Assembly: GCA_002331335.1 (NCBI GenBank)
Contig: DCZO01000014.1
Coordinates: 277,088-341,087, forward strand
Direction of reading: 5' to 3'
Length of the DNA: 64,000 nt
Source of the DNA: Nitrospira sp. UBA2082
GTDB lineage: Bacteria > Nitrospirota > Nitrospiria > Nitrospirales > Nitrospiraceae
The notes under the pieces were generated by a model. That model saw nothing but the letters and a program-made list of their open reading frames with translations, ran no database searches and was not told where the DNA came from. How positions within the stretch are numbered: the first letter of the stretch is position 1; every line of letters begins with the position of its first letter. A program made the position numbers and the translations under genes. Shown here one piece after another: positions 1-64,000 of the stretch.

Positions 1-833
1 ATGTTGACGGGCACGGGCTCGCGTCCCCCCACCCGATCGACCTCCCGTTCCTGCAAGACCCGCAACAGCTTCGCCTGGAGTCCCAGCGTCATCTCTCCGA
101 TTTCATCCAGCAGCAGCGTGCCGGTGTGAGCCATCTCAAATTTGCCGATTTTCCTGACCAGGGCTCCGGTGAACGCGCCTCGTTCGTGGCCGAACAGTTC
201 GCTCTCGAGCAGCCCGTCCGGCAATGCCGCACAATTCACGGCGATAAACGGCCGGTGCGCGCGGGGACTGCGGCGATGGATGAACCGGGCCAGCAGTTCC
301 TTGCCGGTGCCGCTCTCTCCGGTAATCAGCACCGTCGCATGGCTGGCGGCGATGCTTTCGCTCGTGCTCAAGAGCTGTGCCATACCGGGATCCTGGGTGA
401 GAATCGGACGCGGTTCCGGCGAGCCGGTCAACGAACCGGCTCTCCCCCCACTGTCCCGCCCTTCCCTGAGATTGGTGATGACCCGCTCCAACAAATCCAT
501 TGAGAACGGTTTCAGCAGATAGTCGCTCGCGCCCTGTTTCATGGCTTCGACGGCCGTCTCGACCGTCCCATACGCCGTCATGAGCACGATCGTCGTCCGA
601 GGCGCACGCCGCTTCATTTCCTTGATCACCTCAAGACCGTTCATGCGCGGCATCTTGAGATCCGTCAGGACCAGCCACGGCTGGAACTGTCCGACATGCT
701 CCAGTGCCTCCGAACCATCCGCGAATCCCTCCGCGACATAGCCGAGGCGCCGCACGGACTCCACAAGGGCGACCCTCATGGAGTGATCGTCATCGACGAT
801 CATGATTCGTTCGGTGGCGTCGGCACTATTCAT
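1..833 (-). CDS. Sigma-54-dependent response regulator (FleR/FlrC-like); runs off the window start
   Basis: Manual translation: [23 protein letters not shown] (receiver domain), then [15 protein letters not shown] and LLLDEIGEM...[11 protein letters not shown] (AAA+ sigma-54 interaction domain); directly downstream of the kinase. Confidence 0.9.
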
Positions 834-855
834 CTCACTGCCGCCTCTCTCGCGT

Positions 856-2151
856 TCATCCATGGGACCGCTCCTCCACAAGCATCACACAGGCGGATTC
901 TTCTTCGACTCTTTGATCGTGGCGCGGCGCAGCCGCCCCCTCTGCGGCCAAGAGCCCCACCGGGACGGGATACGGCAGCACAATCACAAACGAGGCGCCC
1001 TGGCCCACAGCGCCTTCGACATCGATGCGCCCATGATGGGCCTCGACAATCGCGTACACAATCGCAAGACCAAGACCGGTCCCTTCTTCCTTTGTGGTAA
1101 AGAACGGATCGAAGAGCCGCGAGCGGTGTGCCGGATCGATGCCGGTCCCGGAGTCACGGACCGTCAGACGTACTGCAGGCCCGCCCAGCGTCCGCGCCTC
1201 ATCATGTTCGAGTCGAATGGTCAGCACTCCTCCGGACGGCATCGCCTGCACCCCGTTGACGATCAGATTCAACAGGACCTGCTTCATTTGCCCTTCATGA
1301 CACCAGATCGAAGAAATACCCGGATCAAGGTCCAGTCGGATATCCACAGGCACTCGGCTGATGGCATGGGCGGCCAGACTGAGTGAGTCGAGAATCAGCG
1401 ACTCCGCCGGGTGCCAACCGTGCGGCGTCCGCACCGGATTGGTATAGACCAAGAGATTCGCGAGCAACCCATCCATCGCGCGCACGGCCTGGGAAATCTG
1501 TTCGGCATAGAGCGATCCAGGAGCGCTCTCGCCCAGTTCCCGGCGCAGCAACGAGGCAAAGAGCTCGATGCTCCCCAGTGGATTTCTGATCTCATGGGCG
1601 ATCCGGCCGATCATTTCCCCCATCGCCGCCAGCCGATCCCTGCGCTGCAACTGTTCTTCAAGGTGATACACGCGGGTCATGTCCTGGATCAGCAGCAGGC
1701 TGCCGGGCCAACAACCGGACTGCGTCTGTAAGGGAGCGCGGGTGATCGCGACCACCGACTGGCCGATCCGCTGCGGACGATCACAGAGGCTGAGTCCGAC
1801 CAGGTCCAACACCTCGGTGACGCGCCGGCCACACAGCTCGGTCGCGGCAATGCCCAGCACATGGGCTGCCGGCGCGTTGCTGCGGACGATCACGCCGCCG
1901 TTGTCCAGAACCAACACCCCGGTCGACAACGATTCCAGGATGCCGTCGAGGTGGGAGCGCATCGCTTCGTTATCAGCCAGTTGGCGCCGCAAGGCATCAT
2001 TACTGTGCGCCAACTCCAGATCCATCTGCTCCACCCGGGCCGTGAGTGCGCAATATGACTGCTGGAGCGTCTGGGCCGCCTGGTCGAAACTGTGAAACGC
2101 GGCCTGAAGCACGTCCCGTTCTTCGGCAGACTGTAGTGCGGTGACTGTCAT
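856..2151 (-). CDS. PAS-domain sensor histidine kinase (FleS/FlrB-like)
   Basis: H-box [10 protein letters not shown]-box [11 protein letters not shown]-boxes DSGTGI/GTGLGL, PAS segment, N-terminal coiled coil, no TM helix. Confidence 0.9.
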
Positions 2152-4334
2152 AGTTCCTCCTCTTCCACTGAGCGACGCGCGGTCCGCAGACTCCCCTTGA
2201 GTGCCGTGGCTACGCGCATGATAAGCGGGTCGTCCGATTCACCGACTTCGGCCAACGCCACCGTGGCGCGGTCGTATTGTTTCAACGCAAACCAATGTTT
2301 GGCGGTTTGTAGATGAATCCACTCCACGTGGTGCGTCGCGGGTTTGTGCTCCAAGACATCAAGATACGCGGCAATGGCCTGCTGATGCCGATCCAGCCTC
2401 GAGAGCGTGTCGGCATAGGCCAAGAGCGTCTCCACCGATCGGCCGGCTCCCGCTTTGATCGCTTCCTCGTAGGCCAGTGCCGACTCACGCGGTTTTTCGA
2501 GCTGTCCGAGCGTCTCGGCTAATTGGAGATACATGAACGGCCGCTCGCCATGCGCGGGATGAAGGACCAGCCATTGGCGGCACAACTGCAGCAATCCCTG
2601 GAGATCCTGTTGCCGCCTCATCGCGGCGACCAGCAGATGCAGGGCCTCCGACTCATACCGGCCGGGTTGAAATTGAAATCGGTATCGTTCAAACACTTTT
2701 CGGGCCGCCGTCCCGTCTTGTTGATCCAAGTAGGTCTTGCCCAATCCGAGTAACGCCTGCTCAATCAGCGCCGGGTCTTTTTCCTTGACGGCCTGCTGAT
2801 AGAGGCGTACGGCTTCCAGAACAAACCCTAATCGTCGATGGGCTTCGGCAATCTCGAGCAACGACGGTGAATGCGCGTAGAATTGCCCCCCGTTCGGCCC
2901 ATGCCGGTGAAAAAGACTCACGACCGTCAGGTCGTCCTGCGACTGCAACGCCGCCTCGATCCAGGGTTTCACGAGCGCCGAGAGCCGTTCCGACGCCTTC
3001 ATGGGCCACGGATCACCCGCGCTCCCGCCGCGAAGCGCGGCCTCATGATAGGTGCGCACGGTCCGGTCCGTATCGTTGCCCTTCTCGTAGTACTGGCCGA
3101 GGCGAAACAACGCCTCGCTTCCCAGCGGATTATCCGCTTGTCGATTTGCAACATCCCGCAGCATGGCGTGATACAGGGCGCCGGTTTGATCCGGCACCGG
3201 CACATTGCGCATCATGGCATTCACCGTCAGCCGGACCCAATTTTCACCTGCCGGCGCCATGCGCTCCGCACGGAGCGACGCCATCCGCATGTTCGCCGCC
3301 GTCTCCTGGGGCGTTTGGGGGTACAGCATCGGAATCAGGGCATAGAAGAATTCCGCCTTGGCCGGGTTGGACATCGCCGCCGCATTATCCGCGACATAGA
3401 GCAGCGCCGTCGGCGCGTCGGCGTGCCGAGGATAGAGGTTATAAAACAGCACCATGAGATCCTGCGCCGCCGTCTCACGATGGAGCGCGGCCAGCGTCAC
3501 GGCATACCGGCGAACCGCCACAGGCTCGAGCCGGAAGGCCTCAGGCCACCGCCGATAGCCGAACTCGTAGAAGGCGTGTGCCTCGGAGACCCGCTGCTGT
3601 CTGAAGAGCGCATGCGCAAGGCCCATATTCCCGTAGCGAAGCAACGGATCGTGATCGCTCCGTTTCCGTAGATTCACGAACGCGTGTTCCGCATCGCTCC
3701 AACGGCGCATCGCCAGATACGTGTAGCCCAACCCCAGCAAGGCCCGACTGCCGTCGAACGGGAACTGGAGTGAATGAGCCATCGCCCGCTCGTAGGTCGC
3801 TTGCGCTTCCTGCAACCAGCCTTGTTCGAGGTAGAGATCGCCGATGCGCCACTCGGCGCGCCGAGCGTTCGACGATTGAGGATGGTCACGGAGCAGTTTC
3901 TTGTAGGCGTGAATCGCCTCCTGGCGATTTGGCCCGGCCCCATCCTGTTGCAGGAGAATTTCCGCGAGAAACGCCTGCGCGGACGAAGCAGCCGCACTCT
4001 CCGGATGTTTTGTCACAATCGTTTCAAAAAACCGGCCCGCCTCCGACCACTTTCGCTTCTTGTAGGCGGCATAGCCTTCTTGCCATGCGAGCTCGGCGAT
4101 TCCCCGTCCCTGCGCATGGGTGCCCTCTTCCGAACGCGGTCCATCATCAGGCAACGGAGGGATTATTTCAGGCGGGTCCTGAACCGGTGGTCTCTCTGCC
4201 TGTTGCAGGGACGGCGTGGGAGACTGCTTCGTCACGGCGTGGACAGACGCTTCCCCTCGAGCGTGGGAAGCCCCGGCCATCACAATGGCCACGGCCCAGA
4301 GCAACCGGCAGTATGGCGAGCGAAGAAATCGCAT
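2148..4334 (-). CDS. Exported tetratricopeptide-repeat protein
   Basis: N-terminal signal-like stretch and many TPR-type helical repeats (e.g. ALLGLGYTY, ALFRLGQYY, ALLGLGKTY); 4-bp overlap with the kinase. Confidence 0.8.
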   Translation of the reverse strand: MRFLRSPYCRLLWAVAIVMAGASHARGEASVHAVTKQSPTPSLQQAERPPVQDPPEIIPPLPDDGPRSEEGTHAQGRGIAELAWQEGYAAYKKRKWSEAGRFFETIVTKHPESAAASSAQAFLAEILLQQDGAGPNRQEAIHAYKKLLRDHPQSSNARRAEWRIGDLYLEQGWLQEAQATYERAMAHSLQFPFDGSRALLGLGYTYLAMRRWSDAEHAFVNLRKRSDHDPLLRYGNMGLAHALFRQQRVSEAHAFYEFGYRRWPEAFRLEPVAVRRYAVTLAALHRETAAQDLMVLFYNLYPRHADAPTALLYVADNAAAMSNPAKAEFFYALIPMLYPQTPQETAANMRMASLRAERMAPAGENWVRLTVNAMMRNVPVPDQTGALYHAMLRDVANRQADNPLGSEALFRLGQYYEKGNDTDRTVRTYHEAALRGGSAGDPWPMKASERLSALVKPWIEAALQSQDDLTVVSLFHRHGPNGGQFYAHSPSLLEIAEAHRRLGFVLEAVRLYQQAVKEKDPALIEQALLGLGKTYLDQQDGTAARKVFERYRFQFQPGRYESEALHLLVAAMRRQQDLQGLLQLCRQWLVLHPAHGERPFMYLQLAETLGQLEKPRESALAYEEAIKAGAGRSVETLLAYADTLSRLDRHQQAIAAYLDVLEHKPATHHVEWIHLQTAKHWFALKQYDRATVALAEVGESDDPLIMRVATALKGSLRTARRSVEEEEL

Positions 4335-4348
4335 CGGCTGGATGCATC

Positions 4349-4364
4349 AGCAAAGACCGTGCCC
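4349..4364 (-). promoter_or_regulatory. Sigma-54 (-24/-12) promoter for TPR-kinase-regulator
   Basis: Minus strand GGGCACGGTCTTTGCT: GG-N10-GC spacing, close to the TGGCACG-N4-TTGC consensus. Confidence 0.65.
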
Positions 4365-4468
4365 TAGGACGCGCGAGGGAATACAGCGCTGATACTGGGG
4401 AAATACGGGGGTTTGATGCACACTCAAGGCAAGCACTGTCAGGATCGGCAACAGTACAGTGGGAAGAC

Positions 4469-4484
4469 CGTCAAGCGTTTGACG
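4469..4484. promoter_or_regulatory. Palindromic enhancer-like site (FleQ-box-like GTCA-N6-TGAC)
   Basis: CGTCAA-GCGT-TTGACG, about 105-120 bp upstream of the sigma-54 promoter. Confidence 0.5.
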
Positions 4485-4501
4485 AGAGAACGGAGAGGAA
4501 A

Positions 4502-5911
4502 TTAATGGGGGAGGCTCTGCGAGTGCGCCCGAGGATCCACACCCTTGCGTTTGAGTTTTTCGACCAGCGTCGTGCGGTTGAGGTGAAGCAACTGGGCCGC
4601 CCTTGTTGTGACCCCGTTGGCTTTGCGGAGCGCTTCAATGATGAGGTGCTGCTCGTATTGCTCGACTTCCCTGGACAGGTTGATCCCGTCTTCGCTGAAG
4701 CGGATGAACTGCTCGGGAAGCGCCGGAGCAGCCGATCTTCGCACAATTTTTTCCGGCAGATCGCCGGCCGTCACCACCCCCTGCTTCTTGAGGACAACCA
4801 ACCGCTCGATCATGTTTTCCAATTCCCGGATGTTGCCGGGCCACTCGTACTCCGACAAGAGCCGCAGCGCTTCCTGGTCAATGCCGGTGATCGCCGTGCG
4901 CTTGGCTTGATTGAACCGGGCCATGAAATGCTCGATCAGGAGTGGAATGTCGCTGCGGCGTTCCCGCAACGGAGGAATGACGATCGGAATCACGTTGAGC
5001 CGGTAGAACAGGTCGTGGCGAAACCGCTTCTCCTCGACGAGGTCTTCCAGATTCTGATTGGTCGCGGCCACAATGCGCACGTCCACGTGGATCGTCCGAT
5101 TTCCCCCCACCCGTTCGAAGGCTTTCTCCTGTAGCACACGGAGCAGCTTCACTTGGAGCGGCAAACTCATTTCGCCGATCTCGTCGAGAAAAATCGTTCC
5201 CCCGTTGGCCAATTCGAATCGGCCCATCCTGGCCTGCACCGCGCCGGTAAACGCGCCTTTCTCATGCCCGAACAGTTCCGATTCGAGCAAATTCTCCGGA
5301 ATCGCCCCGCAATTCACCGGCACGAGCGGGCGGTCCTTTCGGAGACTGTTGAAGTGAAGCATGCGGGCCACCAGTTCTTTGCCGGTGCCGCTCTCCCCCT
5401 GAATCATGACGGTGCTGTCGCTGTCGGCGACTTTCCGCACAAAATCCAGCACCTGGCGGATCGGCTCACTCGTCCCGACCAGATGCTCTAATCGATATTC
5501 ATCGCGAACGGCCTTGCGCAACAGGTGGTTCTCTTGACGTAACCGCTGGAATTCAACCGCTTTGCGGACGACAACGGCCACCGTCTCAGGGTCGAACGGT
5601 TTCGTAATGAAATCGAAGGCTCCGGCTTTCATGGCCCGCACGGCCATTTCGATCGACCCGAATCCGGTCATCATGATGGGAATGATGTTCGCGTCGAGCC
5701 CGGCCAGGCGTCCGATGATGGTGAGTCCGTCGGTATCGGGCAGTTGCAAGTCGACCACGACGATGTGGACTTGGGTCTCTTTCGCCGCTTGCAACCCCTG
5801 GGCACCGTCCACGGCAGTGGAGACCACGTACCCTTCTTCCCTCAACGTCTCCTGCACGACCTCACGAACGGCAGGATCGTCGTCGATGACGAGAACGTGC
5901 GTCTGACTCAT
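4502..5911 (-). CDS. Sigma-54-dependent response regulator (FleQ/NtrC-like)
   Basis: Receiver domain, [25 protein letters not shown]-terminal Fis-type HTH. Confidence 0.92.
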   Translation of the reverse strand: MSQTHVLVIDDDPAVREVVQETLREEGYVVSTAVDGAQGLQAAKETQVHIVVVDLQLPDTDGLTIIGRLAGLDANIIPIMMTGFGSIEMAVRAMKAGAFDFITKPFDPETVAVVVRKAVEFQRLRQENHLLRKAVRDEYRLEHLVGTSEPIRQVLDFVRKVADSDSTVMIQGESGTGKELVARMLHFNSLRKDRPLVPVNCGAIPENLLESELFGHEKGAFTGAVQARMGRFELANGGTIFLDEIGEMSLPLQVKLLRVLQEKAFERVGGNRTIHVDVRIVAATNQNLEDLVEEKRFRHDLFYRLNVIPIVIPPLRERRSDIPLLIEHFMARFNQAKRTAITGIDQEALRLLSEYEWPGNIRELENMIERLVVLKKQGVVTAGDLPEKIVRRSAAPALPEQFIRFSEDGINLSREVEQYEQHLIIEALRKANGVTTRAAQLLHLNRTTLVEKLKRKGVDPRAHSQSLPH

Positions 5912-6178
5912 CAGTGCGGACCTCGAAGGTGAATCGAACGGCTTGAGCCTATTCCAGCGAATCAGATTCGCCTGCGAAGGTCAGGCAGCCGTCTTAGGCA
6001 GGCGAACCGTCAGGCGTGCTGAGGATAATGAGAAGCGCCGGCCAATGCAAGCGAAACCCGCAGGGGGAAGGAGCCGCGCCATTTCTTGACAGGGTCTCCG
6101 GCCTATTGCTACTGTGCCGTCAGCGCATCGCAGGCGACACGACCTTTGTCATACACAAGCTGGCGCATGGGTGCGCAC

Positions 6179-6631
6179 ATGAACGAACGTCTGAATGAAC
6201 CAACTATGGTGGGACCAAACTGTATGTCATCCATAATATCCGGGCGCTGGAAACTCTGGTCGGTGGTGGCTTGCCTGATGAGTGCCACCGGAGTTTTGGT
6301 CACGGCACCTCTAGATGCGGCGTCAGCTCAAGAGCGCGCCGTCCCGAAGCAGGATGTCATCCTTGGCTCAGATGCACGGACTGGGAAGGACCTCTTTGAA
6401 AAACACTGCATACTGTGTCACGGACCACGTGGCAGAGGCGATGGTCTTGAGATTGCTGGAGCGAATGTGGCCGACTTATCTTCTGCCGAGACCCAACGCA
6501 AGCTGAATGTTGACTTGCTCAGAACCATTCACGACGGGCGCCCAGGAAAGGTGATGCCGGCGTGGAAATCGCGGCTTTCCGATAAGCAGTTACAGGATGT
6601 ACTGGCCTACGTTCGCACCCTGAAACAGTGA
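6179..6631 (+). CDS. Monoheme c-type cytochrome (start codon uncertain)
   Basis: CILCH heme-binding motif, distal ligand in GKVMPAW, signal-like N-terminus. Confidence 0.85.
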   Translation: MNERLNEPTMVGPNCMSSIISGRWKLWSVVACLMSATGVLVTAPLDAASAQERAVPKQDVILGSDARTGKDLFEKHCILCHGPRGRGDGLEIAGANVADLSSAETQRKLNVDLLRTIHDGRPGKVMPAWKSRLSDKQLQDVLAYVRTLKQ

Positions 6632-6823
6632 AGTGTCACCGCCCTGCAAGCAGACTCTGCTGCGACGAGCCGGGACCCGAAGACGACAATCTCACTACCT
6701 ACAGAATGAAGCACATCCAACGACAATCCCCGATCAGTAACAGTACAGTCCTGCCACAGTAACTCCTTCGACCTAGCCATGCAGCTCCCCGCCAAGAACA
6801 CCGTGAGAACACGCCCGGAACAC

Positions 6824-6852
6824 TTGACCCCAATGCCGATAGTCTGTAAAAG
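6824..6852 (+). promoter_or_regulatory. Putative sigma-70 promoter of tRNA-Thr
   Basis: TTGACC-17 bp-TAAAAG, 25 bp upstream of the tRNA. Confidence 0.5.
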
Positions 6853-6877
6853 TGTAACTCATTCAAATCATTAGGAA

Positions 6878-6953
6878 GCTGGCGTAGCTCAATCGGCAGA
6901 GCAGCGGTTTTGTAAACCGCAGGTTGGAGGTTCGATTCCTCTCGCCAGCTCCA
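6878..6953 (+). tRNA. tRNA-Thr(TGT)
   Basis: 76 nt; GCTGGCG/CGCCAGC acceptor stem, anticodon arm GCGGT-TTTGTAA-ACCGC, GGTTCGATTCC T-arm, CCA end. Confidence 0.97.
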
Positions 6954-7190
6954 AACAAAGCTTGCTCGACCCGGAGCCCTTACGATTGTTCCTGGCGACG
7001 GGATAAACCCCATCAGTGCTTCTCTTCGTGCCTACCGGCGGCTCATCAGGCGAAGCCTCTCCCCTATCACCGCCGGCGGATAAGTACCGCCTCTATTCTG
7101 TTTGTTGCTCGACCCGGAACCCCCTATCTCCAGCTTAACCTTGTGCCTCCTTTGCAACCCTCGTAGAATGAGGCTCTCTACGAGGCTCCT

Positions 7191-7256
7191 ATGGCCTTCA
7201 CGATTCGCCCCTTCTTCCGCTTCCTCTTACAATGCACTGGGACGAGCAACTCTGGC
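7191..7256 (+). pseudogene. N-terminal remnant of a small PilZ-like protein
   Basis: MAFTIRPFFRFLLQCTGTSNSG resembles, from memory, the MPYSIRPYRRFPVQCSVTYNAG start of Nitrospira PilZ-like proteins; similarity stops after about 22 codons. Confidence 0.45.
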
Positions 7257-7337
7257 ACAGGCATCAAACGACCGCGTTCGACCAAAAACAGCCATTCGCA
7301 GTGTAGATTTGCGGTCCATTTACAGCGAGGTGTCGCG

Positions 7338-8000
7338 TTGGCGCTAACGAGGAAACCACCGCGCCTATTTCGCCGCGTATGCCTTGCGACGGCGTTGCTG
7401 GCGATAGCCGCCGTGGCTCAGCCGATTCACACGGCAGGCGAAGGTCAGACGAAGTTCCAGCGCATATCGACGCAATTCATCGCGGCGTTGGGCAATCCAG
7501 GTGCGACCTCCGGAAGCGGTGCGCAATTGTGGGGTCTTTGGCCTCTCGACCCGGGTCCTCGGGGCGTGGAGTTGAACAGTTATAAACGGTTAAAGGATGC
7601 CGGTGGCATCGCCCCGGCGCGTTGGAAATTCGACAGCACAGACTGGTGGCTGGAGGAACACGGATTGATCATGGAGCCACCGGCCTTTCCGCTCCCTTCC
7701 GGCAAATACATGGTCACGGGTGCCCGCGACCTGACGGCTGTGTTGACCATTCATCCTGCCGACAGAAATGGTGACAGGCGCTGGGAACTCGATAAAGGCG
7801 CGACGCTCTACGACGTGACGCACCTGGCCTGCCGCGCCGCACGCTATACACCGGCGGCGGTTGGGGGTTCGTGCTCGCCGGCAAACGCGCAGAAGACTGC
7901 GTTTCCAGTTCCGCCAGGGGGAGTGATGCCTCCGGTCGAAGGCTGTACGAAGCAGGACTATGCGGTTCTGATCGTGATCGGCGTGGGCGTGGATGACTGA
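7338..8000 (+). CDS. Exported hypothetical protein
   Basis: TTG start 6 nt after GAGGT, signal peptide (CLATALLAIAAVAQP), Trp/Pro/Gly-rich globular domain; the ORF-track start at 7191 probably over-extends. Confidence 0.7.
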   Translation: MALTRKPPRLFRRVCLATALLAIAAVAQPIHTAGEGQTKFQRISTQFIAALGNPGATSGSGAQLWGLWPLDPGPRGVELNSYKRLKDAGGIAPARWKFDSTDWWLEEHGLIMEPPAFPLPSGKYMVTGARDLTAVLTIHPADRNGDRRWELDKGATLYDVTHLACRAARYTPAAVGGSCSPANAQKTAFPVPPGGVMPPVEGCTKQDYAVLIVIGVGVDD

Positions 8001-8068
8001 ACCTCGGCCTGGCCCCGACGAATTGCGCGGCGAGCCCAGTATGGAAACGGCACGGTGGTGTCCAACGG

Positions 8069-8203
8069 ATGAGCACTGACCGCCTCAAGCGTGACAGTAT
8101 GTCACTCGAAGAAGCGACGATCTCGAATATGTGGGAGATCGCCAGGATTGTAGAAATCTTGGAGCTCAGGGGCCTCTGTAACAATCAAGACCTTTTCAGC
8201 TGA
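8069..8203 (+). pseudogene. Truncated copy of a Nitrospira-type hypothetical family (MSLEEATISNMWEIA...)
   Basis: Translates to MSTDRLKRDSMSLEEATISNMWEIARIVEILELRGLCNNQDLFS*; family recalled as much longer. Confidence 0.5.
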
Positions 8204-8215
8204 ACTTTTAAACCC

Positions 8216-8314
8216 ATGCCTGATTGGGTAATTGTAGTTCTATTTTTAGCAGGGTTAACCCTCGTATTTGCCTACTCGGGGGTTCTACCCCGTTTTCACG
8301 GACAGTGTGGTTAA
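8216..8314 (+). CDS. Putative 32-aa single-TM peptide
   Basis: MPDWVIVVLFLAGLTLVFAYSGVLPRFHGQCG*; no clear RBS. Confidence 0.35.
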   Translation: MPDWVIVVLFLAGLTLVFAYSGVLPRFHGQCG

Positions 8315-8388
8315 AAATAGCCCCCTGTTGACGCACAGGCGACGGATGCGCAAGGGTTTGGGATAGGTGCGGTCACTTCCACCAGCAC

Positions 8389-8426
8389 AAAAAGAAAAGG
8401 GCTACGTCAGCAAAGACGTAACCCCT
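8389..8426 (-). terminator. Rho-independent terminator
   Basis: Minus strand GGGGTTACGTC-tttgct-GACGTAGCCC followed by TTTTCTTTTT. Confidence 0.65.
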
Positions 8427-8559
8427 CATTCACACGTGTATACGTAAGTCTAATTGTCCCAGCGCTTCAGCCCACACTCCACGCAATTGGCCGCCGGAGA
8501 CACACCACCCGTGCTCTTGTCGTCCTGCGCCACGCCGACTCTTCGTCGCCGGAACTTAC

Positions 8560-8925
8560 TTATCCGCCGGATGCCGGTCCTACGAACTGCAACCGCTTTT
8601 CACCCGTGAGATTTTCCGGTTGCACAATGTAATCGCCGGTCATCGAAGGAACCCAGACGCCCTTCGCGGGTTCTATGTTTCCACCCGTGGCCACCCACGC
8701 GAGGCCCCCGACCATGCCGCCGCTCAAGGCATAGGCTGATTTCACGGCGCCATAGGGAACCGTGAGCAACCAACTGGCGGCTTGAATGCCCACCCCCTGC
8801 GGGCTGACTGTCGACTGTTCCTCGGCACTCGCAGGATTCGCAACCACGGCCATCCCCAAGCTGAGTACCGCTCCGATCAAGATCGTTCTTCCGCCACGCC
8901 GAATTTCCTGCCGGTTCCCAGTCAT
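8560..8925 (-). CDS. Exported/membrane hypothetical protein
   Basis: RBS AAGGAGG, extended -10 TGCTATAAT at 8968-8976, signal peptide and Gly-rich hydrophobic helices. Confidence 0.75.
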   Translation of the reverse strand: MTGNRQEIRRGGRTILIGAVLSLGMAVVANPASAEEQSTVSPQGVGIQAASWLLTVPYGAVKSAYALSGGMVGGLAWVATGGNIEPAKGVWVPSMTGDYIVQPENLTGEKRLQFVGPASGG

Positions 8926-9080
8926 GTTGTGCCCTCCTTGTTAAGATTCACAGGACGCGAGGCGCGCATTATAGCACTCGACCAATATCGGAGGGCAACC
9001 CTGACAACCTGCCTCATTGCACTCCGGAGATGCCACAAAATCCCCTGGAGTGTTCCCGCGCATGTGCGCCCAACAAGCAC

Positions 9081-9112
9081 AAAAGGCCGCGTCTATTACT
9101 GACGCGGCCTTT
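9081..9112. terminator. Terminator hairpin downstream of the GlrR-like gene
   Basis: AAAGGCCGCGTC-tattact-GACGCGGCCTTT, perfect 12-bp stem with A/T tails. Confidence 0.75.
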
Positions 9113-9158
9113 CTCGATGGGGCCAGCCTCAAACCGAGCGGTACCGGAACCGTGAACG

Positions 9159-10577
9159 TTATCGCTCCGCTTCGGTGAGATCCGCTTCGTCTTCGATCTC
9201 TTCCAATTCCGGATCGAGCTTCCCTTTGGTCATCGACGGATGGAGCCCGTATTTCCTGAGCATCTTGTAGAAGTCCGCCCGATACCGTCCGGCAAATTGA
9301 GCCGCGCGGGAAATATTGCCACCGGTCAGCTGGAGCACGTTCTTCAAATACGTCCGCTCAAAGTCTTCCTTGGCTTCGGTGAGCGGCTTGAGCGAGGGCT
9401 CGTGTGAGACGCCGACCGCCGGCAACAGATCCGGTGTCAGCATGTCTTGGCGAGACATGACCACGGCTTTCTCGACGGCGTTTTCCAACTCCCGTACATT
9501 GCCGGGCCACGGGTTCGCCATCAGTCGATTCAGCGCTGCCGGCGTGAATCCCTTCACTTCTTTGTTCGCCCGCTTGACGGCGAGTTTGAGGAAGTGCTGC
9601 GCCAGCAACGGAATGTCGTCGCGGCGGTCGCGCAACGGCGGTATGAACAAGGGCACGACCGAGATCCGGTAGTACAAATCGTTGCGGAACGTGCCTTGTT
9701 TGACCGCTTCGCCAAGATCTTTGTTCGTGGCGGCAATGATGCGAACGTCCACCTTGGACGTGATCTCCGAACCCACCTCACGCACTTCCCGTTCCTGCAC
9801 CGCCCGCAGCAACTTGACTTGCATCGCCAGCGGCATTTCGCCGATCTCGTCTAAAAAGAGGGTGCCCCCGTTGGCCATCTGAAAGAGCCCGCGCTTGGCA
9901 CCGAGCGCGCTGGTGAAGGCGCCTTTCACATGTCCGAACAGCTCGCTTTCAAACAGCGTTTCCGGAATCGCGGCGCAGTTGAGCGCGACGAACGGCCCCT
10001 TGTTCCGCCGGCTGTTCGCATGAATGACACGGGCCATGACTTCCTTCCCGGTCCCGGTCTCGCCGAAGAGCAAAATGGTCGCATCCGAATCGGACACTTG
10101 CGCAATCTGCTGAAACAGCCGCTGCATCGCCGGACTTCGCGCCACGACGTTTTCGAGCCCGTAGAGCTCCTTGACCAGTGATTTGAGACGCTGAATTTCC
10201 CGGCTCATCCGTTGTTGCGCGAGTGCCTTTTCGATCGTGGCCTTGAGTTCTTTGTCATCGAATGGCTTCGTCAAATAGCCGAACGCGCCGCGCTGCATCG
10301 CCTCAACGGCGTTGGGGATGCTGCCGTGGGCGGTGAGAATGATGATCGGCAGACCGGGAAGGATGCGCAACAGTTCCTCGGTCACGTCCAGTCCGTCCTC
10401 GCCGCGCAGGCGCAGATCGGTAATCGCCAAGTCGAACATCCTCTTCTTGGCTGCTCCGACGGCTTCCTGCCCGGTGGTGCATGGAGTCACGGCAAATCCC
10501 ATCGCGGAGAGCCGCATCTTCAACAGGTGCAGCAGCCCCTCATCATCATCGACAACCAGAATGTGTTCCTGTTCCAT
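9159..10577 (-). CDS. Sigma-54-dependent response regulator (GlrR/QseF-like)
   Basis: Receiver domain, GETGTGKE, GAFTSA, WPGNVRELEN; C-terminal NISRAAQFAGRYRADFYKML resembles the GlrR HTH. Confidence 0.88.
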   Translation of the reverse strand: MEQEHILVVDDDEGLLHLLKMRLSAMGFAVTPCTTGQEAVGAAKKRMFDLAITDLRLRGEDGLDVTEELLRILPGLPIIILTAHGSIPNAVEAMQRGAFGYLTKPFDDKELKATIEKALAQQRMSREIQRLKSLVKELYGLENVVARSPAMQRLFQQIAQVSDSDATILLFGETGTGKEVMARVIHANSRRNKGPFVALNCAAIPETLFESELFGHVKGAFTSALGAKRGLFQMANGGTLFLDEIGEMPLAMQVKLLRAVQEREVREVGSEITSKVDVRIIAATNKDLGEAVKQGTFRNDLYYRISVVPLFIPPLRDRRDDIPLLAQHFLKLAVKRANKEVKGFTPAALNRLMANPWPGNVRELENAVEKAVVMSRQDMLTPDLLPAVGVSHEPSLKPLTEAKEDFERTYLKNVLQLTGGNISRAAQFAGRYRADFYKMLRKYGLHPSMTKGKLDPELEEIEDEADLTEAER

Positions 10578-10597
10578 GGTATTCCTTCCACATCGCG

Positions 10598-11362
10598 TTA
10601 CGGCATCGGGTCCGGTACTGGGATCGGCGCCACCGTCGACGGAGGACGAATCGGGCGCACTTTTTCTCTCATTTCCTGATCGATTCGTTTCAACGCTTCC
10701 AGTTGTGTCGACAGTTCTTCAATCTTGCGATCCCGCTCTGCCAGCTGTTTTTGCAAGCTCTGCACGGAGGGCGGATCAGATCGTCCCTGTCCCTTCGAGA
10801 GCAACTCGATCTTGCGGTCCCGCTCAGCGAGTTCGCGCTGCAGTGCCTCAACCGTCTGAAAATCTCCCTCCTTCGTTGAGCGTATCTGCTGAAGGAGTAC
10901 TTCCCTATCAAGCAAATCCCGCACCAGCCGGTCAGCAGCCTGGCCCAACGAGGCATTGGCCCTCCAAATGGCAGGCCAACCCACAATGGCATCGATCCAC
11001 GAAATCGTGCTGGGAGACGGATGCATGTGTAGCAGGTCCATCCACGCCTTGCTTGAGGCGGCTAACTGGCCTTTTGGAGCAATCGCCAGGACCTTCCCGA
11101 AATATTTCTCCGCGACTTCGCGGCTTTCGTACAGGCCGATCAAGGCTCTCGTGAAGTACGCATGATCGCAGGAGCTGGTTTCGGCACACTTGGCCACCAC
11201 GCCCTCTTGCTTCCTTGCAAGCGCTTGAAATGACTTCGATTCGGCCGGATCCGTCACGAAATAGGGCCGATCGAGCGCACTGGGTGACGTCCAGGAGGCG
11301 CACCCCCCTAGAAGCAAGACCAGTGAGGAGCACATGAGGGCTCGTGTGAAGAATCGTTTCAT
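10598..11362 (-). CDS. Lipoprotein with coiled coil (QseG-like position)
   Basis: Lipobox LLLGG|C, helical core, C-terminal coiled coil; lies between kinase and regulator. Confidence 0.7.
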   Translation of the reverse strand: MKRFFTRALMCSSLVLLLGGCASWTSPSALDRPYFVTDPAESKSFQALARKQEGVVAKCAETSSCDHAYFTRALIGLYESREVAEKYFGKVLAIAPKGQLAASSKAWMDLLHMHPSPSTISWIDAIVGWPAIWRANASLGQAADRLVRDLLDREVLLQQIRSTKEGDFQTVEALQRELAERDRKIELLSKGQGRSDPPSVQSLQKQLAERDRKIEELSTQLEALKRIDQEMREKVRPIRPPSTVAPIPVPDPMP

Positions 11363-12831
11363 TCGCCCTTTACCTTTCCCTGTTTTGCCAACCGTAGGAC
11401 AAACCGTACAGTCGTTCCCTTCTTGATTTCACTTTCAATCCAAATTCTTCCCTCGTGCGCTTCCACGACCTTCTTGGCCAGCGCAAGCCCCAGCCCGCTG
11501 CCGGCGGAGGAATTTTTCGCCTTCGTGCGGCCCTGATAGAACCGTTCGAAAATATGGGGAAGATCTTCAGCCGCGATTCCTGGACCCGAATCGGACACTG
11601 AAACTTCAAGCACGCCGGCATGAGGATCCGGCTTCATCTGCAGTTTGACGATACTCCCTTCCGGACCGAACTTCAGCGCATTCGATAGCAGATTATCGAG
11701 AACCTGTTCAACTCGCGGGGCGTCGGCCTTGACCCATGCCCGCTCGCCAATACTCTCAAACACGAGCTGGATATGCTTGGAATCGGCCAGCAACCGGACT
11801 TTGTTGATGGAGATGCTCGCAACCCGCTTGAGGTCGACCGGAACGATTCGATACTCCATCATCCCGGCTTCCATTTTCGACAGATCGAGAATTGTCGAGA
11901 TCAGATGAATCAGCCGGCGGCTGCTGTCGGCCATGATCCGAAGGGTCGTCCGCTGTTCTTGGGTGAGGGGACCCGGGATCTCATCGAGCAACAGATGGGT
12001 GCCTTCCTGAATCGAGGCCATCGGCGTGCGTAACTCATGCGAGACATGGGCGAGGAATTCCGCCTTCATGTCATCGAGTTCTTGCAGCTTCCCGCCCATC
12101 CAATTCACCGTATCGACGAGGTCCGTCAGTTCAGCCGGGGCCGTAATTTGGAGCGGCTGACCGAACTTCCCTTGGCCGATTTCTTTGATGTGCCCTTGCA
12201 GCTGACGCAAGGGTCGCAAGATCGTGTAACTGGCGACGCCGGCCAGTCCCAGGGCAAAGACCAATGCCACCAGCACCAGCTGCTGTGTGACCGCTTGGGC
12301 TCGAACCGCGCTGGCCCGCGACTCGCTCACGCCCACGCTGACCCGCGCTTCATGCAAGTCGACGTACCCCTGAATCGAAGCCGACATCCGATCCATGATG
12401 GCATCACGACGGCTCTCGTATCCGGGCGCCGGAATCTTGCCGGCCGACGGCTCCACACCGTCATGGAACAACACCAATCGTTCCTGGAGCAACCGACCCG
12501 TCTCATACAGCAACTGTTGCCCATCCGGCGCACTTTCCCGGCTCAGGACCTGCTGCAGGCTGCGCTGGAATTCTTCCACCTCTTCGTTGAAGTTCGCCAG
12601 AAACGCCGCGTCTCTTGTCGCCAAATATTTCTTCTCACTGTTCAATTGGACATAGAGTGAGCCCAGCAACCGTTTGGCCGACTCGACCGCCGGATAGTGG
12701 TACGAGGCCATTTCCGTACTCATGGCCGTCAACTGCTTGAGCTGGAACAGCGCGTACAGATTGACTCCTCCCATGACCGCGATGATCACCAAGGAGGTCA
12801 GCAACAGGCGCCAAAAGATCGACAGCCGCAC
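11359..12831 (-). CDS. Membrane sensor histidine kinase with HAMP (GlrK/QseE-like)
   Basis: Two TM helices, HAMP, H-box VSHELRTPM, NLLSNALKF, DSGPGI, GSGLGL. Confidence 0.9.
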   Translation of the reverse strand: MRLSIFWRLLLTSLVIIAVMGGVNLYALFQLKQLTAMSTEMASYHYPAVESAKRLLGSLYVQLNSEKKYLATRDAAFLANFNEEVEEFQRSLQQVLSRESAPDGQQLLYETGRLLQERLVLFHDGVEPSAGKIPAPGYESRRDAIMDRMSASIQGYVDLHEARVSVGVSESRASAVRAQAVTQQLVLVALVFALGLAGVASYTILRPLRQLQGHIKEIGQGKFGQPLQITAPAELTDLVDTVNWMGGKLQELDDMKAEFLAHVSHELRTPMASIQEGTHLLLDEIPGPLTQEQRTTLRIMADSSRRLIHLISTILDLSKMEAGMMEYRIVPVDLKRVASISINKVRLLADSKHIQLVFESIGERAWVKADAPRVEQVLDNLLSNALKFGPEGSIVKLQMKPDPHAGVLEVSVSDSGPGIAAEDLPHIFERFYQGRTKAKNSSAGSGLGLALAKKVVEAHEGRIWIESEIKKGTTVRFVLRLAKQGKVKGE

Positions 12832-13023
12832 GTGCCAGAGCCTTTACCGTAGAAAAGATGATGGTAACGAGCAGACTATATTGAGCGTGTATGAAAATCC
12901 ATACACTATTTCACTCTCCGCCTCAAGCAGTTTATCGGTCTAGACAGGATGGCTACCGCACATGCGTGCGGCATCGGAGTGAAAACCACGGTCAGAGACG
13001 GTGGTTCAGGTCGCTCACACGAC

Positions 13024-13881
13024 TCAGAGTCCAGTATCGGCGTGCCGAGCGAACAATCGCTGTCGTCTTGATGCCCCGCGCAGTAATGCAAAGAGGTGGC
13101 CACGGAACAACAAGATCGCCGTCGCGGCCGGTGGCGTGAGCACAAGCAACAGCAGCTCCTGCGCATCGGGATCGAGCCCCGCATACGCTAACCAGCTCCC
13201 GACGACGGCGAACGGCAGGAGAAGGAATTGGATGAGTCCCAGCCCGGCTCCCCGTCCGACACCGCTGGAGATCTCGAAGAATTCGCGAAGCCCGGTGGGA
13301 GATAACACCACCGGCAGCAACAGCAGCACGAACGGCAGAAACCATTCGATCCAATGTTCCAGCACAAATTCATAGGAGGTCTTGAAGACATCGAGCGGTG
13401 AATCGTGCTTGCCTTGATAGATCACTTCCGGCGCCGGATTCAGCAGGACAAAGAGCAGCAGCAACACTGCGGAAGACAGAAACTGGCCGTAGGGATTGGC
13501 GTGCACCCCCATGTCCAGCGCCATCATCGGCAGCCAGAGCACAAACCCGACACTAATGATATCCCAGAAGTAATGACCGAAGCTCTCTACCACGTCGGAT
13601 GGGTGAATGGTTCTGGTGGCGCTCAGCGCCTGCTCGATCAGGCGCAAGGTCGCGCCGACCAGTACCGCGTTGACAATGCCCAGTACTAATCCACCTGCCA
13701 TCCCCAGCGGCCCCGCAACCCGTGCCGCACCCAGGAACAAGAGCCCGAACCCAACCAGCGCCACGATCGTCAGCCACCCTCGCACGAGCGACCGCCACGT
13801 CGCCTGCAAAGCCTGGCGATACAAATGAAATGTGGCCGACAGTAGTTCACCCATGAGCACGTACCCTAGTCGGGATTTCAA
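13024..13881 (-). CDS. Multi-pass membrane hypothetical protein
   Basis: Six to seven hydrophobic segments; divergent from clpB. Confidence 0.75.
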   Translation of the reverse strand: MKSRLGYVLMGELLSATFHLYRQALQATWRSLVRGWLTIVALVGFGLLFLGAARVAGPLGMAGGLVLGIVNAVLVGATLRLIEQALSATRTIHPSDVVESFGHYFWDIISVGFVLWLPMMALDMGVHANPYGQFLSSAVLLLLFVLLNPAPEVIYQGKHDSPLDVFKTSYEFVLEHWIEWFLPFVLLLLPVVLSPTGLREFFEISSGVGRGAGLGLIQFLLLPFAVVGSWLAYAGLDPDAQELLLLVLTPPAATAILLFRGHLFALLRGASRRQRLFARHADTGL

Positions 13882-13987
13882 CGGAGGTCAAGCCTCTGTG
13901 AAAGTGGCTCATGAGTTGACTTACACAGGCCGATGATTATCACAGAGTCATCGCACACCACACGGTACCGGCATAAAGGAACAGATC

Positions 13988-16585
13988 ATGGACATGAATC
14001 GAATGACGGTCAAGTTGCAAGAGGCCTTGCAGACAGCTGCGGGGCATGCTCAACGGCGCAGCCATCAAGGCGTCGATGTGGAACATCTCCTGCTCGCACT
14101 GCTCGATCAGGAAGGGGGAATAACTCCTGCGCTGTTGGAACGGACCGGGGTGACGCTGCCGGCCGTCCGTCAGACTGTCGAGCAGGCATTGACCAAGATC
14201 CCTCAAGTTCAGGGCGCCGGCGCGGCTCCCGGACAGTTACACATGGCCACGCGGCTCGCCCACATCCTCACCAAAGCGGAAGACGAGCAACAGTCCCTCA
14301 AGGACGATTATCTGAGCGTCGAGCATGTGCTGCTGGCCATGGCGCAAGCAGACGGGCCGTTGAAGAAGCTCGGCCTCACGCGCGACCGGCTGCTCAACGG
14401 CCTTCAGCAGGTACGCGGCAGCCAGCGGGTCACCAGCCAGGATCCGGAAGGCACCTATCAATCGCTGGAAAAGTACGGACGGGAGCTGACGCTGCTGGCC
14501 GGCAAAGGCAAGCTCGATCCCGTGATCGGACGGGACGACGAAATCCGCCGCGTCATTCAAATCTTATCCCGGCGGACGAAAAATAATCCGGTCCTGATCG
14601 GTGAGCCCGGCGTCGGCAAGACGGCCATCGTTGAAGGGCTGGCCATCCGCATCGTGAAGGGCGATGTCCCCGAGGGCTTGAAGCAGAAAAAGCTGTTCGC
14701 GCTGGACATGGGCTCGCTTGTCGCCGGTGCCAAGTTCCGGGGGGAATTCGAAGAGCGGCTCAAGGCGGTGCTCAAAGAAATCCAATCGTCCCAGGGACAA
14801 ATTCTCCTGTTCATCGATGAACTGCACACCGTCGTCGGAGCCGGCGCCGCGGAAGGCGCGATGGACGCGGCCAACCTGTTGAAGCCGCTGTTAGCGCGGG
14901 GGGAACTGCATCTCATCGGCGCGACGACACTCGATGAGTATCGCAAGCACATTGAGAAAGACGCGGCGCTGGAACGGCGGTTCCAGACCGTCTTCGTCGA
15001 CCAGCCGTCGGTGGAGAACACCGTGTCCATCCTGCGCGGACTCAAGGAACGGTATGAGGTCCACCATGGGGTCCGGATCAAGGACAGCGCCCTGGTTGCG
15101 GCCGCGAAGCTGTCGCACCGGTACATCTCGGACCGGTTTCTGCCGGACAAGGCCATCGACTTAGTCGATGAAGCGGCGGCCCGCCTGCGAACCGAAATCG
15201 ACAGTTTACCGGCCGAATTGGACGAGGTCTCGCGCAAGGTCCTCCAATTGGAAATCGAGCGGGAAGCATTGAAGAAAGAAAAAGACCCGGCGAGCGCGGC
15301 CCGCTTGGCGACGCTCGAATCGGAGCTGGACGACAAACAACGCGAGCTCCAGACCTTGAAAACCCAGTGGGAATCGGAAAAGGCCTCCGTCTCGCGCCTG
15401 CGTAAGACACGCGAAGCGATCGAAGAAGTCAAACGCCATATTGAACAGGCGGAACGCGCCTATGATCTGAACCGCGTGGCCGAACTCCGCTACGGAGAGT
15501 TGCCTCGTTTGGAACGGGAGCTCGGCATCGAACAGCAACAGCTGGGGAAAAAGCAGCACGAAGCCAAGCTCCTGAAAGAAGAAGTCGATGAGGACGAAAT
15601 CGCGGCGGTCGTCAGCCGCTGGACCGGTATCCCCGTCTCCCGCCTGCTCGAAGGCGAAACCGACAAGCTGTTGAAGCTGGAGGACCTGCTGCACCAGCGG
15701 GTGGTTGGGCAGGAGGAAGGGGTTCGCGCCGTGGCCGACGCCGTGCTCCGCGCGCGCTCCGGCATCAAAGATCCGAACCGCCCGATCGGCTCATTCCTGT
15801 TCCTCGGCCCCACCGGTGTCGGCAAAACGGAGCTGGCTCGTGCGTTGGCTGCCATTCTGTTCGACGACGAAGGGAACCTTGTCCGGATCGACATGTCGGA
15901 ATATATGGAAAAGCACACCGTCGCGCGCTTGATCGGCGCCCCGCCCGGCTATGTCGGCTATGAAGAAGGCGGCCAGTTGACGGAAGCGGTCAGGCGACGC
16001 CCGTTCTCCGTCATCCTGTTCGATGAGATCGAAAAGGCGCACCACGACGTGTTCAATGTCCTATTGCAAGTCCTGGACGACGGGCGGCTGACCGATTCCC
16101 AAGGCCGTACGGTCGATTTCAAGAACACGGTCCTGATCATGACCTCCAACATCGGCAGTCCTCAAATCCTTGAAGCACAGCAGCAGGGCGCCCGCTACGA
16201 ACAGATGCGGACCGTCGTCATGGATGAGCTGCGGCAGCATTTCCGTCCGGAGTTTTTGAACCGGGTGGATGAAGTGGTCGTGTTCCATCCGCTGGGCACG
16301 GAACATCTCGTGCAAATCGTGGAGATTCAGCTGCAGCGGCTGCGCCAGCGGCTCGAAGAGCGGCGCATCACCCTCGCGCTCAGTCCGGCGGCGCTCCGGC
16401 AACTGGGCGAGCGGGGCTATGACCCGGTCTACGGAGCGAGGCCGCTCAAGCGGCTCATCCAGCAGGAACTGGAAACGCCGATCGCGCGCTTGTTGGTCAA
16501 AGGAGAATTGCGGGACGGCGATACGGCAGCGGTCGATGTCAAAGACGGCGGAGTCGTCGTCGTACCGACCGTGACCAAGGAGTGA
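13988..16585 (+). CDS. clpB: ATP-dependent chaperone ClpB
   Basis: Clp-N repeats, two AAA+ modules ([16 protein letters not shown]), coiled-coil M domain, GARPLKR; 865 aa. Confidence 0.98.
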
Positions 16586-16607
16586 ACACTCTCTAGCCGA
16601 TCGAGAC
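16442..16607 (+). repeat. Direct repeat copy 1 (clpB 3' end plus 22 bp)
   Basis: Aligns without gaps to 20901-21066; 14 mismatches in 166 bp by manual count. Confidence 0.95.
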
Positions 16608-16851
16608 AGGGCCGACTGTTGGCTCCTACACTCTTTGAGGCTGGGTGTGATGACGGTTGATGAAAACCCTGGGCGTCAGATTCCCAATGGCATTATGCCT
16701 CCACTCTTCATAATACCCTCGTCACCAGACTTCAATCGCAAGCCTCGCTTCTGACCGTTATTAAGTATTAAGACGATACATCAAACTAGGCATCGCCAGC
16801 TGACCACTGCCAGCGAAACTAAACAATTACCACACCAGCACCCCCTTCATC

Positions 16852-19800
16852 TTAGGTGCAGTGCCAGATAATTCGTACCACCTGATGTCCAGCGGCACCA
16901 TACTGGATTACGGTCAGTCGAGCCCGTGCTCTGCAAGCGCGATGCACAAGTTCTTCCATGGCCTTTTCCCTCGTGTGAAAGGTATGCCTAGTCGCGCCAC
17001 ACGCATCGAGCACAAAGCCTTGGAAATCGCCGAAGCAGTCATACAGAATCTCCGCGACCTTGCCCGTGACTCGTGCGCCTGTTTCATCAGAAACTTCCGT
17101 GCCGGACCAGTGTCCACCCGTCCCCTCCGGAGACGCCACTATGCGGTCTGGATCACCTCCGAACGCCCGCACACGCGCAGCGATCTCGTCCAGGTACCGT
17201 CCGAATACCGGCACCCATCGGTTACCTGGCGCGAGAATGCTTGCCCGATGGCGCAGGAGCGCGAGCCTGTGTTCTTCTGCAGCCAATAGGAGTGGACCGC
17301 GACTGACTGGTATCGTAAATTGAAACGCGCCCATAACTTTCCTATGGGTGCCGGAAATTTGATGAAGGGAGATCTTAAAGAGCTGTCCTTCTCGAACAGT
17401 ATCCGGCAATTGAACGCTGAGTAAGCCTGGAATATTTACAACCCGATTGCCAGGAATCGGCAAAAGCGTTACATCTCCGACGCGGCATTCTACCGTATGA
17501 GAATCGACTAACCGACACATACCTGCACTCGGCTTCAATGAAGCCACTTCGAGCAACTCCCTTACATCGACATCAGGCCAATAGAACCTCGCCACACTTT
17601 CTCGCGGAAGATTATTCCACCGTACAAGAAGCTGATCGTGCATCAGTGGTTTTGACACACCAGCAGCACCTGCTTTTGCTTCCGCGACATGATGGCCATG
17701 TGCCAATTCAGGGACAATCACGGTTGGCTGTGCTGACAACGCCGGAAGCGCTTCGGGCAACTTCGGCCACACAGGCGATGGGCGCAACTCAAAGGTATGC
17801 TGAACGAGATGGCCATCACCTCCACCAGGGTTATCGGATTTGACGATGACAAGATTGCGCTGTGCCAAATTGTCGTTGTCGCCAGGCGTCGCTCCCGGCG
17901 GTATCGGATCATCCGCGAAGTTCACCTCAGCCACCAGACACTGATGTTGATCGATGATATGCTCCTGAATACTCAAAAGTGGGCCGGTGCCTCCGGTACC
18001 GTTGGCGTTCGGCTCACGCCGGTAAATATCAGTGCTTGGCTGATTGATGTCCAACCAACATCCGAAATACTCGACCTCGTCACTACCCGTCCCATTTAGC
18101 GGTCGCACGTTTTGGGGATCATCCTGTAATTCGAGATTCCCCACACGCGCCGCAGCAAAGAACGGAATAGAGACAACCTCATTTCCCGCCAAACCAATCA
18201 GCGGACGCACGGTCGACCCGGTCGTATAGACTGGATACGTCGACGGCCGAAATTCCATCGAGGCAGCCGCTGTCGTAAACATTCGAAAAAACACCCGAAC
18301 ATGTTCGGCGTTCTGCCCCACCGGCGCCCGATACCGTACGCGAGCGAAAGCGTAGTTATAGATTTTCTTGCCACTGAGGACTGGGGCAAGCTCAAGCGGG
18401 CTTTCGGCCTGGTCGGTCTTAAGGTCGCGCTCGAACGGATGTGTGATTCCTTCCGGGCGAGCACGCAACTCCGCAAGTACCCCATCGAGAAACCTGTACG
18501 GGGCGTTGACATCAGCCTCTTGCGTAACGCTTGCGAATGTTTCGTCTTGAGCAATTTGCAGCACGCGCACGTCGAGGCTGAGCCAGTGAGGGTTTCCGTC
18601 GACCATATAGGGATTTTTCCGCTTGAACAAGGTTACGTTGCCTCGTGTTTCATGTCCTCCCCTCTGAACAATAATGGAAACAGAACGTATTTCGGCAGAA
18701 CCCAAGGCGCTGAACGCAGAAACGTTGGTAAAGCGGATCGAGTAGACAAGCACAATCTTCTGCCCAATTCCAGGCGATGCACTACCGCTCTCAAACAACG
18801 TACGTTCCAACCGAGCACTCATGCCGGGAACGGTACCTCCCCCATTCCCCCACTGAAACAAGATAGATGGTCCACCCGGCAACCCAGCATCGCCAGACAC
18901 AAACCCGTCCATAACGACATAGAACGCGTCGTAAAACGTCGCCGGGTTGCCCATTGTACTGACTTCCATCTCAGAGAAATGACTGCGGTCGGTGATGACG
19001 TACATTGCACCACCGACTCGGATGAACCGCGCATACTGGCAAGGACGGCCACCTTCGTCGATTAAGAACAACATGTAGTGTCCAGGAGGGGCAACGGCTC
19101 CATGGGGCGGCGCTGTCAGTGTGAGTGCTGTCCCTTCACGCCCTTTGATCGCGAGCTCGATGCACCGTTGGTCCAGGTTAATGGAGTGAGTCATTGACCC
19201 ACACCGGATTAAGGCTGCGCGACGGATACTCGCCGCCTCTGGGCTCCGCACAGTGAACAGTTGCCCATACGCCACATTCGATGGACAATCGGATATCCTT
19301 GGTCGTGTGCCTGCTGGATAAGGCGGCGTAAAGATCTCGGCGTTCAGCACACGGCGGTCCACTCCTCCTTCGGTCCTAGCGGAATTCACGTTCGAACCCG
19401 CTGTCCACACACGTCCATCAGGAAGCAGCAACATGGTGGAATGATAGTTGCGCACTTGCTGAGCCGGTTCTTCGATTGTCTGCCAGCTATCGGTCACGGG
19501 GTCGTATAGTTCCGGTGCTTGTACCCCTGTGGCGTCGTTCGCCCTATCCTCTGCTCCTCCAACCACCACGACCTTACCAGTTGGGAGCAAGACAGCCCCT
19601 GAATTGTTCCGAACCTTTCCTGCTGCCGATCCAACTCGCGTTCCAGCGTTCTGCCATGATGGACTGGTAGCCCCCAAATCAAGCTTCATCGGTTGGACAG
19701 CCCCGGTCACCAAAATTCGAGCACGATAGTTGTCTTCAGGTGACAAGGGTAGGATGACTGAAGAAATGGCCCCGCCGGCAGGCCCAGCGGTCACAACCGT

Positions 19801-20481
19801 CGCGGCTCCTGTCCAGGAGTCGTATCGCATGGTTCCACCGCCAGAATCCACTACGAGAACAAGCCCATCGGCTGGAATCACGTGCATCCGTGCATATCCA
19901 CCCACTCCTGGAAGCGCTGGCATCCGCGTCCACGAATTGGTCGCTGGCAAGTACCGCTCTGGCGTGTCATTCTCATGACGTGTATCGTCACCCGCAGGAT
20001 GTCCGCCCACGGCCAGCAATTGTCCATTCGGTAGAGTCAAGATGGTTGGATACCATCGGCCTCCGCCAGTATCGTTCATCTCCTGACCGGGCTCTGGACC
20101 AAATCGAGCAATTTCAGAAAAACCGGGCGCGAACGGGTTGTAGACCCAACAGCGCCGTTCGGCTGTGAAGTGTCCAAGCATGCCATGTTCGCCTGGAGCC
20201 TCGGCCTCATATGTCGCTGTTCCGCCCCCGATCAGCAGTCGTCCATCGGCCATGAAGGCATGGCCACAACAAAACAGATCGGCTGGTGGAGATGACACGT
20301 ATGTGATGGCTTCTGTTCGGCAATTGAAACGGCGAGACTTATCAATGCTATTCATCAGTAATGCTGGTGGGCTGTGCTCGTCGCCGCCGAAATAGATTAC
20401 CTCGCCATCACCATTTGGAGTTGGCACAACAGCTGCGTGAATGGCACAGATTTCCGAATTAATAAGCGGTCCCCACGGCAT
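16852..20481 (-). CDS. 1209-aa copper radical oxidase (galactose/glyoxal oxidase-like kelch + DUF1929) fused to a ~720-aa uncharacterised C-terminal module
   Basis: DLFCCGH, GRWYPT, RNYHS...LLPDGRV, GSMTHS.N.DQR, APPGHYMLFL correspond to the Cys, Tyr, Tyr-His and His copper/cofactor positions of galactose oxidase; no signal peptide. Confidence 0.88.
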   Translation of the reverse strand: MPWGPLINSEICAIHAAVVPTPNGDGEVIYFGGDEHSPPALLMNSIDKSRRFNCRTEAITYVSSPPADLFCCGHAFMADGRLLIGGGTATYEAEAPGEHGMLGHFTAERRCWVYNPFAPGFSEIARFGPEPGQEMNDTGGGRWYPTILTLPNGQLLAVGGHPAGDDTRHENDTPERYLPATNSWTRMPALPGVGGYARMHVIPADGLVLVVDSGGGTMRYDSWTGAATVVTAGPAGGAISSVILPLSPEDNYRARILVTGAVQPMKLDLGATSPSWQNAGTRVGSAAGKVRNNSGAVLLPTGKVVVVGGAEDRANDATGVQAPELYDPVTDSWQTIEEPAQQVRNYHSTMLLLPDGRVWTAGSNVNSARTEGGVDRRVLNAEIFTPPYPAGTRPRISDCPSNVAYGQLFTVRSPEAASIRRAALIRCGSMTHSINLDQRCIELAIKGREGTALTLTAPPHGAVAPPGHYMLFLIDEGGRPCQYARFIRVGGAMYVITDRSHFSEMEVSTMGNPATFYDAFYVVMDGFVSGDAGLPGGPSILFQWGNGGGTVPGMSARLERTLFESGSASPGIGQKIVLVYSIRFTNVSAFSALGSAEIRSVSIIVQRGGHETRGNVTLFKRKNPYMVDGNPHWLSLDVRVLQIAQDETFASVTQEADVNAPYRFLDGVLAELRARPEGITHPFERDLKTDQAESPLELAPVLSGKKIYNYAFARVRYRAPVGQNAEHVRVFFRMFTTAAASMEFRPSTYPVYTTGSTVRPLIGLAGNEVVSIPFFAAARVGNLELQDDPQNVRPLNGTGSDEVEYFGCWLDINQPSTDIYRREPNANGTGGTGPLLSIQEHIIDQHQCLVAEVNFADDPIPPGATPGDNDNLAQRNLVIVKSDNPGGGDGHLVQHTFELRPSPVWPKLPEALPALSAQPTVIVPELAHGHHVAEAKAGAAGVSKPLMHDQLLVRWNNLPRESVARFYWPDVDVRELLEVASLKPSAGMCRLVDSHTVECRVGDVTLLPIPGNRVVNIPGLLSVQLPDTVREGQLFKISLHQISGTHRKVMGAFQFTIPVSRGPLLLAAEEHRLALLRHRASILAPGNRWVPVFGRYLDEIAARVRAFGGDPDRIVASPEGTGGHWSGTEVSDETGARVTGKVAEILYDCFGDFQGFVLDACGATRHTFHTREKAMEELVHRACRARARLTVIQYGAAGHQVVRIIWHCT

Positions 20482-20900
20482 TCGTCAGCCCTCCTCTGAG
20501 GTTATCTCCTATCAGCTTCCACAGGGGAGACATGGTTGTCTTGCCCCTCGATTGATTGAACTCTAAAAGTACGTCTAGCAATCGTTATGCCGCCCTGACA
20601 CCACCCATCTCATCGGAAGCACTCGCACCTATTTTTCTCAAAATCGATCTTTGATGAGCTTTAGTCTCTGCATCGCAGATACAATCATGAGCAAGGTATC
20701 CAATTGCTTGAACACACATGAGTGCTTCCTCGATCTTCGCGTCGTTGCTATCTCAGGAATGCTTTTTCAATCTTGAAACAGGTTCTTTTGTGAAGATCAA
20801 TCGATTAAGAAGCGATGCGAGTATATCCGTTAGGATACTGAGCGAACAAGATACAATGTCTTCGAAACTAGCAGTCCCGCATCCTGCCTACAGAACCTCA

Positions 20901-21066
20901 CCGCTCAAGCGGTTCATCCAGCAGGAATTGGAAACGTCGATCGCGCACTTGTTGGTCAAAGGAGAATTTCGGGATGGAGATACGGCAGCGGTCGATGTCA
21001 AAGACGGCGGAGTCGTCGTCGTACCGACCGTGACGGCGAAGTGAAGGCCCTCTAGCCGATCGAGAC
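20901..21066 (+). pseudogene. Direct repeat copy 2: decayed clpB 3' fragment
   Basis: PLKRFIQQELETSIAHLLVKGEFRDGD...TAK* versus [27 protein letters not shown]...TKE* in clpB. Confidence 0.93.
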
Positions 21067-21489
21067 GGCGCCGCCTTTCGCGTCGATGGTCTGGCCGGCC
21101 TTCGTCTGCTTCTCGATCTTCCATTGTTTGGCCGACACTTCGAAGAGATGGCCTTTCATCGTGTAAAACTCCGCGTGTGAGCACGACACAAGGCCGGGGG
21201 CTTTCACATCAAGTTGGAGCAACACCCTCCCCGAGTCCGTTTCCTTCAGGGCCACACGCTCGACGGTTTTGTTCACATCATAGGCGCGCCGCTCGTTGAA
21301 CATCAGCGTGCTGTCCACCATCTTGGCCAGCATCCGACCGTCCGCATCGAACAAGGCAAAGTTTACCAACAGCGCACCTGTTGAAGCATGCCGGGCCACC
21401 TGGATTTGCGGTACCCCTTCGATTTCGATCGTGCCGTCTGAATTGCGGTAGAGATTGGAGCCGACTTCGATATCCATGATCGGGGTCAA
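21052..21489 (-). CDS. Hypothetical beta-rich protein
   Basis: 145-aa ORF; its stop lies inside repeat copy 2. Confidence 0.75.
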   Translation of the reverse strand: MTPIMDIEVGSNLYRNSDGTIEIEGVPQIQVARHASTGALLVNFALFDADGRMLAKMVDSTLMFNERRAYDVNKTVERVALKETDSGRVLLQLDVKAPGLVSCSHAEFYTMKGHLFEVSAKQWKIEKQTKAGQTIDAKGGAVSIG

Positions 21490-21531
21490 GTACCAAATTT
21501 CAGGTGTCGAGTTTCGGTTGACTGATTTACG

Positions 21532-21744
21532 TCACGCTTTCTTGATGCGGTCGAGAATCAAGGCGATGCAGCCGGCCAGCAGGCCGCCTCCCATAATCGT
21601 GATCAGGAGTTCCGCAAGCTTGAGATCCCAGACAGAGCCTTGCGCCTCCATGACTTCTCGAATGCCGCCTTGCACCATAATGACGGAGAGCGCCATGGTC
21701 GCGCCCACCGTAAACCACCACAGAAATACTTTCAACGTTGCCAC
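21532..21744 (-). CDS. Small two-TM membrane protein
   Basis: RBS AAGGAG; two hydrophobic helices. Confidence 0.75.
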   Translation of the reverse strand: MATLKVFLWWFTVGATMALSVIMVQGGIREVMEAQGSVWDLKLAELLITIMGGGLLAGCIALILDRIKKA

Positions 21745-21755
21745 CGAAATACTCC

Positions 21756-23285
21756 TTATGCGTCCGGGCTGCGGTCGAACGAGCGGTACTGGATGGCCTC
21801 CGCCACATGCATGGCCTCAATCTTATCAGACTCGGCAAGATCGGCAATGGTGCGCGCGACGCGTAGAATGCGTCCGTGTGCCCGTGCCGATAGCCGTAGC
21901 CTGGTCATGGCCTGCTCAAGCAGATCTTGTGTCGGCTGATCCAGCCCACAATACCGTTTCAGCTGCCGCGGCTTCAATTGGGCATTCGTGTAGATGCCGT
22001 CGTTCCGATAGCGAAGACGCTGGCGGTCGCGAGCCGCCACGACCCGCGACCGGATCGCCGCCGACCCTTCGGTGGAAGGTTGTTCGCTCCGCAGTTCCCG
22101 AACCGGCACCGGCGGCACGTCCAGATGAAGATCCAGCCGGTCGAGCAGCGGGCCGGACAGTTTTGCCCGGTACCGGCGAATCTGCGCGACTGAGCAGACG
22201 CAGGGCCTCGTTCGGTCCCCGTAGTAGCCGCACGGGCACGGATTCATGGCCGCGACCAGCATGAACCGCGCAGGGTACTTGAGTGACCCGCTGGCCCTCG
22301 TCAACGTGACGTGGCCGTCTTCCAGCGGCTGCCGCAACCCCTCCAGTACGCCCCGTTTGAATTCCGGCGATTCGTCGAGAAACAGCACCCCGTTATGGGC
22401 CAACGAAACTTCGCCGGGTCTCGGCACCGTGCCACCGCCGACGAGACCGGCGTCGGAAATGCTGTGATGCGGAGCGCGGAAAGGACGCACTGTCAGTAAG
22501 GGCCGCGCAGGCGCCAGTTGACCGGCGACACTGTGCACCCGCGTCGTTTCAATGGCTTCATCCAAATCCAGAAGAGGCAGAATCGACGGCAGACGGCGCG
22601 CCAGCATCGTCTTACCGGACCCGGGAGGGCCGACCATCAACACGTTATGCCCGCCTGCCGCCGCGACTTCGAGCGCCCGTTTCGCGTGATCCTGTCCACG
22701 CACGTCGCTGAAGTCTTCGTCCTCGATCGGTCGGCCGGACTCGATCATGCCGCGGTTCGACACGCACGGCGCGATCGCTTGGCCTCCTCTCAAAAACTCC
22801 ACCGCCTCGGGTAATGTCTGAATGGGATACACGCACACCCCGTCGACCAGCGAGGCTTCGGGGCCGTTTTCAGCCGGCAGCAACAATTCGAATCCTTTGC
22901 GGCACACCAAGCCGAATGACAACGACCCGGTGACCGGCTTCACGCGTCCGTCGAGCGAGAGTTCTCCGATCAGCACGCGCCGGTTCAGCGCCTCCGGCGA
23001 AATGACTTCTTCCGCGACGAGAATACCAACCGCGATCGCCAAATCCAGTCCCGATCCTTCTTTCTTGATCCCCGCCGGCGCGAGATTGACCGTGATGCGT
23101 TTGGCGGGAAAGTGGAAGCCGCTGTTCTTCAGTGCGGAGCGGACCCGATCACGGCTTTCCTTCACCGTCGCGTCGGGCAAGCCGACGACGGAAAATTGCG
23201 GGAGGCCGCCCGCAATATCGACTTCGACATCCACCAGGTGGGCATCGAGACCGACGAGCGCTGCGCTCGTCACCTTAGCGAGCAT
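21756..23285 (-). CDS. comM: YifB/ComM Mg-chelatase-like AAA+ ATPase
   Basis: MLAKVTSA...GLPDATVKESRDRV, GPPGSGKTML, PFRAPHH, GEVSLAHNGVLFLDE, MNPCPCG. Confidence 0.95.
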   Translation of the reverse strand: MLAKVTSAALVGLDAHLVDVEVDIAGGLPQFSVVGLPDATVKESRDRVRSALKNSGFHFPAKRITVNLAPAGIKKEGSGLDLAIAVGILVAEEVISPEALNRRVLIGELSLDGRVKPVTGSLSFGLVCRKGFELLLPAENGPEASLVDGVCVYPIQTLPEAVEFLRGGQAIAPCVSNRGMIESGRPIEDEDFSDVRGQDHAKRALEVAAAGGHNVLMVGPPGSGKTMLARRLPSILPLLDLDEAIETTRVHSVAGQLAPARPLLTVRPFRAPHHSISDAGLVGGGTVPRPGEVSLAHNGVLFLDESPEFKRGVLEGLRQPLEDGHVTLTRASGSLKYPARFMLVAAMNPCPCGYYGDRTRPCVCSVAQIRRYRAKLSGPLLDRLDLHLDVPPVPVRELRSEQPSTEGSAAIRSRVVAARDRQRLRYRNDGIYTNAQLKPRQLKRYCGLDQPTQDLLEQAMTRLRLSARAHGRILRVARTIADLAESDKIEAMHVAEAIQYRSFDRSPDA

Positions 23286-23412
23286 GCAAGAGCCAGCCTT
23301 TCCACGCTGAAATGAGGCGCGATTATAGGAATTCTTCCGAAGTGTTTCAATAGAACGGTCGGGCAGCACCGGCGCTAACATCTTGTGGCCGAACGCGGTA
23401 TAATCCGCCCCC

Positions 23413-24075
23413 ATGCACCTCTGGTCCTTCTCCCAGAAGGAACCCTTCGTTGGGATCGTGCCACGATCGACACGTAGACTCCGGCTGGCCTGTCTTAGTA
23501 TGGGGATGCTTGTGGTTCATGCTACCAACGGTGTACTTCCGGAGAGACCATCTGCCTTCGCCTCACCCGCTCCCATTCAGATACAGCGATCGGGAAAAGC
23601 CGCCTCCCCTCACGTGGGCGCGGCGATGGCTGTGCTCGCGACACTCGAACAGTCGCGCGTGCTTCCTCCTGAAGGCACCGTGGAGGCCAATCGCATCATC
23701 AAGTCCGTCATCCAACTGCAATCCCTGTTCACCAACAAGACGGACCCCGCAGTGCAGGAGTTCTTGCAACATGCGGTGGCACGCAAACACGGAGATCGGA
23801 CGGCACAGGTTGTGACGCAGTTTCACTCAGGCGGCTGGACTCCGGACGTGCTGGAAGCGCTCGCCGATGCGGTCCTCCTGAGCCCAACGGAAGTGCTTGC
23901 GCGGCTCGCGCCGGGGCTTGCATTAGTGAACCTCTCGGTGGATGACTTGCAGCACTTCATGCAACTGGTTCGGAACAGCGAGCGGGCGCTGGCAGATGCC
24001 GGGAAGAATTTTCATGATGTCTTTATCTCCCACCGAAAGATGATGCCGGGAGCGGCAGGACGGTCACTACACTAA
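23413..24075 (+). CDS. Hypothetical protein, probably exported
   Basis: 220-aa helical ORF with a signal-like segment; start uncertain. Confidence 0.65.
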   Translation: MHLWSFSQKEPFVGIVPRSTRRLRLACLSMGMLVVHATNGVLPERPSAFASPAPIQIQRSGKAASPHVGAAMAVLATLEQSRVLPPEGTVEANRIIKSVIQLQSLFTNKTDPAVQEFLQHAVARKHGDRTAQVVTQFHSGGWTPDVLEALADAVLLSPTEVLARLAPGLALVNLSVDDLQHFMQLVRNSERALADAGKNFHDVFISHRKMMPGAAGRSLH

Positions 24076-24085
24076 GGAGGACCCC

Positions 24086-24319
24086 ATGGCAACCAGAGCA
24101 TATATCCTCATTAAGGTCAAAGCCGGGAAAGCCAAAGACGTGGTCGCGGCTTTGAAACGCATCCCCGGTGTTGAACATGCTCACCCCTGTTTCGGCCGTC
24201 CTGACATCTTCGTCTTCATCAGCGTACAGGACGAACGGGCACTCTCGGACGTCGTCATCACCAAGATCCATGCCATCGACGGCGTCGAAGAGACCGATAC
24301 GCATATCGTGGCCGAGTAG
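24086..24319 (+). CDS. Lrp/AsnC ligand-binding domain protein
   Basis: RBS AAGGAGG; AYILIKV...GRPDIFV...IDGVEETDTHI pattern; no HTH. Confidence 0.85.
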   Translation: MATRAYILIKVKAGKAKDVVAALKRIPGVEHAHPCFGRPDIFVFISVQDERALSDVVITKIHAIDGVEETDTHIVAE

Positions 24320-24333
24320 TAAGCGCGATGACG

Positions 24334-24419
24334 CGTCATGCGTCAACCGTCAATCGGTGATGAAATGACAACTGCTCACACGCCATCACCACCTCCGTTT
24401 GACGAATGACGATTGACGA
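24334..24419. repeat. Inverted pair of CGTCA(A/T)N heptamer arrays
   Basis: CGTCATG-CGTCAAC-CGTCAAT ... TTGACGA-ATGACGA-TTGACGA. Confidence 0.65.
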
Positions 24420-25389
24420 TCACGGAGGCGCCGCCTGCCCAGGCTGAGCGGTAACAGGCCTCCGCGATCTCGACGGCACGGCAACCGTCTTCTCCGGTGA
24501 TCGGCATAGGCGTGCCATCCTCGATCGCCCGGAGAAATGCCGTGAGGGTGGCGAGGACCGTCTGAGAGGGAGGACACTCCTTCTCTTCTCTGATCTCACC
24601 GGTGCCGCTGGTCCAACGCAGTCGGCGGCGGGGCCAATCCCCCTGGAGCCTCCCCTGCGATCCAATCCATTCAACCACTCCAACACGTTCTCCCGGCAGC
24701 CTCGCGATGTCGAGGATACACACCGTCCCGCCTTGCGTCACAAGTTGCGCAGAGACGATCGTCTCCGGTGCGGCAGGAGGAAGCTGATTCATGGTGCAGC
24801 GAACGTCCCGCACCTCATCGCCGGTCAGAAAACGAACCGCATCGAGCATGTGGATACCGATTTCTATCAACGCGCCCCGCTTGCCGTAACCCTCGGCATG
24901 GTCCGGGGCCGTCGCTTTCGGTTCGATGTGGCTGGTCAAGAGCAGCCGCTCCGATCGCCCGATTACTGCTCGACGCGTCCGCACTTCCTGGATCGTCGTG
25001 TCGAACCGCAGCGTCTGCGCCGTCATAATCGGTACTCCGGCGTCACGGGCTGATGCCACCATAGCTCGTGCATCCTCTGCTGAGGCCGCCAGCGGCTTCT
25101 CGATCAAGACCGGCTTGCGCGCCTGGACCGCCAGCCGGCAGATGTCGCGGGAAAAGACCGGCGGGGTGACGGCGATGATCGCCTCAACCGACGGATCGTC
25201 GATGAGGGCGCGAACCTCTCCATACACGCTGACCGCCTCCGCCCCGGGAAGGTCAAGTCCCTGTTCCGGATGCCGGCGGCACACCGCCTTGAGCGCGGCG
25301 GTCGGCGCATCATGCAGCAGGTGCCGGGCATAGCGCATTCCATGGCGCCCAACGCCGATCAATCCGATTCCAAGCTGCCTTTTCTTCAT
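24376..25389 (-). CDS. Gfo/Idh/MocA family oxidoreductase
   Basis: GLIGVGRHG Rossmann motif, VLIEKPLA, IGIHMLD. Confidence 0.92.
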   Translation of the reverse strand: MKKRQLGIGLIGVGRHGMRYARHLLHDAPTAALKAVCRRHPEQGLDLPGAEAVSVYGEVRALIDDPSVEAIIAVTPPVFSRDICRLAVQARKPVLIEKPLAASAEDARAMVASARDAGVPIMTAQTLRFDTTIQEVRTRRAVIGRSERLLLTSHIEPKATAPDHAEGYGKRGALIEIGIHMLDAVRFLTGDEVRDVRCTMNQLPPAAPETIVSAQLVTQGGTVCILDIARLPGERVGVVEWIGSQGRLQGDWPRRRLRWTSGTGEIREEKECPPSQTVLATLTAFLRAIEDGTPMPITGEDGCRAVEIAEACYRSAWAGGASVIVNRHSSNGGGDGV

Positions 25390-25448
25390 CTTCCCCCACG
25401 TGTCTGATACACATTTCGGCAAGAATCATCCGCCGGTCTGGTTCCCTA

Positions 25449-25476
25449 CCATCGGCCATAAGCCATACGCCATCAG
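25449..25476 (+). repeat. Heptamer tandem array
   Basis: CCATCGG-CCATAAG-CCATACG-CCATCAG. Confidence 0.6.
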
Positions 25477-25541
25477 CTCGGATCTTCCGCCGAGATAGGG
25501 TCCGTTGACATTCCCGCAAACGGCTCCCTATAGTCAACCCT

Positions 25542-26342
25542 ATGACTCCTACACAGACTGCCCCTTTTACTTTGCCACAGATCGGGACCGGGACCGCGCG
25601 GTTCCCCAGCGGCGTTCCGATCCCCACACACACCGACCAAATGGTCGATCCCTATTTCAGAACCAGGATGCCGAAGGAACATCAGATCGACAGCCTGCTG
25701 TTCTGGCCACAAGTCCAGGGTATCTATCCCGGCCTGGTGCTCCTCCACGATTGGTGGGGGCTGACCGGACAAATGAAAGACCTCGGCGCCCGGCTCGCCT
25801 GCGAGGGCTATGTGGTCATCATTCCCAATCTGTACGGCCGGCAAGGCGGCATGGTCACGGCCAATGATGAGGTTGCAGCGGCCTTAATGGACAAACAGAA
25901 CGAGACGAACGTACTCACCGACATCAATTCCTGTTGTGAATATCTGAATACCCGCACCTTCGCGAAACGGAACATTCACGGCGTTGTCGGCTACGGCATG
26001 GGCGGCACGTACGCATTGCGGTTTGCCTGCACCCGGAAGCGGCTGCGGGCCGCCGTGTCCTACTACGGCAAGACGATTCAGCCGTTGGAATCGGTGAAGG
26101 ACCTCTCCGGGTCCTTCTTGTATCACCAGGCCGGCCAAGATTCCTGGGCCACCAATGAGGAGATTGCCTCCTTGCAGGCGGCCTGCTCGGAATATGGAAA
26201 GAAGACCGAAATTCATACGTATCAGGATGCTGCTCAGGCCTTCTGTAACGAGATGAAACCCGCCGCCTATCGAGCCGATGCGACGGCCTTGGCCTGGGAA
26301 CGAACCGCCACGTTTCTCAAAACCTGCTTTCAAGGGACCTAG
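25542..26342 (+). CDS. Dienelactone hydrolase-family protein with substituted catalytic residues
   Basis: LLHDWWGL, YVVIIPNLY, AAVSYYG; nucleophile elbow GYGMGG rather than GFCxGG; AQAF rather than HAF. Confidence 0.88.
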   Translation: MTPTQTAPFTLPQIGTGTARFPSGVPIPTHTDQMVDPYFRTRMPKEHQIDSLLFWPQVQGIYPGLVLLHDWWGLTGQMKDLGARLACEGYVVIIPNLYGRQGGMVTANDEVAAALMDKQNETNVLTDINSCCEYLNTRTFAKRNIHGVVGYGMGGTYALRFACTRKRLRAAVSYYGKTIQPLESVKDLSGSFLYHQAGQDSWATNEEIASLQAACSEYGKKTEIHTYQDAAQAFCNEMKPAAYRADATALAWERTATFLKTCFQGT

Positions 26343-26380
26343 ACAGACACGCCCCCACCTCATTCGTACCGAGTGTTACA

Positions 26381-27343
26381 ATGCGAAATACGCCGATGCA
26401 CAGCCGTCCCAACCTGCCTGGAACGGGAACCATTCTCTTGGCGGCGGCGCTCTGCCTCGTGACCCCGATGACGGCAGTCGCTGCGGGAAAATCTTCACCG
26501 GAACTTGTATCAAAGATTGTCGTCGACCACGGCGCCCAACTCGCTGGAGTGAATTCCACTGCCAGCGCCATGGCACTGTTCACCAGCACCGTCGGCCCGG
26601 CGCTGGGCTTGAACGATGTGGCCCGTATTCTCGGCGCGAAGGGACTGTCAGCCCAGGCGGCGAAAGACCTCCGCCTCACCGAATTGTCTCAATCTGCTCA
26701 GGAACTGATGGCAGCCCTGGCGGCCTGGCAACTTGCCGACTCTCGCAGCCGACCGACTGAAGAAACGGCATCGCCATCCGTTCCTGCTTCAGAACGGCAG
26801 GACTGGATCAGCGGCACCAGCCGACTCGCAAGTCTCAACGGCTTCTTCCGGTTGATGGCGGAGCCCTCCGCTGCTGATCCGACGCAAGCAGTGCCCCACA
26901 CACAGCGAACTGAACTGCTCCTTGCGTCCCAGCAGGTGGCAATGGAGGCGCATCAACGAGCGCTCGCGGCTTGGTGGTCACTGGCTGAATGGAAAGACGG
27001 GGTCCGGCAAGCCAGAGGTCTCGCCCGCCTCTGCGGGACCTGGCAGTGGATCATCCACAACCACCACAATCACCAGGAACAGAAAATGACCATCGTCTTC
27101 CCTCCAGCCGGGCAGACATTGCCCAACGTGTCCGTACCGGCCGAAGCCGTCGTACTCGGCGACAGCATTTATTTGCGGTGGGAGGAACGAGGCTATGTGC
27201 AGGAAGACAGTTTGCTGTTCGTCACGGAAGGACACAAGAAAGATACGCTCGATGAGCCGATGAAGCTGGAAGGATCGTTTGCGAATAACACCGGGGGCTG
27301 GGGACCGATTTCCGCCAAACGCACCGCCAAGTGTCAGCCCTAG
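26381..27343 (+). CDS. Exported hypothetical protein
   Basis: Signal peptide, helical N-terminal part, beta-rich C-terminal part (CGTWQWIIHNHHNH). Confidence 0.75.
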   Translation: MRNTPMHSRPNLPGTGTILLAAALCLVTPMTAVAAGKSSPELVSKIVVDHGAQLAGVNSTASAMALFTSTVGPALGLNDVARILGAKGLSAQAAKDLRLTELSQSAQELMAALAAWQLADSRSRPTEETASPSVPASERQDWISGTSRLASLNGFFRLMAEPSAADPTQAVPHTQRTELLLASQQVAMEAHQRALAAWWSLAEWKDGVRQARGLARLCGTWQWIIHNHHNHQEQKMTIVFPPAGQTLPNVSVPAEAVVLGDSIYLRWEERGYVQEDSLLFVTEGHKKDTLDEPMKLEGSFANNTGGWGPISAKRTAKCQP

Positions 27344-27415
27344 AAGCCCTGACAAACATATCTCGTCGTTTGCGAGATACGCGTCACGCTTCACGAACGA
27401 CGCGCAAGCTTTAGC

Positions 27416-27802
27416 CTATTTTCTCTGCCACAGCCGCCAACCGAACAGACCCCAGCCGATGATAAACGTCAGTCCACCCAGCGGCGTGATCGGCCCCATC
27501 CACTTCTGCCCTGCCAGCGCAATCCCGTAGAGACTGCCGCAGAACATCACCATCCCTGCGGTAAAAATCCATCCCGCCGTCACCAACCGATGATCGCCGA
27601 AGAGCCTCGCCGCTATTCCAGCCAGAATCATCCCGAACGCATGGTACATCTGGTAGCGAGTGCCCGTATCGTAGGCGGCCAACATCGGCGGCTCCAGCAT
27701 GGTCTTGAGCATATGGGCCCCGAACGCCCCGGCCGCAACACCGATGCCCGCCAGGAGACAACCGACCGCAATCAATCGCCGCGATGATGTATCCACATCC
27801 AT
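27416..27802 (-). CDS. DUF423/YgdD (TMEM256-like) membrane protein
   Basis: GVAAGAFGAH, YQMYHA, FCGSLY, GPITPLGG motifs. Confidence 0.92.
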   Translation of the reverse strand: MDVDTSSRRLIAVGCLLAGIGVAAGAFGAHMLKTMLEPPMLAAYDTGTRYQMYHAFGMILAGIAARLFGDHRLVTAGWIFTAGMVMFCGSLYGIALAGQKWMGPITPLGGLTFIIGWGLFGWRLWQRK

Positions 27803-27932
27803 AACTGCATTCCCTCACGTTTCTTTCATTGGGGCCAATAGACCGCGGCATCATAGCGCGATCACCCTTGGGCTTCTAGCATGAAGATCGGCGCGTATGG
27901 CCGAAAGCGAATGGGCTCGTGGTCGGAAACAG

Positions 27933-27974
27933 ACTTGATCCTAGCTTCTTGCTCCTTGTCCCTTGATCCTCGCT
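27933..27974 (+). repeat. Six-unit heptamer tandem array at the left edge of the accessory region
   Basis: ACTTGAT-CCTAGCT-TCTTGCT-CCTTGTC-CCTTGAT-CCTCGCT. Confidence 0.55.
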
Positions 27975-28224
27975 AGGGCTGACCGGACATGTCATATCGA
28001 CCTTATCGATAGATCCAAGCGATCCTAACCATAAGAGGAATAGAGTAATCCTACGCACCGGTGTTACCGTTCCGACCACATGAGTGAGGAAGGTAAGTGG
28101 GTTTCAGACACAATCCGCTCGACACACTCACGTTGCGGGGTGACTAAGGAGCATGTCGTGCGATTGCAATCCATGCAAAGATTCCTGACCCTTTCACCTT
28201 CAGTACGTTCGGCCGTGAAGGCTC

Positions 28225-28644
28225 ATGACTTACCTTAAGTTGCTGGGTATATCCTTTGCCATTTTTACTTCCTTCATCTCGGCGTCACACGCAGGCAATG
28301 TAGAGCCAACAAGAAACCCAGAAGAGATTATGCTCTCCCAAGAAGAAGTAAAGTTTGTTCGGTGGTTGATTGCGACAGATGACATGATTAAGACAGCCAG
28401 CCAAGAAGGACAATTACTATATTGGCTCAATAAGGCCATTTCCATTGTGGCGCCAGGACCAATTAAGCTTATACAGCAGTGGAACATGGGTGCCCTTGAG
28501 GGCTGGAGAAAGGCAAACAAGAAACTTGTGACGCTTAAGAGGCAGGTGCATTGCGAGAGAATTCATCTCCGGATTTCTGAGGAAACAGAGAATAGTCCAT
28601 TTTTTGAAAAACTATATAAAGCTAGAGGGTGCGAAGAGAATTAG
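28225..28644 (+). CDS. Secreted hypothetical protein
   Basis: Signal peptide ending ASHA; two C-terminal Cys; AT-richer than the core genes. Confidence 0.65.
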   Translation: MTYLKLLGISFAIFTSFISASHAGNVEPTRNPEEIMLSQEEVKFVRWLIATDDMIKTASQEGQLLYWLNKAISIVAPGPIKLIQQWNMGALEGWRKANKKLVTLKRQVHCERIHLRISEETENSPFFEKLYKARGCEEN

Positions 28645-28865
28645 CGTTTTTAATTCCGTGCTCACAATTTTCCCCTACTGGTGCCTCCTTGGCGAGAAGC
28701 TTGCAGGATCATCACTCTTTCTTTGGAGGGCCATCGCAACATCGCGCATTTCCGATCGAGTCCACCGAGGCAGATCAGAACCAACCAATGCAATTTATCC
28801 AAGTAGTTCAGTCCTCGATCGCGGCTCAATATATCCGTCACAAATCCACAAAGGAGGATCACTTC

Positions 28866-29234
28866 ATGATTACGCTTCTCAGTTTATCTCGTCTACTTCT
28901 AATGACCATCGCAATCGTTTTTGCTACGGTTCCAAGTGGGTTTGCCTTCGACCTGAAGAAGGTAGATTCGTCATCTCGTAATGGAAATGTGGATTCAGAC
29001 TTTGAGTTCACGGTAAACAAGGCGGAAGCGAACACCCTTGGATCGACTGAAATGAAAGCCACGCTTCTAGTTTTCTGCACTCAAGCTCTTGGGCCATTGG
29101 GGCCTGTGGCTGCTAAGTTTGTCGGCGAACATTTAGATCAAATCAAGCAGACAGCCACCGAAAATGGCGCCTACATCAAGATGACTATCCGTAATGGAAC
29201 TGGTCTCCATATCTGGGAGGTGTACCCTCTCTAG
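28866..29234 (+). CDS. Secreted hypothetical protein
   Basis: RBS AAAGGAGG before ATG 28866; signal peptide ending GFA. Confidence 0.7.
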   Translation: MITLLSLSRLLLMTIAIVFATVPSGFAFDLKKVDSSSRNGNVDSDFEFTVNKAEANTLGSTEMKATLLVFCTQALGPLGPVAAKFVGEHLDQIKQTATENGAYIKMTIRNGTGLHIWEVYPL

Positions 29235-29331
29235 ATGACAATGAAGAGCCCTGCTCTTACAGGTGAGACCTCCTTGAGCGAGAGGCATTTGCAAGCACGC
29301 ACCCCGAGACGAAGGATTGGAAAAAGATAAT

Positions 29332-30087
29332 CTACCTTCTTCGTTGCTTGTATTTTCTTTGCCGATCGCGAGAGATTATGGAGAGTGAGCGTGTCGCTGA
29401 TAAGGGTGAAGCACCATGAGAATATCGTAGCCTGAAATGCGGTATGGAGCATTCGCTGACCGTGATGGTCTCAGCGAAAACCTCGCCCGCAAGATTGAGG
29501 GATTTGGAAAAGGGTCGAGTGGACGTATTATAGAAGTTTCTAATAATAAAACCGATGAAATCATATGGGGTTAAAGGCGCACTCACTGGTATTCGACAAT
29601 CCTTATATTGTCCGAGCGTGAGATGGCTCTTCGGATGATCAACCTCTACATGCACCGATGGAGAACTATTGAAATCGAAGCGAATTGGGAATGGCACCAC
29701 AGGACGGGATAGCATGTCTGCAAAGATGTCGTCATTCAGATAAGATTCCTGGTCTGTCTGGAAGCTTTCCAAGTCTGGGGAGGGGAAAAATGCCAGTCTA
29801 TGTGACCACAGGTGGTCACTCTGGAATGTGTATAACATCTGAATCAATGACCCATCGATCATTTTCAGATGATATGCACCAGCCTTTTCAAGAGTTCTGT
29901 ATATATGGTTATATGAAACGTTCTTAAGCGCTACAGCCAGACTGTTCGCATCCTTGACCGTGACTTGAACTCCGCCTCCCTGAAGTGGTTGCACCGTCGG
30001 GAAGTTTTGGGAGTCGCAGAGGCTAAGAGAGACAACCTGGGTAATTATGCTTCTGGCTTGGCGTAAGATTTCCCTCTGAGTTATCAC
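29332..30087 (-). CDS. DUF2290 domain protein
   Basis: SHRLAFFPSP, PIRFDF, HPKSHLTLGQYKDCRIPVSAPLTPYDF..FI.RNFY; GTG start overlaps the helicase stop (GTGA). Confidence 0.85.
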   Translation of the reverse strand: MITQREILRQARSIITQVVSLSLCDSQNFPTVQPLQGGGVQVTVKDANSLAVALKNVSYNHIYRTLEKAGAYHLKMIDGSLIQMLYTFQSDHLWSHRLAFFPSPDLESFQTDQESYLNDDIFADMLSRPVVPFPIRFDFNSSPSVHVEVDHPKSHLTLGQYKDCRIPVSAPLTPYDFIGFIIRNFYNTSTRPFSKSLNLAGEVFAETITVSECSIPHFRLRYSHGASPLSATRSLSIISRDRQRKYKQRRR

Positions 30088-32219
30088 TTCTTTCCGTGTC
30101 CAAGCAGCCTTCTAAATTTAGCAATCACTTCGTCTGGATAATCATCAAGAACTGTTTCTCCGCTCTCAAGTGATTCCAGGATATCTTCAAGGCTTAACTG
30201 CTTCTGGCGAATTCTTTTCTTCTCTTCTGCGGTCATATCTCGGTTGATTACTCGCAGCTGTGCGCGCTCTTGAGCCGTTGGGTACTTAAACCGAAGTTGA
30301 TATTGGGATTTTCTCACTCTTTCAAACTCTTTCTCGAGCTTCTCCATATCCTCGCCATACCCAATGACTCTTACCCAGGCTTTACTCCGCGTAATTGCAG
30401 TAAACAATCTGTTTCGCACACGAGCCAAATCTCCACGCCAAGCAGCATAGCAATCTTGTGCATTAATCACGTAGACCATCGCAGCTTCATTTCCCTTTGC
30501 TCGAAAAATCCCTGTAAAGGTGACCTTATCTCCCTCAAAGAACACATCCGGAGTTGTTGAAACTCCAGCAAGGCTCGAGTTTATTCCCTTTTCCAATAGC
30601 CTCTTTCTTGCCTGTGACACTGCGCTTCGTGTAGTAATGGGATCTGGATTGATAACTATGATGTCGCCCGGCTGGAGTTCATCTTTCTGAAGATTGTGCA
30701 CGATCTCACTTACTAGCCATTCTATCTGCGCATCATCGGTGGCGAAACTCTTAAACCTGATAAGATCCTCCAGCGGTGAGTGAAGCTCTAGGAACTCGGG
30801 GCTTGTATCTCTGGACCTTGAAAGCGTGACCTGTTTACCTTCCTCAAATTGTCCATTAACAATGCCATAACCTATATCGAGCCAAAGTTCCTTGTGGTCA
30901 AACATTTGAATTAGCCCTTCCGGCTCGCGGTAGATTCCAAAGCCTAAGGCATGGGCTGTTGTTAGGATAGGGCGCGAGTTTCGGTAACATTTCTCCAGAA
31001 TTATGTCCTGTCTGGGTTTCCCAGCTATCGCCGGAGAAAAAACTACGCGAGGCTGGCCATCTCCACTCTTGCCAAAGATTTCTTCAGGTGGGGGAAGGGA
31101 CTTGTTCGTCAGGCTCTGCAGTTCGTCGTAGGCGTACACAAGGCGCTTTGGCTCTCGAAGGTATTCGTAACAGAGAAGGAGAAAGTTGGGAGAAAAGTCT
31201 TGAGCCTCATCAACTAAGATCGCATCGTATGTGGGTTTAAACTGTTTCGTTTCCTGCAAGGCTTTTTCGCATACCCCTTCGAATTCCCGTCCTGACCCAA
31301 AGGTGGATCGCGCGGCTCTATAGTCCAAGTATTCAATGCCGTGGTCTTTGCAGAAGCTATAGTAAATTCCAGATTTATCTTCACCTGGAGAGCCCCAGGC
31401 ATTAATTATGTGAATGTTATCCCAGTCAGGTTCTTCATTCGTCTGCTCAATGACAAAGGTGTTGATAAGACTTTCAAACTGGCCCTTTAGGGATCGTGTA
31501 TGGAATGTTACCGCTATTTTCCAATCCTGATTTTGCGCATGAAGGTATGCAACCTTAAGCGCGAGTACGATTGTTTTTCCAGATCCAGCCAATCCACGGA
31601 TTCTCTGCACGCCTTCGAATGTTTCTATTACTGCGGCGCTCTGAATGTTGTCGAGGTTTGCAATTGAATCCTCGAGAGCTCTTAATTTGCTCCCTTTCGA
31701 CAGAGGATCTTTTGTCTCCCGCTTTTTCTTCCCTTTCTTGATGGTTGAGATTGACTGGATTGCAGCGACTGCAGCAGGAAAGTACCGTTTCTCCTCTACT
31801 GTTAGCCCGGCAAGGAAGCCTCCGATGGTTTTCAGGTTGCAGATCGGATGCCCAGACGTTGTTATGGCTGAAGTGTTAGTAATTGCTGGCGCAAAGGAAA
31901 CACAGGATGGAAGGATTGCCAGGGTACGCCCTTTAACGAGGGCTTTGTGTTGCAGGAGCTTAGCTTGTAGCTTTGTGAAGCTCTCGTCTTGTGCAAGAGC
32001 AAATTCACTTGGATCTTTACCTTCCACAATATGGAAAATAACGATACCTGAGTTTGGACTAAGCAATAGGGCATCTATCCGAAAAGGACCTTCTGGCGTT
32101 CCTATTATTGGATAGCCAATGTAAAGCGTGCCCTCCATGTCAGGTTGACTGGCAAAGAAGTTTGCTAGCTGCTCACTGGCTACGGGTTTTCTAGTACTGC
32201 CCCAAATTGTCTTAACCAT
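30084..32219 (-). CDS. Superfamily-1 (UvrD-like) helicase partner of DUF2290
   Basis: GLAGSGKT, ILVDEAQDF, YRNSRPI, TGIFRAKGNE, RNRLFTAITRSK; nuclease-like N-terminus; probable start MVKTIWG. Confidence 0.9.
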   Translation of the reverse strand: MVKTIWGSTRKPVASEQLANFFASQPDMEGTLYIGYPIIGTPEGPFRIDALLLSPNSGIVIFHIVEGKDPSEFALAQDESFTKLQAKLLQHKALVKGRTLAILPSCVSFAPAITNTSAITTSGHPICNLKTIGGFLAGLTVEEKRYFPAAVAAIQSISTIKKGKKKRETKDPLSKGSKLRALEDSIANLDNIQSAAVIETFEGVQRIRGLAGSGKTIVLALKVAYLHAQNQDWKIAVTFHTRSLKGQFESLINTFVIEQTNEEPDWDNIHIINAWGSPGEDKSGIYYSFCKDHGIEYLDYRAARSTFGSGREFEGVCEKALQETKQFKPTYDAILVDEAQDFSPNFLLLCYEYLREPKRLVYAYDELQSLTNKSLPPPEEIFGKSGDGQPRVVFSPAIAGKPRQDIILEKCYRNSRPILTTAHALGFGIYREPEGLIQMFDHKELWLDIGYGIVNGQFEEGKQVTLSRSRDTSPEFLELHSPLEDLIRFKSFATDDAQIEWLVSEIVHNLQKDELQPGDIIVINPDPITTRSAVSQARKRLLEKGINSSLAGVSTTPDVFFEGDKVTFTGIFRAKGNEAAMVYVINAQDCYAAWRGDLARVRNRLFTAITRSKAWVRVIGYGEDMEKLEKEFERVRKSQYQLRFKYPTAQERAQLRVINRDMTAEEKKRIRQKQLSLEDILESLESGETVLDDYPDEVIAKFRRLLGHGKK

Positions 32220-32429
32220 CGCGCCCTTCACTGAAAGGAGAATTGCTTCAGAAGTATGAACCAGAATGGCTAAGTCAGGCAATGCCCCCCTTCTTCTCGA
32301 AGCAGACGACAACTCTTGGACTGGCTACGATCAAAAGGGAACTGAACGTGTGTATGACCTTCCCCCCGAAAACTAGACCATTGGCTTGGAAGTTCATCTG
32401 TGCTGAGATGGGCCCCACAGGAGGGGGCC

Positions 32430-32696
32430 ATGACACGGAAACGGCACACGGAGGAACAGATCATTGCGGTGCTCAAGGACGCCCAGGCGGGCACCGGAGT
32501 GCAGGAGCTCTGTCGCAAGCACGGCATCTCGGACGCCACCTTTTATAAGTGGCGGACCAAGTATGCAGGACTGGAAGTCAGCGACGTGAAGAAACTCCGC
32601 CAGCTGGAAGACGAAAACCGGCGGTTAAAACAGATGGTGGCGGACCAAGCCCTGGACATCCAGGCGCTGAAAGCGATCACCGCAAAAAACTGGTAG
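32430..32696 (+). CDS. IS3 transposase OrfA (HTH)
   Basis: [16 protein letters not shown]...[11 protein letters not shown]; A6C slippery site at 32684-32690. Confidence 0.93.
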
Positions 32697-33559
32697 AGCC
32701 CAAGGCGAAGCGAGCGGCGGCGCAGTGGAGCACCGAGCGCTTTGGGCTCAGTCAGCGACGGGTGTGCTGGTTACTCACGCTCGATCGGAACACGCTGCGG
32801 TATCGCAGTCGGCGTCAGGACGATGCGGCACTGCGGACCCGGATCCGCGAGATTGCCGAGGCCAAGCGGCGATACGGCTGTCCTCGGATTTATGTGCGGT
32901 TGCGCCGAGAGGGATGGGCCGTGAACCATAAGAAGGTCGAACGGCTCTATTATCGCGACGAAGGGCTGTCGTTACGGCGGCGGCGACGGAAGAAGGCCGC
33001 GGCGGTGCCCCGGGTGGCCCTGCCCACGCCCACGCACCCAGGCCGCTGTTATGCCATCGACTTTGTCCATGACCGGCTCGTGACCGGCCGGCGATTCAAG
33101 TGTTTGACGATGACCGATCTGTGTTCGAAAGAGGTGCCGGTGATTGAGGTGGATGTGTCGATTGGCGGAGCCCGAGTGTGCCGGATTCTGGATCGGCTGT
33201 TCGCCACCCGATCGTTGCCAGAGACCTTGATCCTGGACAACGGTCCCGAATTCGCTGGGACGGCCTTAGATGCGTGGGCGGCCCAGCATGGTGTGCAGCT
33301 GCACTTCATTCAGCCGGGCAAACCGGTCCAGAATGCGTTTATCGAAAGCTTCAATGGAAAGTTTCGGGATGAATGTCTCAACGAGCACTGGTTTCTGACG
33401 TTACAGGAAGCACAGCTGGTGATTGAAGCGTGGCGGCGGGAATACAATGAGGAGCGGACGCACAGCACCATTGGGGATGTGACACCCCAGGAGTTCATTC
33501 ACAACTATCAAACCGGGACCCAGCTCACACAGGAGGTCACTTCCTCAGCGGTGGTGTAA
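32693..33559 (+). CDS. IS3 transposase OrfB (DDE), reached by -1 frameshift; start approximate
   Basis: [39 protein letters not shown]. Confidence 0.93.
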
Positions 33560-33645
33560 TAAACGGGGGAAGGTCATGTAGATCCGACAACGGCGTCAAG
33601 TCTGAATATTAACTTATTCTCTCACAACACCTAGACACTTTCCCT

Positions 33646-33713
33646 ATGGCTCGCAAGCCCCGCCTCGACTTTCCCAACCCCTACTGTACCTCATCACCCC
33701 CGGCAATCAGCAG
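33646..33713 (+). pseudogene. Frameshifted N-terminal remnant of a REP-associated tyrosine transposase (RAYT/IS200-like)
   Basis: MARKPRLDFP, then in another frame LYLITPGNQQ; compare the typical MARKPRLEFPGALYHVITRGNQRQ start. Confidence 0.6.
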
Positions 33714-33724
33714 GCGTCCACCGT

Positions 33725-33943
33725 TCACGATCGCATCCGTTTGATCGAGCAATACAGCCCATAGGCCTGGGCCACGATCCCGGTTGCGAGCAGTCCCAGT
33801 GCTGTCCGGAGCCAATGTGAGGTGGGATCATCGAGTCCGTCCATACCGACGACGAACCCTGTGGCGATGGCGACGATGCCAACGGATCGCGCGATGACGC
33901 CCCTGAGCCACCAATTCGGTGCGGATGGATCTTTGGGAGACAC
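33725..33943 (-). CDS. Small two-TM membrane protein
   Basis: 72 aa with two hydrophobic helices. Confidence 0.65.
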   Translation of the reverse strand: MSPKDPSAPNWWLRGVIARSVGIVAIATGFVVGMDGLDDPTSHWLRTALGLLATGIVAQAYGLYCSIKRMRS

Positions 33944-33958
33944 AATGTGGGCAGTCTA

Positions 33959-34146
33959 GCAGAATGCTGAAAACGCCCGCCAGCGTCGTTCTCGCGTTGC
34001 TCAGAGACTCAACGTACCGAAGGCCAAGGCAAGGTACCTATCCGCTCGCCTTTGATCGAAGCGAGCGGTTCAAGCGAAGCTTGGTATGTACCTCCTCGCC
34101 TCTTCGCTCGCTGCGGCCTTGCTGACGGCCATTTTGAGCATCCTGC
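33959..34146. repeat. REP/MITE-like palindromic element
   Basis: Terminal IRs GCAGAATGCTGAAAA...TTTTGAGCATCCTGC, nested internal hairpins including CCGCTCGC..GCGAGCGG. Confidence 0.8.
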
Positions 34147-34367
34147 GTGGTTATTCGGTGTCGCCTCACCCATGAGAACCGCAACGTGACGGATGAGTGC
34201 CTCGCATCTATTTTCGTTCTCTCTAAGTATATTCTCATGTCCTACTAATCCTCTTCTCATCTTGCCTGATTATCGTGTACGTACCGGCTCGAAGATCATT
34301 GAGATCTATGACACCAGATCACGGCCTTCAGCCGACAGCACCGACACCTAACAAGGGAGGAGGCAGC

Positions 34368-34727
34368 ATGACCGGCATAACGACATCCACATCCATCGTC
34401 GTGAGTCCCGTGAAGAGGGGTGCGATGCGGTTATCACCGAACCATCTCGCGGGTTTGGCCCTGAGGCTATTCGTATTTAGGGCGAATCGCTGGGGACGGC
34501 GGGCACGCTTCTACGAGCGTCACCGCGACTACTTTCCTCGGCTCATTGCCGGCCGATTCGTCGCTCGGTGCCGTGAGTTGGAGGCCAGATACCGGGGGCT
34601 CGCCATAGCGCTCTTCGGCCTCTCGGCCCACGATCAGATGGTGCCGGTCCGGGCGATAGCCTCACAGCGAAGGCAGGGAAAAAGAATTGCACCGCCTCAC
34701 CGCCTGGCATTGACGTCGATGCGGTAA
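34368..34727 (+). CDS. Arg-rich hypothetical protein
   Basis: RBS GGAGGAGG before ATG 34368. Confidence 0.6.
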   Translation: MTGITTSTSIVVSPVKRGAMRLSPNHLAGLALRLFVFRANRWGRRARFYERHRDYFPRLIAGRFVARCRELEARYRGLAIALFGLSAHDQMVPVRAIASQRRQGKRIAPPHRLALTSMR

Positions 34728-34757
34728 GCGGTCCTTGTATTGAGGCGGCTGCCTCGG

Positions 34758-35180
34758 TTATTCCTGGCGGCAGAGAACTTCCCACAAGGCGTGGTTGACG
34801 CTCGCGGGCTCGATCGGCAACCACGCGGTGTGATCCACATAGCCGTGAGACGCAGGGCCGGTCCCCATGTGGTGGAGAAACTCGATGTACTCGAGTAAGC
34901 GGATCCGCTTGGGCTCGCAGTCCAGTTGTTTCTGAGTCTTAGCGGAAAAGAACCGGTGTGGACTCATCATGAAACGGCCGAACCCCACCCCTCCCTGCAT
35001 CATCTTATAGTCGGTCAATTGCCAGACCGTCACCACGGTCCCTTCCCTGCTAATGGTATCGGGATCGATATAGATGGTCCGGAGCCCGGGATCGAGATAG
35101 TCCTTCTCGACCGCCACCCACTCCGCGGAAGCCGATTCACCGATTAGCAAGGCCAATACGATGGAGAGCAACCTCGCCAT
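34758..35180 (-). CDS. Exported protein, surface-adhesin E-like family
   Basis: Signal peptide ending SASA|EW; WQLTDY, KTQKQLDC and C-terminal LWEVLC pattern. Confidence 0.7.
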   Translation of the reverse strand: MARLLSIVLALLIGESASAEWVAVEKDYLDPGLRTIYIDPDTISREGTVVTVWQLTDYKMMQGGVGFGRFMMSPHRFFSAKTQKQLDCEPKRIRLLEYIEFLHHMGTGPASHGYVDHTAWLPIEPASVNHALWEVLCRQE

Positions 35181-35313
35181 ACTCAGTCACTCGAACGGCG
35201 AGAAGGAAAGCGCCCGCGTCGGTTGGGAGATTACGCCGGATCTGGTCACGCCCGATTGCGAGCAACGATCACGGCCATGTACAAGGAGAGAAGAACGGCC
35301 GACAGAAAACCGG

Positions 35314-35697
35314 CTAGGAGCCAAACACATGGCCGCATTTTAAGCAATGCAGCTTTGAGGCGACGGTGTTCTTCCATTCTTCCAGCTTTTTCGTGTAGGC
35401 CTTGTTCTTCCAGACTCCATAGCCAACCCACACGCTTAAGAACCCAACGGACGACAGCACGTCCGCCATCGCAGTTCCCGATTGCGGCGTCTCCGGCGAG
35501 GTCATGGAGAGCATGATACCGACATTGACCGGCATCGCGAGGAAGAACCCCTGAACATAGGCCCACGGCTGCTTCGGCGGATTGTACTGCTGGGCCAACC
35601 CGCTCTTCACACCAGCCGCGGCCTCCTGCTTGACAATCTCGCTGATCTGCTTTGCATCCCCCGCGTTGCAAGACGGACATGTGCGTTTGGCAGCCAT
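35314..35697 (-). CDS. Membrane protein with a split zinc-ribbon
   Basis: RBS AGGAGG; N-terminal CPSC, two TM helices, C-terminal CLKCGHVF. Confidence 0.75.
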   Translation of the reverse strand: MAAKRTCPSCNAGDAKQISEIVKQEAAAGVKSGLAQQYNPPKQPWAYVQGFFLAMPVNVGIMLSMTSPETPQSGTAMADVLSSVGFLSVWVGYGVWKNKAYTKKLEEWKNTVASKLHCLKCGHVFGS

Positions 35698-36017
35698 CGT
35701 CCTACCTCCTACGTCAGAACATCGCAGGAACCCGTCATCGGCCTCCGGTTTCAATCATAATACTTTTCGTAGCGCGATGCCAGGCCCCCACTCAGATGGG
35801 CGGCAGCCCTCCTTCCAGTATGTGCGATCGGGCTTCCAAATTTCTCGGTCCTTAGCCTACAATGCCGCTCAGACTTCCACTGTCCGAAAGGAGGCCTTGG
35901 ATGACATGCTCCCGTACAGCTCCAGCTATGGCAATACTCCCATGAGTAATACGGACCCTATACATACCTGATAATCCTGATCGACGGTACTCCATCGCTC
36001 TGAGGAGATCTGACCCC

Positions 36018-36191
36018 ATGCGCATGTTTCAAGTACGGCAGACGATTGATTATGAACTGACCCTGGCGGCGGGGACCGAACAAGAAGCCATTCTGAAAGC
36101 CAAAGGCATCCCGCTGGCGCAGTGGACTGCCGAACCGGCCGAAGTCACAGCCGAGTTGGTCGATGAGACGGACGAAATCGACGAGTACTAA
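36018..36191 (+). CDS. 57-aa acidic small protein (not in the ORF track)
   Basis: RBS GAGGAG; MRMFQVRQTIDYELTLAAGTEQEAILKAKGIPLAQWTAEPAEVTAELVDETDEIDEY*; followed by hairpin AGCACGACC-gtcag-GGTCGTGCT. Confidence 0.65.
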   Translation: MRMFQVRQTIDYELTLAAGTEQEAILKAKGIPLAQWTAEPAEVTAELVDETDEIDEY

Positions 36192-36286
36192 CAGGATTTG
36201 AGCACGACCGTCAGGGTCGTGCTTGCGCTGCACCAGCTCGCTTCATCGAGTCACTTTTTCCAGGCCGAAATCGCTCATTCACACAA

Positions 36287-36532
36287 CTACGGCTGCTTCG
36301 ATTCGCCCAGCTTCTTCGTGACACAGTCGTTAAATGCCATTCTCCGGTGATAGGGAGTCCAAAACCAGTTGTACTTCTTCACCATATCCAACTCATCCAC
36401 ATAGTCATTGCACCGCTTTGTCTGCGTCTCGCTCGCCTCGAGCGGCGACGTCATGACCCACGCCCCAATCCCGATGGCGAAAAAGAACAGCCCGATGCTC
36501 ACAACGATCACCACAATGCCCTTTGTGTTCAT
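36287..36532 (-). CDS. Small membrane-anchored protein
   Basis: N-terminal TM helix and two Cys. Confidence 0.7.
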   Translation of the reverse strand: MNTKGIVVIVVSIGLFFFAIGIGAWVMTSPLEASETQTKRCNDYVDELDMVKKYNWFWTPYHRRMAFNDCVTKKLGESKQP

Positions 36533-36576
36533 GAATCCCCTCTATCCGCTCGTATGCAGCCACTCCCCGATTCTCA

Positions 36577-36666
36577 TGGTGCCGGAGGCCGGAATCGAAC
36601 CGGCACGGGCCTTTTAAGCCCGAGGGATTTTAAGTCCCTTGCGTCTACCAATTCCGCCACTCCGGC
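36577..36666 (-). tRNA. tRNA-Leu(TAA)
   Basis: GCCGGAG/CTCCGGC acceptor stem, anticodon arm AGGGA-CTTAAAA-TCCCT, long variable arm, GGTTCGATTCC, CCA end. Confidence 0.96.
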
Positions 36667-36873
36667 ACACCGGCGTCACGGTCACTACATCTGGTCATCG
36701 GTCATTCTGAAGCATGGCCATCCGTGCCCCAAACGGCGGGACTGTAGCATCGAGGTCGAAGGTATTCAAGCAGGCTACGGGTGACTCAGGAGGTATGACG
36801 AGTGGCGCGCACCCTTGCCGGCCTGAGCCGAGCGCCTCGGCGTCAGGCCGGCAGAAGTGACTCTTCTTACACG

Positions 36874-37140
36874 TCAGTTCAGCGTCGCGGTGAGAACCGG
36901 CGGCTCTTCACACGGCTTGACGAACTCATTCCGGTGATTCATCACTTCCTTCACCCCGGCCTGAACCGAGCGACTCAAGCGAAGGGCCTGGACCTGTGCC
37001 TTCTTCGCATACCGGCCGATATCCCTGCGGGTTTGGACACCCGACTTCGGGGCGAAGAGGAGCCCGAGACCGGCCCCGAGGACGGCGCCTCCGGCGATCA
37101 TAGCTGCAACCTTGGCAACGTGCTTCCCTTGTTCCGACAT
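36874..37140 (-). CDS. YtxH-domain protein
   Basis: GGAVLGAGLGLLFAPKSGVQTRRDI motif; RBS AAGGGAGG. Confidence 0.88.
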   Translation of the reverse strand: MSEQGKHVAKVAAMIAGGAVLGAGLGLLFAPKSGVQTRRDIGRYAKKAQVQALRLSRSVQAGVKEVMNHRNEFVKPCEEPPVLTATLN

Positions 37141-37203
37141 GATGAACCTCCCTTAGGTGTTGCACTGGCCCTTGTGGCAGTGTGTCTACAGATTGAGCCT
37201 TGG

Positions 37204-37219
37204 AGCACCAATCGTGCCA
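37204..37219 (-). promoter_or_regulatory. Sigma-54 promoter upstream of the YtxH gene
   Basis: TGGCACGATTGGTGCT, GG-N10-GC, near consensus. Confidence 0.65.
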
Positions 37220-37469
37220 GCCACAACCCGCTTCTATCCCGATGAAATATTTATCCTCTGCCTCGTCCGATTAAGACTGGCTCATAAACAGTCCTGTTTT
37301 GCCAACAGCTCGCGACACAATCGTTTCAGAAAACCAACAGTCCCGGTGCTCCACATAGCCACCAGAGCCGCTTTGCGAGAATATTATCCCGCATACCAAT
37401 CACTCACCAATCAGCTTGCAATGGAGCACCGCCTCCCATATGATCCGCTGCTACCAACCAGGAGGTAGA

Positions 37470-38291
37470 GTGGGCTCGTTTGCCGCAATTCAGTTCCCCA
37501 ACATCGATCCGGTCTTTTTCGCGCTCGGCCCGGTGCAATTCCGCTGGTACGGCTTGATGTACTTGATCGGCCTTTCTGCCGCCTATCTGTTGATCAAACG
37601 AAAAACGGCTCGCAAGGATCTGCCCATTGCGCCGGATCAAGTCTATGACATGGTGGTCTTCGCGGCCTTGGGCGTGTTTCTTGGCGGAAGAATCGGGTAC
37701 ACCCTGTTCTACAATTTCCCCTACTACGCGGAACATCCCCTGAAGATTATCGCCGTCTGGGAGGGCGGCATGTCCTTTCACGGCGGCCTGCTCGGCACAA
37801 TTGTGGCCCTCCTGTGGTTCTGCAAGCGAACCGGAATTCCCATCTATACCGTCGCGGATTTGGCCGCAGCCGTCACACCCATCGGGCTCGGATTCGGCCG
37901 GCTCGGCAACTTCATTAACGGCGAGCTCTACGGAAGGGCAACCGACGTGGAGTGGTGCATGGTATTCCCCGGAGCAGGTCCGGCCTGCCGGCATCCATCC
38001 CAACTCTATGAAGCGGGACTTGAGGGCCTGCTGCTGTTCACTGCACTCTGGATCATCGGACGGTGGACCACGCCGCCGGGCACGATCTTCTGGAGTTTTC
38101 TGACCGGCTACGGCCTCTGCCGGTTGTTCGCAGAGCTTTTCCGGGAGCCGGATCAGCACATCGGCTTCATGTTCAGTCAAATCACCATGGGACAGATTCT
38201 TTCTATTCCCATGGTTGTGATTGGAATTGTCATGCTGGTCTGGGGATATACCAAGCCCTCACACCGCACCTCATCTATAGGGAAAATCTAA
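37470..38291 (+). CDS. lgt: Prolipoprotein diacylglyceryl transferase
   Basis: RWYGLMY, GGRIGY, GGMSFHGG, GRLGNFINGELYGR, HPSQLYE; GTG start after GGAGG. Confidence 0.96.
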   Translation: MGSFAAIQFPNIDPVFFALGPVQFRWYGLMYLIGLSAAYLLIKRKTARKDLPIAPDQVYDMVVFAALGVFLGGRIGYTLFYNFPYYAEHPLKIIAVWEGGMSFHGGLLGTIVALLWFCKRTGIPIYTVADLAAAVTPIGLGFGRLGNFINGELYGRATDVEWCMVFPGAGPACRHPSQLYEAGLEGLLLFTALWIIGRWTTPPGTIFWSFLTGYGLCRLFAELFREPDQHIGFMFSQITMGQILSIPMVVIGIVMLVWGYTKPSHRTSSIGKI

Positions 38292-38333
38292 GTTCCGGGT
38301 TTCGAGCCTCGAGACACCCACAGCGAGACTCGC

Positions 38334-38711
38334 TCAGTACGGCATCTCGTCGTCGTCCAATCCGACATGGTGCCCCAGTTCGTGCACCACGGTATCGTAG
38401 ACCTCTTGTACCACCTCCTCCGGAGTCTCACACTGACGGAGGATCGGCCCACGATAAATCGAAATCTTCGCCGGCTGCGTCCCCCCGGTCATGAAGAATG
38501 AGTCATCGGCCAACGACTGGCCTTGATAGAGCCCCAAGAGATCGTCCTCGCTGTCGAGTTCGAGATCCTCCAGCACGTCCCGCGGCGGCTCCTCCTCCAC
38601 CACGACGGCGATCGATTCCATCAGCTTGGCGTAGGGGGGCGGCAGATCGGCGATCGCCTGTCGAACCAGCTTTGCAAAACCTTCAGATGAGATATGCGCG
38701 CGCCCGGCCAT
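38334..38711 (-). CDS. Zincin-like metallopeptidase family protein
   Basis: LLGLYQG, ISIYRGPI, TVVHELGHHVGLDD (HExxH). Confidence 0.88.
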   Translation of the reverse strand: MAGRAHISSEGFAKLVRQAIADLPPPYAKLMESIAVVVEEEPPRDVLEDLELDSEDDLLGLYQGQSLADDSFFMTGGTQPAKISIYRGPILRQCETPEEVVQEVYDTVVHELGHHVGLDDDEMPY

Positions 38712-38727
38712 TGCAACATTCCCGCAT

Positions 38728-41700
38728 CTACAGTTCAATCGCAGCGCCGCACCGCAGAAAGAGCAGGTGAAATCGAGGTTCGGCGCTCAGGCTCTGTTTC
38801 ACTGCAGCCTTGTATACCTGACCTTGCACACGATACTGTTCCGCGCGACCCGCAGCCTGGGCAGTCGAGATCACATCCGTTTTATAGTCTGCGATCCACA
38901 ACTCTCCATCGAGCCGGTAGAGAACGTCGATGACCCCTTCCATAACCTGTCTGTCACCCCACGGCATGATGAACGGGACTTCACGGCCAAGGATCTGCGA
39001 CGATTGGAGCCGTGCATAGGCGTCCGACCGCCCGAAGGCAACAAGAAGTTCGTTCACAGATTCAACAACCGCTGCAGCATGAGACTCATCGTCAGGCCCA
39101 AGGGTGGTCTGAAGGACAGCGGCAGCCTGACCGAGTAACTTGGAGGGGTCCTGCGAAAAGTCCCATTGCTCGAGCAGGCGATGAACCACCACACCGGCCA
39201 ACCGGCCAACCGCCGCATCCTGTCGAACAGAAGTCATTTCACGCCTCAGCAGCACCATTCCTTTGCCCAGTGTCGTCGGCGTCAGGTGTTGCGGAGTCTC
39301 ACGAGCTTTTGTCCATCGAGCCCTCCGTACCCCCCACAGGGCTGCCACCTCTCGTGGATCGATCAATGCCGAACCGGCCGCCCCGTCCGATCGTCGGCGG
39401 GGGCGTCTTCGTTCCGGTGCCGCGACAACACGATGGGGAATCGTGCCACTGCCGATTTTCAAGGCTTCGGTCGAGGCGGCTCCAATCTCTCCCATGCTGA
39501 TGCTCTGCAGCAGCTCGAAGACCGTTTCGCCGACCGAGCGGGCGGTGATCCCCCCCGACAACAGCAACAACTCCTTCGCTCTGGTCATTCCCACATAGAA
39601 CACTCGTCGCCGTTCCGCTTCCTCACGCAGTCGCAGCTTATGTTGGACCAACAAGGAGCCGAGCGACCGATGCCGGTCCAGGGAGAGGCCATAGGTTCCG
39701 CTCGACCAATCATAGGAGACTTGCAGCGCACCCCGTTCCCGCCCGCTCCCCTGATGAAGGCCCGGCAGCACGACGATCGGAAATTCCAACCCCTTGGCTT
39801 TGTGGATCGTCAACACATGCACGGCTTCGAGGGACTCCTCGGCAAGCGGGCTCTCCGACTCATCCGGTTGTTCTTCCAGCCGGCCGATCATGAGATCCAC
39901 GAATCCACTCAGAGTCATGTGGGGCCGGTCTGCCAATGACGCAGCCGTCTGTTTCACCTTCATGAGATTCGCCACGGCCTGTTCGCCATGGAGCGACGCA
40001 GCGGCCAGATCAAGAAGCGGCAATCGGTCGAACATCAGCTCGATCGCCTCGTCCAACGGGAGAACCGGCATGGCCCGGTGGAGCCAGGCCAGATGCTCAT
40101 AGAGCCGCCTCACGGCAGCGGCGCGGGCATGTGTCCATGTCTCGAGGTGCGCGGCATGGAGAAAATTAAAGTGCCCTGCCTGCCTGAGTTCATAGAGATC
40201 CCGATCCGTCAGCCCTCCGAGCGGTGAGCGAAGGAGACCGGTCAAAGCGATCTCGTCATGGGGATGATCCACGACACGCAACAGATTGACGAGATCGATC
40301 ACCTCTTGGCGACGGTAGAAATGCTTTTCTCCCTCGATGACGTAGGGAATATCGTGCCGGCGCAAGGCATCAAGATAGGCATCGGCCTGCGTGAGCTTTC
40401 GAAACAGCAACGCCACATGACCCGGTTTCACCGACGGGCGGCTCAGGACCTCGTCGTTCAACCACCGAGCCAGCACTTCACTCTCGGCTCTGGTCGCCCC
40501 TGCCGCGTCGAAAGCCTCTTCCTCACCGTCCGGCGTCGTGACGCAGAGCCGCACTCCAGGCTCGATGGATGCGGGGCGCCGGTGAGGACGCACCTCCAAG
40601 CGAACGTTCGCCGGCTGGACCAGCGGCCGGCGCTCGAACAGCCGATCGAAAACCTCATTCACCGGCTCCAAGACTGCGGCGTCGCTTCTGAAATTCGTCG
40701 TCAGCGTCCGGACTATTCCACCATCAGCGGTGACTTTCTCCACGACCCGATCGAAGGCCTCGATATCGGCGCGCCGAAAGGCATAGATCGACTGTTTGGG
40801 ATCTCCGACAATGAAGAGTTTCCCCGGTTCGAGCGCCATGTCACGCCAATGAGCCGTCTGGCTCCCCTGCCGCTCCGAGACGGCGAGGATGATTTCGTAC
40901 TGCACCGGGTCAGTGTCCTGAAACTCATCGACCAACACGGCGCGATAGTCCCGTTTAATCCGTTCACGGACGGACGGGTGTTCGAACAGCAGCGCCCGGG
41001 CCCGCGACAGCAACCCATCGAACGAAAGCCAGCCCTGCCGGGCGAACGTTTCGCGGATGCTCCGTACGACCGGACCGAGCAAGTTCAACAGGTCGTTTAG
41101 GAATGCATGATCGACCGACAGAAGCTGTTGCGCCGTCTGGATCATCGTAGCGGCCTCTCTGAAATCGCCCTTCTCCCATCCCGCGACTACGTTTCCCAGT
41201 TCCTTGCCGAGCCATTCACGTTCCGACATCGTCACGTCGTGCCGGCCCTCCAACCCCTTTTCCGCCACCAGGCGCAACAGCGATACCGTGGCGGCCAGCA
41301 TGTGCTCGGCCTTACGGCGTTTCGGCCGGTCATAGACATTCATGAGATGCTCCGCCCGGGCGCCCAGTTGCCGCATCCATTCCGACAGGGCCGGCGACAC
41401 CACCGTCGAGGCCAGCTGCTGCTGTAGAACATTGAGATCGACTAATTCACTGCACAACGACCAGGCCAGCGATCGGACCGATTCGAGAGTGGTTGATGCC
41501 AGCACCGATCGCCACTGGTGATGGTGTACTCCGGCTGGGCTCAATTCCTGGTCGAGCCAGCAATCCCACGCAACGGTGAACTGTTCGTCAAATCGCGCTC
41601 CGTCGTCTTCTTTGAAATCGGGATCAACTCCACTCTCCAGCGGATGGAGCCGCAAGAGGTGCGCGGCAAAACTGTGAAGCGTACCGATCTGAGCCTTTTC

Positions 41701-42075
41701 GATATCGTGAAGTGCCGCCCGAGCCCGTTCCGCAATTTCGTCGCCGCGAAGCCTGTAGCGTTCTCGCAAGTCTTCGGGTGAGACCGCTCCCCCGTCGCCC
41801 GGCCGCATCCCCTCACCCTGCGGATGGGCGAGGACGGCGAGCCGCTCGCGCAGCCGCACTTTCATTTCGGTCGCCGCCTTGTTGGTGAACGTCAACGCGA
41901 CGATCTGCGTGATCGGGACCGGAGCCGGCTCTTTCATGAGGAGATAGACGAGGCGATTCACGAGCAAGGTCGTCTTGCCGGTTCCCGCCCCGGCCACAAC
42001 GACGACGTTGTAATCGAACGTCGTCTCGGCCGACTCCCGAGCCATCCGATCCGGAATCAGGAGCTCGTTAGTCAT
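38728..42075 (-). CDS. addA: AddA-like helicase-nuclease
   Basis: AGAGTGKT, VDEFQDTD, VGDPKQSIYAFRRAD, TIHKAKGLEF, C-terminal EGVIDV...IADYKTD. Confidence 0.9.
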   Translation of the reverse strand: MTNELLIPDRMARESAETTFDYNVVVVAGAGTGKTTLLVNRLVYLLMKEPAPVPITQIVALTFTNKAATEMKVRLRERLAVLAHPQGEGMRPGDGGAVSPEDLRERYRLRGDEIAERARAALHDIEKAQIGTLHSFAAHLLRLHPLESGVDPDFKEDDGARFDEQFTVAWDCWLDQELSPAGVHHHQWRSVLASTTLESVRSLAWSLCSELVDLNVLQQQLASTVVSPALSEWMRQLGARAEHLMNVYDRPKRRKAEHMLAATVSLLRLVAEKGLEGRHDVTMSEREWLGKELGNVVAGWEKGDFREAATMIQTAQQLLSVDHAFLNDLLNLLGPVVRSIRETFARQGWLSFDGLLSRARALLFEHPSVRERIKRDYRAVLVDEFQDTDPVQYEIILAVSERQGSQTAHWRDMALEPGKLFIVGDPKQSIYAFRRADIEAFDRVVEKVTADGGIVRTLTTNFRSDAAVLEPVNEVFDRLFERRPLVQPANVRLEVRPHRRPASIEPGVRLCVTTPDGEEEAFDAAGATRAESEVLARWLNDEVLSRPSVKPGHVALLFRKLTQADAYLDALRRHDIPYVIEGEKHFYRRQEVIDLVNLLRVVDHPHDEIALTGLLRSPLGGLTDRDLYELRQAGHFNFLHAAHLETWTHARAAAVRRLYEHLAWLHRAMPVLPLDEAIELMFDRLPLLDLAAASLHGEQAVANLMKVKQTAASLADRPHMTLSGFVDLMIGRLEEQPDESESPLAEESLEAVHVLTIHKAKGLEFPIVVLPGLHQGSGRERGALQVSYDWSSGTYGLSLDRHRSLGSLLVQHKLRLREEAERRRVFYVGMTRAKELLLLSGGITARSVGETVFELLQSISMGEIGAASTEALKIGSGTIPHRVVAAPERRRPRRRSDGAAGSALIDPREVAALWGVRRARWTKARETPQHLTPTTLGKGMVLLRREMTSVRQDAAVGRLAGVVVHRLLEQWDFSQDPSKLLGQAAAVLQTTLGPDDESHAAAVVESVNELLVAFGRSDAYARLQSSQILGREVPFIMPWGDRQVMEGVIDVLYRLDGELWIADYKTDVISTAQAAGRAEQYRVQGQVYKAAVKQSLSAEPRFHLLFLRCGAAIEL

Positions 42076-45000
42076 CGGCCACCTTCTGGGTCCGAAGCAG
42101 CTTCAGCGCTTTCGGTTCGGCCGCGCGATAGGCCCGCCACCAGGTCGGCGCATGTTCTCGCCGACAGACCACTCGGAATTCGCATCCGTCACAATAGCCG
42201 TCCGGAAGAATGAAAAAGCGTCCCGTACGGATTCCGTTCACTAACATTCTGATCGTGTTTTGGATGACCGCCCCGGTATCTGATGCCCACGACATCGTTT
42301 CAAACGTCGAGCGGCTGATCGGCGTCGACCACTGGGGAGCGAGAAACAGGAACTGCACCTGGCTCGGTGGAAGCTGTCCGGGAACGGTGAGGCAACTATA
42401 GAGCGGAGGTTGCAGCCGATACCCGCGGACCGCGGACTGGGCCAGGTGACGATCTTCCGGTTTCATGGCTGAACCGACCTTGAACTTATAATCGAGCACG
42501 CGGAGGGCGCCGGAGTGCCGGTTCCGGTCGAGCCGGTCGATGCGGCCACGGATCTTCAACAATCCTTCGTCAAGAACACCGGGAATGGTTCCTTCTCCAT
42601 CCACTTCAAAGGCAACCGGCGCGTAGGGATGCTCGGCTTGATCCGCTTCGTCGGCTTTTACCGCCTCCTGCACAAGCATCCCGATCTGTTCTTTCGCCAG
42701 CTGCCACAGCAGATAGTGGCCCGTTCGATGCTGCGCGTCCAGGTCTGTCGCCGCCTGGTCGACCGACGCACGGACAATCTGCTCGATGGCCTCGCCTGCC
42801 AGCCGTTCAGCCGGCCACCCGGCCTGCACGAGGTATTCATAACAACGGCGCAACGCGGCGTGGCAGAGAGTCCCGACCAGCGCCGCATCCGGTTCCTGCC
42901 CGATTGCCATGCGGCTTGATTCGAGTCGCAGCACATCCGCGGCGAAATATTGGAAGGGGCAACGCGCATACCGTTCGAGCGGTGTCGGGGCGACGCCCCG
43001 TTCGATAAGCCGGGTCCAATGAGGCTCGACTGCTCCGGTCATCCCATCGAAGGGATTCAGTGTCACGCCATCCTCTTCGATTCGACCGAGCGCCTCGGCC
43101 GCATGGCGAAAGGTTTCCGCATCGCGCCCAAGCGCCTGGACCAGCTCGATCGGGTTTTGCCCGTTCAGGGCCATCCACTGCGTCAGTTCAGCCGGAGGGA
43201 GAAACAGTTTGATGGTCGGCCGCTGCAGGACTCGATCGCTCAGACGGCGAGGCACCATCTCTATCGGCTGCTCATCCTGACCGAACCGGCGCCGGGCTTC
43301 TCCGAGATACGGAGAGGCAGCCAACATGCGCCCTGATTCATCGGCCCGTTGATAGGAGAGGTAGAGCCGTTGTCGCGCCGCCTGATAGAGCAGATGGAAG
43401 AGCAGCGTCTCTGCTCCATACGCCGTCAGCTTCTCGTCGATCTTGAATCCGAGCGTCTCGTCGAGCACGCGCCGGTGGCGGTCCCGGAGAAATGCGTCTT
43501 CCCGGATATAGCGTGGGAACACTTTTTCGTTCACACCAAGGACAAACAGGCCTTTGAAGGGCAGCCCTCGCGCCGCCATCACATCGAAGACCATGACCCC
43601 CTCTGATGAGCCATCGTGCAGGGGCGTCGTCGTTTGCTCGAATGCATGGGTCAGCAGCTCGACGAATTCCGCCCAGGTCATCTCCTCGTTGAGCGGCTCC
43701 AATTCGATGAGCGTGATCCAGATATGATCGATGGCGTCCCATATCATCGCTTGGCGAACAAGCTGAACGTCCTCAGCAGCTGATTCCCCTGCATCAGGGC
43801 GGCGCAGGCGCTGTTCGACGAGTGTTCGACAAGCCGTGACCATCCGACCGATCGTGCCTCGCGATGGCAGGGCCGAACAGTCTTGTATGAGCTGTGAGAC
43901 CACCTGCCAGAACAGGATGATGACCTCCGGCGCAATTGCCAGAGAATCCGCGAGGCTCTCGTCACCGTCGAGAACTAATGACACGTCGCTCACCAGCTCC
44001 AGCCGTTTCCACTCCTCGACCCCGTGCGTAATGTGCAGGGCTTGAACCAGTTGTTTCCACTGTTCGGGCCGGTAGAACGCCGACAGGTCATCATACAAAT
44101 CGGTGGCATAGAGCGGAGATGTCACGACATCCACCACCGACGCGCGGTACAAATCGTTCAACGGCAGAGATGCCAGCTGCAAGATGAGCTTGCAGATCGG
44201 TTCCTGAATCAACGGCCGCGACGCGGTCGTGCGAAAGGGAATCCGATGGCGGTCGAAGATTGGCTGGAGATGCGCACTGTACGGATCCAGCGTACGGGCA
44301 ATGACGCCGATCTCGCCGAATCGATAACCGTGAGTCTCAACCAGATCGAGAATCGTGCGGCAGGCCGCCGCCAATTCTTCTTCTGCCCCAATCACGCTCC
44401 GTATGCTGAGCTGGACGGAGTGTTGGGCCGCGGTGGACGATTCCTGCTCTAATCGGATCACCGCACCATCCGACATCGCCAGCGGCTGGATATAGCGATC
44501 GAAAAATCGCCGTGCGAATCCATAGGCCGGATCGTCTTCGAGCGGGAAGAAGACGGTCGTGTCCTTGGCTCGACTGACGGCGTCAAACAGAGACAGCTGC
44601 ACCTGCGTCAGGTCATAGAATCCGTAATAGAACACTTCCCTCAGCGACTGGAGGAACGAAGCAGTCGGAACAGAGGGGATGAGCGCCTCAGCCAGGTCGT
44701 CTGGTGTCCCGATCCCAAGCGTCCTGCCCGCTTCCTGCACCGCCGCGTAGAGTGTCACAAGTGCGCCGAGCCACTCCCGGTCTTCTTCCTCGAAATAGCC
44801 TTCCTGGAGGCCTTGCAGCGCCGGCCCTGGCTCGACACCCGCATCCTTCAAGTCGCGAATCGTCGCCCAGAGTGCGCCCCATGTGCCGAATGATTGCCCG
44901 ACCCGTTGTAACGGAGCTTGGCTGTTGAGCGTGCTGTGAACAATGTGGCGGACGAGTTGTTCGAAGAACAGCTCGTCAATAACCCGCGGCAACGGGCGAT

Positions 45001-45238
45001 CGACCGGCCCGTCTCCGGCCAGACGCAGAGCCAGTTGATGGAAGGTCAAGATATGCAGATTGAGCAGCGACAGCCCGTGTTCGACGGCGAGCAGCGTGCG
45101 AAGACGATCGGCAAGCGGCTTGGATGGAACGAAGATTCCAATCGGCGCAAGAGGGTCAGCGGCCTTCGCGCGTATGAGATGATCAACCAGAGCGGATTCG
45201 AGAGAAGGATGGAATCGACCGGTGACGATCTTCAGCAT
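42068..45238 (-). CDS. addB: AddB-like inactive helicase with PD-(D/E)XK nuclease
   Basis: ERYARCPFQY plus CDGCEFRVVC (four Fe-S Cys), RGRIDRLD...LDYK; overlaps the addA start. Confidence 0.88.
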   Translation of the reverse strand: MLKIVTGRFHPSLESALVDHLIRAKAADPLAPIGIFVPSKPLADRLRTLLAVEHGLSLLNLHILTFHQLALRLAGDGPVDRPLPRVIDELFFEQLVRHIVHSTLNSQAPLQRVGQSFGTWGALWATIRDLKDAGVEPGPALQGLQEGYFEEEDREWLGALVTLYAAVQEAGRTLGIGTPDDLAEALIPSVPTASFLQSLREVFYYGFYDLTQVQLSLFDAVSRAKDTTVFFPLEDDPAYGFARRFFDRYIQPLAMSDGAVIRLEQESSTAAQHSVQLSIRSVIGAEEELAAACRTILDLVETHGYRFGEIGVIARTLDPYSAHLQPIFDRHRIPFRTTASRPLIQEPICKLILQLASLPLNDLYRASVVDVVTSPLYATDLYDDLSAFYRPEQWKQLVQALHITHGVEEWKRLELVSDVSLVLDGDESLADSLAIAPEVIILFWQVVSQLIQDCSALPSRGTIGRMVTACRTLVEQRLRRPDAGESAAEDVQLVRQAMIWDAIDHIWITLIELEPLNEEMTWAEFVELLTHAFEQTTTPLHDGSSEGVMVFDVMAARGLPFKGLFVLGVNEKVFPRYIREDAFLRDRHRRVLDETLGFKIDEKLTAYGAETLLFHLLYQAARQRLYLSYQRADESGRMLAASPYLGEARRRFGQDEQPIEMVPRRLSDRVLQRPTIKLFLPPAELTQWMALNGQNPIELVQALGRDAETFRHAAEALGRIEEDGVTLNPFDGMTGAVEPHWTRLIERGVAPTPLERYARCPFQYFAADVLRLESSRMAIGQEPDAALVGTLCHAALRRCYEYLVQAGWPAERLAGEAIEQIVRASVDQAATDLDAQHRTGHYLLWQLAKEQIGMLVQEAVKADEADQAEHPYAPVAFEVDGEGTIPGVLDEGLLKIRGRIDRLDRNRHSGALRVLDYKFKVGSAMKPEDRHLAQSAVRGYRLQPPLYSCLTVPGQLPPSQVQFLFLAPQWSTPISRSTFETMSWASDTGAVIQNTIRMLVNGIRTGRFFILPDGYCDGCEFRVVCRREHAPTWWRAYRAAEPKALKLLRTQKVADD

Positions 45239-45247
45239 GGGAGAAAC

Positions 45248-45331
45248 CGTCAACCGTCAATGGTCATACGTCAACCGATAGGAAAGAGGCTCTCATCTGA
45301 ACGGTTGACGGATGACGAATGTCGAATGACG
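45248..45331. repeat. Palindromic unit of 4+4 inverted CGTCA(A/T)N heptamers
   Basis: CGTCAAC-CGTCAAT-GGTCATA-CGTCAAC, 28-nt spacer, GTTGACG-GATGACG-AATGTCG-AATGACG. Confidence 0.75.
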
Positions 45332-45336
45332 GATTG

Positions 45337-45495
45337 TTAGCCCGTTTCCGGTCCCAGTAATTCGCCGTTGCAATCGACGCAGGCCCAATCCCCGTCGATG
45401 AAGGACATGGGATCGCCACAGATCGGGCAATCAGGCGGAGGTCCCTTGGCGATGAGCGGGAGAAGATCCGGGAGCTCATTATCATCGTCGTCCAT
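45337..45495 (-). CDS. 52-aa zinc-ribbon protein (not in the ORF track)
   Basis: RBS AGGAG; MDDDDNELPDLLPLIAKGPPPDCPICGDPMSFIDGDWACVDCNGELLGPETG*. Confidence 0.75.
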   Translation of the reverse strand: MDDDDNELPDLLPLIAKGPPPDCPICGDPMSFIDGDWACVDCNGELLGPETG

Positions 45496-45505
45496 AGCGC
45501 TCCTA

Positions 45506-45716
45506 GCCCGCACTATTCATGACGGTTCGTGACGAAACCGTCGAAACGCCAAGCGAGACGGGCACGCGGAGCCTCGAGAGGCCGAGGCATACTTGAAACA
45601 GTATGTCGAGGTCACGAGGGGCGAGCCTGCCCGCTTGGCCGCAGACAAACCGCGGCCAGGCTTGTCGCAGCGGCGTGTCGGCGGTTGCAGTAGAAGTGTT
45701 CATGAATAATGCGGGC
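45506..45716. mobile_element. MITE-like element, 211 bp, TA-flanked
   Basis: TIR GCCCGCACTATTCATGA...TCATGAATAATGCGGGC, TA on both sides, no ORF; homologous to 49363-49552. Confidence 0.8.
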
Positions 45717-45982
45717 TATCCTTCGCGCTGTTTCAGCTTTAATTGAATTGCCTTTTCCGCGCTCTCCCGGCTCGGAACCCCGACGAACGTCAATCGCCCG
45801 TCGATGATGGTGGCGGGTACCGCACGGACGGAATGGCGATCCGCCAACTCTTGACCGTCTTTCGTCGTGATATCCACTTCCCGATAGGAAAAACTGTACT
45901 TCACTTTGAGCTGCTTCCACAAGCTCTTGGCCGAGGGACAGGCGCCGCAACTGGGCGAGACAAGTAATGTGATGTTGGGCAT
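45716..45982 (-). CDS. Thioredoxin/glutaredoxin-like protein
   Basis: SPSCGACP active site, VRAVPATIIDG cis-Pro motif. Confidence 0.9.
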   Translation of the reverse strand: MPNITLLVSPSCGACPSAKSLWKQLKVKYSFSYREVDITTKDGQELADRHSVRAVPATIIDGRLTFVGVPSRESAEKAIQLKLKQREG

Positions 45983-46071
45983 GATGCTTCCTGAACAAGT
46001 CCAAAACTAGTGAGACGTTGGAATCTTAGCACCCGCTGAAAAGTCGGCGCAAGGCGCAGAACCAGGACTGG

Positions 46072-47226
46072 TCAGAGCTCACGAGGTGCCCGCGGTATCA
46101 CACGCCTCACGATACGAAACCCTCGGGCGCGTGCGTCGCGCAGGATCGCGCGCCGGATCTCCCCAGGCAAGGCTTCCGGAGGATGGACACCGGCGAGATG
46201 ACGGGGAAAATGTTTGACAAACAGCGACGCCATGCGCGCCGTCGCCCACGCGATGGGCGACCGTAACTCACCCTGCCGGTACAGCAGATACAAGCTCGGC
46301 ATGGTGGCATCCCATCGAATCGTCATCCGGCGGTTCTCTTTGATACCCTCAACGACCACCGCCGCCGCAAAATGTGCATTGTGAAGGATCCCCCGCTGGA
46401 TCAGACGATCGACCGTGCCGGGCGTCGGCGTTCGCGGAAAGCGTGAGGATACGAGCCCTCGCGATTTTCTGAGCTTGCCCTGCCGATACCAACGTCGCAG
46501 GCGCTCGGCGTCCAATCCGCCGATTTTGGCATCCATCGACCGGAGCGGAATCACATGGGGCACCGTAACGACTTCATCTTGAGCTGCCAGCATGACCGGC
46601 ACCGGACCGATCGGCGCCGGAAAACGAAACATTTCGCGCTCCCCGAATCGCTGACCGAGCGAAAACCGGCCGCCATGGTAGACGCGGGGCCGAGAGACTG
46701 CCTCGTCAAAGGACACTTCCGCCGACCATTGCGATACCGGATGCTCGCTCTCAGTGGATTCATACAGCCGAACCTGAACGGTCTCGACCGAATCCAGCAA
46801 ATCCGCCGCTGCCGCCACAAGGAGATTGGTCAGCCCCGGCGCAACCCCGGCCGTAATGACAGCCGCCCGACGCTTCTCATGGAAACGCTGCCTGAACTGT
46901 AACTGTTCGGCGCAAAAGGGGCTCTTCGTCAGATGAGCGGCCGTATCGAGATAATGCGCCCGCAACCGGAGCGCGGCGCGGAGGACGATCCGATTACATA
47001 CAGCAGGAAGAGCGTTCACGACTAACTGGGCCCCCCGGGCAGCCTTGACGATGCTCCAAACATCGCGGGCATTCACCCGGTTGACCGTCACCGGAAGCTT
47101 AGCCCCCAGGAAACGGCGCGCCCGTTCCGGCTCTCGATCGCCGCACGTCACATGATGGCCCTGGCGAGTCAGGAGTTGAACGAGATACGAACCGGTTGCT
47201 CCGACCCCGAGCACGAAAATACGCAT
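46072..47226 (-). CDS. Saccharopine dehydrogenase-family oxidoreductase
   Basis: VLGVGATG, AHYLDTA, GVAPGLTNLL. Confidence 0.87.
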   Translation of the reverse strand: MRIFVLGVGATGSYLVQLLTRQGHHVTCGDREPERARRFLGAKLPVTVNRVNARDVWSIVKAARGAQLVVNALPAVCNRIVLRAALRLRAHYLDTAAHLTKSPFCAEQLQFRQRFHEKRRAAVITAGVAPGLTNLLVAAAADLLDSVETVQVRLYESTESEHPVSQWSAEVSFDEAVSRPRVYHGGRFSLGQRFGEREMFRFPAPIGPVPVMLAAQDEVVTVPHVIPLRSMDAKIGGLDAERLRRWYRQGKLRKSRGLVSSRFPRTPTPGTVDRLIQRGILHNAHFAAAVVVEGIKENRRMTIRWDATMPSLYLLYRQGELRSPIAWATARMASLFVKHFPRHLAGVHPPEALPGEIRRAILRDARARGFRIVRRVIPRAPREL

Positions 47227-47433
47227 GGGGTCGGGAGCTTACCACATCCAGCGGGCGGAGCGACAAATCAGGGATCAGAGTGCAATTTGAGAGGAGCGAT
47301 CAGCCCGGTTCAGCCGCTTGGCGCCCACTCGTCCAGTTTCCTCGCGACCTAGCTGCCTCATTGACACCTGCATCAAGAGTCCTTGAAAATGCCGGCTGCT
47401 TTTCTCCTCTCACAAGGAGAAGCAGAAAGATCG

Positions 47434-47736
47434 ATGCCGATGAGCCCAATCCGCACATTCAGGATGATCGCGTTAGCCGAGGGGACGTCGTTTCTGATCT
47501 TGTTGTGCATCGCTATGCCGATGAAGTACATGATGGGGATGCCGATGGCCGTCAGGGTGGCGGGATCGATCCACGGATTTCTGTTCCTGCTCTATGTCGC
47601 CAGGCTGGCCACACTCCGCAGCAAATACCAATGGGACAACAGGTTTTCCATACAGGCCTTCATCGCTTCGATCCTCCCGCTCGGCACCTTCCTGTTCGAC
47701 AAATACCTGCGCGAGAAGGAAGCGGCCGCAACCTGA
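47434..47736 (+). CDS. DUF3817 membrane protein
   Basis: FRMIALAEGTSF..LL.IAMP.KY, GSIHGFLF.LY, ASILPLGTF. Confidence 0.88.
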   Translation: MPMSPIRTFRMIALAEGTSFLILLCIAMPMKYMMGMPMAVRVAGSIHGFLFLLYVARLATLRSKYQWDNRFSIQAFIASILPLGTFLFDKYLREKEAAAT

Positions 47737-47755
47737 CGGCCGCCATGTAAACGCT

Positions 47756-49315
47756 TCACCGCTTTCCGTCATAGCCTTGGTCTTTCCACCGCTGCAGTAA
47801 TTGAATGCGTTTCTGCAGTTGCTCGACTGTGGCTTGATCGACGCGGCTCCCTGTCCGCGCAATTAACTCGGCATTGAGTCGCCGATGATCGATCACGCTG
47901 TTTCTGGCGACGGCGCCGACGAGCAACCGGTGGAGATCGCGCAGATCCTGCTTCCGCTCGTGCAGTGAGACCGATGGTTCCGCCACCGCCGTCGCACTGC
48001 CCTCCCCTTTCATCTCTTCCTCGCCGATCACACTGTCCATCCGTGCGACGGCCATCAGCGGCATGTACTCATTGGTCGAAACCGTGACACGGCCGAAGAG
48101 ATCCCGTTGTCCGGCGGGCATGATGTCCTCCAGCACATGATCCCGCTCCGTCTTGATCTGACGGGCGTAATGCGCCAGGATCGGATCCTTGGGCAAATAG
48201 AGCCAGGCCCGTTGGGGATTCGGCACGCCGTCCTGCATACGGACGAAGCGCCCGACCACCTGCCGGAAATACATTTCCGTCAGCACGTTCGTGCCGTAGA
48301 CGCCGACCCGCAACCGCGGAATATCCACCCCCTCGCTCACCATGTTGACCGCGACCAGCCACTGCTGTTTTTTGTGTGTGGCAAACGCTTCAATCGTGCG
48401 CGAGGCTGCCGGATCATCAGACACCGCCACCTCCGCTTTTGTACCAGTCAGCCGCGCAATCAGCTCTGCCACCCAGCGGGCATGGTCCTGATCCATGCTG
48501 ACAATCAGCCCTCCGGCGTCCGATTGTTCTTCCTTGCGCAATTGAGTGAGCTGCGCATGGGCATCCGCGACCACTTGTCCCAACCAGGATTCCTGCAGCA
48601 GCGCCGTTTTCAACCGCTCCCTCTGCCGGTCGAAGGTCAGCCCGTCTTCAAACGTCGCCGTATGTTCGCGGCCTTCGGAAAACCAGGTCAGCTCCCCTTC
48701 GTAACTGGGAAACACGATCGGCCGGCAGACGCCGTCGGCAATCGCGTCGGTATAGCTGTACGTGAAATCCGCTCGGCTCTCTCCCTGTTCATACCGAATG
48801 AAGGGAATGGGATTGTTATCCGAGCGGAAGGGCGTGCCGGAGAGAACCAGGCGAAACACCGCCGGATCGAACGCCGTTCGTAGCGCCTTGCCCCAGTTCT
48901 TGCCGTCGCCCGCATGGTGCAGCTCATCGAGTATGACCAGCGTCTTCTTGACCCGGCAGGCTCGTTGAAAGCTCTCCGGCGCCAGACACACTTGTTGGTA
49001 GGTTACGACGGCGCCGTGATAGTCCGAGGCTTCGACGCCCTGTTCGTTCGTCAACGCCGGATCGAGTTGCAGACCGACCTTCCCCGCGGCATCCGACCAT
49101 TGCGCGCGCAGGTGGCTGGTCGGGCATACCACCAGCACGCGAAATGCGGACTGGGTTCTTAGAAACTCATGCGCGACGCGCAGCGCAAACCGGGTTTTCC
49201 CGGCGGCAGGCGTCGCCATCGCCAGAAAGTCCGCCGTCGGATGGGCGCACACGGCCGCCATGGCGCGGCGCTGCCAGTCCCGAAGGGGTGCGGTCCAAGC
49301 GGGCAAGATCTTCAT
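47756..49315 (-). CDS. Superfamily-2 DEAD/DEAH-like helicase (ResIII type)
   Basis: LRDWQ, TPAAGKT, ILDELHHAG, LSGTPFRSD, VSEGVDIPRL, FRQVVGRFVR. Confidence 0.9.
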   Translation of the reverse strand: MKILPAWTAPLRDWQRRAMAAVCAHPTADFLAMATPAAGKTRFALRVAHEFLRTQSAFRVLVVCPTSHLRAQWSDAAGKVGLQLDPALTNEQGVEASDYHGAVVTYQQVCLAPESFQRACRVKKTLVILDELHHAGDGKNWGKALRTAFDPAVFRLVLSGTPFRSDNNPIPFIRYEQGESRADFTYSYTDAIADGVCRPIVFPSYEGELTWFSEGREHTATFEDGLTFDRQRERLKTALLQESWLGQVVADAHAQLTQLRKEEQSDAGGLIVSMDQDHARWVAELIARLTGTKAEVAVSDDPAASRTIEAFATHKKQQWLVAVNMVSEGVDIPRLRVGVYGTNVLTEMYFRQVVGRFVRMQDGVPNPQRAWLYLPKDPILAHYARQIKTERDHVLEDIMPAGQRDLFGRVTVSTNEYMPLMAVARMDSVIGEEEMKGEGSATAVAEPSVSLHERKQDLRDLHRLLVGAVARNSVIDHRRLNAELIARTGSRVDQATVEQLQKRIQLLQRWKDQGYDGKR

Positions 49316-49362
49316 CACCAATGTGTCGTCGTGAATGTGAGGAGATGAGAGAACGCGGGCTA

Positions 49363-49552
49363 GCCCACATTATTCATGACAGTTCGTCGCGAAATCGCCA
49401 AGCCGCGTCGTGAGACCAGCGCGTGGAGCCCCAAGGACTTGAGACGTACTCGTGCAGTACGTCGAGGGTCAGAGGGGCGAGCCCGCTGGCCGCAGGCTCG
49501 TCGGAACAGCGGATCGGCGATTGCAGCAGAAGTGTTCATGAATAATGCGGGC
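49363..49552. mobile_element. MITE-like element, 190 bp, TA-flanked
   Basis: TIR GCCCACATTATTCATGA...TCATGAATAATGCGGGC; shares internal blocks with 45506-45716. Confidence 0.8.
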
Positions 49553-50655
49553 TAGTCCAGCCAGTCTTTGTCTTTGAGTTTCCCCGGCAGATATTTCTTC
49601 GTGAGGAACTGGAAATCCTTGTTGGCCAGCGCGTCGAGCTCGTACTTCAGGCCGCTCGCCAGCATCCGCTTGATCTCCGCTTGCCAGGACGGCTTCTTGA
49701 ACCACTGGTAGTTCATCAGCTCCTTCGCGCGTGCGATGTCCTTCTCGTTGAGTTTGATCCCGACGTTGCGCGGCAAGCCGTACCGTTCGGGATCGGCACT
49801 GGATAGGCCGATGAACTTGGCCTTCGGGATCGCCATGCGCTGGCTTTCAAACGCCAGATTGATCGAGCCCTGTTTGACAACGGAATAGATGTAGTACCCC
49901 CAGGGGTCATTATCGACCAGCACGTAGACCGGCAGTCGATATTCTTCATGCAATCGCCTGGCAAGACGGCGAACACCGCGCGGCGGCTGACCGTTCCCGG
50001 TCAGCAGCACGCAGTTGTAGCGTCGCCAGAACTTGTCCTCCGACAATCGGTTCCATTGGGTGCCCTTTTCGACCAGCAGGACGAAGTCCGCCGTACAGCG
50101 CCGGATCTCCAGATATTCCGGTTCGACAATGGACGGAACGGAATACCCGCCCTTGCCCAGCTTCGAGCAGTCCACGCGGTCGCCGTCGTCTCCGAACACC
50201 ACCGGGCCGACAATGCTCCCGCTGTTTTCCGCCCGCACGTGCAGCTCTTCCCGCAACGCCGCCAGCGACACTTCCAAATCCTCAATCACGGGATCGGACT
50301 CGTCCTGGGTGTCGAACGTGTTCTCGTGAGAATCTTGGATCGTGTGTTTGGTCCGGTAGTAAATTTCGCGGAGCGAGGTCGTGAGCTCGGCCCGTTGCAA
50401 TTCCGCCAGCGCGTCCGCCACCAGCATCGTCTGCATGAACTTCTTGGCCATGCCGACGTTGAAAAAGGAGCGGGTCTGTTTCTTATCTCCCATCTCGATC
50501 AGGCCCTTACGTGGGTTGAACGAGACGTTCGAGAGGGCCCGGATGGGAATTGCGAAGGTCGGGTCTTTCGAGCGCTCCGCCGCCGTCACCACCACATCGG
50601 CCAACCCGATGAGTTTCTTTTCGACCGGAGTCGTCTTGTGCTGTTTGGTCGCCAT
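49552..50655 (-). CDS. top6A: DNA topoisomerase VI subunit A (Spo11-like)
   Basis: SLREIYY catalytic Tyr, TOPRIM LVEK and DNDPWG, K.ELDAL. Confidence 0.94.
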   Translation of the reverse strand: MATKQHKTTPVEKKLIGLADVVVTAAERSKDPTFAIPIRALSNVSFNPRKGLIEMGDKKQTRSFFNVGMAKKFMQTMLVADALAELQRAELTTSLREIYYRTKHTIQDSHENTFDTQDESDPVIEDLEVSLAALREELHVRAENSGSIVGPVVFGDDGDRVDCSKLGKGGYSVPSIVEPEYLEIRRCTADFVLLVEKGTQWNRLSEDKFWRRYNCVLLTGNGQPPRGVRRLARRLHEEYRLPVYVLVDNDPWGYYIYSVVKQGSINLAFESQRMAIPKAKFIGLSSADPERYGLPRNVGIKLNEKDIARAKELMNYQWFKKPSWQAEIKRMLASGLKYELDALANKDFQFLTKKYLPGKLKDKDWLD

Positions 50656-50660
50656 GGATC

Positions 50661-52760
50661 TTATTTCTTTCCTCGTGGCTTCGAAGCGGAGACTGGTCTG
50701 TCTCGTCTATCTGACCTGTCCGGTCTATCTTGCCTATCGGATCCGCTGAACAGCGCCATCTGAGCGGCCTTTCCCTTGGGACGCTTGGCATCTTTCCCCT
50801 TCATGCCCGTCGGTGTCTTCCCCTGCGCCTTGGTCGCTGTCGCAACCGGTTTTTCATCGCGAAGGGGATTCGCTTCAACCGGAGTCTGAACCGGCGCGGC
50901 GACCGCCTCACTCTCCACCCGGCTGGCCAGATCCACCTCGCCTTCGATCCCTTCCTCCGTCACGATAATAGAATGGGGCAGCCCTTCGGGTCCCGCGCCG
51001 GTTTTGCCCAACGCCTCGTCGGTCTTCGCCCCACCCGTCCGCGAGTTCGCAATCTTTTGGAGTTGCCCTTTCAATTTCTCTTTGGCCAACTTGCCGCCCT
51101 TGAGACGATTGCAGGCCTCGACCACTTCTTCGATATACAGCTCGAAGATGTTCCGCCGCCGATACTCGCTGGCGGCCCGTTCACGGCGGCGCAAGAATAA
51201 CCCCAACCGCCTGCCGCACTCCCGCAAGGCCAGCGTAATTTCCTTTTGGATTTCGTCATAGTCGGCGATCGCTTCCTTCGACTCGCTCGTGAACGGCACC
51301 CACACCGAGGCCATATGGACGAAGATCACCATCGGCCCGGCCGGCAAGGCTCCGCGCGACTGAGCGACACCGTAATTCTTCCAGGTCGTACCGAGCACCG
51401 CCTTGAACGTCGAACAGGCAGATTGTTGGTAGAGCAGCGGCACGCGGTTGGCGTACCGGATCACGCGGGCGAGTTCCGAATCATCCTCTTCATGTTCGCC
51501 TTCGGCTTTCGGCGCGGTGGGCTGTTTCGTCTTGTTCTGATCTTCCGGTCGACGGCCGTAGGCCAGCCCTGCTTCGATGATGAAAGGGTTGCCCCGATAG
51601 ACCGCCGGCGGCCGACTTACCGCCGTGTAAAACTCGCCTTTGATCTGTTTGTAGAGGCCGGAAAGAATGGCCTTTTCGCCAATTGGCGAGATGCAATTGG
51701 TCGGCGGCGCCATGATCTTGGTCTCTTGGATTGTCCGGTAGAACGTCTCGGCGGCGGCCCCCTTCAAATCTCGCGGCTTCGTGTGCGCCGGGAGTTTCGC
51801 CGCCTTGCACATGTCGTCCGCCAACTGCGGCGACACCCGGCAAAAGTCGCTTGCCAAAAATCCCGAAATCGAATGGCTCTTGGTGTCTTGCAGCATCTTG
51901 AGGAACATGCCGAATTCAATGCCATAGGGATGCGGCTTGATCTCGCGCGGGGACGGCGGCAGTTCATGATAGGTCCGGGGATAGTCCTTCGTCTCCCCTT
52001 CCGGCGTGTGATAGATCAGCCTCACATGGGGATTGGCGATGGACGTTTGCTCCAGCCATTCGTCCACCGATGCCCGGCCTTTCTGGTATTTTCCTTCGAC
52101 TTCAAGCGTGACCTGCGTGCCGCGCGGCTGGGTCCACTCGATCTGCTTGTTTTCATGGACCAGCGGTTCGTTCTTCTTGGTGTCGATTTGCACTTCAAAA
52201 AAATGCGCGGCGGCTTTGGGACCGATACGGGAAATGATCTGCACCGGCTTGCCGGTCGTCAGCTGGCCGTACATGCCGGCGGCAGAGATGCCGATACCCT
52301 GCTGCCCACGGCTCATGCGCATCCGATGAAACTTGGAGCCGTAGAGCAGCTTGGCGAAGATGCGTGGAATCTGCTGACGCACGATGCCCGGCCCGTTGTC
52401 AGTCACCGTGATGCGGAACCGCGTGGCCTGGCTCGCCGACGGCGCAGCGCCATTGGTTGGCACCACGTCCAGCCGCACCGTGACATCCGGCAGAATGCCG
52501 GCCTCTTCGCACGCGTCCAGTGCGTTGTCCACGGCTTCCTTGACGCAGGTCAGCAGCGCCTTGCGCGGATTGTCGAAGCCGAGCAAATGCCGGTTCTTTG
52601 TGAAAAATTCCGAAACCGAAATCTCCCGCTGCCGCGCGCCCATCTCGACCGCCGTCACTTGTTGCGCTGGCCTGGCGGCTTTCTTCGGAACGGGCGACTC
52701 AGATTCGGATCTGGCGGAGTCTGGAGTGGATGTCGCAGAAATCGGATGTTGCTTGGCCAT
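50661..52760 (-). CDS. top6B: DNA topoisomerase VI subunit B
   Basis: REISVSEFF.KN..LLGF, KEAVDNALDA, DNGPGI, SRGQQGIGISA, RYANRVPL, WVPFTSESKEAI; long low-complexity tail. Confidence 0.95.
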   Translation of the reverse strand: MAKQHPISATSTPDSARSESESPVPKKAARPAQQVTAVEMGARQREISVSEFFTKNRHLLGFDNPRKALLTCVKEAVDNALDACEEAGILPDVTVRLDVVPTNGAAPSASQATRFRITVTDNGPGIVRQQIPRIFAKLLYGSKFHRMRMSRGQQGIGISAAGMYGQLTTGKPVQIISRIGPKAAAHFFEVQIDTKKNEPLVHENKQIEWTQPRGTQVTLEVEGKYQKGRASVDEWLEQTSIANPHVRLIYHTPEGETKDYPRTYHELPPSPREIKPHPYGIEFGMFLKMLQDTKSHSISGFLASDFCRVSPQLADDMCKAAKLPAHTKPRDLKGAAAETFYRTIQETKIMAPPTNCISPIGEKAILSGLYKQIKGEFYTAVSRPPAVYRGNPFIIEAGLAYGRRPEDQNKTKQPTAPKAEGEHEEDDSELARVIRYANRVPLLYQQSACSTFKAVLGTTWKNYGVAQSRGALPAGPMVIFVHMASVWVPFTSESKEAIADYDEIQKEITLALRECGRRLGLFLRRRERAASEYRRRNIFELYIEEVVEACNRLKGGKLAKEKLKGQLQKIANSRTGGAKTDEALGKTGAGPEGLPHSIIVTEEGIEGEVDLASRVESEAVAAPVQTPVEANPLRDEKPVATATKAQGKTPTGMKGKDAKRPKGKAAQMALFSGSDRQDRPDRSDRRDRPVSASKPRGKK
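50696..50740. repeat. Five 9-bp tandem units inside the top6B 3' end
   Basis: GTCTGTCTC-GTCTATCTG-ACCTGTCCG-GTCTATCTT-GCCTATCGG, encoding DRx repeats. Confidence 0.7.
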
Positions 52761-53138
52761 TTGTCCTCACAGCACGGTGTCATAAAAATCGCGCGGCATT
52801 CTACACAGAATGGGCGTCTGAGGAAACCCTGGTAGACAATTTTTTGCGACTACGACAGAAAGAATGGAACCGAAGAGGTTGAGTTAGGGTGGGAGGAGCA
52901 CGCACCTAACCGAGGACGATTAGGTACGACGGAGATCTTGGGAGGATTTTAGGCTTCCCAGTACAAGCTGGTCCTGCACACCATCCTCTTTCGCTCGATC
53001 CCCTGATGAACCATATTCCCTCGGGGCGTTAACTCCCCCCACGAAGACTACGATAGACCTCGTCGTACACCGAGTCAAGCGAACCGTTTTGTTGTGACAC
53101 AGGACGAGCGCTGATTGAAAGAGAGGTTTGGAGATATT

Positions 53139-54164
53139 ATGATTCGAGCAATGACCGCCGGACTACGCAGACAATTCTTCCACCCTGCCTTATTCGCCAC
53201 CCTGCTCGCCGTTCAACTCAGCACCGGGTGCTCATCCCTGGACACCCTATTGGCCAGCATCGGATACCGGCATCACAATGAGTTCGACCGCTTAGTTGAG
53301 CAGGCCACAACCGCCCTCCAGACATCGGCTCCCGGATACACGTCGAATCAGGCGAACCGATTGGCGGAATCGGTGCATGAGCTCAACTTTGCGGGTCTGA
53401 TCGCGCTGCTCGCAGGAAAGTCGTTTGCAGAACCAACCGGAGCAGACTTCTTTGACAGCGCTGCCTCGGCTGTACAAAGGGAGTTTGGGGGTCATTCCGC
53501 GATAGACCGTACGCGTATCACGGCGCTCTTGAGTCACGCGTTTCGGAAGCTGAGACAGCCAAGTGACATAGAGATGGACCCTGCCGTGCGGCAGAAAGTT
53601 CTCGAGGCGGGGCTTAAACATTTATCGGACCGGGCCGTCATTCCCCATGCAAACGAGGCGGAGATCGCGGAGATTATTACCCTCTTGGAGACGGGCCGCT
53701 TCTGGGGGGATGCGTCGGACGTCACGCAAGCTGTCTATGGCGGCGTCCAAGGCATTCCTTATGATGCCTTGGGGATGCTCCAGGACCCCGGCTTAGTACG
53801 ATGGCCGGTGAGCACGCTCCGCGCACTCTGCCGAGATGGGCTCTCCACTTCGCCTGCGAATGGTACGACCCCGATTCTCCACGAGACACTCAGAGAATTC
53901 CAGGAACTTCCTCCCATCGGCAGAACTGCCGCGATGCTGAGAGGTGTGCTGGCCCGTGAGAATCGAACGGTTCGTCTCGCGCTGATTCTCTATGCGCGGT
54001 CCCATGGCGTCTCCGAAATCGATGACGACACCATCGACAAGGTTGTGCTGGCATTGGACCCCGCACATCCGGACTTGCGCCCGCTGTTATTGGAAGCCGC
54101 GGATAGGGTAAGAACCAAATACGGGCCCGGCCAGGCATCCATAGCGGTTCGCCGATTACGGTAA
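53139..54164 (+). CDS. Hypothetical lipoprotein, alpha-helical
   Basis: Lipobox-like LSTG|C. Confidence 0.7.
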   Translation: MIRAMTAGLRRQFFHPALFATLLAVQLSTGCSSLDTLLASIGYRHHNEFDRLVEQATTALQTSAPGYTSNQANRLAESVHELNFAGLIALLAGKSFAEPTGADFFDSAASAVQREFGGHSAIDRTRITALLSHAFRKLRQPSDIEMDPAVRQKVLEAGLKHLSDRAVIPHANEAEIAEIITLLETGRFWGDASDVTQAVYGGVQGIPYDALGMLQDPGLVRWPVSTLRALCRDGLSTSPANGTTPILHETLREFQELPPIGRTAAMLRGVLARENRTVRLALILYARSHGVSEIDDDTIDKVVLALDPAHPDLRPLLLEAADRVRTKYGPGQASIAVRRLR

Positions 54165-54340
54165 TCAGGGCGCACGATCGACGGCGCCCAGAGAACCACC
54201 GCAATTTCGACAATTTTCCCTTCCGGGAAGATCAGTTCTGGCCTGTCACCGACAGCCGATCCATTCTCCCTACAGCGCCTCCGGCCACATTGCATTTTGG
54301 AGCTAAGCGTGAGCCACCCTATCGCTCAATCCTCTCCGGA

Positions 54341-54356
54341 CGGTATGCTTTTTGCG
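54341..54356 (+). promoter_or_regulatory. Possible sigma-54 promoter
   Basis: CGGTATGCTTTTTGCG, GG-N10-GC, 115 bp upstream of the 54472 gene. Confidence 0.35.
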
Positions 54357-54471
54357 TTGATCTACGACCGACAAACGTATAATTGACGCTGGTATGGTCA
54401 GTGGGCTAATGTTTCCACAAGAAGAATCGATGCCTGCTCCCACCTAACCGTATATTTCATGGAGGTACGAT

Positions 54472-54957
54472 ATGATCGCTGGCCGGTTAGTGCGGCTCAT
54501 CGAGAAAAACTCCGAACAGCTGTCCCGCGAACTCAGCGAGAAAGTTTGGAACTCCCCCCGATGCAGCGATCTGCACAAGATCCCGCCAGACGAGCTCAAA
54601 GCTCGTACGCGTGAGATTTATCAGAACTTGAACAACTGGTTGCTGGACATGACTGAGGCCGAGATCGAGCGCCGGTACACAGAGCTCGGCGCGCGCCGGG
54701 CAGCCCAAGGTGTCGCCTATAGCCACTTTCTCTGGGCCATCACGGCCACGAGGGAGCACATGGTGGAGTTCGTCCAGCGCGAAGGTTTCTCTGATACGGC
54801 CGTCGATCTGCACGGAGAACTGGAGCTGATACGCCTGCTCGGTCAATTTTTCGATCGGGCGTTGTACTACACGGCGGTGGGATATGAGCGCGAGCGGACT
54901 CGCATCGGCACAAACCTCCACAGGCGCAAGGGCGATGTGCCACACGTAACCATTTAG
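54472..54957 (+). CDS. Stand-alone RsbRD-N-like (non-heme globin-like) helical protein
   Basis: RBS GGAGG; RYTELGARRAAQGV...FFDRALYYTAVGYE pattern. Confidence 0.65.
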   Translation: MIAGRLVRLIEKNSEQLSRELSEKVWNSPRCSDLHKIPPDELKARTREIYQNLNNWLLDMTEAEIERRYTELGARRAAQGVAYSHFLWAITATREHMVEFVQREGFSDTAVDLHGELELIRLLGQFFDRALYYTAVGYERERTRIGTNLHRRKGDVPHVTI

Positions 54958-55079
54958 CACTTCGCACGAGCGAACACTCGTGCCTGCAACAACATCCACG
55001 GGCTCACCGAAGGACGTGGGCCCGCAATCTTCGTAAGATCAGCAACCCCCTGACAACAGCATGGCCTATTTGGGTCCTC

Positions 55080-55805
55080 ATGCACCTGTCGATTATCGTC
55101 CCGGCATTTAATGAAGAGCGGTTGATCACTCGGTGCATCGAGTCTATTTTCACTTCCCTGGCCCACAACAACACACCAGGGCTCACTGCAGAAGTCATCG
55201 TCGTCGACAACAACTCTACCGACAGAACCGCTGAGTTGGCCAAACAGGCCGGCGCTCATGTCGTATTCGAACCGATCAATCAAATCGGCCGGGCCCGCAA
55301 TGCCGGAGCCGCGAAGGCGACCGGAGAGTGGCTGCTGTTCCTCGATGCCGACAGTCTGTTGAATCCGAGACTATTGGCGGACATCCTGGCGATGATCGAA
55401 GCGGGGAAGAGCGTGGGATGTGGGAGCACGCTCGCCATGGACGGGTTACCCTGGTGGGCGAACGGAATCTTTCACCTCTGGAGAGGGATGTCGATCGTGT
55501 TTGGATGGGCCGCCGGCGCGCTGATCGTGTGCCGGCACGACGCCTTCCGTGATATCGGCGGATTTCCCCAGGACCTCTACGCCCTTGAAGAAATCCAACT
55601 CAGCAAACGGCTCAAAGCATGGGGGCGCCCTCGCGGTCTCCGCTTCACGATTTTGTCGAAGCATCCGCTGGACACCTCGTCGCGGAAAGTCGCGCTCTAC
55701 TCCTCCCGAGAGATTGCCGTACAAATCCTCCGGGTCTTCCTGCAGCGGCGACGGACCTTACGTGACAAGACACTCCTGTCGGTGTGGTATGACGGGCGGC
55801 GGTAA
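55080..55805 (+). CDS. Glycosyltransferase family 2
   Basis: SIIVPAFNEE, VVDNNSTD, ARNAGA, FLDADS. Confidence 0.92.
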   Translation: MHLSIIVPAFNEERLITRCIESIFTSLAHNNTPGLTAEVIVVDNNSTDRTAELAKQAGAHVVFEPINQIGRARNAGAAKATGEWLLFLDADSLLNPRLLADILAMIEAGKSVGCGSTLAMDGLPWWANGIFHLWRGMSIVFGWAAGALIVCRHDAFRDIGGFPQDLYALEEIQLSKRLKAWGRPRGLRFTILSKHPLDTSSRKVALYSSREIAVQILRVFLQRRRTLRDKTLLSVWYDGRR

Positions 55806-55866
55806 CCCCTCAGCCTGGTTCTCTCTTCAATTGACTTCACCTTCCCCACCCTCCTAGAATTCCGCC

Positions 55867-58800
55867 ATGGCGCCTTCCTTCGTCCATCTTCATCTTCACA
55901 CCCAGTTCAGCCTCCTCGACGGTGCCAACCAGATCGAGCCGCTGGTACAGCAAGTGAAGGCCTTTGGCCAACCTGCCGTGGCCATGACCGACCACGGCAA
56001 CATGTTCGGGGCGATCGAGTTCTACCGGAAGGCCAAAGACGCCGGCATCAAACCCATCATCGGATGTGAAGCCTATATGGCGATGGGCAGCCGCCATGCG
56101 AAAAAAGACAGCGGGCTCGCGCACAACGACTACTATCACCTGATTCTCCTCGCCAGAAACCTGACCGGCTATCAGAATTTGATCAAACTTGTCAGCAAAG
56201 GATATCTTGAGGGATTCTACTATAAGCCGCGAATAGATAAGGAAATTCTCAAGGAACATCGCGACGGCATCATTGCCTTGTCCGGCTGCCTCAGCGGCGA
56301 GATTCCATATCTGATCGGGCAAAAAGATATGGCCGGCGCCATGGCGGTGGCCGGCGAATTCCAGGAAATTTTCGGCAAGGAGCATTTCTATTTAGAGGTG
56401 CAGGCGAACGGTCTCGACCACCAACGCGTTGCCAACGCCGGACTGATGGAGATTCACAAAAAGCTCGGGATCCCGCTCGCCGGCACGAACGATTGCCACT
56501 ATCTGAAGAAAGAAGACGCCCGCCCACATGAACTGATGCTCTGCCTTCAGACCGGCAAGACCGTGAGCGACCCCAACCGGATGAAATTCGACACGGACCA
56601 GCTCTATGTCAAATCGACGGAAGAAATCGCTCCGGCTTTCGTGGAGTTTCCCGGGGCCGTCAGCAACACCTGCCGCATCGCCGACCATTGCGATTTGGAG
56701 CTGGCACTCAACAAAACCCATCTCCCCCAGTACAGAGTGCCGGACGGCTTCACGGACCGGGAAGCCTATCTGGAATACCTGGCCGTCGCCGGATTGAAAG
56801 AGCGGCTCAAGGAGCGGCCCAGCAACAAACCGTCCGCCATGTACGAACAGCGACTGCGCGAAGAGCTGATGGTCATCTGCTCTATGGGATTCGCCGGCTA
56901 TTTTCTGATCGTGTGGGACATCATCCGATTCGCGCGCACGCGGAATATCCCGGTCGGGCCCGGCCGTGGCTCAGCCGCCGGCAGCCTGGCGGCCTATGCC
57001 TTACGCATTACGGATCTCGATCCGCTTGAGTACGCGCTGCTGTTCGAGAGATTCCTGAACCCCGAGCGAGTCTCTTTGCCGGACATCGACATGGACTTTT
57101 GCATGGATCGGCGCGGAGAAGTCATCACCTACGTGGTGGAGAAGTACGGCGCCGACCATGTCGCGCAGATCATCACGTTCGGGACGCTCGGCGCCAAAGC
57201 CGCCATCCGCGACGTGGGTCGCGTGCTGGAATTGCCCTATGCAGAAGCGGACAAGGTCGCCAAGCTGGTGCCGAATCAGCTGAATATCACCCTGCAAGAG
57301 GCCCTCGACCAGGAACCTCGCCTGCGCGAACTGGTGGCCACGGACGCGAAGGTCAAAGAACTGATGGATGTCGCGCAGTCGCTGGAGGGATTGGCCCGCC
57401 ACGCCTCGACCCATGCGGCCGGAGTCGTGATTTCCGAGGGACCGCTCACCGATCACGTGCCGCTCTACAAAGGCGCCAACGACGAAATCGTCACGCAATA
57501 TTCGATGGGCGACGTCGAGAAGATCGGCTTGGTGAAATTCGACTTCCTCGGCCTCAAGACATTGACGATGATCCGGCGGGCGGAAACATTGATCAATGAG
57601 GGCCGTCACGGCAAGTCCCCGCTGATCGTCGATCAACTTCCGTTCGACGATCACAAGACGTTTGCCCTCCTCTCCTCCGGAAAAACGACCGGGATTTTCC
57701 AGCTTGAAAGCTCAGGAATGCGCGACCTGCTCGCCGGCTTCAAGCCGGACCGGTTTGAAGACATTATCGCCATTATCGCCCTCTACCGTCCCGGCCCGAT
57801 GGATCTGATTCCCGATTTCATCAAGCGGAAACAGGGCAAGGTCCCTATCACCTACGAAACGCCCGAGTTGGAGCCGATCCTCAAAGACACCTACGGCGTC
57901 ATCGTGTATCAGGAACAGGTGATGGCGATCGCTCACAAGGTGGCGGGCTTTTCACTGGGACAAGCCGACATTCTCCGGCGCGCCATGGGCAAGAAGAAAC
58001 CGGAGGAAATGGAAAAACTCCGCCTCAAATTCATCGACGGCGCGAAGCACAAACACATTCCCGACAAGAAAGCCGAAAAACTCTATGAGCTGATCCAGAA
58101 ATTTGCCGGCTACGGCTTCAACAAGTCGCACGCCGCCGCCTACGCCGTGCTCTGTTACCAGACCGCCTACTTGAAATCCCATTACCCGACCGAATTCATG
58201 GCGGCCCTCATGACGACCGACATGGGAAACACCGACAAGATCATGGGATACTTCACGGAATGCCGTGATCTTGGCATTAAAGTGCTGGGGCCGGACGTCA
58301 ATGCAAGCCAGAAAAACTTCGCCGTCGTCGATGGCGCCATTCGATTCGGCTTGGCGGCGATCAAGAACGTGGGCGAAGGTGCCGTCGAGTCCATCGTGGC
58401 GATCCGCAATGAGAGCGGCCCGTTCTTCTCGTTCTTCGAGTTCTGCCGACGGGTTGATCTCCACAAAGTGAATAAGCGCATGCTCGAAGGCCTGATCAAG
58501 GCGGGAGCCTTTGATTCCACCGGCGCCCGACGCGCCCAATTGATGGCGGTCCTCGACCAGGCAATCGAAGACGGCGCCGCTGCGCAGCGGGAGCGGGAAC
58601 TCGGACAAACCAACATCTTCGGCGAGGAGTTGTCCGGTCATGACGCGCCGGTCGCCTCCCCGCTTCCACCGGTCCCGGAATGGGACCAGACCCAACGACT
58701 CAAATATGAGCGAGAATTGACCGGCTTTTATATATCCGCCCATCCGTTGAGCCGCTACGAAACGACGCTCGGCGCCTTATCCACCGCGACAACCGCCGGC

Positions 58801-59322
58801 CTCCCGGACTGCGCGGACGGCAAAGAAGTCAAACTCTGCGGCATCATTGCCTCGGTCAAATCGATGCTGACCAAGAAGGGCGATCGGATGGCCTATGTCA
58901 CCCTCGAAGATTTGCAAGGCACAGCCGAGGTCATCGTGTTTCCCGATCTGTTCAAAACAGCCGGCGATCTCGTGGCCCCGGAGCAGCTGGTTCGCATTAC
59001 CGGGACGATCGATCGCGGCGACAAAGGCACCAAACTTCGCGGCAGCAAGATCGAACCGCTGGCGGAGGTTCAGAAGCAGGCGGTGAAACGGATACAAATC
59101 CGGCTTGCCGACCGGCCCGACGCCCCAGACCAGCTCCTCCGTCTACGCGACATCTTCCAGCGGCATCCCGGCGGAACGACAGTTTATCTCACATTTCAAC
59201 TGGATGCGGCACTGGAAGCCGAGACGGCGCCTCTTGCAAACTGGACCGTTTCACCCAGTGAACATTTTGTCTCCGACATTGAAGAAGTGCTAGGCAAAGG
59301 GGGCCTGTCTTTGTTATCTTAG
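55867..59322 (+). CDS. dnaE: DNA polymerase III alpha subunit
   Basis: HLHLHT.FSLLDG PHP domain, GRGSAAGS, PDIDMDF, FAGYGFNKSH, OB fold. Confidence 0.98.
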   Translation: MAPSFVHLHLHTQFSLLDGANQIEPLVQQVKAFGQPAVAMTDHGNMFGAIEFYRKAKDAGIKPIIGCEAYMAMGSRHAKKDSGLAHNDYYHLILLARNLTGYQNLIKLVSKGYLEGFYYKPRIDKEILKEHRDGIIALSGCLSGEIPYLIGQKDMAGAMAVAGEFQEIFGKEHFYLEVQANGLDHQRVANAGLMEIHKKLGIPLAGTNDCHYLKKEDARPHELMLCLQTGKTVSDPNRMKFDTDQLYVKSTEEIAPAFVEFPGAVSNTCRIADHCDLELALNKTHLPQYRVPDGFTDREAYLEYLAVAGLKERLKERPSNKPSAMYEQRLREELMVICSMGFAGYFLIVWDIIRFARTRNIPVGPGRGSAAGSLAAYALRITDLDPLEYALLFERFLNPERVSLPDIDMDFCMDRRGEVITYVVEKYGADHVAQIITFGTLGAKAAIRDVGRVLELPYAEADKVAKLVPNQLNITLQEALDQEPRLRELVATDAKVKELMDVAQSLEGLARHASTHAAGVVISEGPLTDHVPLYKGANDEIVTQYSMGDVEKIGLVKFDFLGLKTLTMIRRAETLINEGRHGKSPLIVDQLPFDDHKTFALLSSGKTTGIFQLESSGMRDLLAGFKPDRFEDIIAIIALYRPGPMDLIPDFIKRKQGKVPITYETPELEPILKDTYGVIVYQEQVMAIAHKVAGFSLGQADILRRAMGKKKPEEMEKLRLKFIDGAKHKHIPDKKAEKLYELIQKFAGYGFNKSHAAAYAVLCYQTAYLKSHYPTEFMAALMTTDMGNTDKIMGYFTECRDLGIKVLGPDVNASQKNFAVVDGAIRFGLAAIKNVGEGAVESIVAIRNESGPFFSFFEFCRRVDLHKVNKRMLEGLIKAGAFDSTGARRAQLMAVLDQAIEDGAAAQRERELGQTNIFGEELSGHDAPVASPLPPVPEWDQTQRLKYERELTGFYISAHPLSRYETTLGALSTATTAGLPDCADGKEVKLCGIIASVKSMLTKKGDRMAYVTLEDLQGTAEVIVFPDLFKTAGDLVAPEQLVRITGTIDRGDKGTKLRGSKIEPLAEVQKQAVKRIQIRLADRPDAPDQLLRLRDIFQRHPGGTTVYLTFQLDAALEAETAPLANWTVSPSEHFVSDIEEVLGKGGLSLLS

Positions 59323-59376
59323 GCGGACTATTCCAGGGGCTGGAGGCGTTCGGCTTCCTTTACCGTCACGAGAACT

Positions 59377-60342
59377 ATGCGCGATTATCTCGAATTTGAA
59401 CAACCGATTCGCGAGATCGAAGAAAAGATCGAGAAGCTGTCCGCTGTAGCGGCAAGCGGCAAAGTCTCCGCGCAAACCGATCTGAGGAAACTCCGCGCCA
59501 AGTTAGCTGAAGTCGAACACGAACTCTATCAGCATCTCACGCCCTGGCAACGAACCCAACTCGCCCGCCACCCTCAACGCCCCAGCACACTCGATTACAT
59601 TAACGAACTCTGTCGGGATTTCTTGGAATTTCACGGCGATCGGTCGTTCGGCGACGACCGCGCCATCGTCGGAGGATTCGCCCGTTTTAACGACCGCACC
59701 GTGATGATCATCGGGCATCAGAAAGGGAAGACCCTCAAGGAGCGCATGCAACGCAATTTCGGCATGCCCAACCCGGAAGGCTACCGGAAGGCGCTTCGCC
59801 TGATGAAACTGGCGGAGAAGTTCAACCGACCGATCATCACCTTCATCGACACCCCCGGCGCCTATCCCGGGATTGGAGCGGAAGAGCGCGGACAGGCGGA
59901 AGCCATCGCACGGAATCTGCTCGTCATGTCACGCTTGACCGTCCCGATCATTTCCGTCGTCATCGGCGAAGGCGGGAGCGGCGGCGCGTTGGCATTAGGC
60001 GTGTCGGACCGCGTCTTGATGCTGGAACATTCCGTATATTCGGTCATCTCGCCGGAAGGCTGCGCCGCGATCCTCTGGGACAACCCGCAAAAAGTCCAGG
60101 ATGCCGCCGCCGCGCTGAAAATGACGGCGAAGGACCTCCTCGAGTTCGGCATCATTGACGACATCGTGCCGGAGCCGATTGGCGGCGCCCATCGAGAGCC
60201 CAAAGCCGTCTGTACCCTGGTAGGAAAGGCTCTGACGAATCAGCTCTTCGACCTGGCCGATCTGTCCGTGGAACAGCTCCTTGCCAACCGTGACCACAAA
60301 TATCGTAGGATCGGCGCGGTCGGCGGACTTCCACAGGCATAA
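59377..60342 (+). CDS. accA: Acetyl-CoA carboxylase carboxyltransferase alpha
   Basis: LHGDR-type FHGDRSFGDD, NFGMPNPEGYRKALR, GEGGSGGAL, ISPEGCAAIL. Confidence 0.98.
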   Translation: MRDYLEFEQPIREIEEKIEKLSAVAASGKVSAQTDLRKLRAKLAEVEHELYQHLTPWQRTQLARHPQRPSTLDYINELCRDFLEFHGDRSFGDDRAIVGGFARFNDRTVMIIGHQKGKTLKERMQRNFGMPNPEGYRKALRLMKLAEKFNRPIITFIDTPGAYPGIGAEERGQAEAIARNLLVMSRLTVPIISVVIGEGGSGGALALGVSDRVLMLEHSVYSVISPEGCAAILWDNPQKVQDAAAALKMTAKDLLEFGIIDDIVPEPIGGAHREPKAVCTLVGKALTNQLFDLADLSVEQLLANRDHKYRRIGAVGGLPQA

Positions 60343-60368
60343 TCCCACGCACCCCTTCACCTCTGTCA

Positions 60369-60965
60369 TTACATCTCCAGCAACCCGATCTGAATGAACT
60401 GCCGTTGGATCGAGGCGAGAATGTCATTGATGAGCGCCGGACGGAAGGGTTCGAACACGGGATCACCTAGATACCGATCAAGCGTCCGCGGTAGTTTGTG
60501 CCACCAGGCCCTGGCCGATGTTCTTGCTTGGACGGCCATAGCCCGGTCGGCGGAAAGTATCTTGCCGATTTCCCGCTCGAAAAATCCGACGTGTCTTCGC
60601 TCATCGTCAAGGATGGATGAAAGATCCGGTCGTACCTCGGCCAACAGCAGGGCGAACTCCAGCCCCAGCGCCTCGTATCCGAACAAATGCACGGCCAACG
60701 CCGGCCATTGCCGTGGAACGGACGGCAAGCGTTCTCGTTCATACGATCGATGGCCCAACAACGTCTCAAACTGTGCCAGATGCCGGCGTTCATCCGCTTC
60801 ATGCCGCCGCAGAAATGTGTGGACATTCGCTGGCACGTCTTGTAGTTGTGATGCCCGCACAGTCCACAGCGCCATCGCTTCGGCTTTGAGAAACCGTTCC
60901 AGCAGAGCGGATTCACAGGAGAGGGACAAACGGAGCGGATTGGGTGCCTGCGGTGTCCCAGCCAT
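60369..60965 (-). CDS. Ferritin-like diiron-carboxylate protein
   Basis: E...DERRH...E...DERRH ligand spacing. Confidence 0.72.
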   Translation of the reverse strand: MAGTPQAPNPLRLSLSCESALLERFLKAEAMALWTVRASQLQDVPANVHTFLRRHEADERRHLAQFETLLGHRSYERERLPSVPRQWPALAVHLFGYEALGLEFALLLAEVRPDLSSILDDERRHVGFFEREIGKILSADRAMAVQARTSARAWWHKLPRTLDRYLGDPVFEPFRPALINDILASIQRQFIQIGLLEM

Positions 60966-61143
60966 GGTCGACCGGATGGTACGCGAATCGTTCCGTCTTG
61001 TCCAAGCGAAGAAATCACTGAAAAAATGTTTACCCTACTTGCCAGAATCGATCACTTCTGAGACACTAGCAGAGCTATACACCGAACCGATGTGCGACCA
61101 GCCTTGGCCGGCAGCCGTCGGTTCCCCAATGAGGACGGAGCTC

Positions 61144-61863
61144 ATGACACACTCGGCCGGGTCATCACCACCGACTATCGCGCCTGGAATTACGGTCTGT
61201 TTGCTGATCGGAGCCGTCCTGGCCGCATCCGGTTGTGTCAGTCAGCGTGCCTATGAACAAGCCCGAGCCGAAGCGGATGAGCTAGCCCGCACCCTCGATT
61301 CGACACGCGCCGATCTCCAGGCGCTCGACCACCATATCGCCCAGCTACAGGCTGCCAACCAAACCGAAGACGCCCTCGCGACCGAACTGCGCACTGCGCT
61401 CCAACGGGAAGCGGACATGTTGCCGGTGCTGAGACGGCGGGCAAGCGAACGGCTGACATCGCTGCAGGCCCAGGTGGTGACTCTCGTCAACCAAAGCCGC
61501 ACACTCGCGCGGCAGGTTTCAGACGCCAAGCAGCAACACAACTCCCTCAAGGTGCTCGTCGCGCAATACAAACAGGAAATCGAAGAAGCCCGGTCGATGC
61601 CGGAAGCATCCCCCGCTGAGGTTCCGGTGCCGTCCGTTGCGCCGCCGGTCGCGGCCGAACCGCTTTCCGCGCCTGTAGCGGCACCGGCTCCGATCACGCC
61701 GCCGCAACAGATGGCGCAAGTCACGCCGGTCACGCCGGTAAAGCCGCAGGCGTTACCTCGCCCCGTCCCAACGCCACCGGCCCCGGTCGACGAAACTTGG
61801 TTCGACATGGTTATGAGCTGGATCGGCAGCGTCTGGGATTGGATTACCGGGTTGTTCGGATAG
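61144..61863 (+). CDS. Coiled-coil lipoprotein with Pro-rich tail
   Basis: Lipobox ASG|C, long coiled coil, PAPV-rich linker, amphipathic Trp-rich C-terminal helix. Confidence 0.75.
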   Translation: MTHSAGSSPPTIAPGITVCLLIGAVLAASGCVSQRAYEQARAEADELARTLDSTRADLQALDHHIAQLQAANQTEDALATELRTALQREADMLPVLRRRASERLTSLQAQVVTLVNQSRTLARQVSDAKQQHNSLKVLVAQYKQEIEEARSMPEASPAEVPVPSVAPPVAAEPLSAPVAAPAPITPPQQMAQVTPVTPVKPQALPRPVPTPPAPVDETWFDMVMSWIGSVWDWITGLFG

Positions 61864-63103
61864 TTGAAACGGATCCGGCTCGACGTTTGAGAATCCACGT
61901 GACTGCTCCCGCGCCAGCCGCATAGCCGGTGGCCAAACATGCGGTGAGCAAATAGCCCCCGGTCGGGGCCTCCCAATCCAGCATCTCTCCCGCGCAGAAC
62001 ACACCAGGAAACCGGCGGATCATCAGCCGATCGTCCAATTCTTCGAGCATCACTCCTCCCGCCGTACTGATGGCTTCTTCCAGTGGACGGGTCGCAACCA
62101 ACTTGAGTGGCACCGCTTTGATGGCCTCGGCAAGATAAGCCGGATCGGCAAAGGCATCTTTGGGACACACCTCTCGAAGCAACGCCGACTTTACTCCGGC
62201 GATACCGGCTTGACGTTCAAGATGCGTCGCCATCGTCCGCTTGCCACGTGGTTTGGACAGATCACGCATGAGCCGGCCTTGATCACGATCCGGCGCCAGA
62301 TCCACCATCAGAGTCGCCTGCCCTTCCTTCTCGATCCGATCTCTGAGCACTGAAGACACACCATAAATCACGCCTCCTTCCACCCCGGTCTCTGTCAGCA
62401 CGAACTCGCCCCGTTGCCGATGCACGCCTCCGCCGGGTGTTACCACTTGAACAGTCACCGATTTCACCGGGTGCCCGGCAAATTTGGTTGTGAGATGGGT
62501 GCTCCAGTGAACGTCAAATCCGCAGTTCGCCGGCCGCAACTGTGCAATCGACACACCAAGTTCGCGTAACAATGGCACCCAAGCCGCATCCGATCCGAGC
62601 TTGGGCCAACTGCCGCCACCCAGTGCAAGGATCACAGCATCAGCCCCCACGAGGTGCTCCCCGTACGGTGTCTCGAAGCGGAGTCTGTGGTCATCGCTCC
62701 ATCCCCGCCAGCGGTGGCGCACATGGAACGCCACCCCACGCTGACGCAGTCGTCTCAGCCAGGCGCGCAGGAGCGGTGCCGCCTTCAGATCAGCAGGAAA
62801 GACACGGCGCGAAGTCCCGACAAATGTCTTGATTCCAAGTCCGGCTGCCCACTCGCGAATTGCATCCGGCCCGAACGAGCGAATGAACGGCGAGAGCTGC
62901 GCCCGGCGTGGCCCATAGCGGGACAGCAACACATCCAACGGCTCAGAATGGGTGAGGTTCAATCCGCCCTTGCCCGCCAGCAGAAACTTCCGTCCCACCG
63001 ACGGCATGGCGTCGTAGAGATTCACTTCCGCCCCGGCGCCGCTCGCGGCCTCAGCCGCCATCAACCCGGCGGGACCGCCGCCGACGACCGCGATCTTCAT
63101 CAT
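61844..63103 (-). CDS. HI0933/BaiN-like flavoprotein (TIGR03862-like)
   Basis: GGGPAGLMAA, GRKFLLAGKGGLNLTHSE, AISTAGGV, GEMLDWEAPTGGYLLT. Confidence 0.92.
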   Translation of the reverse strand: MMKIAVVGGGPAGLMAAEAASGAGAEVNLYDAMPSVGRKFLLAGKGGLNLTHSEPLDVLLSRYGPRRAQLSPFIRSFGPDAIREWAAGLGIKTFVGTSRRVFPADLKAAPLLRAWLRRLRQRGVAFHVRHRWRGWSDDHRLRFETPYGEHLVGADAVILALGGGSWPKLGSDAAWVPLLRELGVSIAQLRPANCGFDVHWSTHLTTKFAGHPVKSVTVQVVTPGGGVHRQRGEFVLTETGVEGGVIYGVSSVLRDRIEKEGQATLMVDLAPDRDQGRLMRDLSKPRGKRTMATHLERQAGIAGVKSALLREVCPKDAFADPAYLAEAIKAVPLKLVATRPLEEAISTAGGVMLEELDDRLMIRRFPGVFCAGEMLDWEAPTGGYLLTACLATGYAAGAGAVTWILKRRAGSVSTIRTTR

Positions 63104-63251
63104 GCGCCGATTCCCATCACGCACCTCAGCGGGCAGGACAAACCATACAGCATCCTCGGCTGTAGGATAGTGCCTCCTTCAGCGCACCGCCTCAGTCCTA
63201 TTGAGCGATGCACTTCTCTACTTTCTTGTGTGTTTGCGATCTTTCCGGCCA

Positions 63252-63267
63252 TGGTCTGCTTCTTGCT
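63252..63267 (+). promoter_or_regulatory. Possible sigma-54 promoter of the peroxidase gene
   Basis: TGGTCTGCTTCTTGCT, GG-N10-GC with a perfect TTGCT. Confidence 0.4.
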
Positions 63268-63311
63268 CAATGCGATTTACCGCGGAGGCCCTTCAACACG
63301 AGGAGCGCATC

Positions 63312-64000
63312 ATGTCTTATCACATGTGCCGATTCACATCGAGCGTGCTCGCATGTCTGCTGACTTCCAGCGTACTGGCGGCCACGCCGATTGCAGCCGC
63401 TGACTCTCCGGGCACGAATTCGGTGCATGTCACCCGCCCAACCCATCCCCGTCATCAAGACGATACGTTCAGCCGCATGTTTCCAGGGCTTCCGCCTTTT
63501 GCCCCACAAACCGACGAATCCAGGGAACAAGCGAAACAGCTCGGCGTGAAAGGAGGCCTCCTCGATGCCGGGGATAATCTGACCGATCCGATCTTGTCGA
63601 TTACTGATCCGGCGTTCAGCCCGAACAATCCCAACAATCCAAACATGACGGCCGGCGTCACGTTCTTCGGACAGTTCCTGGATCATGATCTCACTCTCGC
63701 GCTGAAAGCGCCGATCCTGGAGAATACCCATCCCAGACAGACCACCAATTTCCGGACGGCCGAGTTTGACCTCGACAGTGTCTACGGCGATGGTCCTGCC
63801 GGATCACCTGAACTGTACGACACCAGTTCCGGTGACATGAAATTCAAAGTGGAAGCGATTCCGGGTTCCGAACAGGTTTCTCGAAAAGGCGCTCAGCGGT
63901 TCGACCTGCCCCGCGACGTCAACAACAATGCACTCATCGCAGACAGCCGGAACGATGAGCACCTCGTGCTCAGCCAGTTTCATCTGGCGATGCTGATGTT
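63312..64000 (+). CDS. Heme peroxidase (peroxidase-cyclooxygenase superfamily); runs off the window end and is absent from the ORF track
   Basis: Manual translation: signal peptide, MTAGVTFFGQFLDHD, RTAEFDLDSVYGDGP, DSRNDEHLVLSQFHLAML. Confidence 0.9.
   Translation, partial: MSYHMCRFTSSVLACLLTSSVLAATPIAAADSPGTNSVHVTRPTHPRHQDDTFSRMFPGLPPFAPQTDESREQAKQLGVKGGLLDAGDNLTDPILSITDPAFSPNNPNNPNMTAGVTFFGQFLDHDLTLALKAPILENTHPRQTTNFRTAEFDLDSVYGDGPAGSPELYDTSSGDMKFKVEAIPGSEQVSRKGAQRFDLPRDVNNNALIADSRNDEHLVLSQFHLAMLM

Follow-up and report, generated by a model that had tools for sequence, protein, structure and literature searches.

An integrase-free single-gene islet bracketed by a duplicated gene junction at an insertion hotspot of Nitrospira

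The interval 16618–20882 of the window (the whole 64-kb stretch of DNA that was analysed), together with one copy of the direct repeat on either side of it, is best explained as a horizontally acquired, recombinase-free genomic islet of 4.3 kb that carries a single gene. The insertion is real but, as an integrase-free one at a genus-wide hotspot, fairly ordinary; the hotspot is the junction between clpB and a convergent gene for a 141-aa protein. The best explanation for its arrival and loss, in which we place moderate confidence, is that a segment without an integrase is inserted and lost through single crossovers by homologous (RecA-type) recombination. The features of the region are as follows.

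13988–16585, + strand: clpB, intact, 865 aa, ending ...VVPTVTKE-stop; Clp_N, AAA, AAA_lid_9, AAA_2 and ClpB_D2-small (Pfam)
16424–16617, + strand: left repeat copy; genuine clpB 3' end to 16585, 7-nt spacer, stub of the neighbour's 3' end
16520–16575 (partner 20979–21034), + strand: identical block, 56 nt without a difference between the copies
16618–16851, no strand: non-coding DNA 3' of the oxidase gene, GC 0.49; the neighbour gene persists at its start as a heavily decayed relic
16852–20481, − strand: cargo (oxidase) gene, 1209 aa; Kelch, Glyoxal_oxid_N and GO-like_E_set (Pfam)
20482–20882, no strand: upstream region of the oxidase gene, AT-rich (GC 0.45), cassette-specific, with segments shared with a distant Nitrospira lineage (L016)
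20883–21076, + strand: right repeat copy; clpB stub at 20901–21047 (...TAK-stop), 7-nt spacer, genuine neighbour 3' end
21052–21477, − strand: convergent neighbour, 141-aa hypothetical protein, conserved genus-wide in Nitrospira in convergent orientation to clpB

A repeat search of the window returned three direct-repeat families of at least 45 nt, and the clpB-end pair (16424–16617 and 20883–21076) is by far the longest, with 194 nt, 169/194 positions identical and a spacing of 4459 nt. The sequence-only reading had reported ungapped repeats of 166 bp with about 14 mismatches, and comparison of 16442–16607 with 20901–21066 gave exactly 14 mismatches and no gaps. The left copy consists of the final 47 codons of clpB and its stop, the 7-nt spacer and then CTAGCCGATCGAGAC, which specifies VSIG and the stop codon of the convergent gene (16593–16607); weaker similarity to the neighbour continues out to about 16620, and 88 nt beyond the repeat still match the neighbour gene at 34% of positions (null expectation 25 ± 4.5%). 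The duplicated clpB 3' end that had been described is thus present, but the duplication takes in the entire convergent junction; in L016 the left copy contains 84 nt of the neighbour gene. Translation of the right copy of the window gives PLKRFIQQELETSIAHLLVKGEFRDGD...TAK-stop, with the same changes relative to the left copy as had been listed (L>F, P>S, R>H and L>F, and TAK versus TKE). The four substitutions are private to the right copy and fit pseudogene decay, as had been proposed, after displacement. Judged from its sequence, the clpB 3' stub is predicted to be non-functional; a Pfam match to ClpB_D2-small falls in the chimeric ORF (20718–21044) that covers it.

The only gene-like ORF in the islet is that of the oxidase, the other called ORF being the chimeric one. 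The ORF list, Pfam and a tRNA search agree with the initial description of an interval that holds the oxidase gene only, without integrase, transposase or tRNA. Pfam and NCBIfam searches of the single gene-like ORF (the smaller overlapping ORFs lay outside the family-library scan) detected no recombinase in the islet, and no tyrosine or serine recombinase was found among the 19 larger window ORFs scanned. The window tRNAs lie only at 6878–6953 and 36577–36666, so that none is in the islet, and the nearest transposase belongs to an unrelated IS3 (32549–33559), 12 kb away. The repeat search found no inverted repeats at the islet ends. An imperfect palindrome, AGTATATCCGTTAGGATACT, is located near 20821–20840, among the upstream-region segments conserved with L016. 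Several types of element were considered and rejected: an integron gene cassette, as there is no end inverted repeat and no integrase among the 19 larger ORFs scanned; an IS, composite transposon or MITE, as the duplication is 194 nt (versus 2–15 bp), terminal inverted repeats are lacking and the nearest transposase is so distant; and a tRNA-targeting island or tycheposon, as neither window tRNA is at the islet. Direct repeats are found at both ends and an empty site occurs in relatives, as for an integrative element. In the suggested comparison of composition, GC3 set the cargo apart as foreign, at 0.544 against 0.69–0.76 for host genes. This composition, together with the empty sites of close relatives, supports the earlier view that foreign DNA entered here as an insertion.

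A chimeric join at a repeat, produced during assembly or binning, has to be considered, as the DNA comes from a metagenome-assembled genome and k-mer assemblies have contigs that break at the repeat (L003, 4463 bp; L016, 4591 bp). Such an artefact is highly improbable. The structure is identical in three independent assemblies (the NCBI MAG, an ENA assembly and a Logan assembly), and the read depth in run X1 is even over the flanks (18.2 and 17) and the cassette (16.8) while the 56-nt core contig reaches 34, twice the flanks; both results answer the concern about assembly that had been raised with the initial description. The copies differ at 25/194 positions and are thus distinct loci. Logan contigs cannot phase across the 56-nt core, and a k=31 graph broken at a 56-nt repeat with a spacing of 4459 nt should yield a contig of 4463 bp, precisely the length of the Logan contig.

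Comparison of the region downstream of clpB in related genomes, also suggested at the outset, revealed both empty sites and alternative cargos. Clean empty sites, at which 7 nt separate the stop codons of clpB and the neighbour, were found in L005–L015 and L022, in which the neighbour gene is 97–98% identical, and L005 matches the window at 99.2% over the 738 nt that precede the repeat. A 7083-nt contig of run X4 has an empty site that carries the window's own left-copy allele, and the left copy matches this native allele up to 16614. Occupied and empty strains occur together in sample X7 (cassette depth 2.3, empty-type allele about 8). The neighbour protein has 903 homologues, and clpB lies within 20 nt to about 3 kb downstream of the neighbour gene in 78/80 species loci, including Nitrospira moscoviensis. 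The clpB/141-aa-gene junction is a genus-wide Nitrospira hotspot, with cargos that include the oxidase, an NDH-2, a set of AAA_21, DUF4276 and PIN genes, a porin-like gene, a toxin–antitoxin (TA) pair and a MITE-like repeat. Integrase-type cargo was not seen at the junction in the 80 species loci, as judged from the large ORFs of four of the six kb-scale inserts (L036 scanned in part, L027 outside the scan). Most of the other cargos in these loci are without any clpB duplication, which counts against a single crossover. Hotspots have been described that are mostly without integrases and spread through recombination in their flanking regions (Touchon et al. 2009, PMC2617782), and the Nitrospira junction is alike in that the same pair of core genes brackets varied accessory DNA, with no integrase seen and mosaic flanks. 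The oxidase insert differs in being bracketed by a junction duplication of 190–280 nt, whereas simple double-crossover replacement yields none. Tycheposons and tRNA-targeting islands use tyrosine recombinases and tRNA genes (bioRxiv 10.1101/2020.12.28.424599). They resemble the islet in that hotspots grow by repeated insertions leaving partial copies of the target 3' end, and differ from it in that the islet is without a tyrosine recombinase or tRNA gene.

The distant lineage L016 has a 90%-identical oxidase at the same junction, between its own pair of clpB-end repeats. The two oxidase genes share 88.3% of nucleotides, and their third-position identity is 0.756 against only 0.49–0.57 for host genes. 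Since the oxidase is far less diverged than the host genes, the cassette moved after the lineages split and landed at the same place, and these sequence comparisons show that it was transferred between Nitrospira lineages. The recognisable junction duplication is about 190 nt in the window and at least 260 nt in L016, with a boundary inside clpB that is nearly the same in both (within about 12 nt). The two L016 repeats share 95.5% identity, and their identity to the local relatives L041 and L049 is about 94%; the right copy of the window and the equivalent copy of L016 are only about 77% identical, and each is 87–95% identical to the local clpB. Comparison of the window and L016 copies showed no common element-borne att sequence independent of host lineage. 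As each copy is nearer to the local clpB than to that of the other lineage, closely related donors or gene conversion would be required under the single-crossover explanation, a point against it. The proposal that the cassette gave clpB a new C-terminus is doubtful, as L005, L022 and the X4 contig, the nearest strains with an empty site, have a ClpB that ends in TKE just like the intact left copy, so that the intact gene carries the locally native end. The TAK end of the right remnant is the state in other lineages (L023–L026), and from these alleles the polarity of the change was probably the reverse of that first supposed.

The mismatches in the 166-bp span are unevenly arranged (seven in the first 78 nt, none in 56, seven in the next 15 and none in the last 17). 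In a permutation test, the identical run had P = 0.037, the mismatch cluster P = 0.0015 and the two jointly P = 0.0004, and the 56-nt block is likely to be a crossover or gene-conversion tract. Among other lineages it is nearest to L024 (three mismatches), with about 11 mismatches in L005 and L023. With a left copy of native type, a right TAK end like L023–L026 and an L024-like block, the fine mosaic admits no unique history, which also counts against a single crossover. Similarity between the copies continues beyond the block on both sides and into the neighbour gene, which fits a whole duplicated homology segment and not a short att core. This bears on the idea that the islet derives from a site-specific integrative element, as its remnant or satellite, with attL and attR kept, the integrase lost or acting in trans, and attB in the clpB 3' end. 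CIMEs are defined as retaining att sites after the loss of integration and transfer genes (ICEberg 2.0, PMC6323972), and direct repeats around cargo without recombination genes are the anatomy of a CIME. Further likenesses are the position of the repeats at the 3' end of a protein-coding gene, the empty site in relatives, the use of the same clpB position in two lineages and the placing of the remnant on the side adjoining the downstream host gene, as with elements that replace a gene's 3' end. The islet differs, however, in that no cognate integrase element was found among the scanned inserts of the 80 species loci, and no tyrosine or serine recombinase among the 19 larger window ORFs scanned; its repeats are long, diverged and host-like, following the local sequence and not a common attP, and the duplicated unit spans two genes. 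Comparable duplications also occur at unrelated genes, and we regard a CIME-like origin as improbable.

Under the single-crossover explanation, a circular non-replicating DNA would carry the oxidase gene and a copy of the clpB–neighbour junction from another Nitrospira strain. Recombination of the circle with the chromosomal junction would duplicate the latter, leaving both flanking genes intact and each shadowed by the decaying stub of the other, and the 56-nt block would mark the crossover or a later gene-conversion tract. Recombination between the repeats could precisely delete the islet to give an empty site and a 4.46-kb circle, while recombination in the conserved flanks could also hand the islet from strain to strain. 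We infer the circular intermediate, the RecA dependence and the identity of the incoming repeat copy. Recombination between junctions that are only 78–87% identical is inefficient, which counts against this explanation, and it gives no account of how the first junction-bearing circle arose. A further point against it is that the Logan contigs showed neither a circular form nor an excision junction. Alternatively, a one-off illegitimate insertion (staggered-break repair or a replication template switch) could have made the duplication, with later spread and loss by double crossovers in the flanks, occasional gene conversion and no circle. The many cargos and MITE-like element of a genus-wide hotspot are what flank-driven turnover predicts, and such spread is that described for integrase-poor hotspots (PMC2617782). 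The flanking genes are of the local type right up to the repeats, the clustered mismatches and identical block fit gene conversion, and the varying duplications at different genes (about 70, 190 and 310–360 nt) are in keeping with an event that creates duplications non-specifically. Against this, the flanks of the two carrier lineages are only 76–80% identical, making flank-mediated transfer hard, and the repeat boundary nearly coincides in both. This origin would require transfer of the whole structure followed by local overwriting of both copies, or the same event twice. Illegitimate insertion is a possible but rather doubtful origin; should the islet be no more than a relic of one such event, spread through recombination in the flanks, it would count as an ordinary hotspot islet.

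In bacterial genetics, a non-replicating circle such as a suicide vector integrates through its cloned homology segment, and the insert is flanked by a direct duplication and is reversible. The product of such Campbell-type integration is identical in form to the islet, each copy being a potential chimera, and the islet would represent such integration in nature, with one gene as its 4.3-kb cargo and an inferred circle. The sequence-only reading had offered either a Campbell-type crossover or an integrase acting in trans with clpB as attB; the anatomy is that left by a single crossover, while the second option lacks any integrase element in the 80 loci. Analogous junction duplications exist at the 3' end of NDH-2 with a TA pair (L036) and at the 5' end of the neighbour gene with a Uma2 gene (L080), so that the feature is not specific to clpB. 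It is conceivable, if quite a long shot, that a general recombinase-independent route operates in Nitrospira, by which small cassettes carrying a single gene, TA pairs or a nuclease gene insert with a 70–360-nt junction duplication that leaves both flanking genes intact, the junction copy captured on a circle serving as the homology 'address label' for re-entry at the same site in other lineages. One undescribed mobility mode would then have three instances, namely the L036 TA pair, the L080 Uma2 gene and the oxidase islet of two lineages. The genus Nitrospira includes key nitrite oxidisers and complete ammonia oxidisers, few of them in culture, and to our knowledge their routes of accessory-gene gain are poorly known. 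The locus offers a clean natural example of one gene moved between distant Nitrospira lineages to the same junction without a recombinase of its own. If the duplication does reflect a circle-plus-homology route, many 'integrase-free' islets of uncultured bacteria may be explicable likewise, and the clpB/141-aa junction, which cultured N. moscoviensis also has, would be a candidate for marker insertion.

The cargo is a large, uncharacterised copper-radical-oxidase fusion protein. Its N-terminal 490 aa form a radical-copper-oxidase (GlxA/galactose-oxidase-like) propeller and E-set domain, with Pfam matches to GO-like_E_set (7e-22), Kelch motifs and Glyoxal_oxid_N, so that both the Kelch beta-propeller and the E-set (DUF1929) are present. 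PDB matches were 4unm (1e-34), 5c86 and 1gof. Alignment of these 490 residues to GlxA (4unm) shows that DLFCCGH, RWYPT, RNYHS and THS are kept, motifs which, by analogy with galactose oxidase, we take to represent the catalytic Cys (of the Tyr-Cys crosslink), crosslinked Tyr, axial Tyr-His and second His. The cargo shares these with Streptomyces GlxA and the fungal galactose and glyoxal oxidases. It was rejected as a GlxA orthologue, scoring 186 bits against the cutoff of 800 for the NCBIfam equivalog NF052501, and differs further in its extra C-terminal module of 720 aa. No obvious signal peptide was seen by eye at the N-terminus. The C-terminal module is a beta-sandwich (AF2 pLDDT 83, with weak Foldseek matches only) that is found also fused to S53 peptidases, and oxidase fusion proteins of the cargo type are distributed patchily across bacteria and archaea.

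The oxidase islet is bracketed by direct repeats of 194 nt (16424–16617 and 20883–21076; 169 identical positions, spacing 4459 nt), which a repeat search returned as the one strong family in the region; the whole 64-kb window holds only three direct-repeat families of at least 45 nt. Aligned with each other, the copies show exactly 14 mismatches and no gaps over the 166-bp span described in the sequence-only reading. The mismatches fall in clusters, with 7 in 78 nt, then none over 56 nt, 7 more within 15 nt and none over 17 nt (P = 0.0004 for run and cluster together), the identical 56-nt core lying at 16520–16575 and 20979–21034. The genes concerned are:

13988–16585: clpB, with a complete ClpB domain set and its true 3' end in the left copy
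16852–20481, minus strand: oxidase gene (1209 aa), the only gene-like ORF between the copies
21052–21477, minus strand: 141-aa neighbour gene, intact and adjoining the right copy

In the left copy, the true clpB 3' end is followed by 7 nt of spacer and then by the 15 terminal nucleotides (VSIG*) of the convergent gene; in the right copy, a clpB stub (PLKRF..ETSIAH..GEFRD..TAK*) leads through the same spacer into the 141-aa gene, which is intact. Bases specific to the right copy are 20913T, 20928T, 20937T, 20947A and 20969T. The left-copy end is ACCAAGGAGTGAACACT; right-copy bases running through the 56-nt core into it would mark a circle or tandem form, and left-copy bases joined to ACGGCGAAGTGAAGGCC would mark the chromosome after excision. 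The early description of a single-gene cargo, free of integrase and transposase, was borne out: no recombinase was found in the cassette, the nearest mobile-element gene (an IS3 transposase) is 12 kb off, and no tRNA was found in the interval between the repeats. Gene callers annotate a 108-aa ORF at 20718–21044, in which 61 cassette-derived codons are fused to the clpB stub. This is probably not a real gene, because conservation in the equivalent region of a second oxidase locus (L016) is poor and broken by large indels. A promoter and terminator scan of the cassette gave hits no more numerous than in shuffled sequence.

The same structure is present in the NCBI MAG GCA_031969995.1, an ENA assembly and a Logan assembly. 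In sequencing run X1, contig depth was 18.2 and 17 in the flanks, 16.8 in the cassette and 34 in the 56-nt core. An assembly artefact, named at the outset as a refuting outcome, is contradicted by the three independent assemblies together with the depth and has a negligible probability; the feature is real. A 4463-bp Logan contig (L003) was considered as a circular form and rejected, since its length equals exactly that predicted for a k=31 graph broken at the 56-nt core, the repeats being 4459 nt apart. Empty sites were also found. In L005–L015 and L022, where the neighbour gene is 97–98% identical to that of the window, the clpB stop is followed by 7 nt and the neighbour stop, with nothing else. 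A 7083-nt contig of run X4 (depth 16.3) matches the left copy up to 16614 with five differences, and past that point continues directly into the neighbour gene, with no cassette. In run X7 the empty-type allele (depth about 8) occurs together with cassette contigs that match the window identically (depth 2.3), and therefore occupied and empty strains coexist.

The junction was surveyed by scanning one genome per species, which gave 80 Nitrospira loci. Homologues of the 141-aa gene number 903, those with a named source being labelled Nitrospira or Nitrospiraceae. It is present in 80/80 loci, and in 78 of them, N. moscoviensis included, clpB is convergent and downstream of it. The gap between the two genes is 7–20 nt in most loci but variable, widening to about 100–280 nt in about 10 species. 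Comparison of the locus across relatives, proposed as a check by the sequence-only reading, yielded alternative cargos as well as empty sites:

L092 and L098: NDH-2 gene
L082, 10871–13298: AAA_21 ATPase and DUF4276 pair, with a PIN-domain gene
L029: porin-like gene
L036: NDH-2 gene and DUF433/DUF5615 pair

The L082 cargo is defence-like or toxin–antitoxin-like, and a clpB duplication is absent there. No integrase was found among the scanned cargo ORFs at the junction in the 80 loci. A MITE/REP-like dispersed element occurs at the junction in at least 8 of the species with the wider gap (L023, L039, L041, L044, L047, L051, L070 and L077). It is about 160–210 nt long, is bounded by terminal inverted repeats (GCAGGATGCT / AGCATCCTGC), contains a conserved hairpin (GAGGCATACT..AGTATGTCGAG) and reaches several copies per 20 kb in some loci; copies lie at 33960–34156, 45560–45718 and 49396–49554 in the window and at 10427–10640 in L023.

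In each repeat copy the clpB end, spacer and neighbour end follow one another without interruption, as at an empty site; the event therefore duplicated the entire junction and left the cargo flanked by the two copies. This is what one crossover would produce if a circle bearing both junction and cargo recombined with the chromosome. An integrase-free circle that inserts and excises by a Campbell-type route has, in our estimate, about an even chance of being the correct account; the data are contigs only, in which the circular form is not observable. Among the closest concepts is the laboratory single-crossover integration of a circle via a cloned homology segment.

Similar architectures occur at other genes. 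In L036, the NDH-2 3' end is directly repeated (3864–3933 and 4784–4853) around the DUF433/DUF5615 toxin–antitoxin pair; the NDH-2 stub ending ...PRLRLLKKTANDE* adjoins the 141-aa gene, with NDH-2's own intact end on the far side, an arrangement as in the oxidase islet with a different gene. In L080, a segment of about 310–360 nt that takes in the upstream region of the 141-aa gene and its first 33 codons is doubled (283–640 and 2359–2721) around a 1.7-kb cassette with a Uma2-family endonuclease gene, one side retaining the 141-aa gene intact. These two cases argue against a clpB-specific integrase and favour a homology-driven or duplication-generating process, from which selection would retain only insertions that spare both flanking genes. 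With no integrase in the scanned cargo either, the earlier suggestion of an integrase using clpB as its attB is disfavoured, and clpB was not found as an attB in a literature search. A one-off illegitimate duplication-insertion, later spread through flank recombination, would also be duplication-generating; we consider it unlikely. CIMEs are integrase-less islands that retain att sites (PMC6323972) and are a close concept, as are integrase-poor integration hotspots between core genes (PMC2617782); that a CIME-like element was served in trans at this locus is improbable. The islet is seen as a real, natural case of a broadly known kind. Repeats around small cassettes in L041 and L089 were not counted as further examples, being intergenic sequences of ambiguous nature, and the att-1 site of a Pseudomonas syringae ICE described as 'near clpB' is a tRNA-Lys gene adjacent to clpB rather than clpB.

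Both copies were aligned with relatives for allele typing. The left copy is of local type throughout, with the TKE end and spacer as in L005 and L022, and all of it, including the 56-nt block, is present in the empty X4 contig. Three to four non-synonymous changes are private to the right copy; its synonymous differences recur in other lineages, and its TAK end is the state in L023–L026. From this typing, the right copy looks like a decayed older or foreign clpB end and the intact gene appears to have its locally native end, the opposite of the proposal that clpB had received a new C-terminus (TKE versus TAK). Apart from the window's own copies, the nearest match to the 56-nt block is in L024 (3 mismatches, versus about 11 in L005 and L023). 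The block is plausibly a crossover or gene-conversion tract, and a mosaic history of the copies is possible. A conversion patch in the left copy, inferred from L005, is weakened by the same 56-nt segment in the empty X4 contig.

The GC3 of the oxidase gene is 0.544, compared with 0.69–0.76 in ten host genes of the window, a foreign composition; the sequence-only reading had proposed a composition comparison as a check. Homologues are patchy: one at 90% identity (L016), a few at 61–69%, and the rest at no more than 49%, from Actinomycetota, Nitrososphaeraceae, Bacteroidota and Bacillus plasmids. The 61–69% group (L017–L021, L108 and L109) was rejected as the same islet, having unrelated contexts, no flanking repeats and no clpB. 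Scanned metagenome contigs gave only distant oxidase homologues (at most 49% identity), viral contigs gave no match, and a plasmid search gave homologues of at most 36% identity. The oxidase–clpB association is limited to the window lineage and L016. In L016, too, direct repeats of a clpB 3' end flank the oxidase (96% identity over the 157 nt available before the contig ends); the clpB-proximal copy takes in 84 nt of the neighbour gene's 3' end, and the boundary within clpB is at most about 12 nt from that of the window. The L016 clpB ends are about 94% identical to those of L041 and L049. The clpB, neighbour gene and comM of this lineage are 76–80% identical to those of the window, with third-position identity of 0.49–0.57; between the two oxidase genes, overall identity is 88.3% and third-position identity 0.756. 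The cassette therefore moved between the lineages after their split, and it occupies the same junction in both.

Residues 1–490 of the radical-copper-oxidase-like cargo protein can be aligned with Streptomyces GlxA (PDB 4unm, 1e-34) and with galactose oxidases, and the motifs DLFCCGH, RWYPT, RNYHS and THS are conserved in the alignment to 4unm; the protein scores far under the GlxA equivalog cutoff. An AF2 model of residues 480–1209 (pLDDT 83) predicts beta-sandwich domains together with a helical hairpin and a small domain at the terminus, and Foldseek returned only weak multi-domain beta-sandwich matches to this C-terminal module (TM about 0.1). The C-terminal 720 aa (window 16852–19044, residues 480–1209) form a portable module. 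On Ralstonia solanacearum plasmids it is joined to an S53 peptidase (33% identity across 720 aa), and metagenome loci L104 and L106 carry it with no oxidase domain. Two genes from the islet lies a gene for a ComM/YifB-type Mg-chelatase-like AAA+ protein (21756–23414); ComM aids the integration of transforming DNA in naturally competent bacteria. The window probably holds a second low-GC island (about 28600–34700), with a DUF2290 gene and a UvrD-like helicase (29332–32312, GC3 0.45) beside an IS3-family transposase (32549–33559).

What the first reader, a model, noticed from the sequence alone, without database searches (positions are those of the whole stretch)
16852..20481. 1209-aa cytoplasmic copper radical oxidase fused to a ~720-aa domain of unknown function
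Seen: the first ~490 aa keep the motifs matching the Fusarium galactose oxidase cofactor set. DLFCCGH corresponds to Cys228, RWYPT to Tyr272, RNYHS to Tyr495/His496 and SMTHS to His581, followed by the DUF1929 end (PPGHYMLFL). There is no signal peptide. The other ~720 aa (about 19015-16852) carry striking motif-like blocks: NPYMVDG..WLSLDVRV, YNYAFARVRYR, VRVFFRMF, FGCWLDINQ, HQCLVAE, LAQRNL, RWVPVFGRYL...GGDP, and YDCFGDFQGF. I cannot assign them to a named family. Established: copper radical oxidases oxidise alcohols or aldehydes and release H2O2, and characterised members are mostly secreted. Inference: I recall this C-terminal module fused to unrelated N-terminal enzymes in other bacteria. 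It may be an undescribed interchangeable scaffold or effector platform, here armed with an H2O2-generating head, possibly for defence or antagonism.
Basis: partly seen in the sequence, partly recalled or inferred. Interest (0 to 1): 0.78.

Follow-up and report, generated by a model that had tools for sequence, protein, structure and literature searches.

The report
Leaderless copper oxidase on swappable module
This gene encodes an apparently intact copper radical oxidase without an export signal, fused to a 720-residue module that matches no described family or fold. The same module sits behind at least a dozen unrelated enzymes in thousands of bacteria, so it is a large uncharacterised "plug-in" cassette whose job is still unknown.

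Summary
Window 16852-20481 (-) is a 1209-aa ORF. Residues 1-489 are a minimal copper radical oxidase (kelch propeller plus E-set). All five cofactor residues and the stacking Trp are present, and they are invariant in 141-142 of 142 related heads. There is no signal peptide.

Residues 490-1209 hit nothing in Pfam (even at E<=10), NCBIfam, PADLOC or PDB sequences. Confident AlphaFold models (pLDDT 84-85) found only generic beta-sandwich matches in Foldseek.

The module is a discrete cassette with a sharp, linker-less junction. It is fused to CRO, tyrosinase, LodA/GoxA, multicopper oxidase, M14, M35, S53, protein-glutaminase, GH123, BNR/sialidase-like and ConA-like heads, and to many heads with no Pfam match. 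Heads have been swapped repeatedly: two tandem genes in one Myxococcota contig have 81%-identical modules and unrelated heads. Every member examined is leaderless. The family has about 1,900 representative clusters across many phyla.

No partner gene is conserved apart from LodB next to LodA heads, and there is no general defence-island enrichment. Here the gene is a single-gene insertion flanked by duplicated clpB 3' ends.

The most likely role is a shared docking or targeting scaffold for macromolecule-modifying enzymes. The defence, delivery and catalytic-module readings remain open.

The parts
16852..20481 (-). Whole gene: 1209-aa leaderless CRO-module fusion (stop codon at 16852-16854)
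   Evidence: the identical protein occurs in three independent assemblies
19015..20481 (-). Head, aa 1-489: minimal copper radical oxidase (7-bladed kelch propeller plus E-set), no signal peptide
19036..19305 (-). GO-like E-set (DUF1929) domain, aa 393-482
   Evidence: Pfam PF09118, E 7e-22
20269..20271 (-). Cys71, predicted partner of the Tyr-Cys thioether cofactor (aligned with the Cys of the DLFCTGH motif in GlxA 4UNM)
   Evidence: C in 141 of 142 CRO heads
20050..20055 (-). Trp143-Tyr144: stacking Trp and the cross-linked equatorial Tyr ligand
   Evidence: 142 of 142
19441..19446 (-). Tyr346-His347: axial Tyr and first His Cu ligands
   Evidence: 142 of 142
19186..19188 (-). His432: second His Cu ligand
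   Evidence: 142 of 142
18634..19014 (-). Module domain D1 (aa 490-616): beta-sandwich. It begins with the conserved junction strand and the DRSHFSEMEV motif, with no linker after the head
17752..18633 (-). Module domain D2 (aa 617-910): elaborated beta-sandwich that carries nearly all the invariant residues; no significant structural neighbour
17926..17946 (-). HQCLVAE strand: His846, Cys848 and Glu852 (module H357, C359, E363). Cys848 is invariant in 280 of 280 modules, making this a candidate functional site
17653..17751 (-). Low-confidence, probably disordered loop (aa 911-943)
   Evidence: pLDDT below 50
17302..17652 (-). Module domain D3 (aa 944-1060): beta-sandwich
17164..17298 (-). Helical hairpin (aa 1062-1106) with the conserved NRWxPVFxRYL...GGDPD motif; end of the roughly 630-aa core
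16861..17073 (-). Variable tail: small alpha/beta domain (aa 1137-1207) with four co-occurring Cys (1149, 1161, 1183, 1208). Absent or replaced in about 40% of members
16424..16617 (+). Direct repeat copy 1: the 3' end of intact clpB plus about 30 nt
20883..21076 (+). Direct repeat copy 2 (87-90% identical): an orphaned clpB 3' end. Together the repeats bracket the 4459-bp single-gene insertion

Best explanation
The gene encodes a leaderless, probably catalytically competent copper radical oxidase of the AA5/GlxA type: a minimal core of propeller plus E-set. It would oxidise an alcohol or aldehyde group and reduce O2 to H2O2. The head is rigidly fused to a self-contained C-terminal cassette: three beta-sandwich domains, a helical hairpin and a small Cys-rich tail. 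This cassette defines a very large, undescribed family in which the N-terminal enzyme is exchangeable.

My best reading of the cassette is a common docking or targeting scaffold. It would give whichever enzyme is plugged onto it the same partner, surface or assembly, with the invariant polar face of D2 (His846/Cys848/Glu852, Asp811/Asn813, Gln874/Arg875/Asn876) as the contact or ligand site. Nearly all identifiable heads belong to enzyme families that normally work outside the cytoplasm on proteins, amino-acid side chains or glycans, and the Cu enzymes are hard to metallate in the cytoplasm. I therefore think the proteins most likely act outside the cell or at its surface, after an export-signal-independent release such as lysis, vesicles or an unknown route.

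Shown: the head's identity and intact cofactor set; the module's boundaries, fold class and lack of known relatives; head swapping; the absence of leaders; and the absence of conserved partners. Inferred: oxidase activity, the docking function, the D2 site and the place of action.
For: Head: searches show the CRO fold and that the five cofactor residues plus the stacking Trp are invariant in 141-142 of 142 heads.

Module as a discrete cassette: the boundary falls at residue ~490-495 for all head types. The junction is conserved and has no linker. The model is compact and confident, with pLDDT 84 and pTM 0.78.

Interchangeability: at least 12 identifiable head families plus many without a Pfam match. 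Module phylogeny is interleaved with head type. One tandem pair has 81%-identical modules and unrelated heads.

Fold class: all beta-sandwich, of the Ig-like or adhesin-stalk kind, which is typical of binding and scaffolding modules.

Autonomy: no conserved neighbour among 80 genomes apart from LodB beside LodA heads.

Head families are of extracellular type. The S53 heads keep their pro-kumamolisin activation domain, and in the M35 heads about 200 aa precede the Pfam M35 match.

Family size and spread: 1,939 representative clusters, 359 loci in species-representative genomes from many phyla, and plasmids of Bacillus, Ralstonia and Paraburkholderia.
Against: There is no direct evidence of any ligand or partner. 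None of the roughly 350 members inspected has a signal peptide, so an extracellular site of action needs an unproven release route. An invariant unpaired Cys is unusual for a purely structural extracellular scaffold and would fit a cytoplasmic, catalytic or metal-binding role. The rigid junction differs from the flexible linkers usual for appended binding modules. Expression could not be checked, because no RNA run holds the sequence.
Confidence: 0.4

Rival explanations
1. Intracellular conflict system. The module is a sensor, for example of a phage protein or a stress signal. When triggered, it unleashes a harmful cytoplasmic enzyme (an H2O2 or quinone generator, a protease or a deamidase), giving abortive infection or programmed cell death. 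The logic would resemble single-protein defences with an N-terminal effector and a large C-terminal sensor.
For: The family is leaderless throughout. The gene is solitary and autonomous. Effector-like heads are swappable on a constant module. Distribution is patchy and mobile: an islet with lower GC here, plasmids, and a position next to a trio of tyrosine recombinases. In a B. cereus plasmid the gene lies between a 1158-aa SIR2 protein and a P-loop NTPase, beside type I-C CRISPR-Cas. One relative has toxin-antitoxin-rich flanks. From my own knowledge, leaderless LodA/AlpP homologs are reported to cause H2O2-mediated cell death in biofilms.
Against: There is no PADLOC match. Only about 4-5 of the 121 nearest neighbours hit any defence HMM, and no defence family recurs. 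Heads such as GH123, sialidase-like propellers, ConA-like domains, laccase and pro-sedolisin are odd choices for cytoplasmic effectors. Cytoplasmic copper loading of CRO, tyrosinase and MCO heads is doubtful. No NTPase or other known switch domain is present.
Confidence: 0.2
2. Delivery platform for antagonism or predation. The module is the binding and/or translocation part of an AB-type, lysis- or vesicle-released effector, and it carries different enzymatic 'warheads' to the envelope of competitor or prey cells.
For: The architecture is a variable enzyme on a constant large module. Many heads attack proteins, peptidoglycan-type peptides (M14 heads that JGI names 'MpaA') or glycans. One locus has a tandem pair with diversified heads and an eCIS_core-M35 toxin-type gene 4 kb away. 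The B. wiedmannii copy lies near T7SS/EndoU toxin genes. Many carriers belong to lytic or predatory lineages such as Myxococcales, Herpetosiphonaceae, Lysobacteraceae, Saprospiraceae and Aquimarina. The family is leaderless, as are, from my own knowledge, other lysis-released toxins.
Against: No immunity gene, secretion system or lysis gene is conserved next to the family. There is no predicted membrane-inserting or helical translocation domain. The family occurs in monoderm, diderm and possibly archaeal lineages, so no single delivery machinery fits. Tandem diversification was seen in 1 locus but in none of the 80 genome loci.
Confidence: 0.2
3. The module is itself catalytic or cofactor-binding. 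D2 uses the invariant His846/Cys848/Glu852 cluster as an autoprocessing or ligase-type active site, as an internal thioester or ester-bond centre (with Gln874 or Thr896), or as a metal site. The Cys4 tail binds Zn or Fe-S.
For: Cys848 is invariant in 280 of 280 modules, while its only conserved potential partner, Cys808, is Ala or Val in 13%. His846, Cys848 and Glu852 sit at i, i+2 and i+6 of one beta-strand and so face the same side. Further invariant polar residues (Asp811, Asn813, Gln874, Arg875, Asn876, Thr896) lie on other D2 beta-strands. The four tail Cys co-occur. An ester-bond adhesin repeat (8DJ2) is among the weak D2 fold hits.
Against: There is no significant fold or sequence match to any enzyme, thioester or ester-bond domain. 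A ligand-binding site would give the same conservation pattern.
Confidence: 0.12
4. Latency or maturation domain. The module shields or matures the head, as the C-terminal beta-sandwich domains of pro-tyrosinases and hemocyanins do, until it is removed.
For: The best, though non-significant, D2 fold hits are domain III of hemocyanin, prophenoloxidase and hexamerin. The junction is rigid and without a linker. Tyrosinase heads lack a caddie-protein gene in the one context examined.
Against: One constant module is unlikely to occlude a dozen structurally unrelated active sites. The S53 heads carry their own N-terminal pro-domain, and about 200 aa precede the M35 match in the M35 heads. The Foldseek matches are weak, with E >= 2e-3 and TM <= 0.25.
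Confidence: 0.06

Closest known systems
GlxA of Streptomyces lividans (PDB 4UNM) and fungal AA5_2 alcohol oxidases / galactose oxidase (5C86, 1GOF)
   Same: Kelch beta-propeller plus C-terminal E-set domain. The Cys, the two Tyr, the two His and the Trp that precedes the cross-linked Tyr all align.
   Different: It is not a GlxA ortholog: 186 bits against the NCBIfam equivalog cut-off of 800. GlxA residues ~113-254 have no counterpart in the alignment. From my own knowledge, GlxA also has an N-terminal membrane anchor and an inserted domain 2, which would be what is missing. There is no signal peptide and no CBM32. The protein carries a 720-aa C-terminal module that is absent from all characterised CROs.
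LodA/GoxA CTQ quinoprotein oxidases (Marinomonas LodA, Pseudoalteromonas AlpP)
   Same: They are leaderless, H2O2-producing oxidases with antimicrobial or biofilm cell-death roles (PMC4417212 abstract and my own knowledge). LodA-type heads are the second most common partner of this module and keep the adjacent LodB-like flavoprotein gene.
   Different: Characterised LodA and GoxA have no such module. The PMC4417212 survey mentions 'C-terminal' only once, in the context of LodB, and never the terms fused, longer, extension or additional domain. The head in this window is a copper enzyme, not a CTQ enzyme.
Polymorphic toxin / eCIS-associated (DUF4157, eCIS_core) effector architectures
   Same: The logic is a constant module with exchangeable enzymatic domains, and recombination occurs exactly at the domain junction. 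An M35 domain occurs both as a head here and in an eCIS_core protein in one locus.
   Different: Here the constant part is C-terminal and about 700 aa long. There is no adjacent immunity gene and no linked secretion or injection apparatus. Most heads are oxidases, not classical toxins.
Ig-like stalk and adhesin domains (MSCRAMM ClfB/SdrG, antigen I/II C123, integrin legs, alpha2-macroglobulin MG domains)
   Same: They are chains of beta-sandwich domains, and they are the only structural matches to the whole module.
   Different: TM-scores are only about 0.1, with no sequence similarity. From my own knowledge, those proteins are exported, whereas this family has no signal peptide and no cell-wall anchor signal. 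D2 is an elaborated sandwich of about 290 aa with helical insertions and no significant neighbour.
C-terminal beta-sandwich domain of hemocyanin, prophenoloxidase and hexamerin (domain III)
   Same: These are the top-ranked fold hits for D2. They are also a case of a beta-sandwich following a type-3 copper domain.
   Different: The hits are not significant (E 2e-3 to 3e-2, TMq <= 0.25). The module also follows non-copper heads, and D1 rather than D2 abuts the head.

Membership tests
Copper radical oxidase (CAZy AA5 / galactose oxidase-GlxA superfamily) | Seven-bladed kelch beta-propeller followed by an E-set (DUF1929) domain | tested here: met
   Pfam Kelch_1/2/6 plus GO-like_E_set at E 7e-22. 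PDB hits 4UNM at 1e-34, 5C86 at 4e-29 and 1GOF at 8e-27.
Copper radical oxidase (CAZy AA5 / galactose oxidase-GlxA superfamily) | Cu ligands (two Tyr, two His), plus the Cys that forms the Tyr-Cys cofactor and the stacking Trp | tested here: met
   Cys71, Trp143, Tyr144, Tyr346, His347 and His432 align with the GlxA motifs and are invariant in 141-142 of 142 module-linked CRO heads. This was tested by sequence alignment only; no 3-D superposition of the head was made.
Copper radical oxidase (CAZy AA5 / galactose oxidase-GlxA superfamily) | Secretion or membrane anchoring (signal peptide or N-terminal anchor), as in characterised members | tested here: not met
   The N-terminus MPWGPLINSEICAIH runs straight into the propeller. 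The same holds in about 120 homologs and in the B. cereus copy.
Copper radical oxidase (CAZy AA5 / galactose oxidase-GlxA superfamily) | Cu-dependent two-electron oxidation of alcohols or aldehydes with H2O2 release | not testable with these tools
   Needs protein expression and enzyme assays.
GlxA equivalog (NCBIfam NF052501) | Whole-protein score at or above the curated cut-off of 800 bits | tested here: not met
   186 bits, with three partial stretches. GlxA residues ~113-254 have no counterpart in the alignment.
Characterised binding or other named domain (CBM, Big, FN3, PKD, TED and so on) for residues 490-1209 | Significant match to a curated sequence family or a solved structure | tested here: not met
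   Pfam gave no hit for the whole protein at E<=1 or for five sub-segments at E<=10. NCBIfam found none in this region. The PDB profile search found none. Foldseek gave only generic multi-sandwich hits at TM ~0.1 for the whole module and no hit at E<=1e-3 for D2.
Anti-phage defence system | Match to a known or candidate defence protein model | tested here: not met
   PADLOC gave no hit at E<=1 for the protein or the module.
Anti-phage defence system | Enrichment next to other defence genes (defence islands) | tested here: not met
   Among 121 nearest-neighbour ORFs from 80 genomes, about 4-5 have any PADLOC hit and no Pfam defence family recurs. There was no matched control set. Single suggestive cases are the B. 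cereus plasmid and a Helicase-DUF2290 pair 9 kb away in the window.
Anti-phage defence system | Protection against phage when expressed | not testable with these tools
   Needs experiments.
Polymorphic toxin / effector system | Constant module with exchangeable enzymatic domains | tested here: met
   At least 12 head families were found, with interleaved phylogeny and a tandem pair whose modules are 81% identical.
Polymorphic toxin / effector system | Adjacent immunity gene and linkage to a secretion or injection apparatus | tested here: not met
   No conserved neighbour cluster within +/-8 kb in 80 loci. No recurrent family among the nearest neighbours.
Intramolecular thioester / ester / isopeptide adhesin domains | Conserved bond-forming residue set (Cys-Gln, Thr-Gln or Lys-Asn/Asp) in spatial contact | tested here: inconclusive
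   Invariant Cys848, Gln874, Thr896, His846 and Glu852 exist, and 8DJ2 is a weak fold hit. Residue proximity could not be checked, and there is no family-level match.

The most novel reading that the evidence does not exclude
The 630-aa core is a previously unrecognised, self-sufficient platform for sensing, docking or delivery. It would define a new class of leaderless, single-gene, head-swapping enzyme effectors present in thousands of bacterial lineages. On this reading the gene in this window is one armed with an H2O2-generating copper oxidase, used in inter-microbial or phage conflict.
Probability: 0.3. Interest if true: 0.9.

Novelty: new variant of a known kind. Interest (0 to 1): 0.72.

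Why it matters
The module is one of the larger protein cassettes still missing from curated resources. It has about 1,900 clusters at 50% identity and thousands of members at 90%, yet Pfam 2025, NCBIfam 2026, PADLOC and the PDB hold no model or structure for it.

Its partners are biotechnologically and ecologically important enzymes: copper radical oxidases, tyrosinases, laccases, LodA-type amino-acid oxidases, sedolisins, Lys-specific and carboxy-peptidases, protein glutaminases and glycosidases. All of them occur here in an unexpected leaderless form. That raises two testable questions. How and where are copper oxidases without export signals metallated and used? What common target or partner justifies attaching a dozen unrelated enzymes to one scaffold?

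Whichever answer holds (a docking module, a conflict sensor, a delivery device or a new catalytic domain), it would annotate thousands of 'hypothetical' genes in soil, sediment, plant-associated and Bacillus cereus-group genomes. It could also provide a natural plug-and-play scaffold for enzyme engineering.

Tried and rejected
1. Named-domain assignment of residues 490-1209 found nothing. I tried Pfam on the whole protein and on five sub-segments at E<=10, NCBIfam, PADLOC, and PDB sequence and profile searches.

2. Fold assignment gave only generic beta-sandwich matches. I ran Foldseek against PDB and BFVD with the 720-aa model and against PDB with D2 alone. All fold-search and structure jobs are now used, so D1, D3, the tail and the head were not searched separately, and no multimer or full-length model was made.

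3. 'Oxidase or H2O2 is the common theme' is rejected, because peptidase, glutaminase and glycosidase heads turned up.

4. 'Stand-alone module proteins exist' is not established. P0024 proved to be a frameshifted GO fusion, and the other short hits come from short contigs.

5. A conserved operon partner or secretion system is rejected. ORF clustering over +/-8 kb in 80 loci and Pfam on the 121 nearest neighbours found only LodB beside LodA heads. MacB/HlyD-type genes occur in 4-6 loci only, and a TssM-like gene occurs only in the closely related Duganella loci.

6. General defence-island enrichment is not seen.

7. Phage origin is not supported. No relative was found in IMG/VR by pattern search plus tblastn.

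8. A T3SS hrp box upstream of the Ralstonia copy: none was found upstream, and there was a single chance-level match elsewhere in the locus.

9. Promoter and terminator scans around the gene were at chance level.

10. RNA evidence: no run is available.

11. Four literature searches found no description of the module.

12. PDB sequence searches of four heads without a Pfam match found nothing.

Full report
**The observation**

Window 16852-20481 (minus strand) is a single 1209-aa ORF starting at ATG, with no longer in-frame start upstream.

Residues 1-489 match Kelch repeats and the GO-like E-set domain (PF09118, E 7e-22). They also match solved copper radical oxidases: Streptomyces GlxA 4UNM at E 1e-34, the AA5_2 alcohol oxidase 5C86 at 4e-29 and Fusarium galactose oxidase 1GOF at 8e-27.

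In the HMMER alignment to GlxA, DLFCCGH, RWYPT, RNYHS and SMTHS fall on DLFCTGH, RWYPT, RNYHS and ASTHV. These are the Cys of the Tyr-Cys cofactor, the Trp-Tyr pair, the Tyr-His pair and the last His.

Among 142 CRO heads attached to the same C-terminal module, Cys71 is conserved in 141, and Trp143, Tyr144, Tyr346, His347 and His432 in all 142. The head is therefore under selection as a working oxidase.

It is not a GlxA ortholog. It scores 186 bits against a cut-off of 800, and GlxA residues ~113-254 have no counterpart in the alignment.

There is no signal peptide. The protein starts MPWGPLINSEICAIH and runs straight into the propeller, and the MPW start is conserved in most CRO-headed relatives.

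**The C-terminal 720 residues**

This region gave no hit in any sequence library:
- Pfam for the whole protein at E<=1, and for five sub-segments at E<=10
- NCBIfam
- PADLOC
- PDB sequences with a single sequence or a head-free profile

An AlphaFold2 model built on 47 homologs is confident (mean pLDDT 84, pTM 0.78). It shows the following parts:
- a beta-sandwich D1 (aa 490-616)
- a large elaborated sandwich D2 with two helices (617-910)
- a disordered loop
- a beta-sandwich D3 (944-1060)
- a helical hairpin (1062-1106)
- a small alpha/beta tail (1137-1207)

Foldseek against the PDB and BFVD returned only strings of Ig-like domains: integrin legs, ClfB/SdrG, antigen I/II, alpha2-macroglobulin/C3, transglutaminase barrels and phage tail proteins. 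TM-scores were near 0.1.

D2 modelled alone (pLDDT 85, pTM 0.85) had no hit at E<=1e-3. Its best weak hits were hemocyanin/prophenoloxidase/hexamerin domain III, arrestin-fold lobes, the integrin thigh domain and an ester-bond adhesin repeat.

So the module is built of beta-sandwiches, but these tools cannot assign it to any characterised domain. Four literature searches found no description of it.

**Interchangeability**

A search with the module alone found 494 proteins. In them the module follows GO-like heads (84 of the best 120), LodA/GoxA CTQ-oxidase heads (18) or tyrosinase heads (10).

Scanning heads from 80 genome loci and from the exhaustive HMM search added the following:
- M14 carboxypeptidase
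- M35 aspzincin
- pro-kumamolisin/S53
- multicopper oxidase
- Gln_deamidase_2
- GH123
- BNR/sialidase-like propellers
- a ConA-like domain
- at least eight head clusters with no Pfam match

A second search seeded from the Ralstonia S53 fusion found 2,562 proteins. The heads of the best 120 were BNR_2 (21), M35 (20), LodA (14), M14 (10), S53 (4), glutaminase (3) and no Pfam match (48).

The exhaustive profile search counts 1,939 representative clusters at 50% identity with E<=1e-3, and 755 with E<=1e-30.

The module boundary is the same for all heads, at query residue ~490-495. The junction is a conserved short beta-strand running directly into DRSTFSxxEV, without a low-complexity linker.

Module phylogeny is interleaved with head type. 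Modules only 35-38% divergent carry unrelated heads, such as tyrosinase versus LodA, M14 versus unknown and S53 versus unknown, whereas CRO-linked modules differ from each other by 55% on average.

The clearest case is a Myxococcota contig with two tandem genes. Their modules are 81% identical (aa 441-1175 versus 365-1102). One head has a BNR/Asp-box motif and the other is an M14 peptidase.

The cassette therefore recombines at its N-terminal junction, repeatedly and recently.

**Distribution and context**

Species-representative genomes hold 359 loci. They span Myxococcota, Acidobacteriota, Gemmatimonadota, Actinomycetota, Cyanobacteriota, Chloroflexota, Bacteroidota, Planctomycetota, Nitrospirota, Deinococcota and many Pseudomonadota, including Nitrosovibrio, Duganella, Halomonas, Ruegeria and Roseobacter. 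One member is labelled Nitrososphaeraceae archaeon.

Plasmid copies occur in Bacillus cereus and B. wiedmannii (GO head), Ralstonia solanacearum and R. syzygii (an S53 head on a 174-kb plasmid and an unknown head on the megaplasmid) and Paraburkholderia sprentiae. No relative was found on viral contigs.

All members inspected are leaderless, including the RefSeq-annotated Gram-positive copy.

Clustering all ORFs within +/-8 kb of 80 loci gave no conserved neighbour, apart from a LodB-type flavoprotein after LodA heads. Pfam on the 121 nearest-neighbour ORFs found 122 families, almost all singletons. PADLOC hit only about 4-5 of those ORFs.

Individual contexts are nevertheless often accessory or mobile:
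- In the B. cereus plasmid the gene lies between a 1158-aa SIR2 protein and a P-loop NTPase, beside type I-C CRISPR-Cas.
- In B. wiedmannii it lies near T7SS/EndoU toxin genes.
- In Paraburkholderia it lies next to three tyrosine recombinases.
- In the Ralstonia plasmid it lies next to IS21 and H-NS/HU genes.
- A groundwater relative has toxin-antitoxin pairs on one side.

**The context in this window**

The gene is the only gene on a 4,459-bp segment. The segment is bracketed by 194-nt direct repeats (16424-16617 and 20883-21076, 87-90% identical). Both repeats are the 3' end of clpB, and the second copy is an orphaned clpB tail. The segment has lower GC (0.54-0.56) than its flanks (about 0.60). 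This is the signature of a single-gene insertion.

The window comes from a sediment-associated MAG, and the identical protein is present in three independent assemblies.

**What the module might do**

Conservation is concentrated in D2. Invariant residues across 47-280 sequences include Arg779, Phe806-Gly807, Asp811, Asn813, His846, Cys848, Glu852, Gln874-Arg875-Asn876, Asn884-Pro885 and Thr896.

Cys848 is invariant in 280 of 280 modules, whereas the only other conserved D2 cysteine (Cys808) is Ala or Val in 13%. Cys848 is therefore not simply half of a structural disulfide with Cys808.

His846, Cys848 and Glu852 lie at i, i+2 and i+6 of one predicted beta-strand, and so on one face of a sheet. 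This is a plausible ligand, metal or reactive site.

The tail has four cysteines that are gained and lost together. The tail is absent or replaced in about 40% of members, and none of the extended tails tested has a Pfam domain.

**Weighing the evidence**

Three facts have to be reconciled:
1. The heads are almost all families that normally act outside the cytoplasm on proteins, amino-acid side chains or glycans. Several need copper. The S53 heads keep a zymogen pro-domain, and about 200 aa precede the M35 match in the M35 heads.
2. No member has an export signal.
3. No partner gene is conserved, in lineages with very different envelopes.

I consider a shared docking or targeting scaffold the most economical reading, with action outside or at the surface after signal-independent release (confidence about 0.4). 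It fits the beta-sandwich fold class, the promiscuity and the autonomy of the cassette.

An intracellular sensor-effector (defence or programmed death) reading explains the missing leaders and the mobile, patchy distribution. It fits the head repertoire and the neighbour statistics poorly (about 0.2).

A delivery platform for antagonism fits the head repertoire, the predatory lineages and the tandem diversification. It lacks immunity genes, secretion genes and any translocation domain (about 0.2).

A catalytic or cofactor-binding module (about 0.12) and a lid or maturation domain (about 0.06) remain possible.

None of these can be decided in silico with the tools used. The decisive experiments are localisation in a cultured carrier, activity with and without the module, ligand, metal and cross-link analysis of D2 mutants, and phage and competition assays.

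**Verdict**

The functional guess of defence or antagonism through H2O2 is not supported by the systematic tests, but it is not excluded.

The head is a new, architecturally unusual member of a known enzyme family. The module is a large uncharacterised domain family. I rate the finding a new variant of a known kind, with a substantial chance (about 0.3) that the module represents a new kind of platform.

Noticed in passing
window 16424-16617 and 20883-21076 (with the ORF at 20718-21044): A 194-nt direct repeat (87-90% identical) of the clpB 3' end brackets a 4,459-bp, lower-GC segment that holds only the oxidase-fusion gene. The second copy encodes a dead ClpB C-terminal tail. This looks like a single-gene insertion at the clpB 3' end. 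No integrase or transposase-sized ORF is present in the segment; the small ORFs were not scanned.
   Followed up: partly
window 29332-32312 (-), inside the low-GC stretch 28000-32000: A sharp GC drop (0.47 against about 0.59) coincides with a 742-aa helicase and a 251-aa DUF2290 protein. They match the PADLOC models 'Helicase' (1089 bits) and 'DUF2290' (300 bits), so this is a candidate two-gene anti-phage system on an acquired island about 9 kb from the finding.
   Followed up: partly
L094 6129-13309 (Myxococcota MAG contig DASYRF010000389.1): Two family members lie in tandem. Their modules are 81% identical and their heads are unrelated (one with a BNR/Asp-box motif, one M14), and a 91-aa ORF separates them. 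A separate eCIS_core (DUF4157)-Aspzincin_M35 gene lies 4 kb downstream, and a MopE-type copper-binding protein lies upstream.
   Followed up: partly
L086 (B. cereus 2-6A plasmid NZ_CP117422.1, 44094-61989) and L089 (B. wiedmannii plasmid): The GO-headed member lies between a 1158-aa SIR2-family protein and an 884-aa P-loop NTPase, next to type I-C CRISPR-Cas. The P-loop NTPase neighbour is kept in the B. wiedmannii plasmid, where T7SS/EndoU toxin genes follow. The two plasmids share a replicon type, so they are not independent evidence.
   Followed up: partly
L038, L048, L054, L057, L058 (Duganella and other Oxalobacteraceae): In L038, L054, L057 and L058, M35-headed members lie 2-5 kb from a gene whose product resembles T6SS TssM/IcmF and from an M15-like peptidase gene. 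L048 shares only the TonB-dependent-receptor and CheX-like neighbours. These loci are syntenic close relatives, and the link is not seen elsewhere.
   Followed up: no
L085 3305-7142 (metagenome contig carrying P0024): The apparent stand-alone module protein P0024 is the 3' part of a GO-module fusion broken by frameshifts. An unrelated tyrosinase fragment lies upstream on the same contig. True stand-alone modules were therefore not demonstrated.
   Followed up: yes
P0017: One CRO-module protein is attributed by NCBI to a Nitrososphaeraceae archaeon MAG. This is either a genuine archaeal occurrence or a binning artefact.
   Followed up: no
L001/L002 11839-13438 (groundwater relative P0004): The 60%-identical relative is followed directly by an MsrQ/MsrP-like pair (Ni_hydr_CYTB plus Oxidored_molyb; from my own knowledge, a system that repairs oxidised periplasmic methionines). 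It is preceded by several toxin-antitoxin pairs. The MsrPQ adjacency is intriguing beside an H2O2 generator, but it was seen only once.
   Followed up: no
window 9159-12831 (-): A CHASE3/HAMP histidine kinase (11359-12831), a 254-aa ORF with no Pfam match (10598-11362) and a sigma-54-dependent response regulator (9159-10577) lie upstream of clpB, on the opposite strand. This looks ordinary, and no link to the finding is evident.
   Followed up: no
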